Positions 1-20,463 of a stretch of 20,463 nucleotides of DNA are shown here, one piece after another (the first letter of the stretch is position 1; each line of letters opens with the position of its first letter). Location of the stretch: NCBI GenBank assembly GCA_963792415.1, contig CAWBVY010000002.1, forward strand, positions 1-20,463, read 5' to 3'. Position numbers and translations under genes: made by a program. Origin of the DNA: Candidatus Deferrimicrobiaceae bacterium. GTDB lineage: Bacteria; Desulfobacterota; Deferrimicrobia; Deferrimicrobiales; Deferrimicrobiaceae. The notes beneath the pieces are model-generated. The model did not search any database. It saw nothing but the letters and a program-made list of their open reading frames with translations, and was not told where the DNA came from.

Positions 1-11
1 CCCGCGAACGG

Positions 12-50
12 TGAAAAGGCCCACGGGAGGTTCCCCCGAGGGCCTTTTCA
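12..50 (-). terminator. Rho-independent terminator (possibly bidirectional) downstream of the DUF4382-like gene
   Basis: Inverted repeat TGAAAAGGCCC(12-22)...GGGCCTTTTCA(40-50) with an inner GC stem and T-tracts on both strands; about 30 nt past the stop at 83. Confidence 0.75.
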
Positions 51-82
51 TTCCCTGGCGTCCCGCGCGCGCCTTTTCCCGG

Positions 83-1453
83 CTACGGCCCGACGACAGC
101 TTCCCCGATGCTGATCCAGAAGGCCTCGATCCCTCCCGTCACGTTGTACCCGCGGGCCTTTACACGGACGTTGTTGTCGATGGCCTCCTCGGTCAACGGA
201 TCATGCGGCGCCACGGCATTGTCATAATACGCGTTGAACCGGTCCGGCATCGGGAATACGTTGTCCAACGAGGTCCGCAGGACGAATGTATTGTCCGACC
301 GCCACCCGTTGTCGACCGCTCCCGACTTCTCGTCCGGGAAGGTGAACACGATCGCCCTCGCCTGGAACATCATCGACGTGTCGAAGCGGCCGACGGCCTC
401 GACCGTCGCGCGGTCCCGGAACGCGGGGACGGCCGTCTCGTTGGAGACGTCCACGATCCAGGAGGAACGGGCGAGGACGTCCTCGCTGTACGCCCACGAG
501 GTGTCGTTATCGAACGCCGCGGGAATGGTACCCCCGGGACCGGGGCCGAAAGAAACATCGAAGGTCCCGGAGACCGGGAGGGTGCCGATGCTGCTGACAT
601 TCGACGCGGTGCCGGCAACGCTGTAGAGGACCGGCGACAGGAACTCCGCGAAGATCTGGGGCCGAAGGATGGCCTTGCACCCCTTCCAGCTCTTCCCCTG
701 GCTGACGACCCGGATCTTGAGACCGACGACTTCGAGCTTCACCCGGAAGAACTTGACCCAGCCGTCCATCTGGGTCGTGTCCGAGGTGGAGGGGATGACC
801 AGCTCGTGCCCCTGCCGGAAGTGGATGTCGAACTTGGAGTTCGCCGTGGGGTGGAAGTTCACCTTGCTGCCGTCCTTCAGCACGACCTTCACGTCCCGGT
901 AATACACCCGGATCTTGTCGTAGGTCCCCGCCGGGACGCTGTGGAACCGGTTAAGGATCCGCGCCAGCGTCTTCCCGTTTTCCAGATTGAGGAGGTCGAT
1001 CCGGACCGGGGAGTCCGGAACGACCGTGATGAAGTGCGGCTTTTCGGGGAAAGACCCGGGGTCGGGGGAGTTCGCATCCCGCAATTCCCCGTCCATGTCC
1101 TCGCTCTCGAAGCGTTCCGCCGCCGGCATCAAGGAAATCTTTGCGACCTCCATGTAGACGTGCGCAATTTCCGGGCTGGGTTCCCGGATTTCGTCAGACC
1201 ACTTGTACAAGGGATCCGGCGTCGGCACGGTGGACGGGCCGACCACCGCCACCGGGACCGCGGTCGATCCCGTCGCCGGGGCCGCCGCGAGGGAGATCTC
1301 GACCGCCGCGGGGCCGATGACCGGAGCCGCGGTGGATCCGGAGCCGATGGAGGACGTTCCGCCACCGCCACCGCCGCATCCGCCCAGTGCAATCGCCAGG
1401 GCCATCCCCGTCGCAAGGATTCCCGACCGTCTCAAGCCATGCTCTCTCATCAT
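83..1453 (-). CDS. DUF4382-like lipoprotein, ~456 aa
   Basis: Start moved to ATG 1453 (MMREHG), preceded by AGGAG. Signal peptide with lipobox LGGC, then a poly-Gly/Ser-Pro linker. Segment 'IDLLNLENG...SVPAGTYDKIRVY' resembles DUF4382 proteins; beta-rich C-terminus. Confidence 0.7.
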   Translation of the reverse strand: MMREHGLRRSGILATGMALAIALGGCGGGGGGTSSIGSGSTAAPVIGPAAVEISLAAAPATGSTAVPVAVVGPSTVPTPDPLYKWSDEIREPSPEIAHVYMEVAKISLMPAAERFESEDMDGELRDANSPDPGSFPEKPHFITVVPDSPVRIDLLNLENGKTLARILNRFHSVPAGTYDKIRVYYRDVKVVLKDGSKVNFHPTANSKFDIHFRQGHELVIPSTSDTTQMDGWVKFFRVKLEVVGLKIRVVSQGKSWKGCKAILRPQIFAEFLSPVLYSVAGTASNVSSIGTLPVSGTFDVSFGPGPGGTIPAAFDNDTSWAYSEDVLARSSWIVDVSNETAVPAFRDRATVEAVGRFDTSMMFQARAIVFTFPDEKSGAVDNGWRSDNTFVLRTSLDNVFPMPDRFNAYYDNAVAPHDPLTEEAIDNNVRVKARGYNVTGGIEAFWISIGEAVVGP

Positions 1454-1718
1454 CGCTCTCCTGTCCCGGATGGAAAATGTTGTTCCCGATCCCTTGCGGG
1501 ATTGCCATCTCCCCTGAAAATGACGGTTAACCCCGCCATGAAAGAGCAAGAAACATACCTCACGCCCCTCCTCGGCCGTCGTGAATAATATCTTTCGAAA
1601 TCGGATAGTTGGAAATATTGTAGATGATTGCGTCGCAAAGGAATCCTTCGAAACTGGAATATTTTTCACAAACCTCGACGTCCTTGTCTCCAATACCCCG
1701 GGGGAATACATTGCCCTA

Positions 1719-1747
1719 TTGACTTTCCGGGCCGCACTCTCTACGCT
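1719..1747 (+). promoter_or_regulatory. sigma70-type promoter of tRNA-Thr
   Basis: TTGACT (1719-1724), 17-nt spacer, TACGCT (1742-1747), 28 nt upstream of the tRNA. Confidence 0.6.
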
Positions 1748-1775
1748 TCATTTGCGATTTTTCTCGACCCGCCGC

Positions 1776-1850
1776 GCCGGCGTAGCTCAGTGGTAGAGCA
1801 GCTGATTCGTAATCAGCAGGTCGTCGGTTCAATCCCGACCGCCGGCTCCA
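1776..1850 (+). tRNA. tRNA-Thr(CGT)
   Basis: Full cloverleaf: acceptor GCCGGCG/CGCCGGC, D arm GCTC-AGTGGTA-GAGC, anticodon arm GCTGA-TTCGTAA-TCAGC (CGT at 1808-1810), T arm GTCGG-TTCAATC-CCGAC, encoded CCA. Confidence 0.98.
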
Positions 1851-1990
1851 CTTTTTCAAGCACTGGCGGCGGTTTATCGTTGCATGGAGTTCCCATTCAC
1901 AACGTCCTGCTGGATCGTGATAAACGATTTTTTCCAGTCGATGCGATCCCAGGCCAACGCGATCAATTCAGCACGCCGTGAAATGTGAGA

Positions 1991-2019
1991 AGAGGGCGGG
2001 GCCACAAACCCCGCCCTCT
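1991..2019 (-). terminator. Hairpin, putative terminator of the 2254..2033 gene
   Basis: Perfect 11-bp stem AGAGGGCGGGG/CCCCGCCCTCT with a 7-nt loop, 13 nt past the stop; only a weak U-tract. Confidence 0.5.
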
Positions 2020-2032
2020 ATTGATACGGCCG

Positions 2033-2254
2033 TCAAGGTGCAAGTCTGACCTTGCTTCCAGGCCCCACCAATACATTCTTTTCAAGAACGACATGAAAGG
2101 CCTTTTCCGGATTCCCCGCGAAGGCCTTCCTCGCAACTTTTAACAACCCCAACAAGTTATTTGGCCGGTACTTGTTCCTACGCTCAAAAATACTGCCGAT
2201 GGGTGTCTTCTCCCGTTCGACATAGTTCACGGAATAGACCAGGTAACTATACAT
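2033..2254 (-). CDS. Small hypothetical protein, 'ERR-NN' family copy 1 (73 aa)
   Basis: ATG 2254 preceded by GAAGGAGG; MYSYLVYSVNYVEREKTPIGSIFERRNKYRPNNLLGLLKVARKAFA aligns with the ORFs at 3397 and 4635. Confidence 0.75.
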   Translation of the reverse strand: MYSYLVYSVNYVEREKTPIGSIFERRNKYRPNNLLGLLKVARKAFAGNPEKAFHVVLEKNVLVGPGSKVRLAP

Positions 2255-2338
2255 GATGACTCCCTCCTTCCTCCTCTCGGGGGCCATGGAGACAACTTCC
2301 TCTTTCCTCTTGGTGCCAATGGATCTTCCAACACCCAT

Positions 2339-2347
2339 ATTATAACA
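2339..2347 (-). promoter_or_regulatory. Extended -10 promoter (TGnTATAAT) for the 2254..2033 gene
   Basis: Minus strand reads TGTTATAAT about 85 nt upstream of the start codon. Confidence 0.45.
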
Positions 2348-2449
2348 CCAATATAAATCGGTCATCGTGGCGTAATGGAATCGCTCAATAGCGCGGAAAC
2401 GGGAAGGGCCGGAGGGATGTCCCCCGGCCCCCTAAGGAGAGGGAGGTTC

Positions 2450-2806
2450 TCATTGGAATTCGACAATCCTTATTATCTGTGCAACAGGGATGGCAACCTG
2501 ATTGGTGAAGGCATTCTGGGGGGGGACGGAAACAAGCGATCCATCGCTAACGCCGGTGACGTTGAAAGTACCGGTTTTATCATTGAACGAGAGAAAAGTA
2601 CCATCAAACGCAAGTTCTTCCGATGTGTTGTAGGTGGCCACTGCCCCCCCCGCCACATAAAATATCTGCTTCTTCACCCCGGCATTGAACAAGGATTGCG
2701 GTAACGCATTCGCCTTGGTACCCCACCCAAAGTCCCAGTTCCAGTTCGAGCAACTGGCAAATACCATCACCGTAAACACGACCAGCGCAACAAGAAGTCG
2801 CTTCAT
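2450..2806 (-). CDS. Hypothetical lipoprotein (118 aa)
   Basis: MKRLLVALVVFTVMVFASC: basic N-terminus, hydrophobic core, lipobox FASC. G-rich SD upstream; beta-rich mature part. Confidence 0.7.
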   Translation of the reverse strand: MKRLLVALVVFTVMVFASCSNWNWDFGWGTKANALPQSLFNAGVKKQIFYVAGGAVATYNTSEELAFDGTFLSFNDKTGTFNVTGVSDGSLVSVPPQNAFTNQVAIPVAQIIRIVEFQ

Positions 2807-3095
2807 GACGCCCCCCTTTGGATATAGTCACGGAGATGTCAACGACAAGTGCGAGTAAATCCACCATGTCCCCTGGATGCCGGGAAGTCAACACGATAGA
2901 TGAAGGTCTGATCTTCACGTTACTCGACCTGTCCAAGATTCATTTTCCAAAAATGGTCCGCCCTCGGAAGGGGTCTTATATTCAATAGGCGACAAGGCCG
3001 CGGGGTCCTACCCTCTCTGCCAAATAAAGATTCCATCCTGCTTTGCCGAAAGAATTCGGAGAGGGCAAATAATTGCCGGGGCGTGGGGGGGGAAG

Positions 3096-3353
3096 ATGAC
3101 TTACGCGGAATTAGAGAATCATATCCTTCTGGCCGACCGAATGGTTGTAAGTTGCGCACCGAGGAAAGCGGAGTACGGGAGAGGATATATTGAAGGGATC
3201 AAAATTCATTTCAATAACCCTCGGTCGACATCCCCCCCCGATCATTATTCAATCGCTGATATCGCCCGTAGAAACGGCAGCCGCGATGTTCATGCCTACG
3301 CTCGTGGGTACCGTGATGGCTGCAAGGGTTTGAAACCGGAACATATCGGCTGA
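3096..3353 (+). CDS. Hypothetical protein (85 aa) with two YxRGYxxG motifs
   Basis: ATG after a G-rich SD-like tract; internal repeat EYGRGYIEGIK / AYARGYRDGCK; co-oriented with the next gene. Confidence 0.6.
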   Translation: MTYAELENHILLADRMVVSCAPRKAEYGRGYIEGIKIHFNNPRSTSPPDHYSIADIARRNGSRDVHAYARGYRDGCKGLKPEHIG

Positions 3354-3396
3354 ATTGATTATATTTTGAAGAAACGGTAACAGGGATGGTGAGAAT

Positions 3397-3609
3397 GTGA
3401 AAACCTACGCTGTCTATCGTCTCGGTTACTGGAACAATAAGCTGGAACTCGTGGGGAAGGTGGTGGAACGTCGGAAGGAAGAGCGGAAGAACAATGCCGC
3501 GGATATGTTGCGATGGGCCCAAAAAATTTACGCAGCTTCCTCGATTGATTCAAGCATATTCATCGTCAAGGAGGGTTCCTCCGAGGGGCCTATATTTGGG
3601 GGCGCATAG
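3397..3609 (+). CDS. Small hypothetical protein, 'ERR-NN' family copy 2 (70 aa)
   Basis: GTG start; KTYAVYRLGYWNNKLELVGKVVERRKEERKNNAADMLRWAQKIYA shares the family motif. Confidence 0.75.
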   Translation: MKTYAVYRLGYWNNKLELVGKVVERRKEERKNNAADMLRWAQKIYAASSIDSSIFIVKEGSSEGPIFGGA

Positions 3610-3776
3610 GCTGTCCTCGGCCTTGGGAAGGGCATCGCTGCAGGCTACCTGGTATCCGGTTGCGCCTGTCGAACCGGAAGTGGCGCGAACTGCCCGGGCG
3701 GTACATCTTCGGACTTCAGGAAACGGAACAACCCTCCATCACAGGCGGTGCACTTCCTCCAGACAACCGCCGCCTC

Positions 3777-4157
3777 TCACCCCGACAAGATTCCTTCTTC
3801 AATTCCCCTCTGAACGAACTTCTCCAATTCCTCGATGTAATGACGCGACAAACTGATCAGGTCTTCAGAGTGTCGTTGCGACGAACCGGCCTGGTCTTCA
3901 GCTCCGGGCCAGTCAGCGAACCGATGCCGAAACGCTGTCTGACTGGTATAACTCAATACAACATTCCCGGCGATGGTCTTTTCATACCATTGTTGCCCCC
4001 CCTTCGACTTTGATTCCTCCCGGGCATATTGGGTTACAGACTGGGCCGCCGCCAGGAACGCGCTCAAGTAGTATCGGAACGTCCCGCGGTCGTGTAACGA
4101 CTCTTCCATCTTAGCCAGAAAGAACTTTGCCTCCCCAATCTTGTATCGCTCGTTCAT
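3777..4157 (-). CDS. Hypothetical helical protein (126 aa), possibly HEPN-like and internally shortened
   Basis: Amphipathic helices 'KIGEAKFFLAKMEE' and 'FRYYLSAFLAAAQSVTQY'. No RxxxxH motif seen where I would expect it. Family link is from recall only. Confidence 0.55.
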   Translation of the reverse strand: MNERYKIGEAKFFLAKMEESLHDRGTFRYYLSAFLAAAQSVTQYAREESKSKGGQQWYEKTIAGNVVLSYTSQTAFRHRFADWPGAEDQAGSSQRHSEDLISLSRHYIEELEKFVQRGIEEGILSG

Positions 4158-4392
4158 CTCAATTCACGCCCCCCTATCGAGATAATTCCAACATCCCAAC
4201 CGCTTCCTCCACGGCCTCGAGAATCTGCTCCCCCGACATCGGGAACCGATTCGTCGGCGCACCCTCTGAAACTTTACGGCAGAACCGGGTGGAATCTTCA
4301 GGATGTAATTGTTACTTCACCCCCCTCGGCATGGCACTTTCTGGTCGGTGTAGTGTGGGATATTGCTTACAAACCGAGGGTCGAGGGCACGT

Positions 4393-4437
4393 TTCGTAAT
4401 CGGCGGGTCGTCGGTTCCATCCCGACCGTCGGCTCCA
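4393..4437 (+). repeat. attR-like degenerate copy of the tRNA-Thr 3' half
   Basis: TTCGTAATCGGCGGGTCGTCGGTTCCATCCCGACCGTCGGCTCCA vs 1806-1850: 4 mismatches in 45 nt; starts at the anticodon loop and ends at CCA; no 5' half upstream. Confidence 0.9.
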
Positions 4438-4634
4438 TTCAGGCATGTTATTGCGTACGTAAAGGCGATCCCTTGGAAGGGATTGTTCCGGGAAAATTTT
4501 TTCCCATTAAGGCTCTGCTTTTTCACGAATGACAACGACGGACCATATCATTCTTCTTTATAATGAACTACATGCATTCACACAGTCGATGGGTGCGAAT
4601 ATTGCTGGAATGAACAGGATCGGGGGAGAGCGCG

Positions 4635-4925
4635 ATGAAAAAGATCCCGGACGACGATTGGTTGATGAAAGGATCTGCCTGGAACGAGGAGGAGTTGCTT
4701 CCAATAGCGTTGGGCAAGAAGCCGGAACAGGTACCGGTAAAAACCGTCATGGTCTACTGGATGGACAAGAAGAACATGCGGAAAGAGCCCATCGGGATCC
4801 TCATGGAGCGACGAAAATCAGAACGGGAAAACAACAACGCTATCGGCATGTTGCGCCTTGCTCGGAAATCATTCGCCAGAACGGAGGAAGAGGCTCAAAG
4901 GATTCTCATCGGAGATTTCGTTTGA
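4635..4925 (+). CDS. Small hypothetical protein, 'ERR-NN' family copy 3 with N-terminal extension (96 aa)
   Basis: GGAG SD before ATG; VKTVMVYWMDKKNMRKEPIGILMERRKSERENNNAIGMLRLARKSFA. Confidence 0.75.
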   Translation: MKKIPDDDWLMKGSAWNEEELLPIALGKKPEQVPVKTVMVYWMDKKNMRKEPIGILMERRKSERENNNAIGMLRLARKSFARTEEEAQRILIGDFV

Positions 4926-4961
4926 TCTCCGCCCGTCGATCCGATCCCGGCCTCGGGCAGG

Positions 4962-5444
4962 TCAGATCGCCACCCGGACCGCGGTCGGCGAGAGGATCCG
5001 CGCCAGGTCCGGCGCGCTCATCCCCACCAGGAACCCGCGGCGCCCCCCATTGATGTAGATCTTCGACAGCCCGAGGATCGTCCCCTCCATGTAGATCGGC
5101 ATCGAATGCCTCGTCCCGAACGGCGAGATCCCCCCGACGATGTACCCCGAGTGCCTGTGCGCGGCCTCCGGAGAGCACGGCGTCACGCTCTTCGCGCCGA
5201 TCGCACGCGCGAGCTCCTTCGTCGACACCTCGCGGTCCCCGTGCATCAGGACGACCAGCGGCCTCTTCCGTTCGTCCTCCATGACGAGCGTTTTCACCAC
5301 GCTGTGCTCATCCACGCCGAGTTCCCGCGCGGAGACGGCCGTCCCGCCCTTTTCCTCGTAGTCGTACGGGTGCTCGGTGTACGAAACTCCGGCCGCCCGC
5401 AGGGCGCGGATCGCGGCCGTGACCGGCATCTTCTCCTTCGCCAC
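4962..5444 (-). CDS. ybaK: Cys-tRNA(Pro) deacylase (YbaK/EbsC family)
   Basis: Motifs 'VVKTLVM' (conserved Lys), 'SGYIVGGISPFG' (GxxxGGxSP) and 'IYINGGRRG'; 160 aa. Confidence 0.93.
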   Translation of the reverse strand: MAKEKMPVTAAIRALRAAGVSYTEHPYDYEEKGGTAVSARELGVDEHSVVKTLVMEDERKRPLVVLMHGDREVSTKELARAIGAKSVTPCSPEAAHRHSGYIVGGISPFGTRHSMPIYMEGTILGLSKIYINGGRRGFLVGMSAPDLARILSPTAVRVAI

Positions 5445-5548
5445 CCTGCGCGATCCCCCTCTCTTCCCGGACCGTCCTGTTGCGATGCCCCTGGGTGCGA
5501 TCCATTGTATTATACGCGCGGAGGCGAAGACGGACGGGAGGGTTCCTC

Positions 5549-6367
5549 ATGGGCACGTTGAACGGGAAGACGCTCTTCATCACGGGGGCAAGCCGGGGGA
5601 TCGGCCTGGCGATCGCGCTGCGGGCGGCGGCGGACGGCGCGAACGTCGTCGCCGCGGCCAAGACGGCGGAGGCGAACCCGAAACTTCCCGGCACCATCTA
5701 CACGGCGGCCAGGGAGATCGAGCAGGCCGGCGGGAAAGCCCTCCCGCTCCAGGTCGACATCCGGTTCGAGGAGCAGCTCGCCGCGGCGGCGGCGAAGGCG
5801 GCGGACACGTTCGGCGGCATCGACATCCTGGTGAACAACGCGAGCGCGATCAGCCTGACGGGAACGCTGCAGACCCCGATGAAGCGGTTCGACCTGATGT
5901 TCGGGGTGAATGTCCGGGGAACCTACGCCGCGTCGCAGGCGGTCCTGCCGTACCTCCTGAAGGCGAAAAACCCCCATATCCTCACCCTGAGCCCCCCCCT
6001 TTCCATGGATCCGAAGTGGTTCGGGAACCATTGCGCCTACACGATGGCGAAGTACGGGATGAGCATGTGCGTCCTGGGGATGGCGGAAGAGTTCCGGGAG
6101 GCCGGCGTTGCGGTGAACGCCCTGTGGCCGAGGACGGTGATCGCCACCGCGGCACTGGCGATGATCCCCGGCGTCGAGTTCCGGAATTGCCGTAAGCCGG
6201 TGATCGTCGCCGACGCGGCGCACGGGATCCTCACGCGCGACAGCCGGGCGTGCACCGGCAACTTCTTCCTCGACGAGGAGGTGCTCGCCGCCGAGGGGGT
6301 GACGGACCTCTCGGGCTACGCCGTCGAGCCGGGGGCTCCGCTCCTCCCCGACCTCTTCCTCGGCTGA
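5549..6367 (+). CDS. Short-chain dehydrogenase/reductase, HSDL2-like (272 aa)
   Basis: Start ATG 5549 after GGGAGG; TGASRGIG, NNAS, catalytic YTMAK; 'AAKTAEANPKLPGTIY' and 'NALWPRT' typical of HSDL2-like SDRs. Confidence 0.92.
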   Translation: MGTLNGKTLFITGASRGIGLAIALRAAADGANVVAAAKTAEANPKLPGTIYTAAREIEQAGGKALPLQVDIRFEEQLAAAAAKAADTFGGIDILVNNASAISLTGTLQTPMKRFDLMFGVNVRGTYAASQAVLPYLLKAKNPHILTLSPPLSMDPKWFGNHCAYTMAKYGMSMCVLGMAEEFREAGVAVNALWPRTVIATAALAMIPGVEFRNCRKPVIVADAAHGILTRDSRACTGNFFLDEEVLAAEGVTDLSGYAVEPGAPLLPDLFLG

Positions 6368-6385
6368 AGGGAGGTCGGAGGCAGT

Positions 6386-6790
6386 TTACTTCCTCCCCTT
6401 CTCCTGCAGGAATTCGCCGAGCGCCTTGTCGACTTTCCCGATGTGGTCGACCAGCCAGTCGCCCATGTAGCGGCCCATCTTGTCGGCCAGTTCGGGGGTG
6501 GCGCCCTTGTCGTCGTACTCGTCCCTCAGGTCGTAGAAGTCGTTGATGAACGCCACGTGCGCCCCCTTGTGGGAAGGGAACCCCGGGTAGGAGAGGCGGC
6601 GCATGTAGATCTCTTCCAGCCCGAAATGGTTGGTGACGTAGTCCTCGAGGTAGTCCAGAACCTTCACCAGGTCGTGCACGGCGGGTTTCCCTTCCTCCCG
6701 CAACAGCGAGTTGATCGCGGCGAAAAGTTCCCGGTGCTGGGCGTCGATGGTGTCCACCCCCACCGACCATCGTTCCGTCCACTCGAACAA
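6386..6790 (-). CDS. Bacteriohemerythrin (single domain)
   Basis: W..VGVDTIDAQH, HFGLEE, HKGAH and WLVDHIGKVD supply the di-iron ligands; TTG start with GGAGG SD. Confidence 0.93.
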   Translation of the reverse strand: MFEWTERWSVGVDTIDAQHRELFAAINSLLREEGKPAVHDLVKVLDYLEDYVTNHFGLEEIYMRRLSYPGFPSHKGAHVAFINDFYDLRDEYDDKGATPELADKMGRYMGDWLVDHIGKVDKALGEFLQEKGRK

Positions 6791-6802
6791 GATCGCCTCC
6801 GG

Positions 6803-7027
6803 TTATCCGGCCGCCGGAGAGGAGGGGTATCCCTCCTCCGCGGTCGCCTTCAACAGCATCTCCACGGTCGTCCTCGAGGGATCGCAGGCGACCACCGCGC
6901 GCGGAGGGGACAGGGTCACCTCGACCGCCTCCACCCCGGGTACCGCTCCGAGCGCTTTCTTCACCGCGGCGACGCAATGGCCGCATGTCATCCCCGTGAT
7001 CGCCAGCGCCACATGTCCTCTCTCCAT
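6803..7027 (-). CDS. Heavy-metal-associated (HMA) domain protein, CopZ-like copper chaperone
   Basis: GMTCGHC metal-binding loop; 74 aa; C-terminal 'EEGY'. Confidence 0.9.
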   Translation of the reverse strand: MERGHVALAITGMTCGHCVAAVKKALGAVPGVEAVEVTLSPPRAVVACDPSRTTVEMLLKATAEEGYPSSPAAG

Positions 7028-7055
7028 CGCCTCTCACCTTCCCTGTCCGCCGGTG

Positions 7056-7075
7056 ATGTCCGGATATCCGGACAT
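7056..7075. promoter_or_regulatory. Perfect 20-bp palindrome, putative operator
   Basis: ATGTCCGGATATCCGGACAT in the 68-nt divergent intergenic region; overlaps a minus-strand TATAAT (7074-7079). Confidence 0.6.
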
Positions 7076-7095
7076 TATATAGTAGACTGCTGACG

Positions 7096-8589
7096 ATGAT
7101 GGAGAACGGGACGATACTTGTAACCGGGGCCACCGGCTACGTGGGAGCGCGCCTGGTGACCCGCCTGCTCGCGAAAGGATACCGGGTTCGCGCCACCGGC
7201 CGTTCCCTCGCCCGCCTGCGGAAGCGCCCCTGGGCGGACCATTCCGCCGTGGAACTCCTCCCGGCCGACGTGACCGACGCCGCGTCGATCGCGAAGGCGT
7301 GCGAGGGGTGCGCGGCGGCGTACTACCTCGTCCACTCCATGATGCCGGGGGAGGGGAAATTCGAGGAGGTGGACCGGGAAGCGGCGCGAAACATGGCGCG
7401 GGCCGCCGGGGAGGCAGGCCTTTCGCGGCTGATCTACCTGGGCGGACTGGGGGAGGAGAACCCGTCCCTGAGCCGCCACCTCCGTTCCCGCGCGGAGGTC
7501 GCGGAGATTCTCGCCGCGGGGAAGACCCCCGTCACGATCCTGCGCGCCGCCATGATCCTCGGGGCGGGCTCCGCATCCTTCGAAATCCTGCGCTACCTGG
7601 TGGACCGTCTCCCCGTGATGATCACCCCGAAATGGGTGCACACCGAGTGCCAGCCGATCGGCATCCGGAACGTCCTCGACTACCTCGTCGGTTGCCTGGA
7701 GACGCCCGCCACGGCCGGCGGCACCTTCGACATCGGGGGCCCGGAGGTCGTCACCTACCGGGAGCTGATGCGCATCTATGCGGAGGAGGCCGGGCTTCCG
7801 TCCCGTCTCGTGATCCCGGTCCCGGTCCTGTCCCCCCGCCTTAGCTCCTACTGGATCCACCTCGTCACTCCCGTGCACGCGGAGGTCGCCCGGCCCCTGG
7901 CCGAGGGGCTTTCCAACCGTGTGGTCTGCCGGGACAACCGTATACTGGACCTGATCCCCGTGGAACGCTCCACATGCCGGGAGGCGATTCACGGGGCACG
8001 GGGGCCGAGGAACTTCCGGTTCCTGGAGGCGGAACAGCCCCCGGGGTGGGTCCCCTGGGAGACGTACCGGTACCCCGACGATCCGCCGTGGGCGGGGGGG
8101 ACGTTCTACCGGGACACCCGACGGCTCTCCGTCCGCGCGACGCCGGCGGAGGTCTGGGAGCAGATCGAGGCCCTGGGCGGACAGAACGGCTGGTACAGCG
8201 CGGACTGGCTCTGGTCCCTGCGCGGCACCCTGGACCGGCTGTGCGGCGGGATCGGCATGCGAAGAGGAAACCGGAAAGGGGAACCTCTCTCCCGCGGCGC
8301 GGAGGTCGACTTCTGGCGCGTGGTCTCGGTGACGCCGCGACGGGAGTTGCGGATGCTGGCGGAGATGAAACTTCCGGGAGAGGGAGTTCTTTCCTTCCGG
8401 CTGCGGGAGACGGACCCCGGAACCACCCAGCTGACCCAGACCGCCCAGTTCCTTCCCCGCGGCCTTGGGGGGATCGTGTACTGGAGGCTCGTCGCCCCCT
8501 TCCACCGGTTCGTCTTCCCCGGCCTCATCCGCGAGATCGCCCGGCGCACGGGGAAGCGGATCGTCTCCGGGCCGGAGCAGGTCCGATGA
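7096..8589 (+). CDS. Atypical SDR / NAD(P)H-binding protein with C-terminal DUF2867 (YbjT-like)
   Basis: TGATGYVG Rossmann motif, 'YYLVHSM', 'LSRHLRSR', 'GSASFEILRYLV'; DUF2867-type 'LWSLRGTLDRL..G', 'VDFWRV', 'AEMKLPG', 'GIVYW..VAPFH'. Confidence 0.9.
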   Translation: MMENGTILVTGATGYVGARLVTRLLAKGYRVRATGRSLARLRKRPWADHSAVELLPADVTDAASIAKACEGCAAAYYLVHSMMPGEGKFEEVDREAARNMARAAGEAGLSRLIYLGGLGEENPSLSRHLRSRAEVAEILAAGKTPVTILRAAMILGAGSASFEILRYLVDRLPVMITPKWVHTECQPIGIRNVLDYLVGCLETPATAGGTFDIGGPEVVTYRELMRIYAEEAGLPSRLVIPVPVLSPRLSSYWIHLVTPVHAEVARPLAEGLSNRVVCRDNRILDLIPVERSTCREAIHGARGPRNFRFLEAEQPPGWVPWETYRYPDDPPWAGGTFYRDTRRLSVRATPAEVWEQIEALGGQNGWYSADWLWSLRGTLDRLCGGIGMRRGNRKGEPLSRGAEVDFWRVVSVTPRRELRMLAEMKLPGEGVLSFRLRETDPGTTQLTQTAQFLPRGLGGIVYWRLVAPFHRFVFPGLIREIARRTGKRIVSGPEQVR

Positions 8590-8676
8590 TTGCTGTTTTC
8601 ACAACTCCATTCCTGGGATACGATATGGACCGGAAGGCACCCGGGGTGCCCCTATAAGTCGGATTTGGGAGGCCGC

Positions 8677-10446
8677 GTGAGTTCGAATCCCCCCAGCATC
8701 TCTCCCCACGCACCCGAAAAGAACGGCTTGTTCCTCGACGACGGTTCCCGTGTCGCCGTGATCGGCGGCGGACCCGCGGGCTCCCTCTTCACCTATTTCC
8801 TCTTCGAGATGGCGGAGCGGATCGGGATGGAACTGGCCGTGGACATCTACGAACCCAGGGACTTCACGAAAAACGCCCCGAGCGGGTGCAACATGTGCGG
8901 GGGCATCGTCTCCGAATCGCTCGTCCAGTTGCTGGCCACCGAGGGGATCAACCTCCCTTCCAGCGTCGTGCAGCGGGGGATCGACTCGTACGTCCTCCAC
9001 ATGGACGTGGGGACCGTGCGGATCGAGCCGACGCGCCGGGAAAAACGGATCGCCGCCGTCTACCGCGGCGGGGGCCCGCGCGGAGTCGTCGAGTCCCGCT
9101 GGGACAGCTTCGATGCGCACCTCCTCAAACTTGCGAAGGAGCGGGGGGCGCACGTTTATCAGGAACGCGTTGAGGGGATCGACCGGAACGGCGGGAAGCC
9201 GCGCATCACGACGAAAAAGGGGACCTCCCCGGAATACGAGCTCCTCGTCGGCGCGGTGGGCGTGAACACGGGCGCCCTCAAACTCTTCGAAGAGATGGGC
9301 GCGGGCTATCGGGCTCCCGGGCTGACGAAGACGTACATCTGCGAGTTGTTTCTCGGAGAGAGGACGATCAAGACGTACTTCGGAAACGCGATGCACATGT
9401 TCCTCCTCAACCTCCCCCGCCTCGAATTCGCCGCGCTGATCCCGAAGGGGGATTACGTGACGATGGTGATGCTGGGCACCGGGATCGACAAATCCCTCGT
9501 CGATGCGTTTTTCTCGGCCCCGGAAGTGCGCAAGTGCTTCCCCTCCGACTGGTCCCCGCCGGCTGATTTCTGCCGCTGCTCCCCCGCCATCAACATCTCG
9601 GCGGCGGTCAAGCCGTTCGCCGACCGGATGGTGCTCATCGGCGACAGCGGCGTGAGCCGTCTCTACAAGGACGGGATCGGCGGGGCGTACCGGACCGCGA
9701 AGGCGGCCGCGAGAACGGCGGTGTTCGAAGGGGTGGCGGAGGAGGATTTCCGGAAAGGCTACCTCCCCGTCTGCCGGTCGCTCTCGGTGGACAACGGGAT
9801 CGGGAAGGTCGTCTTCGGTATCACGACCCTGATCCAGAAAACGACCGTGCTCCGGAAGGGGCTGTTGCGGATGACCGCGGCGGAACAGGATGGAAGCCAG
9901 TGGAAACCACGGATGAGCGACGTCCTGTGGGACACCTTCACGGGGAGCGCCCCGTACAAGGATGTCTTCCGCCGGTCGCTCCACCCCGTTTTTCTCGGAC
10001 ACCTTTTCTACGAAACGTTGACGGGAATGCTCCCCGCGGGCCGGGAGGGCGGGAAGAAGGAGGACAAGGTGCCATTCGGAAAGACGGGCGAACTGGGCAA
10101 GATCTACAATTCGGGGGAAATCATCGTCCGGCAGGGGGACGCCGGCGAGTGCATGTACTTCATCCAGTCCGGCAACGTCGAAGTGATCCACGAGAGCGAC
10201 GGAAAGGAAGTGAAGCTCGCCGAGCTGGGGCACGGGGAGTTCTTCGGGGAGATGGCCCTCTTCGAGAAGGGGGTCCGCTCCGCCACCGTCCGCCCGCTGG
10301 GCGAAGTGCGGGTCCTCTCCGTCGACAAGCGGCTGTTCCTCCGGAAGATCCACGAGGACCCTGCGCTGGCCTTCCGCATCATGCAGAAGATGTCCCGCCG
10401 GATCCGGGACCTCGACAAGGAACTGGGGAATCTGCGTTCGGAGTGA
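8677..10446 (+). CDS. FAD-dependent oxidoreductase (geranylgeranyl reductase-like) fused to a C-terminal cNMP-binding domain (~589 aa)
   Basis: GTG 8677 after GGGAGG; IGGGPAG dinucleotide fold, CNMCGG, 'LIGDSG..LYKDGIGGA'; C-terminal phosphate-binding cassette 'FFGEMALFEKGVRSATV'. Confidence 0.85.
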   Translation: MSSNPPSISPHAPEKNGLFLDDGSRVAVIGGGPAGSLFTYFLFEMAERIGMELAVDIYEPRDFTKNAPSGCNMCGGIVSESLVQLLATEGINLPSSVVQRGIDSYVLHMDVGTVRIEPTRREKRIAAVYRGGGPRGVVESRWDSFDAHLLKLAKERGAHVYQERVEGIDRNGGKPRITTKKGTSPEYELLVGAVGVNTGALKLFEEMGAGYRAPGLTKTYICELFLGERTIKTYFGNAMHMFLLNLPRLEFAALIPKGDYVTMVMLGTGIDKSLVDAFFSAPEVRKCFPSDWSPPADFCRCSPAINISAAVKPFADRMVLIGDSGVSRLYKDGIGGAYRTAKAAARTAVFEGVAEEDFRKGYLPVCRSLSVDNGIGKVVFGITTLIQKTTVLRKGLLRMTAAEQDGSQWKPRMSDVLWDTFTGSAPYKDVFRRSLHPVFLGHLFYETLTGMLPAGREGGKKEDKVPFGKTGELGKIYNSGEIIVRQGDAGECMYFIQSGNVEVIHESDGKEVKLAELGHGEFFGEMALFEKGVRSATVRPLGEVRVLSVDKRLFLRKIHEDPALAFRIMQKMSRRIRDLDKELGNLRSE

Positions 10447-10488
10447 TCCACCCGCTCGAGCGACGGACAGGAAAGGAGGGTCTCGAAG

Positions 10489-11256
10489 TTGAGATTAAAG
10501 GTATTGGGCGCCGCCGGTTCCGAGGTCCCCGGGCACAACTGCCCGGCGTTCCTGATCGACGAGAAGATCCTCCTGGACGCGGGGACGATCGCCCTGTCCC
10601 TGAACATCCGCGAGGAGCACAGCCTGGGGTGGATCCTCCTCACGCACGCCCACCTCGACCACATCAAGGGGATCCCGTTCCTGCTCGACAACCTGGTGAC
10701 CCGCAGCACCGGGAACACCATCACCGTCGCCAGCGGGAAGGACGTCCTGAACGACCTGAAGAAGAACATCTTCAACGACAGGATCTGGCCCGACTTCTCC
10801 CGGATCCCGACGCGCGCACACCCGGTGCTGCGGTACAAGAACATCGGTACCACGCGGCCCTTCCAGATCGACGGGTACCGGATCACGATGGAGAAGGTCC
10901 ACCACACCGTCCCGGCGTACGGGTACATCGTAGAGAAGCCGGGGAACAAGGCAATCGCCTACACGGGCGACACGGGGCCGACCGACCGCTTCTGGGAGAG
11001 GATGGCCGCCCACGACGTGAAGTACCTCATCACGGAGACCTCCTTCCCCAACCGGCTGGAGAAGCTCGCCCTGACGACCGGCCACCTGACCCCCTCCCTG
11101 CTTAAGGGGGAGATCGCGAAGATGTCCCCGCCGCCGGAGAAGATCTTCATCATGCACCTGAAGCCGCAGTTCCTGAATGAGATCGAGATGGAGATCCGGG
11201 CGCTCGATCACGACAACATCGAGTTCCTGAAGGACGGAGAAGTGATCCTGGCCTAG
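10489..11256 (+). CDS. Metallo-beta-lactamase-fold 3',5'-cyclic nucleotide phosphodiesterase (class II-like)
   Basis: TTG start after AAAGGAGG; LDAGT, THAHLDH (HxHxDH), 'IFNDRIWPDF', YTGDTGP, 'ETSFPN', 'GHLTP', 'MHLKP'. Confidence 0.85.
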   Translation: MRLKVLGAAGSEVPGHNCPAFLIDEKILLDAGTIALSLNIREEHSLGWILLTHAHLDHIKGIPFLLDNLVTRSTGNTITVASGKDVLNDLKKNIFNDRIWPDFSRIPTRAHPVLRYKNIGTTRPFQIDGYRITMEKVHHTVPAYGYIVEKPGNKAIAYTGDTGPTDRFWERMAAHDVKYLITETSFPNRLEKLALTTGHLTPSLLKGEIAKMSPPPEKIFIMHLKPQFLNEIEMEIRALDHDNIEFLKDGEVILA

Positions 11257-11263
11257 CCCGCCG

Positions 11264-12748
11264 TCAGGAGATCCCGAAGAATCTCATCAACTTCCGGAGG
11301 AGCGCGTCGTGGAGGGACGACGCTTCGTCGGCAACCTTGCGGACCTGCTGCACGGTCAGGATCTTCTGGAGGCGGTCCCCCAGCGCGGAACTCAAGCCCT
11401 CCAGGACGGACGGGTGCGAACGGATGATCGGAGCGATGGCACCCTTCGAAATCTCGGCGAGCCAGACCTCGTCGACCGCGGCGACCGTCGCGCGGCGCTT
11501 CTCCCCGGTGAGGAGCGACATCTCCCCGAAGAAATCGCCCCCGGACAACGATCCGACCGTCTGCCCGTCCACGGAAACCTCGAGGTTCCCGCACAGGTTG
11601 ATGAAGAGGGAGTCCCCCTCCTCGCCCTGGCGCACGACGATCTCCCTGTTTCCGTAGACGCGCAGCCGGACGTGCGGCAAGAGGGCGTCCAGTTCCTCCT
11701 CGCCCAGGGGGGAAAGGATCTCGGCCCGGCGGAGGCTCCCGCGGATCGCGGCGGCGTCCATCCGGAACGGCGGGGCCGGCTCCTTCCGCACGATCTCCCG
11801 GTGCGGGTACGGGAACGTCTGCCCCTCGCGCGTGACGGCGTACCAGACGCGCCGCAGGACCTTGTCGCGGGCCTCGAGGAGGTTCGCGTACTCCTCGAGG
11901 TAGAAGCGCAGGTTGTAGTGGATGCCGCTGTCCATGAACCCGTCGACCTTCACCCAGGGCGCCGGCGTCGACAGGATCCCCGGCTCGTCCCGGAGGGCGT
12001 CGAGCAGGATCGCCTTCGCCCGTTCGGGGGGGAACGCGTAATCGAGGAGGACCGTGAGGGTGACCGGCGGAGGCGCACCCGGACGGCTCCCGATGGAGTG
12101 CACCACGTTCTGCGTCATGTAAAGGTTCGGGACGTGGACCAGGTGACCCTCCAGGGTCCGGACCGTGGAGTACCGGAACCCCACGTTGACGATCTCGCCC
12201 GTGATGTCCTTTTCCTTGATCCAGACCCACGTGCCGCGCCGGAACGCTTCGTCGGCCTGGATCTGGAAGCCGGAGACGATGTTGGCCAGCGAGGTCTGCA
12301 TCGCGAACGCGAGGGCGGCGGTGAGCACCGTGGTCGTCGTGAGGATCGACGTCATGTTGATTTCGAAGATCACGCGCAGGGCGGTCGCGCCGAAAAACAG
12401 GTACACGCCCAGCAGGAGAATGTCCCGGAGGAACGACGGGACATTCCCCTTCATCCGGCGGTGAAGATAGGTGTCCACGAGCAGGTAGGCGACCAGGTTC
12501 GCCCAGCAGAAGAGCATGATCAGCCCGTGAATCTCCAGTATGTAGGGGGTGTATTCCACCGGGACCTTGAAGGGTCCCACGACGTACGCAAGAAAGATCC
12601 CGAAAAGGGCCGCCTTGATCGTCAACCAGACCTTGGACATGGAAAGGTCCATCCGCGTCACGGCGCGGACGGCGGCGATCAGGAGGAAGAACGCGAGGGG
12701 GACCAGCAGCAGGAGGGTCTCGTTGGACAGTAGGAATTTGAACGTCAT
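11264..12748 (-). CDS. MscS-family mechanosensitive channel with C-terminal cNMP-binding domain (~494 aa; start uncertain)
   Basis: N-terminal TM helices; 'AFAMQTSLANIVSG', 'GEIVNVGFRYST', 'VHVPN', 'FPYP'; C-terminal 'FFGEMSLLTGEKRRATV'. Confidence 0.9.
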   Translation of the reverse strand: MTFKFLLSNETLLLLVPLAFFLLIAAVRAVTRMDLSMSKVWLTIKAALFGIFLAYVVGPFKVPVEYTPYILEIHGLIMLFCWANLVAYLLVDTYLHRRMKGNVPSFLRDILLLGVYLFFGATALRVIFEINMTSILTTTTVLTAALAFAMQTSLANIVSGFQIQADEAFRRGTWVWIKEKDITGEIVNVGFRYSTVRTLEGHLVHVPNLYMTQNVVHSIGSRPGAPPPVTLTVLLDYAFPPERAKAILLDALRDEPGILSTPAPWVKVDGFMDSGIHYNLRFYLEEYANLLEARDKVLRRVWYAVTREGQTFPYPHREIVRKEPAPPFRMDAAAIRGSLRRAEILSPLGEEELDALLPHVRLRVYGNREIVVRQGEEGDSLFINLCGNLEVSVDGQTVGSLSGGDFFGEMSLLTGEKRRATVAAVDEVWLAEISKGAIAPIIRSHPSVLEGLSSALGDRLQKILTVQQVRKVADEASSLHDALLRKLMRFFGIS

Positions 12749-12814
12749 GGCCCGATCCGCTTCTCCAGGGGTGGTGCAGGAATTGTCCGTCATCCGGATG
12801 GAGGAAAGCAAGGC

Positions 12815-12856
12815 CACGACAACAAAGAGTTCCTGAAGGAGGGGGAGGTGATCCTG
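12815..12856 (+). repeat. Direct repeat of the phosphodiesterase 3' end (11209-11250)
   Basis: CACGACAACAAAGAGTTCCTGAAGGAGGGGGAGGTGATCCTG vs CACGACAACATCGAGTTCCTGAAGGACGGAGAAGTGATCCTG: 37/42 identical; HDNKEFLKEGEVIL vs HDNIEFLKDGEVIL. Confidence 0.85.
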
Positions 12857-12866
12857 ATCTGGAAGG

Positions 12867-12898
12867 AAAAGGGGGAGAGCGGCCGGCCGCCCTCCCCC
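12867..12898 (-). terminator. Rho-independent terminator of the FecR-TPR-barrel gene
   Basis: Minus strand GGGGGAGGGCGGC-CG-GCCGCTCTCCCCC followed by TTTT, about 30 nt after the stop at 12930. Confidence 0.7.
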
Positions 12899-12929
12899 CG
12901 AATATCACGTTACCTGCCCTGCTGGTTCC

Positions 12930-15900
12930 TTAAATCGACAGCGTGATCCGGGCGTAAAACATCCTTTGAGGCTGGATCGTAGGATTCGCAATGTCGGTGT
13001 CATAAAACTGGAACTGTTTGTCAAACAAGTTGTTCGCTCCGACCGAAATGAATCCGTACCGTTGCGGCAAGCGATAACTGATTGCGGCATCGACCAGCCA
13101 GAATCGATCACTTCCTGATTCAAAGATTCCCTCGGGTGCATCCAATCGGTTGAACTCTCCGTTTTGATCGACGAATGTGGCTCTCAACATCGCATTCAGC
13201 CCGGAGGGGTGGAAGAAACCGGCGCCAAGAGGCATACGCTGGGTTTTCAGATTTTTTACTCCGATATTAAACTGGTCTTCCCGTTCAATCTTTTCGTAAG
13301 AATAGGATGCGTTCAGAGCAAACCAAGCGTGCGGTGTCCAATATAGATAAGCTCGAGCCATTTTTTCTTTCCAGTCCGCCTTCTCTTCATAAATGGCTGG
13401 AGGGTCAACAGTGCCATCGATGGACGTGTAGGGAACCGTAAGGTCTCTGTGCGTATACTCTGCTCCCCCGTAAATACTGCGTGTGAATTTTTGATCTAAA
13501 CCAATACCATAGCGCCATGATTCCGTTCCATTGGGATCATCGAAAAACTGATTGAACCCAGCCACCTGCGTTGGTTCGAGAGTCTGGTTTGCGACAAGCG
13601 TTCTCTTCAACACCTTGAATGCCGCAGCGCGCAGGGTTGTATCCGGAACCGGATTCCACGTAATTCCAAATTTCGGATTGAACTGGTTTATATCATTATA
13701 TATATCGGATGTTGTATTGTAGAAATCGGCACTTGCCCCAACAGTAAATGTTACGTTCTTTATATAATCCAAATATGAATAAACATACCCATTATAGTGA
13801 TGAACTTTTTGGCTAATTTCCTGTTGATCTTGGAACTCCATGGGAGGATCTATTGGGATCAAAATATCTGTTGTAATTGCCTCATCTGATTTAACTAGAA
13901 AGTATCCACCGCCACTTACGAGTTTGAATTTTTCTGATCGCAATATGTGTTGTGCTTCCACGCCATGAGACCATTGTTTCGTCTGATCATCAAAACCTGT
14001 TACAAAAAAATCACCTGGAGGCGTGAAATTAACTTTATCGTCTATTTTCTTATACATATATGAAATTAGAAGATCTGAACCAGGGTTAAACGAATGATGG
14101 AAACCGAGACGTATTGATGGAGATTTATCTTCTTGTTGAAGGTCTTTGTAATAATCATCCGGGAAGAACCTTAACTGGGTATCATTGTTTTTAATCTTTC
14201 TATATCGATATTCAGCTTGCATGCTTGTTCTTGGAGAAAAATCATACTGAAGAAATGCATTTATAATATCATCCTTTAAATCATTGTTTTCACGAAAACC
14301 ATCCGTTTGATAGTGATATTGCCCAAGACTGAAAGAAACTTTTTTATGGAGGCCGGAGAATACCAGGTCATCGCCCCGCGTGCCGTGTTCACCGAGGATG
14401 CCGTTTGCCTGCAGCGCCACCCGGTTCCGTTCGAAAAGAGGGTTGAACTCACTGAAGGAAAGTCCCGATGGGCCTCCGCCTGCTACAACGAAGAGATTGC
14501 TCTCCGCGAGGTTCGGTTGCAATGGGGAAATATTGGTCGGCTGTAATAATTGAGCTTGCAGTAGTTCGCTCACCCTGGCAATCTCATGCCTCGGCAAAGC
14601 GGAATACGTGTCGGCCAAGAACCGGTGTGCGGAATAGTTGGACGGATCGTAATTGAGGGACCTCCATCCCTCTACCAGGGCGCGCTGTTGAAAACCCAGG
14701 TCCGTGTAAATTCTGGCAAGGCTGGCTTCCCGTGCCGCGACGTCCTGGTCCAGCAACAGGCGCGAACGGTAGACCGCCCGGTTATCATTCAGCTGGATGG
14801 CTTTCTCCATATCCTGCAGTGCCTCGACCGGCCGATTCGTGGTCTGCTTTCCGATCGCACCGTAAAAATACGGCGTGGGATCGAATGGATCCATGCTTTT
14901 TGCCATGTCGTACTGGCCCGCCGCCAGCTTGTCCCGTTTTTCTTCGAAGTAGGCTTTCCCCAGGTAACTGCGGACGAGGGAATTGTTCGGATCGAGGCTC
15001 ATGGCAATCTCGATTTCCCTTCTTCCCTCCTCCAAGTTCCCGTCACGGATTTTCGCCAGGCCCAGGCCCAGCCGCGGGAGAGGATCCGCATCATCGAGCT
15101 TTATCGCTTTTTCAAAGGCCTCCGTGGCCTCCTTCGTCTCGATCCGGGTCAGGTGGGAAAACCCCAGGACCGTCTGCGTCCTCGAGAGGTCGGGGCGCAG
15201 CGCCGCCGCCTTCTTCGCCGAATCCAGGGACATGTCGAGGATGCCGAACGATTGCTGCAACTCGGCCAGCCGGGCCCAGGCGAGGGCGTTTTCGGGCGCC
15301 AGCTTCACGGCTTCCTCCAGGCTGCCCAGCGCTCCCTGGAGGTCGAAGTGCGCCTGCTGGGCATAAGAGAGGGAGATCCGCGCCGTCGCGGATTTCGGGG
15401 CCGACTCCACCGCTTTCCTGGCGATTTCTAGGGCCTTCTCTTTCTCGTTCTGCGTGACGGCGATCATCGCCTGGAGCGCGAAGGCGTCGCTGTTCTTCGG
15501 GTCGAGTTTCTGCGCCTTGTCGATATCCGCCGTTGCCTCGTCGACCCGGCCGACGGTCAGCAGCTGCGACGCGCGTGCGGTGTAGAAGCGCGGATCGTTT
15601 CCGCCTTCCTTCAGATCCTGGGGAGGGGCATCGAGGACGGGCGGATAGTACAGCGCCCACTGGACCGCATCCCGCGGGCGCACGACGACCCGGTACACCG
15701 GGGCATTCCCCGCCTCGGCCACCGCCGACTGCCCCGTGACGACCGGGAGGCCGCCCGCCGCGTTCGATGCCAGCACCTTCCCCTCGAAGACGGTCAGGTC
15801 GGTCTTCCCTTCCTCGACCCGGAGGAAGAACTCCGTCCCCTCCACGCCGGCGTTCACTGTCGCGGTGCGCACCTCGAGGTTCCGCGTGACGCGACTGAAG

Positions 15901-16253
15901 AAGAGCGCGGCCCCGCCGATCATGTCGACCAGGGAGGTCCGCTCGTCCTTCATTCCGCCCAGGGTGACGGTGCTGTTCTGGTCGAGGCGCAGGACAGGGT
16001 GGTTGTACAGCGCGATGTCCGCCCGGCTTTTCCTGTCCGTCCGGACCGTGTCCCCCGGGCAGTACGTCTCGTTGAGTTTCGCCGGTTCCCAGAGGGTTTG
16101 CCCCGCCCTCTTGACCTCCACGACCCCCTGGGCCGAAACCACCTTTCCGGCCCATTTCTCGCACGTAGCCGCTTGCGCGATGCCGGTGCACAGCATCATC
16201 GCGATGGTTGCACATGCCAGAAGACTCACAACGTACGGGTGCGGTCGCTTCAT
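12930..16253 (-). CDS. Outer-membrane receptor: signal peptide, FecR domain, TPR repeats, TonB-dependent-receptor-like beta-barrel (NsrA-like), 1107 aa
   Basis: SD AAGGAGG; signal peptide ending AQA; FecR motifs 'GDTVRT..SRA' and 'VRTATVNAGVEGTEF'; many TPR units (e.g. 'LEEAVKLAPENALAWARLA'); barrel with 'FNPKFGITW' and 'VGANNLFDKQF'. Confidence 0.88.
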   Translation of the reverse strand: MKRPHPYVVSLLACATIAMMLCTGIAQAATCEKWAGKVVSAQGVVEVKRAGQTLWEPAKLNETYCPGDTVRTDRKSRADIALYNHPVLRLDQNSTVTLGGMKDERTSLVDMIGGAALFFSRVTRNLEVRTATVNAGVEGTEFFLRVEEGKTDLTVFEGKVLASNAAGGLPVVTGQSAVAEAGNAPVYRVVVRPRDAVQWALYYPPVLDAPPQDLKEGGNDPRFYTARASQLLTVGRVDEATADIDKAQKLDPKNSDAFALQAMIAVTQNEKEKALEIARKAVESAPKSATARISLSYAQQAHFDLQGALGSLEEAVKLAPENALAWARLAELQQSFGILDMSLDSAKKAAALRPDLSRTQTVLGFSHLTRIETKEATEAFEKAIKLDDADPLPRLGLGLAKIRDGNLEEGRREIEIAMSLDPNNSLVRSYLGKAYFEEKRDKLAAGQYDMAKSMDPFDPTPYFYGAIGKQTTNRPVEALQDMEKAIQLNDNRAVYRSRLLLDQDVAAREASLARIYTDLGFQQRALVEGWRSLNYDPSNYSAHRFLADTYSALPRHEIARVSELLQAQLLQPTNISPLQPNLAESNLFVVAGGGPSGLSFSEFNPLFERNRVALQANGILGEHGTRGDDLVFSGLHKKVSFSLGQYHYQTDGFRENNDLKDDIINAFLQYDFSPRTSMQAEYRYRKIKNNDTQLRFFPDDYYKDLQQEDKSPSIRLGFHHSFNPGSDLLISYMYKKIDDKVNFTPPGDFFVTGFDDQTKQWSHGVEAQHILRSEKFKLVSGGGYFLVKSDEAITTDILIPIDPPMEFQDQQEISQKVHHYNGYVYSYLDYIKNVTFTVGASADFYNTTSDIYNDINQFNPKFGITWNPVPDTTLRAAAFKVLKRTLVANQTLEPTQVAGFNQFFDDPNGTESWRYGIGLDQKFTRSIYGGAEYTHRDLTVPYTSIDGTVDPPAIYEEKADWKEKMARAYLYWTPHAWFALNASYSYEKIEREDQFNIGVKNLKTQRMPLGAGFFHPSGLNAMLRATFVDQNGEFNRLDAPEGIFESGSDRFWLVDAAISYRLPQRYGFISVGANNLFDKQFQFYDTDIANPTIQPQRMFYARITLSI

Positions 16254-16311
16254 TGTCGGCTCCCTCCTTCTTTATCGTTTATCCTTAGCCCTCCGGTTCT
16301 CAGCCGTTCCG

Positions 16312-18575
16312 CTACTTCTTGTCCATGAGAACCACCCCGTCCCACGGTTCCGCGGGGGGGGTGGTGTTGTACACCTCGCACAGGCTTAAGTAATAACGTG
16401 AAGGCTCGTCCTCTCCCAGCGCTTCCAAAGCCCAGCGGAATTTTTCCTTTGCTTCCTCCCAGGATTTCTGCTTGAAGGCGGCAAGAGCCTCGGCGAATAC
16501 CCGGCACCCCTCGCGCTGTTTCCCGTCCGCCTCTTCCAGGCGGCAGATCAGCTCGTGGATCGCGATCGGCATGCTCTTCCCTTTCAACCGGAACGACCCG
16601 AGCTCCCTCGTCAACAGGCCTTCCAGCTGGTCTATCACCTCGGAGGACACCAGGACGCGCGTTCCCAGGTGCTTGTTCATCCCCTCGATCCGTGACGCCG
16701 TGTTGACGATGTCCCCCATGACGGAGTGCTGGTAATGGTCCCCGCCGCCGATGTTCCCGAGGAAGATGTCCCCGTAATGCAGGCCGATCCGGGTGTTGAG
16801 GCGGTGCGGATCGGATGGCCCGTACAGCCGGTGCACGGCCCGGTTGATGTCGATCGCCGCGAGGCACGCCTTGTCCCGAAGGGCCGCGTCGGGGGTCGCC
16901 GAGACCCAGATCGCCAGCATGGAGTCCCCGGCGAGGTTCGATACGACCCCGCCGTGCTCCTTCACCGGCCGGAACATCGTCTCGTAGTACCGGTTCATGA
17001 ACGCGCCGAGCTCCTTGGGGTCCAGGGTCTCCGACAACGTCGTGTAATGCTCCGCGTCCGTGAACAGGCAGACGCCGTAGACGGACTCGCTGACGGCGCC
17101 GAGCTCCCCGAGGTTCTCCACCAGCTGGTCGACGACGTTCTTGGGGAGGTAATGCTCGAAGGCCTTCCGGACCTTCTCCTGCTCCTTCTTCGTGTCGAGG
17201 TAGTTCCAGATCACCCCTCCGAAGAATGCCAGCGGAGCCTGGAAAAAGAGCGGGACCGCCACGGGGTACCAGAGGTTGGCCGTCTTGAACTGAAACCACG
17301 CGAGGGCGAGATAGAGCCCGCTCAAGCCCACAATGCCCAGCGCCGCGATCCCGATATGGAAATACCTGCCGAGGAACCCCATGACCACGCCCCAGAGGAC
17401 AACGATGAAGACCAGGGGAAGCAGCCCGAGCGGCTTCACCGATGTATCGTCGAGGATGTTGGAGAATGCGGTGGCGGAGATCTCCACCCCGCCGATGAAG
17501 ATTCCGTTCGCCTGGGAGAATACCGTGTAGAAGCTGTCCTTCCGCTCCGCCAGCATCGCCTCCGACAGCCCCACGAAGACGGCCTTCTCCTTCAGGTCGA
17601 TCTTCCGGTCCCCCGCCGCACCGTCGCGGATCTGGAGCGCCTGGTGATACGGAATCGTCGTGATTGTGCGAGGCCTGGACCGTAGTAGTTGATGAACCGG
17701 TTGTTCGACCCCTCGTACACGCGGATCAGCGCCTCGACCAGCCGTTGCCTGCCCGCATCGCCGGCGGGCGCCTTCGAACGTTCGAGCTCGCGCCGCATTC
17801 TCTCCGCGATCAACGGATCGGCCAGGAACACCTCCCGGATCTTTTTCATCAGGTCCCTGACGGTTCCCGTGGCGATGGCCGCCGACATGTCGCGGGGGAA
17901 CTTCCTCGCCTGCGCCGGGCTCGCCTTCTCGAGCAGGCGGATGAAATCCCCGTAGGCCGTCGCCCCGTAGATCTGGAGCATCACCATCGGAACGGAGGGA
18001 GAGTCCCCTGCGCCCGGCTCGAACGTGAAGAACTGGCTCACCTTGAAAGGGATCCGGGGAAGCGTGAACGGCGCCGTGGCAGCGGCGGCATCGGTGAAAA
18101 GCTCGATCGGCGGCACCACCTTGACGACGTTGTGGCTCGAGGACTCGGGAGACCCGTCCGCGTCCGGCAGAAGAATGTCCTTGGTCCGGATCGGCTCGGT
18201 GAGGACGACGTTTCGCGCCTTTTTCATGGCGTTCGCAAAGGCGACGTCGTCCTTCGCCACCCGCGGCTCGATGAAATGGAGGTCGAAGGATACGACCCTG
18301 GCGCCTTCCCGGGCCAGGATCTCCGTCAGGCGCGCATGGAGAGAGCGGGGCCACTTGTCGGGGTTGTCCGGGATGCCAAGCTGCTCGGAGGACTCCCTGT
18401 CAATGCTGATGACGACGGCTTCCGGAGGTGGCCTGGCCGCTCCTCTGAACCTGAACAGCAGGCCGAGACCTGTGTCTTCCTCGAGACCCATCGCGAATCG
18501 GAAAGGGCTTGCGACCAACCCGACGACCCCGACGAGGAAGCCGAGGATGACGGCTTTCAACAAGCGGGATTTCAC
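16312..18575 (-). pseudogene. CHASE2-domain class III adenylate/guanylate cyclase, split by a frameshift at ~17674-17675 (~753 aa if repaired)
   Basis: 5' part (GTG 18575; 'VVISIDRES', 'WPRSLHA', 'FDLHF', 'INYYGP') and 3' part ('PRTITTIPY', 'VFVG', 'GVEISAT', TM helices, 'LFTD', 'GDSML', 'RIGLHYG', 'GDIVNTASRIEG') are in different frames. Removing 2 nt gives NYYGPPRTI. Could be a sequencing/assembly error. Confidence 0.8.
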
Positions 18576-18666
18576 CGTAACACCAACATGTAAATTCGCA
18601 CCGATTCACCAACACGACTGGCGGAAAAACCGGGAAACCGGGCAGAGGATAACAACAACGAAACAT

Positions 18667-18700
18667 GGTCAGGCAGGGCCATTTCTAGCCCTGCCCGACC
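18667..18700 (-). terminator. Hairpin between the secreted-protein gene and the cyclase gene (terminator or transcript-stabilising stem)
   Basis: Minus strand GGTCGGGCAGGGC-8 nt loop-GCCCTGCCTGACC (13 bp with one G-U), followed by ATGTTTCGTTGTTGTT. Confidence 0.55.
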
Positions 18701-18770
18701 CTTTCGAATCGTAGAAACAACGCGTAATTACGAACAATTTCAGACAATAATCCATATATTCGTTATTACC

Positions 18771-19661
18771 TTAATTCAGTCTTATACAAACTCCTGTCCT
18801 TGGATTACAGTAATAAGTTGAACCTGCAGAATTATCATCAGATATAACAACGGATGGGCAATCCTGTCCTGGAACTGAAATGTCGGCTAAGACCCCTTGA
18901 GAAAACGTTAATGAACCAAATGGAACATATTTAGGATCACCAGGTCCAATTACTCCTGCTGCTGGATTAGAACAGTCCTTTAGCACTTGCTGACACTGTG
19001 TTGCCGGGTCTGTTACAGTACAAAAATCATATTCAACACCGCCTGGCGATACTCCCGAATATCTCGTTAAGGAAGTAACAACTCCTTGCGCGCGGGGGGG
19101 AGGGGGTTCCGCGCAACCGGGACCTTTGATGTTTCTGCAATAATAGTAGGCATTGCCCGACTTGAATTGCATCGGGACGCCCCAATCCGTCGGGATCGGC
19201 ACGGCGTTGTCCGTGCCGAAACCAAAGGTGGTCGAACCGATGCTGGTGACCGTCACCAGGTCGTTATAAACGTCCCACACCCCGAAACCATTCCAGTTGC
19301 TAGATAAGCCGGTAGCGGGGGCTGAGTAAAGCTGAAAGGTTTCACCGGGAATCGCGGAATAATTATTACCGGTATAGCCGATGGAAGGGATTGAATCGCA
19401 GGCGGGGACGAGGATAGCAAACTGGGTACCCTTGGTCGCGAGTCCACTGATGGTGTATTTCCATATTGTCTTCCCGCCTTCGGTGTAGGGCTCAGTGGCA
19501 ACCACAGTAGCCCCAATGGGCTCCCCAGCTGAATTGACCAAGGTACAGGTAGGTGTGGGTTGTGGGATCGCAGCAGCAATCCCCGCGCCGAGAAACAAGG
19601 CCAACATAACTGTCAATGCCGCTACCGCAACCGGTGCCGATTTTATCCTTCGCTTTTCCAT
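18771..19661 (-). CDS. Secreted cysteine-rich protein of unknown function (~296 aa, 10 Cys)
   Basis: ATG 19661 after GAAGGAGGTGG; Sec signal peptide (MEKRRIK...LALFLGAGIAAA); beta-rich N domain with 4 Cys, EPPPPR linker, C domain with 6 Cys ending YYCNPRTGVCIRLN. Confidence 0.8.
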   Translation of the reverse strand: MEKRRIKSAPVAVAALTVMLALFLGAGIAAAIPQPTPTCTLVNSAGEPIGATVVATEPYTEGGKTIWKYTISGLATKGTQFAILVPACDSIPSIGYTGNNYSAIPGETFQLYSAPATGLSSNWNGFGVWDVYNDLVTVTSIGSTTFGFGTDNAVPIPTDWGVPMQFKSGNAYYYCRNIKGPGCAEPPPPRAQGVVTSLTRYSGVSPGGVEYDFCTVTDPATQCQQVLKDCSNPAAGVIGPGDPKYVPFGSLTFSQGVLADISVPGQDCPSVVISDDNSAGSTYYCNPRTGVCIRLN

Positions 19662-20003
19662 CTCCACCTCCTTCTCCAACAAGAGAAATTGTTGGCGCGC
19701 CGTCAGTCCCGACACGCATGAACCCATCCGAATCCCTTCGCCTCCTTCCCTTTCTGTCATCGATTAACGAGACTTCAGGCGTTCTCGTGAGGCAAACACC
19801 CCCGGCAAAACGCAGTTTTTAAATTGTGTTGTGTTTGCATGGACACCCCCTCAATGACATATTGGGGCCGGATTCAAAAATTGTCCGCGTTTGATTGACG
19901 TCGTCCGGCGCCAACGTCATAGAGCATTACTGGCGTTAACCGGTTTATTTAATAGTAAATAGTAAATTTTCACACAAAATATGCAATTGGAACGAAGATT
20001 TTA

Positions 20004-20020
20004 AGCAATTACGGCGCCAA
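20004..20020 (-). promoter_or_regulatory. Candidate sigma54 (-24/-12) promoter facing the secreted-protein gene
   Basis: Minus strand TTGGCGCCGTAATTGCT vs consensus YTGGCACGRNNNTTGCW (2 mismatches, GG and GC correctly spaced); would imply a leader of about 330 nt. Confidence 0.45.
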
Positions 20021-20463
20021 TACGGAAAAACCGCTTAACCCATTGAAAAAGAAAGCCATTTTATTCGGTAACCCCAGGAGCGGAAGCAGAGAGCCACCCG
20101 AAGGTGGCGATAATATTACCGAAACCATGAAAAAGAATACCCTTTTGAACCGGGCAGGGCCCATGTCCAAACGACCGGCAGTTTTCTGTTGGACAAGCGC
20201 GGAACAGACTTTTACGGGCGAATTACCTTGCCATCTCCGGTTCGGATTCGGGCAGTTGAACCCACCCAACCATTCGCGATTCAAATTTAAAACACAGTCC
20301 CGGATATTGTCAAGAATAAATTCTCGGAAATGGAAATTATTTCATTTCTGTTCAACTCCGTGAGGCAACGTTACAAATTCTGCGATAGAGGCGGAACCCC
20401 TCCTCCCGTATAGCCACCTCTTCCCTCGCCAGAGGATCGGCAATGGCCGCTTCTTTCACCACG

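Follow-up and report, generated by a model that had tools for sequence, protein, structure and literature searches.

A conserved FecR-TPR-barrel and CHASE2 cyclase gene pair with neighboring cyclic-nucleotide-domain genes in a Deferrimicrobia-like genome

Introduction

Six adjacent genes in a 20,463-nucleotide stretch of a Deferrimicrobia-like genome (the whole of which is referred to here as the window) raise the question of whether a complete cyclic-nucleotide signaling circuit, reaching from the outer membrane to cytoplasmic effectors, is encoded at a single locus, as was proposed in an earlier note on this DNA. The genes span positions 8590 or 8677 to 19661 or 19760, and open reading frames (ORFs), Pfam, and NCBIfam all agree with the positions and domains that the note assigned to them (Table 1). 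Four genes with cyclic-nucleotide domains lie within 10 kb, which is more than chance. The domain content, the homology of the barrel protein to a protein encoded next to cyaK, the conserved adjacency of two of the genes, and a frame break in the cyclase are established; the six genes, however, are not one conserved circuit. The conserved core consists of two genes, one for a CHASE2 class III cyclase and the other for a FecR-TPR-barrel protein, and the cluster is a variant of the NsrA/CyaK-type pairing, a combination of sensor and cyclase that is itself known and widespread.

Table 1. Features of the locus, with positions in the window.
Feature	Position	Strand	Length and basis
FAD-dependent oxidoreductase with C-terminal cNMP-binding domain	8590..10446	+	618 aa; Pfam, NCBIfam, AF2, Foldseek
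MBL-fold hydrolase, probably class II-type cyclic-nucleotide phosphodiesterase	10489..11256	+	255 aa; Pfam, PDB match
MscS-like channel with C-terminal cNMP-binding domain (bCNG architecture)	11264..12817	-	517 aa; Pfam, PDB matches
Terminator-like hairpin between barrel gene and MscS-cNMP gene	12870..12899	-	consensus match only
FecR-TPR-barrel outer-membrane protein, NsrA-like	12930..16253	-	1107 aa; Pfam, AF2, Foldseek
CHASE2 cyclase, C-terminal part	16312..17691	-	Pfam (in ORF 16312-18354), PDB, L001
CHASE2 cyclase, N-terminal part	17592..18575	-	Pfam, L001
Frame break in cyclase, two extra bases	17674..17675	-	DNA alignment with relatives
Terminator-like hairpin between secreted-protein gene and cyclase gene	18667..18700	-	consensus match only
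Orphan Cys-rich protein, signal-peptide-like N-terminus	18771..19661	-	296 aa from 19661 (P0121), or 329 aa as 18771-19760

Conservation of the Cyclase-Barrel Pair

Gene neighborhoods were compared across 72 related loci, 34 of which are well flanked, meaning that at least 4 kb is available on either side. CHASE2 genes occur at 47 of the 72 loci; at 29 of the 34 well-flanked loci one adjoins the barrel gene, and at 25 of these 34 the neighbor is a CHASE2-cyclase. Of 48 CHASE2 genes, 42 are no more than 2.5 kb from the barrel gene, and at 21 loci the cyclase gene is immediately upstream of it in the same orientation, 18–216 nt away, as in the window.

The Cyclase and Its Frame Break

The CHASE2 and Guanylate_cyc domains of the cyclase are divided between the frames of two ORFs. 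The N-terminal part, in the ORF at 17592-18575, contains the first membrane helix together with the bulk of the periplasmic CHASE2 domain (54.2 bits); past the break this ORF runs on out of frame to its stop at 17592. In the C-terminal part, in the ORF at 16312-18354 (Guanylate_cyc 48.2 bits, CHASE2 32.3 bits), the remainder of CHASE2 is followed by three membrane helices, the class III cyclase domain, and an extension at the C terminus. Identity to the cyclase of the closest genome (L001) is 76% in the N-terminal part (aa 3–300) and 81–83% in the C-terminal part. In the PDB the cyclase is matched best by the adenylate cyclases bPAC, CyaB, and OaPAC, and the catalytic residues, both metal Asp as well as the Asn and the Arg, are all retained. 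The substrate position, which is Lys in adenylate cyclases, is occupied by Asn in the window, by Lys in bPAC and in Sinorhizobium meliloti CyaK, and by N, G, or D throughout the window-like clade (24 of 24 rows); because Asn replaces Lys here, the nucleotide product of the cyclase cannot be named.

In intact relatives the cyclase is a single ORF of about 750 aa, in which the N- and C-terminal parts fuse in frame. At the break the window reads CCA GG CCT, compared with GGn CCn CCn CGC in relatives, and the two extra bases are absent from all five relatives in the DNA alignment (L001, L014, L015, L019, and L032). The frame break is real in this sequence, and the earlier impression that the cyclase would need repair was correct. 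No slippery heptamer was seen at the break when it was inspected by eye. As the insertion disrupts the reading frame, the circuit in this copy is either inactive or mis-sequenced at this point.

The locus might accordingly be read as a decaying remnant, with the cyclase a true pseudogene and the signaling of the module lost in this organism. The insertion relative to the five aligned relatives fits such decay, as do the retention of CHASE2 and cyclase in one ORF at 37 related loci and the very unusual composition of that half of the partner gene which encodes the barrel; moreover, two added bases do not, in our reading, resemble a single-base homopolymer miscount. However, the lesion is the only one, every other gene in the cluster is intact and has the high GC3 typical of the genome, and the two bases may stem from an assembly error. 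In addition, S. meliloti CyaD1 without its CHASE2 domain is described as making cAMP constitutively (PMC5498481), and by analogy the C-terminal fragment in the window could stay active, if it is translated. We consider decay of the locus a possibility to be taken seriously, at somewhat below an even chance.

Phosphodiesterase-Like and cNMP-Binding Neighbors

The MBL-fold protein matches Lactamase_B_2 (59.8 bits) and PDEase_II (40.4 bits, over just 59 of the 340 model positions). It shares the MBL fold with class II and atypical class II phosphodiesterases (PDEs), such as yeast PDE1 and Rv1339, YfhI, and Corynebacterium glutamicum CpdA, among solved structures its best relative is that of yeast PDE1 (4ojv, E 6.9e-6), and its motif THAHLDH satisfies both class II signatures, HXHLDH and [T/S]HXHXDH, as defined in PMC9293780. 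On the other hand, the protein is short compared with these enzymes, its score against the NCBIfam model for PDEs that degrade cyclic nucleotides (48 bits) is far under the cut-off of 400, and NCBIfam RNase Z models score as well or slightly higher. Judging from motif and family matches, it is probably a class II-type cyclic-nucleotide PDE; its homologue in L001 is 91% identical.

The adjacent flavoenzyme is an FAD-dependent oxidoreductase of the p-hydroxybenzoate-hydroxylase fold with a cNMP domain (cNMP_binding, 83.9 bits at aa 506–589). Its N-terminal part gives a weak DAO match and a match to the geranylgeranyl-reductase-family model TIGR02032 (E 3e-11), and Foldseek searches of the PDB with the AF2 model (pLDDT 89.3) returned flavoproteins at 13–18% identity, including 3nix, kynurenine 3-monooxygenase, halogenases, FixC, and geranylgeranyl reductase. 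Homology to relatives begins at about aa 44–49, and an alternative GTG start is located at 8677. Identity to the L001 protein is 86% in the FAD part and 94% in the cNMP part. Among the 15 best matches to the FAD part, 10 homologues exceed 580 aa, and 9 of these carry cNMP domains. At four loci (L004, L006, L015, and L056) the FAD enzyme, next to the module, adjoins a cNMP or cNMP-GAF gene that is separate from it.

The putative channel has Pfam matches to MS_channel_2nd, MS_channel_3rd, and cNMP_binding, and PDB matches to MscS/YnaI over aa 66–350 and to PKG/PKA cNMP domains over aa 354–460. An MscS core with the cNMP domain at its C-terminal end is the architecture of the bCNG-type family; according to the review in which it is described (PMC13591265), this family is mostly cyanobacterial, whereas the window comes from a Deferrimicrobia-like genome. 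The secreted protein has no match in Pfam, NCBIfam, or PHROG, a best atlas score of 0.82 (under any meaningful level), and two homologues at 46–47% identity among the 5.8 billion proteins searched. Its N-terminus resembles a signal peptide as judged by eye only, and the GC3 of its gene is 0.50, compared with 0.83–0.95 in the neighbors. No homologue of this protein was found beside the barrel gene at any of the 72 related loci, and the same holds for MscS-domain homologues. Two putative terminator hairpins, recognized only by consensus match, bracket the cyclase-barrel pair and set the channel and secreted-protein genes apart from it; the hairpin next to the channel gene has a 13-bp stem with 10 G-C pairs and is followed by TTTTCCTTCC, and the hairpin next to the secreted-protein gene has a 15-bp stem that also contains 10 G-C pairs, and its T tail is weak. 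The secreted orphan is probably not part of the module.

These observations allow a reading in which the cyclase-barrel pair alone is functional, and the PDE-like, flavoenzyme-cNMP, and MscS-cNMP genes are independent neighbors responding to cyclic nucleotide from other cyclases of the cell, or the MBL protein is no PDE at all. The genes form separate transcription units in convergent orientation with hairpins between them, and since the PDE gene and the flavoenzyme gene lie on the strand opposite the cyclase, they are not co-transcribed with it. Among the 25 well-flanked CHASE2-cyclase loci, 14 have no cNMP gene in reach and 19 have no MBL gene. A cNMP gene is equally frequent near CHASE2 partners that are not cyclases (4/9) and near cyclases (11/25; Fisher p 1.0), the enrichment of MBL genes near cyclases is not significant (6/25 vs 0/9, p 0.16), and loci neighbored by the flavoenzyme or PDE cluster no better on the cyclase tree than shuffled labels (134 of 500 as low). 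The RNase Z scores of the MBL protein and the isolated occurrence of the channel gene point in the same direction.

Against such independence, L001 retains the cyclase, barrel, PDE, and flavoenzyme-cNMP genes in identical order and orientation at 76–94% identity, even though both outer flanks of this four-gene block differ from the window. Across the 72 loci, 25 of the 28 cNMP-binding genes, which are of many kinds, are found no farther than 5 kb from the barrel gene (binomial p 4.9e-4, which is optimistic because the loci share kinship), and their density per 100 kb falls from 5.4 and 4.6 inside 5 kb to 1.1 and 0.6 beyond. Wherever a well-flanked locus has an MBL gene, as six do, a CHASE2-cyclase and a cNMP gene are present as well, and a PDE is reported in the equivalent cluster of Campylobacterota (PMC9239204). 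We regard unconnected neighbors as unlikely on balance, at about one chance in four.

The PDE and flavoenzyme-cNMP genes thus plausibly belong to the same circuit as the cyclase-barrel pair, as lineage-specific additions in Deferrimicrobia and some Nitrospirota. The self-contained six-gene circuit of the earlier note, with the co-occurrence of six families that it proposed as a check, survives only for this part: the core pair recurs broadly and is joined by both cNMP and MBL genes at 6 of the 34 well-flanked loci, whereas the channel and the secreted protein fall outside.

The Barrel Protein and the Rhizobial Pair

Pfam identifies FecR at aa 68–160 of the barrel protein, many TPR models at about aa 220–500, and TonB_dep_Rec_b-barrel at aa 650–1076, with no Plug match in the scan. 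The AF2 model has 22 strands at aa 612–1106 (pLDDT 62.9 overall, about 70–90 in the barrel), and the top Foldseek matches are the TonB-dependent transporters FptA, FpvA, OprC, and FecA. The source annotations of some relatives read ‘TonB-dependent receptor’.

In S. meliloti, both nsrA and cyaK are described as required for signal perception (PMC7529298), and we identified NsrA by its position beside the annotated cyaK and its stated barrel span of aa 600–1200. This FecR-domain protein (1197 aa), encoded directly upstream of cyaK, aligns with the barrel protein of the window over the N-terminal part (E 2e-17) and the barrel part (E 1e-6), and on sequence grounds the two are distant homologues. 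The likeness to NsrA/CyaK suggested earlier is thereby upheld, resting on a FecR-TPR-barrel protein of 1100–1200 aa next to a CHASE2 class III cyclase gene, similarity across both parts, and the conserved CHASE2 adjacency. There are also several differences. The cyclase gene comes first in the window and the barrel gene first in rhizobia, the barrel proteins share just 23–24% identity and the cyclases 26% (E 2e-23), and CyaK, in which the substrate position is Lys, belongs to the other deep clade on the cyclase tree (support 100/100). In S. meliloti the output runs through the Crp-like regulator Clr, whereas no Crp-type helix-turn-helix domain occurs among the 27 window ORFs scanned, as the earlier note had remarked, and the cNMP domains of the window sit on an enzyme and a channel.

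The 22-stranded barrel, the transporter matches including FecA, the FecR domain, and the annotations of relatives would also suit a TonB-dependent nutrient transporter with Fec-type signaling to an ECF sigma factor and no cyclase partnership, but this is very improbable given the missing Plug match, a FecR domain carried on the barrel protein itself and not on an inner-membrane anti-sigma factor, the absence of a sigma-70 family domain from the 27 ORFs scanned, and the CHASE2 protein as conserved neighbor. E. coli FecA-FecR-FecI resembles the window pair in combining a 22-strand TonB-dependent-transporter-type barrel with a FecR-family periplasmic domain and an inward signal, but in the window TPR repeats connect the FecR domain to the barrel within one protein, no plug was detected, and the inner-membrane partner is a CHASE2 cyclase and not an anti-sigma/sigma pair.

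Proposed Mechanism

We favor, with moderate confidence in the whole, a two-gene trans-envelope sensor core supplemented by the PDE and flavoenzyme. The 1107-aa protein would be exported and its barrel, lacking a recognizable plug, inserted in the outer membrane, with the TPR stalk and N-terminal FecR domain extending into the periplasm. There, we infer, the FecR domain would influence the CHASE2 domain, likewise periplasmic, of the inner-membrane cyclase, whose gene lies 58 nt upstream, such that an event at the cell surface would alter cyclic-nucleotide synthesis in the cytoplasm. A convergent two-gene unit would have joined this core pair in Deferrimicrobia and some Nitrospirota, in which the class II-type MBL phosphodiesterase may reset the signal and the C-terminal cNMP domain of the flavoenzyme may make enzyme activity the output, with no transcription factor involved. 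The bCNG-type channel, on its own transcript, may be a further effector specific to the window, and the secreted orphan would be an unrelated neighbor. The presumptive links in this scheme are the contact between FecR and CHASE2, the identity of the nucleotide, the activity of the PDE, and the control of both flavoenzyme and channel by cNMP.

Comparison With Other Clustered Systems

[quoted passage not shown] As this similar cluster is already in print, the idea of such a circuit is less new than the earlier note assumed. Compared as described in that text, the two systems have the same clustered set of functions, but the FecR outer-membrane and TPR proteins of Campylobacterota are two genes and not one polypeptide as in the window, and the description there mentions no cNMP-binding effector. 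An operon described from Burkholderia and Pseudomonas (PMC5192318) likewise places the gene of an exported FecR-domain protein next to that of a CHASE2 membrane sensor; in that account, its FecR protein has LysM and no barrel, and the output of its CHASE2 protein is a histidine kinase.

Gene content of the locus

The window has a G+C content of about 64%, with several lower-G+C stretches, and carries six genes between positions 8590 and 19760, two on the plus strand and four converging from the minus strand. An earlier note on this DNA had described these six genes together with their domains and had seen no Crp-type regulator. The genes and their domain content are correct as described according to ORF calls, Pfam, and NCBIfam, and a scan of 27 window ORFs found no Crp-type DNA-binding domain. 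The pair formed by the CHASE2 class III cyclase and the FecR-TPR-barrel protein is flanked on both sides by terminator-like hairpins.

Features of the window, with coordinates, strand, order of transcription on the minus strand, and evidence
Feature	Position	Strand	Order	Evidence
tRNA-Thr (CGT)	1776-1850			
Low-G+C stretch with tRNA-Thr	1776-5450			
ORF matching phrog_17858 (unknown function)	4962-5444	-		PHROGs, E 1.7e-25
FAD-type oxidoreductase with C-terminal cNMP-binding domain	8590 or 8677 to 10446	+		ORF, Pfam, NCBIfam
MBL-fold hydrolase, 255 aa, 42 nt downstream of the FAD-cNMP gene	10489-11256	+		ORF, Pfam, NCBIfam
MscS-like channel with cNMP-binding domain	12817-11264	-	4th	ORF, Pfam
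FecR-TPR-barrel protein, 1107 aa	16253-12930	-	3rd	ORF, Pfam
Barrel half of the same gene (aa ~600-1107)	12930-14450	-		
CHASE2 class III cyclase, two frames	18575-16312	-	2nd	ORF, Pfam
Two extra bases in the cyclase gene	17674-17675			DNA alignment, five relatives
Orphan Cys-rich protein, start signal-peptide-like	19661-18771	-	1st	ORF

A transporter-like barrel fused to FecR and TPR domains

The barrel gene encodes a single exported protein that carries FecR at its N terminus, followed by TPR repeats and, at the C terminus, a beta-barrel of about 500 aa, as seen from Pfam and an AF2 model. The full-length model has a pLDDT of 62.9 overall and about 70–90 in the barrel, which is moderate, and places 22 strands between aa 612 and 1106, preceded by a segment of TPR repeats and low-confidence helices. 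The best Foldseek matches of the barrel model are the TonB-dependent transporters FptA, FpvA, OprC, and FecA, at 11–14% identity. These transporters have the 22-strand barrel in common with the window protein, but their N-terminal plug is not matched in it, and Plug (PF07715) was not found among the 17 Pfam families matched. Given a transporter-like barrel with no plug match, the modeled protein looks like a transporter-type barrel in which a TPR stalk ending in FecR appears to replace both the plug and the signaling domain.

The family of this protein is very large, with at least 6255 members at E ≤ 1e-3 out of 8000 candidates scored, and extends across Deferrimicrobiota, Nitrospirota, Thermodesulfobacteriota, Methylococcales, Rokubacteria, Brocadia, and other groups. 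To our knowledge, NsrA of Sinorhizobium meliloti is its only studied member and has been studied only genetically, and we know of no established route for the signal from the outer-membrane barrel to the CHASE2 domain. A complex prediction for the FecR domain (aa 29-215 of the barrel protein) and the periplasmic CHASE2 domain (aa 28-380 of the cyclase) of the closest genome (L001), run with a 20-row alignment each and with the FecR domain only, gave scores of 0.00 and 0.00, with the mark set at 0.32, which speaks neither for nor against binding.

The two halves of the barrel gene differ in composition and in conservation. GC3 is 0.25–0.59 in the barrel half compared with 0.82–0.94 in aa 1-400, and is 0.83–0.95 in the neighboring genes. 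Identity to the protein of the closest genome is 92–96% in the FecR part, 74–86% in the TPR part, and 26–66% in the barrel. Near aa 600, identity falls from 84% to 48% and GC3 from about 0.85 to 0.25–0.43. The nearest proteins overall (P0002 and P0003) are 85–87% identical to the window protein, and a search of 5.8 billion proteins with aa 600-1107 alone returned only these two at 80–83%, with the next match at 57% or less and no donor of the barrel half identified. The gene is a mosaic, which suggests either cassette exchange or very fast divergence of the surface-exposed part.

A frameshifted cyclase with a non-canonical substrate position

The window cyclase has a Guanylate_cyc domain (Pfam, 48.2 bits), and in an alignment with bPAC and 40 relatives the two metal-binding Asp, the Asn, and the Arg are all kept. 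In class III cyclases, the two Asp bind metal, and the Asn and Arg are transition-state residues. The N-terminal ORF of the window gene leaves the frame right after INYYGP, whereas the relatives have both parts joined in frame in one ORF of about 750 aa; one ORF holds CHASE2 and cyclase in 37 of the loci surveyed below. In a DNA alignment with five relatives, two extra bases account for the break, the window reading CCA GG CCT where the relatives read GGn CCn CCn. The break may be a true mutation or an assembly error. A programmed frameshift was rejected, as CCA GGC CTC is by eye no slippery heptamer and the relatives are without the break.

Three residues ahead of the second metal Asp motif, the window and the closest genome carry Asn, and every one of the 24 rows in the window-like clade carries N, G, or D, compared with Lys in the adenylate cyclase bPAC and in CyaK. 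In class III cyclases, this position sets the substrate, with Lys for adenylate and Glu for guanylate. Since the window residue is neither, the cyclase product cannot be named from the sequence. The maximum-likelihood tree of cyclase domains has two deep clades (100/100 each), and CyaK falls in the one that does not hold the window. A second cyclase clade (loci L018, L021, L023, L024, L028, L035, L041, and L064) has the gene order barrel, unknown ORF, cyclase, with Glu at the Lys/Glu position and Gly at the second position, a pair that we take to be guanylate-cyclase-like.

Relationship to NsrA/CyaK and other described clusters

A tblastn search of plasmids returned 67 Sinorhizobium records. 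On the S. meliloti plasmid CP140944.1, the annotated cyaK starts at the end of the gene for a 1197-aa “FecR domain-containing protein”; the NsrA barrel is placed at aa 600-1200 in PMC7529298. In BLASTP, the window barrel protein matches this cyaK-adjacent protein at 24% over aa 10-458 (E 2e-17), and the barrel region matches it at 23% identity (E 1e-6). The window cyclase is 26% identical to CyaK (E 2e-23). A further rhizobial homologue (L073) has the Pfam pattern of the window protein and a CHASE2-cyclase directly downstream. Compared with S. meliloti, the order of cyclase and barrel genes is reversed in the window. As the alignments are significant at low identity and the clade split is deep, the kinship is real but distant. 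The barrel protein adjoins a CHASE2 cyclase, an adjacency kept in 25 of 34 well-flanked loci. What the earlier note observed is confirmed, and its interpretation is partly supported. The locus is of the NsrA/CyaK kind, with the cyclase broken in this copy.

Related arrangements have been described elsewhere. [quoted passage not shown] LysM-FecR proteins adjoin CHASE2 histidine kinases, according to PMC5192318. With such FecR/CHASE2 clusters published, the general idea is already in print. New here are the fused receptor in new phyla and the variety of CHASE2 outputs, along with a recurrent flavoenzyme predicted to be cNMP-regulated, the non-canonical cyclase pocket, and the mosaic barrel. A literature search for surveys of cNMP-domain architectures found nothing relevant.

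Conservation of the neighborhood

In the closest genome, a Candidatus Deferrimicrobium sp., the homologues are arranged relative to each other as in the window and include the cyclase (76–83% identity to the window), the barrel protein (67%), the MBL gene (91%), the flavoenzyme-cNMP (86–94%), and, further out, a short-chain dehydrogenase (90%). The MscS gene is absent there between the barrel and MBL genes, and a BTAD-AAA-TPR protein lies upstream of the cyclase where the window has the orphan. Given this arrangement and the hairpins around the cyclase-barrel pair, the cyclase, barrel, MBL, and flavoenzyme-cNMP genes, four of the six, behave as a block conserved in this lineage.

For a wider survey, species-representative genomes were scanned with a 21-sequence alignment, which gave at least 587 confirmed matches, and 72 loci from many phyla were kept. 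Six-frame ORFs of these loci were searched with window-type CHASE2, cyclase, cNMP, and MBL profiles, and with single sequences as queries for MscS, the secreted protein, and the FAD enzyme. CHASE2 was found in 47 of the 72 loci, a cyclase domain in 42, a cNMP domain in 22, and the FAD enzyme in 5; an MBL hydrolase occurred in 8, a count of PDEs that covers MBL-type hydrolases only (model from 9 sequences). The 34 loci that are well flanked, having 4 kb or more to either side, contain a CHASE2 gene in 29 cases, a CHASE2-cyclase in 25, a cNMP gene in 15, and an MBL gene in 6, and CHASE2-cyclase, cNMP, and MBL occur together in 6.

In 21 loci, as in the window, the barrel gene immediately follows the cyclase. 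The cNMP genes lie near the barrel gene, with 15, 10, 2, and 1 of them in successive 2.5-kb bins (p 4.9e-4, a significance inflated by kinship among the loci). Beside non-cyclase CHASE2 partners, cNMP genes are as common (4 of 9 loci), and the association of MBL with the cyclase is not significant (p 0.16). The six families, which the earlier note had treated as one self-contained circuit, do not stay together as a fixed set: neither an MscS domain nor a homologue of the secreted protein was found in any of the 72 loci, and a cNMP gene is missing from 14 of the 25 cyclase loci. What recurs is a barrel/CHASE2 sensor together with cyclic-nucleotide effectors recruited locally, not a fixed six-gene set. 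A single origin of the flavoenzyme/PDE loci was also considered and rejected, as an 8-row group in a quick tree (SH-aLRT 93) is absent from the careful tree; flavoenzyme/PDE labels on the careful cyclase tree cluster no better than shuffled ones (134/500).

Variety of transducers and cNMP-binding neighbors

The inner-membrane partners seen are CHASE2-cyclases, which make up the CHASE2 output in most loci, CHASE2-PP2C phosphatases, CHASE2-Ser/Thr kinases, and, where CHASE2 is absent, HAMP-PAS-GGDEF-EAL proteins. The CHASE2 partner has a SpoIIE/PP2C phosphatase and no cyclase in six loci (L008, L009, L020, L030, L033, and L044) and a Ser/Thr protein kinase domain in place of the cyclase in one (L061). 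Six loci lacking CHASE2 (L036, L040, L048, L053, L055, and L067) have an unknown ORF of 220–255 aa after the barrel gene, and all but L067 have a longer ORF after that. Those of L040 and L048, the two that were scanned, encode HAMP-PAS-GGDEF-EAL proteins, and their domains hint that c-di-GMP is an output of this receptor family where CHASE2 is missing.

The cNMP-binding neighbors also vary by locus, and include an FAD enzyme, either fused to a cNMP domain or adjoining a cNMP-GAF or cNMP protein, a glutaminase-cNMP, a SulP-STAS-cNMP, a sodium/sulfate symporter, sigma-54 activators, a kinase, a histidine-kinase-type ATPase (HATPase_c) protein, and one Crp-like regulator. The glutaminase-cNMP gene lies directly upstream of the barrel gene in L018 and L028, both with second-clade cyclases; L011 and L017, for which the search found no CHASE2 gene, have one there too.

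Putative effectors in the window

The FAD part of the flavoenzyme belongs to a family with 1099 cluster representatives at E ≤ 1e-3. Among its 15 best matches are 10 homologues longer than 580 aa, nine of them with one or two cNMP domains and one with a FecR domain. The AF2 model is confident (pLDDT 89.3, pTM 0.90), and a fold search with it returned only p-hydroxybenzoate-hydroxylase-fold flavoproteins in general; a sequence search against solved structures found nothing. Across 40 aligned family sequences, four cysteines never vary (C71, C74, C299, and C301, counting from the start at 8677), and they may form a metal or redox site. In both the flavoenzyme and the MscS protein, the cNMP domain has a Gly-Glu and an Arg, read by eye, which we take to be the phosphate-binding cassette motif. 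A close homologue of the FAD part (P0133, 993 aa) has a FecR domain at aa 676-768 and no cNMP domain there, which could reflect a genuine fusion or a gene call that ran on into its neighbors.

The MBL protein matches Lactamase_B_2 (Pfam, 59.8 bits), and its translation contains THAHLDH. This fits both the class II motif HXHLDH and the atypical class II motif [T/S]HXHXDH, the latter defined for Rv1339, YfhI, and CpdA (PMC9293780). Yeast PDE1 is the best solved relative. The match to PF02112 reaches 40.4 bits against a cut-off of 23.7, but over only 59 of 340 positions, and that to NF041851 covers 227 of 253 positions at 48 bits, far below the NCBIfam PDE cut-off of 400. By fold and motif, the protein is a candidate class II or atypical class II cNMP phosphodiesterase. 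In bCNG channels (PMC13591265), the MscS pore and beta-domain precede a cNMP-binding domain at the C terminus; the window MscS-cNMP gene shares this architecture (Pfam and PDB matches) and is a putative bCNG-type channel.

The secreted orphan was assigned to no family by Pfam, NCBIfam, PHROGs, a homologue search, or the protein atlas. Its gene has a GC3 of 0.50 compared with about 0.85–0.95 for the genome and has only two distant homologues, and on this basis looks like a recent import.

In one branch, the compact grouping of cyclase, phosphodiesterase, and putatively cNMP-regulated enzyme would be a rare case of bacterial cyclic-nucleotide metabolic control without a Crp-type regulator; if the links past the cyclase-barrel pair are not real, the locus would be no more than an ordinary addition to the NsrA/CyaK kind, one whose cyclase is broken. 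A broader reading, which we consider rather unlikely as a whole, is that the FecR-TPR plug-less barrels are a very large and almost unstudied family of trans-envelope receptors with interchangeable transducers, a surface-exposed barrel acting as an exchangeable specificity cassette, and, in the branch of the window, a non-transcriptional output. On this reading, the unusual substrate pocket of the cyclase, with Asn, Gly, or Asp where Lys or Glu is usual, may yield a nucleotide other than cAMP, which would act directly on a dedicated flavoenzyme and a channel instead of on a transcription factor. The conserved FecR-TPR part set against the hypervariable barrel, the cognate CHASE2 partners with different outputs, and the compact grouping in one branch provide testable comparative material.

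A possible element at the tRNA-Thr gene

At the other end of the window, the tRNA-Thr gene is followed by about 3.5 kb at about 51% G+C, in which ORFs of at least 85 aa have no Pfam match. The ORF with the PHROG match lies at the high-G+C edge of this stretch. The stretch may be what is left of an element that inserted at this tRNA gene.

Follow-up and report, generated by a model that had tools for sequence, protein, structure and literature searches.

Exchange of the barrel and a secreted partner in an NsrA/CHASE2-cyclase-type sensor locus of a Candidatus Deferrimicrobiaceae bacterium

The stretch of DNA analyzed here, referred to as the window, is a contig of 20,463 nt from the 2.84-Mb assembly of a Candidatus Deferrimicrobiaceae bacterium (Table 1). 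The sensor protein P0001 was matched by the Pfam families FecR (2.1e-14, aa 68-160), several TPR families and TonB_dep_Rec_b-barrel (1.1e-11), and its AF2 model had a pLDDT of 73.8. The best Foldseek match was FptA (1.8e-18), and FptA, FpvA, OprC, FhuA, and FecA were recovered at 1e-18 to 1e-15. The 85 residues preceding the barrel were conserved, but modelled without confidence, and identity profiles of swapped receptor pairs placed the recombination breaks at the 3' side of the linker (aa 528-611). The entropy of the receptor family was highest at aa 721-810, and the hairpin strands of the AT-richest core spanned residues 751-772, 776-799, and 805-828 in the AF2 model. Among 60 relatives, the receptor was present in only 10.

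Table 1. Genes and sequence features of the locus, with positions counted from the first nucleotide of the window
Feature	Position	Strand	Basis or remark
cNMP-binding-domain protein	8590..10446	+	Pfam cNMP_binding 7.9e-24
Metallo-beta-lactamase-fold protein, class-II cAMP phosphodiesterase-like	10489..11256	+	Pfam Lactamase_B_2 3.7e-16, PDEase_II 2.6e-10
MscS-type channel with C-terminal cNMP-binding domain	11264..12817	-	Pfam MS_channel_2nd, MS_channel_3rd, cNMP_binding
Terminator-like hairpin just 3' of the receptor stop	12870..12899	-	13-pair stem
Outer-membrane sensor P0001, 1107 aa	12930..16253	-	Signal peptide, FecR-like beta-sandwich, TPR array, conserved linker, plug-less TonB-receptor-like barrel
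Beta-barrel (aa 612-1107), about 22 strands, exchanged module	12933..14420	-	AF2 model (strands aa 612-1106), Foldseek
AT-richest core (about aa 636-864)	13660..14346	-	Family-wide hypervariable segment, very long hairpins; GC3 0.25-0.33
Linker, aa 528-611	14421..14672	-	Most conserved stretch of the family (entropy 0.22-0.79); pLDDT 25-46
TPR array (aa 221-527), helical repeats between FecR domain and barrel	14673..15593	-	Pfam, AF2 model
FecR-like beta-sandwich (aa 36-188), conserved periplasmic module	15690..16148	-	Pfam, AF2 model; 90-100% identical to C1 copy
CHASE2 class III nucleotidyl cyclase	16312..18575	-	Pfam CHASE2 and Guanylate_cyc; two frames here; directly upstream of receptor
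Terminator-like hairpin between secreted gene and cyclase	18667..18700	-	15-pair stem
Secreted cysteine-rich partner P0005, 296 aa, 10 Cys	18771..19661	-	Signal-peptide-like N-terminus; directly before cyclase
Partner C-domain, disulfide-rich, AT-rich	18774..19091	-	GC3 about 0.2; follows EPPPPR linker, 19092-19109
Partner N-domain, Ig-like beta-sandwich	19110..19556	-	AF2 pLDDT 78
Promoter-like site upstream of partner gene	20284..20313	-	10/12 consensus matches; pattern match only

Several familiar roles were rejected for P0001. It has the 22-strand barrel of a TonB-dependent transporter, but lacks the N-terminal plug domain, since no Pfam plug family (Plug, PF07715) was matched at E <=0.01. 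A role as a FecR-type anti-sigma factor was dismissed because the protein begins with a signal peptide and a scan of 23 ORFs revealed no sigma-factor family. Nor does the locus resemble the target of a diversity-generating retroelement: the region 11000-20463 contained no repeat longer than 42 nt and none that paired with the AT-rich blocks, and the Pfam scans of the window ORFs revealed no reverse transcriptase.

Compared with the copy on contig C1 of the same assembly, which is intact (752 aa, C1:205523-207781), the cyclase frame is split by 2 inserted bp at 17678-17679, and this insertion is missing from a contig of run X1. The cNMP-gated MscS-type channel is a likely effector. The partner gene can also be read as a longer ORF, P0003, of 329 aa with a start at 19760, while the database copy begins at the MEKRR methionine (P0005). 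P0003 had no Pfam family and its profile showed no sequence relation to solved chains (best E = 1); the N-domain was matched only by generic beta-sandwiches in a structural comparison (VIA Z <=7.4). The YYC-x6-C motif of the secreted protein is encoded at nt 18786-18815.

The sequence-only reading had drawn attention to abrupt changes in base composition, and the GC and GC3 profiles over the window confirmed that the switches in the receptor and secreted genes are real. Its 4 counts of single 60-nt lines were exact (46/60 at 15661-15720, 21/60 at 14161-14220, 37/60 at 19201-19260 and 23/60 at 18901-18960). The receptor switch that it placed near 14345 coincides with the largest GC step, at 14346 (0.30 between flanking 150-nt windows, 13000-15500), and a second edge was located at 13660 (-0.25, same measure). 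The switch at the EPPPPR linker (claimed for about 19085-19110) was recovered as a step of 0.16 at 19078. Steps of at least 0.30 were seen at only 16 of the 56,698 positions sampled across the assembly, and a GC content of 0.40 or less in 167 of 18,422 windows of 300 nt. In the receptor, GC3 was 0.82-0.95 at aa 61-360, 0.25-0.33 at aa 631-870 and 0.45-0.57 at aa 871-1107, and in the secreted ORF (329-aa numbering) it fell from 0.55-0.75 at aa 1-210 to 0.18-0.22 at aa 241-329. Both reading frames are open, as noted earlier; the cyclase between them is indeed GC-rich (GC3 0.72-0.97), but is not one open frame in the window contig owing to the insertion.

It is highly improbable that the shift is an artefact, produced by a chimeric assembly or by the amino acid make-up of barrels and cysteine-rich domains, even though the contig is short and contains one frame break, and Asn, Tyr, Lys, and Phe are abundant in barrels. 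The change is greatest at third codon positions (from 0.9 to 0.25) and falls inside the intact receptor gene, which excludes an effect of amino acid composition, and barrels of other copies keep a GC3 of 0.62-0.90. Contigs from 4 public metagenome runs of 4 studies cover the AT-rich barrel and the secreted gene (at least 95% identity, mostly at least 99%) and cross both switches, thereby excluding a chimera; record 29 of run X7 (14262-14492) spans the 14346 switch and record 16 of run X2 (18937-19209) spans the secreted-gene linker, both without a mismatch. Other metagenomes hold proteins 80-82% identical across the barrel. Together with the GC3 values and the independent contigs, these refute the artefact. 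Relative to the N-terminal part, the family-wide shift towards AT had a median of -0.12 in the partner genes and -0.06 in the variable (V) region of the barrel (n = 72), with the window at the extreme (about -0.58, compared to a minimum of -0.33 elsewhere). The partner C-domain was AT-shifted in all 4 homologs compared at the DNA level.

The assembly contains 2 versions of the locus. The window and C1 were 99.7% identical across 10.9 kb of the flank (33 mismatches) and about 100% identical in the cyclase (nt 16400-18020), whereas the barrels could be aligned at the DNA level only as patches of 70-75% identity. The receptor proteins showed identities of 0.91 in the N-terminal part, 0.36 at aa 690-860 and 0.57 at aa 861-1107. 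The 1.35 kb that hold the partner gene in the window are missing from C1, where the receptor gene is followed by a different, low-GC gene (GC3 0.41) for a cysteine-rich secreted protein of 239 aa. The window version, contig C2, may come from a variant strain that was binned together with the other, or may be a second copy. The only other barrels of the window's type were those of P0008 and P0009.

To place these differences in a wider context, we surveyed 80 related loci from many phyla, 72 of which were evaluable. Partners were defined as ORFs located directly after the receptor that were signal-peptide-like, had at least 5 Cys and were 150-470 aa long. With signal peptides assigned by a crude rule of our own and ORFs rather than called genes as units, these features were found in 30 of the 72 post-receptor ORFs versus 10 of the 234 other flank ORFs that served as control. 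A signal-peptide partner was absent from this position in 37 of the 72 loci, and the receptor was adjacent to a CHASE2 cyclase in 28. A Pfam scan of 46 survey ORFs assigned a family to none (0/46).

Barrel and partner co-varied at close range: barrel type and partner family were concordant in 20 of 20 close receptor pairs (N-part identity at least 0.80), not all of which are independent of each other. The 13 pairs with V-region identities of at least 0.63 all had homologous partners (0.44-0.88), whereas in the 7 pairs with V-region identities of 0.40 or less the partners gave no BLASTP match to each other, and a tblastn search for the other partner found no trace in 6 of these 7. At least 4 separate lineages are represented among the divergent pairs, and the break consistently falls at aa ~600-690. 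In the reverse case, L046/L053, the N-parts were 0.67 identical, the barrels 0.86-0.87 and the partners 0.51.

This comparison shows cassette exchange by homologous recombination, in which the barrel (from aa ~600-690 to the C-terminus) and the partner gene are replaced, and the FecR-TPR part, the cyclase, and the effectors are kept. The sequence-only reading was thus partly supported. Alignment of orthologous loci bore out a conserved FecR/TPR part and cyclase with an exchanged barrel and a cysteine-rich secreted gene varying alongside, both in the 2 locus versions and in several other lineages. Of the modules that it proposed, the barrel is swapped, but on the secreted side the exchange usually takes in the entire partner gene, located directly after the 3' end that encodes the barrel, not the C-domain alone. 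The 2 modules agreed among the close pairs; at long range, the window barrel was no closer to barrels with P0003-like partners (ranks 5, 9, 19, 20, 23, and 66 of 73).

Physical linkage could explain part of the co-variation: in most loci the partner gene directly adjoins the 3' end that encodes the barrel, and a single recombination tract would transfer both with no need of a functional tie. Phages and bacteriocins classically use TonB-type barrels as receptors, and the structural neighbors found with Foldseek include the FpvA-pyocin S2 and FhuA-phage T5 pb5 complexes. The barrel might therefore be replaced under diversifying selection by phages, bacteriocins, or grazers, with the secreted neighbor carried along by adjacency, or being an unrelated accessory, without any role in sensing. 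The long protruding hairpins of the hypervariable part and the patchy distribution of the whole system would agree with such hitch-hiking, which we nevertheless regard as unlikely. Cysteine-rich signal-peptide proteins were enriched about tenfold at the post-receptor position in many phyla, and one partner superfamily stays linked despite a changed gene order, being encoded before the cyclase here and after the receptor in L031/L037 and the L046 group. In the window, moreover, the partner-gene indel and the swapped barrel form 2 separate tracts on either side of DNA of about 100% identity.

The evidence for this superfamily comes from profile comparisons. P0003, whose family has 17 representatives, was aligned over its full length with the partners of L031/L037 (hhalign 99.6%, E 1.3e-23), and it also matched those of L046/L053/L079/L095 (98.4%), with Cys and motif columns in common; judged by these profiles, it is a remote homolog of partners encoded beside receptors elsewhere. 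Its homologs were located directly before near-identical CHASE2 cyclases in both metagenome contigs that had context (2/2). The secreted gene family is thus linked to such receptors or CHASE2 proteins in other genomes too. P0005 belongs to an unnamed class that we define here by a Sec signal peptide, many Cys, a length of 150-470 aa and a position beside a FecR-TPR-barrel receptor or CHASE2 protein.

The earlier suggestion was that the secreted protein is an extracellular ligand of the barrel from the same locus, a protein pheromone or a self/kin tag, and that polymorphic cognate pairs separate self from non-self with a cNMP read-out. We consider this improbable. The partner evolved faster than the barrel in all 5 signal-peptide Cys-rich partner pairs compared by hand (for example 0.65 versus 0.89-0.90 in L033/L047, and 0.44 versus 0.78-0.93 in L077/L083), in 105 of 120 pairs the C-domain varied more than the N-domain, as predicted, and the window partner, with a promoter-like site and a terminator-like hairpin of its own, forms a separate unit, all of which would suit a ligand. 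The depths in run X5 (17-30 for contigs with shared parts, 2-5 for window-specific parts) are a weak hint of alleles coexisting in one community, but contig depth cannot properly rank the parts. On the other hand, no system for export across the outer membrane was found encoded nearby, the whole barrel differs, including membrane strands and not the outward loops alone, and many loci have no such partner. A ligand would also fit a characterized relative: NsrA of Sinorhizobium meliloti, whose N-part is periplasmic and whose C-terminus forms a barrel (aa 600-1200), is needed by the CHASE2 adenylate cyclases CyaK, CyaD1, and CyaD2 to answer an external protein signal, and perceives that signal through its barrel (PMC7529298, PMC13001267).

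The sensor core is not new, contrary to the initial view that no system of this form had been described: in NsrA-CyaK/CyaD, a FecR/TPR/barrel protein works with CHASE2 adenylate cyclases (PMC7529298, PMC13001267). P0001 shares with NsrA a signal peptide and periplasmic FecR domain, a TPR region, a C-terminal barrel of about 500 aa and an adjoining CHASE2 cyclase. A Sinorhizobium megaplasmid encodes a FecR+TPR protein of 1224 aa (L013:5959-9633) with a CHASE2 cyclase directly after. BLASTP matched P0001 to this FecR+TPR protein with E-values of 3e-27 across FecR+TPR and 3e-6 for the barrel (about 26% identity). The unannotated ORF is presumably nsrA, judging from the description in the papers. 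The gene order is reversed in the window, where the cyclase comes first.

Other systems resemble parts of the locus. It is like FecA-FecR-FecI in coupling a 22-strand barrel of the TonB type to a periplasmic FecR domain (Foldseek, FecA 4.4e-15), but here FecR domain and barrel are fused in one protein and the output is a cyclase; neither a plug domain nor a cytoplasmic anti-sigma part nor an ECF sigma gene came up in the Pfam scans. In SusC-SusD and LptD-LptE, a large outer-membrane barrel is capped or plugged by the product of a separate, adjacent gene that diversifies along with it; these partners are lipoproteins and the complexes transport rather than signal, and with no homology to the pair described here they provide an analogy only. 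[quoted passage not shown] Secreted FecR/Ig-like/TPR proteins also occur beside CHASE2 sensors in the Burkholderia BiofilmReg operon (a LysM-FecR protein with a CHASE2 histidine kinase) and in Magnetospirillum (MtxA with a CHASE2 cyclase), although these proteins are soluble and periplasmic and lack a barrel (PMC5192318, PMC4439547). Our literature searches returned no description of the barrel/partner modularity.

We favor, with slightly better than even confidence, a matched barrel and partner that form the sensor head on an NsrA/CHASE2-cyclase-type trans-envelope sensor and are exchanged as cassettes. Among the observations against a matched head, partner and barrel are separated by about 4.5 kb in the window, with the conserved N-part and the cyclase in between and the partner behind a terminator-like hairpin of its own, and the Sinorhizobium receptor-cyclase locus has no partner gene. 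In the favored model, the outer-membrane protein would pass an external cue on to the CHASE2 domain, located in the periplasm, of the inner-membrane class III cyclase. The MscS-type channel and the cNMP-binding protein would read the cNMP produced, and the phosphodiesterase-like enzyme would remove it. The disulfide-stabilized, Sec-exported partner might act as a lid, plug, or co-receptor by docking onto or into the plug-less barrel that is cognate to it, by analogy with SusD on SusC or LptE in LptD, so that barrel and partner would make up a two-protein head. The AT-rich blocks are footprints of cassette exchange, and horizontal circulation of different heads would account for their foreign base composition. 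Swapping of barrel plus partner appears to recur in related systems of many bacterial phyla, and the head carried by each receptor would decide which external cue switches the cyclase.

The sequence-only reading had pointed to matching AT-rich modules in the barrel of the outer-membrane receptor P0001 and in the C-domain of the secreted, cysteine-rich protein P0005/P0003 as a candidate ligand-receptor pair. Its four GC counts of 60-nt lines were all exact on recount, the largest computed step in the receptor gene was located at 14346, where a switch near 14345 had been claimed, and the switch proposed for the EPPPPR linker of the secreted protein was recovered as a step at 19078, adjoining the EPPPPR codons (19092-19109). 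A second GC edge of the AT-rich barrel part was identified at 13660. The GC content at third codon positions (GC3) of the receptor gene was 0.82-0.95 for aa 61-360, 0.25-0.33 for aa 631-870 and 0.45-0.57 for the remainder to the C-terminus, and that of the secreted gene fell from 0.55-0.75 to 0.18-0.22. Since the shift affects third positions, it is a switch in composition and not in amino acid usage. GC steps this large were found at 16 of 56,698 sampled genome positions, and 167 of 18,422 windows genome-wide had a GC content of at most 0.40. A control that counted open frames combining windows of high GC3 with windows of low GC3 (143 of 2034) was discarded as invalid, because long off-frame ORFs mimic mosaics in a GC-rich genome, and plain GC steps were used instead. 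It was also noted that most of the low-GC windows (at most 0.40) in the genome clustered within about 58 kb at C1:346-404 kb, on another contig of the assembly; this region presumably is an extensive island of foreign origin with no relation to the sensor locus.

Contigs from four public metagenome runs in four studies (estuary, sediment, freshwater) covered both AT-rich parts with at least 95%, mostly at least 99%, identity and spanned both switches, which excludes an assembly artefact as the source of the mosaic; parts left uncovered in single runs (e.g. 19848-20163) are uninformative. The cyclase gene between the two blocks was GC-rich (GC3 0.72-0.97), as had been claimed, but its frame was split by a 2-bp insertion at 17678-17679 relative to C1. 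An independent contig from run X1 lacked these two bases, which are therefore an error or a private mutation of the contig examined here. No donor of the AT-rich DNA was identified: beyond the two barrels that are 80-82% identical to that of the window (P0008 and P0009), the nearest barrels were at most 56% identical.

Genes and hairpins of the sensor locus in the window
Feature	Position	Strand	Remark
Secreted protein P0005/P0003, 296 aa, 10 Cys	18771-19661	minus	first in transcription order; without a Pfam family
Terminator-like hairpin 3' of the secreted gene	18667-18700	minus	
CHASE2 class III cyclase	16312-18575	minus	
Outer-membrane protein P0001, 1107 aa: signal peptide, FecR, TPRs, TonB-receptor-type barrel	12930-16253	minus	Pfam; without a plug family
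Hairpin ending the receptor gene	12870-12899	minus	
MscS-type channel with cNMP-binding domain	3' of the receptor	minus	Pfam
Class-II phosphodiesterase-like metallo-beta-lactamase protein		divergent from the minus-strand genes	Pfam
cNMP-binding protein		divergent from the minus-strand genes	Pfam

Because genes for a cyclase, a channel, a phosphodiesterase-like protein and a cNMP-binding protein occur together, the neighbourhood constitutes a cyclic-nucleotide signalling unit. The assembly comprises 2.84 Mb in 11 contigs with a GC content of about 64%, one of which (C2, 20,463 nt) is the window in full, and an Rfam scan of the window identified a tRNA alone. This tRNA-Thr (CGT, 1776-1850) forms the left edge of the locus common to the contigs C1, C2 (the window) and C3. 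Its 3' part recurred as a 45-nt copy (91%) at 4393-4437, 2.5 kb beyond the tRNA, and the segment at about 1.4-4.9 kb had a GC content of only about 50% and small ORFs without Pfam families; a small element seems to have integrated at the tRNA. The left flank of the window beyond the tRNA differed from that of C1, and both C1 and C3 contained an extra 2.2 kb near the tRNA with a 435-aa ORF that was missing in the window. Furthermore, a 42-nt direct repeat (88%) was observed, with one copy (11209-11250) forming the 3' terminus of the phosphodiesterase-like gene and the other (12815-12856) located just upstream of the gene for the MscS-cNMP channel and adjoining the receptor terminator. In a locus of the same genus (G027:C58, with the same genes as L027), the phosphodiesterase gene adjoined the receptor and partner genes, and the channel gene was missing. 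Given this arrangement and the repeat, the channel gene may have been inserted in the window, duplicating the end of the phosphodiesterase gene.

The same locus, adjoining the same tRNA-Thr, was found on C1 (187.8-208 kb) and C3. The window and C1 were 99.7% identical over 10.9 kb (33 mismatches), with a cyclase that was about 100% identical over most of its length. The N-terminal part of the receptor was 91% identical, and the barrel 36% for aa 690-860 and 57% for aa 861-1107. The C1 barrel was not AT-rich (GC3 0.62-0.78), and the P0003 gene was missing in C1, where 36 nt replaced 1.35 kb. C1 instead contained a different secreted gene of 239 aa, 9 Cys and low GC (GC3 0.41) between the receptor and the channel, which was absent from the window and whose product was found in 0 of 60 relatives. 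With flank and cyclase conserved and both barrel and partner different, the assembly thus holds two heads (barrel plus partner) on nearly identical chassis (FecR-TPR part plus cyclase). C2 is either an additional copy or a strain variant that was binned with the rest; the contig depths in run X5, 17-30 for the shared parts and 2-5 for the window-specific parts, are a weak hint of coexisting alleles. C3 (19,733 nt; loci L005-L009 and L015-L018) was colinear with C1:187770-207545, with 38 gaps in 13.2 kb, 187 in 6.6 kb and many broken genes, and has the look of a low-coverage, insufficiently polished contig from the C1-type haplotype. The P0003 indel lacked a visible target-site duplication, an 18-nt repeat (D13) lying off the junctions, and no repeats resembling those of diversity-generating retroelements (DGR) were found at the locus.

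The FecR-TPR-barrel architecture is very widespread: the barrel part matched more than 3,753 database proteins, and a single scan confirmed at least 577 genomic loci with a FecR-TPR-barrel receptor, spanning Desulfobacterota, Nitrospirota, Rokubacteria, Binatia, Gamma- and Betaproteobacteria and others. Both barrel and partner sequences were available for 69 loci, among which 20 pairs, not all of them independent, had receptor N-parts that were at least 80% identical. Similar barrels (identity of 0.63-0.90 in the hypervariable V region) were observed in 13 of the 20 pairs, and the partners were homologous in all 13 (0.44-0.88). The barrels were dissimilar in the remaining 7 (V region 0.34-0.40, C-terminal barrel 0.55-0.60), and none of these had partners with a relation detectable by BLASTP; tblastn searches for the other partner anywhere in the locus gave no trace in 6 of the 7 pairs, and C1 and L027 yielded a faint match of 29%, their partners being remote profile homologues. 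The 7 pairs came from at least 4 lineages (a Deferrimicrobium trio, L044 versus L032/L042, L052 versus L067, and L066 versus L078), and in all of them identity broke at aa ~600-690, directly after a conserved linker. The reverse case was represented by L046 and L053, with identities of 0.67 for the N-part, 0.86-0.87 for the barrel and 0.51 for the partner.

The conserved FecR, TPR and cyclase parts with a variable barrel that had been anticipated for orthologous loci were thus seen between the window and C1 and in several other lineages. The proposed co-variation of the two modules was borne out in all 20 pairs with N-part identities of at least 0.80, but not at long range, where the barrels of loci with P0003-like partners were no closer to that of the window than others were (ranks 5 to 66 of 73). 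A residual test of barrel against N-part identity gave a mean of +0.139 for pairs with the same partner family (reached in 0 of 2000 permutations) versus -0.002; it was set aside because the relation is non-linear and same-family pairs are closer kin, and we relied on the pairs with N-part identities of at least 0.80 instead. Adjacency alone can cause a partner gene to be transferred together with its barrel, and pure hitch-hiking is the sober alternative to a functional pairing, one that we consider improbable. Relative to the receptor N-part, an AT shift was observed in the partner genes (median -0.12; 41 of 72 below -0.1) and in the V region (median -0.06; 24 of 72 below -0.1; minimum -0.33). 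The two shifts correlated (Spearman 0.45, uncorrected for kinship), and the window was the extreme of the trend, at about -0.58.

To examine the partner genes, we surveyed the best 80 of the 577 loci, in 72 of which the ORF directly 3' of the receptor could be evaluated. This ORF was signal-peptide-like in 35 loci, contained in addition at least 5 Cys in 31 (6-26 Cys), and was also 150-470 aa long in 30 of the 72, versus 10 of 234 size-matched ORFs elsewhere in the flanks under the same rule. None of the 46 downstream partner-type proteins scanned contained a Pfam family. The partners formed many BLASTP clusters, which profile comparison merged into at least two superfamilies. A CHASE2-type protein was usually encoded nearby, either 5' of the receptor or 3' of the partner. 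Of the 44 loci that lacked an upstream cyclase, 28 had the signal-peptide, Cys-rich partner 3' of the receptor, versus 3 of the 28 loci with such a cyclase; the latter mostly carried small 3' ORFs that had no signal peptide and were in part conserved. Such ORFs of 65-120 aa were noted in L051, L064 and L076 (about 9329-9550; 80-87% identity within this group), L039/L065/L078, L054/L087/L090 and L081/L103, forming small conserved families without a Pfam match, and could represent a second type of partner or precursors of peptides.

Two further arrangements were noted among the loci. The gene 3' of the partner in L031, L037 and L043 matched just residues 1-463 of the cyclase (CHASE2 and membrane part, 53-56%), which means that a different output domain is attached to the CHASE2 sensor there. 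Small ORFs with a Y-I-(I/V)-R-I-Y-R-R motif were located in L010 (638-898), L011 (1081-1473), L020 (2870-3187) and L025 (5313-5630); they preceded a regulator-like ORF of ~1000 aa in L020 and L025, and HEPN/nucleotidyltransferase-like pairs were located upstream in L010 and L011, both names being taken from sequence reading.

The P0003 family is small, with 3 proteins, including that of the window, among 5.8 billion clusters and 17 representatives among 1.84 billion. A single-protein search found a member in 0 of 60 relatives, and the family profile found none in 400 genomes of the phylum and none among 97 pattern matches in a species-genome scan. In both metagenome contigs with context, the P0003 homologue was encoded directly 5' of a near-identical CHASE2 cyclase. 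Profile comparison aligned the family over its full length with the partners in L031 and L037 (99.6%, E 1.3e-23), where the order of receptor, partner and CHASE2 protein is a rotation of that in the window, and its N-domain with the partners in L046, L053, L079 and L095 (98.4%), with Cys and motif columns in common. Judged by these profiles, P0003 is a member of the receptor-linked partner class, and the linkage of the secreted gene elsewhere, on which the ligand-receptor proposal depended, was recovered with CHASE2 cyclases in the two metagenome contexts and with receptors for the profile-related partners. The C-domain was also more variable than the N-domain, as proposed, with mean pairwise identities of 0.21 versus 0.33 and a lower value in 105 of 120 pairs. 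One family member had retained the N-domain (0.51) and contained an unrelated C-domain (0.14), and GC3 dropped in the C-domain of all 4 members for which DNA was examined. No match at E <= 0.001 was obtained for P0003 with Foldseek against the PDB, its profile reached a best E of 1 against PDB sequences, and the best score in the ESM Atlas, 0.82, was below lead level. A wide VIA-align search matched the N-domain to generic beta-sandwiches alone (Z <= 7.4), the C-domain being barely covered.

In the AF2 model of P0001 (pLDDT 73.8), a beta-sandwich (aa 36-188) is followed by TPRs (aa 221-527) and a barrel of ~22 strands, in which the hairpins at aa 751-828 are very long; the nearest solved folds were TonB-dependent receptors (FptA, 1.8e-18). 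The AT-rich core (aa ~636-864) overlapped both these hairpins and the segment that is most variable across the family. No other stretch of the receptor family was as conserved as the linker (14421-14672, aa 528-611; aa 525-609 in the model; entropy down to 0.22), although its pLDDT was 25-46. It is a candidate for a mini-plug or a docking element that would fold solely with a partner, and it also acts as the homology anchor for barrel swaps.

P0001 also matched (BLASTP 3e-27) a 1224-aa FecR and TPR protein encoded directly 5' of a CHASE2 cyclase on Sinorhizobium megaplasmids, which fits the published description of NsrA. In the excerpts of two reports (PMC7529298, PMC13001267), the NsrA barrel is placed at aa 600-1200, and the CHASE2 cyclases CyaK and CyaD1/D2 are stated to need NsrA to respond to a protein signal, the ribosomal protein uL2. 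[quoted passage not shown] The core of a FecR-TPR-barrel receptor and a CHASE2 protein is, by these excerpts, of a known kind, contrary to the initial impression that no system of this form had been described. No description of cysteine-rich partner genes or of barrel swapping in such systems was found in the parts of the literature covered (PMC5498481, PMC5192318, PMC9239204, PMC13001267, PMC7529298, PMC8195603, PMC4439547), most subscription literature being outside this scope.

At the level of sequence comparison, the loci thus display a shared architecture and effector neighbourhood, the exchange of barrel and partner as a cassette whose boundary is fixed, and partner families that are linked to receptors. 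The FecR-TPR part would, by analogy with NsrA and FecA-FecR, signal to the CHASE2 domain. The partner would be exported by Sec and disulfide-bonded, and barrel and partner would form a matched sensor head. We favour a role of the partner as a docking co-receptor, lid or plug for the barrel, because the barrel lacks a plug, barrels differ as a whole and not just in their loops, and no exporter is encoded nearby. Predictions of the complex of the barrel (aa 571-1107) with mature P0003 scored 0.39, 0.00 and 0.00 in three runs, a result that speaks neither for binding nor against it. That the partner is instead the ligand of the barrel, as first suggested, is in keeping with the protein signal described for NsrA in the excerpts and with the fast evolution of the partners, but we regard it as unlikely. 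A broader reading, which we hold to be rather doubtful, is that barrels and cysteine-rich partners are cognate polymorphic recognition pairs, in which a secreted or displayed partner would, solely through the matching barrel allele, elicit a cNMP pulse that gates the MscS-type channel, amounting to a protein-based self/non-self or pheromone system with cassette-shuffled alleles in many phyla.

For the cues sensed by CHASE2 domains and NsrA-like outer-membrane proteins, a single example has been studied, in one symbiont. The survey indicates a widespread third component, a fast-evolving, cysteine-rich secreted protein outside Pfam, and barrel and partner behave as an exchangeable unit with a recombination boundary fixed at the start of the barrel. 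The assembly supplies natural cognate and non-cognate heads on an identical FecR-TPR-cyclase chassis, with which the crossing of a signal from the outer membrane to the cyclase could be tested, and the locus may serve as a candidate system in which uncultured bacteria of sediments could recognise one another allele-specifically.
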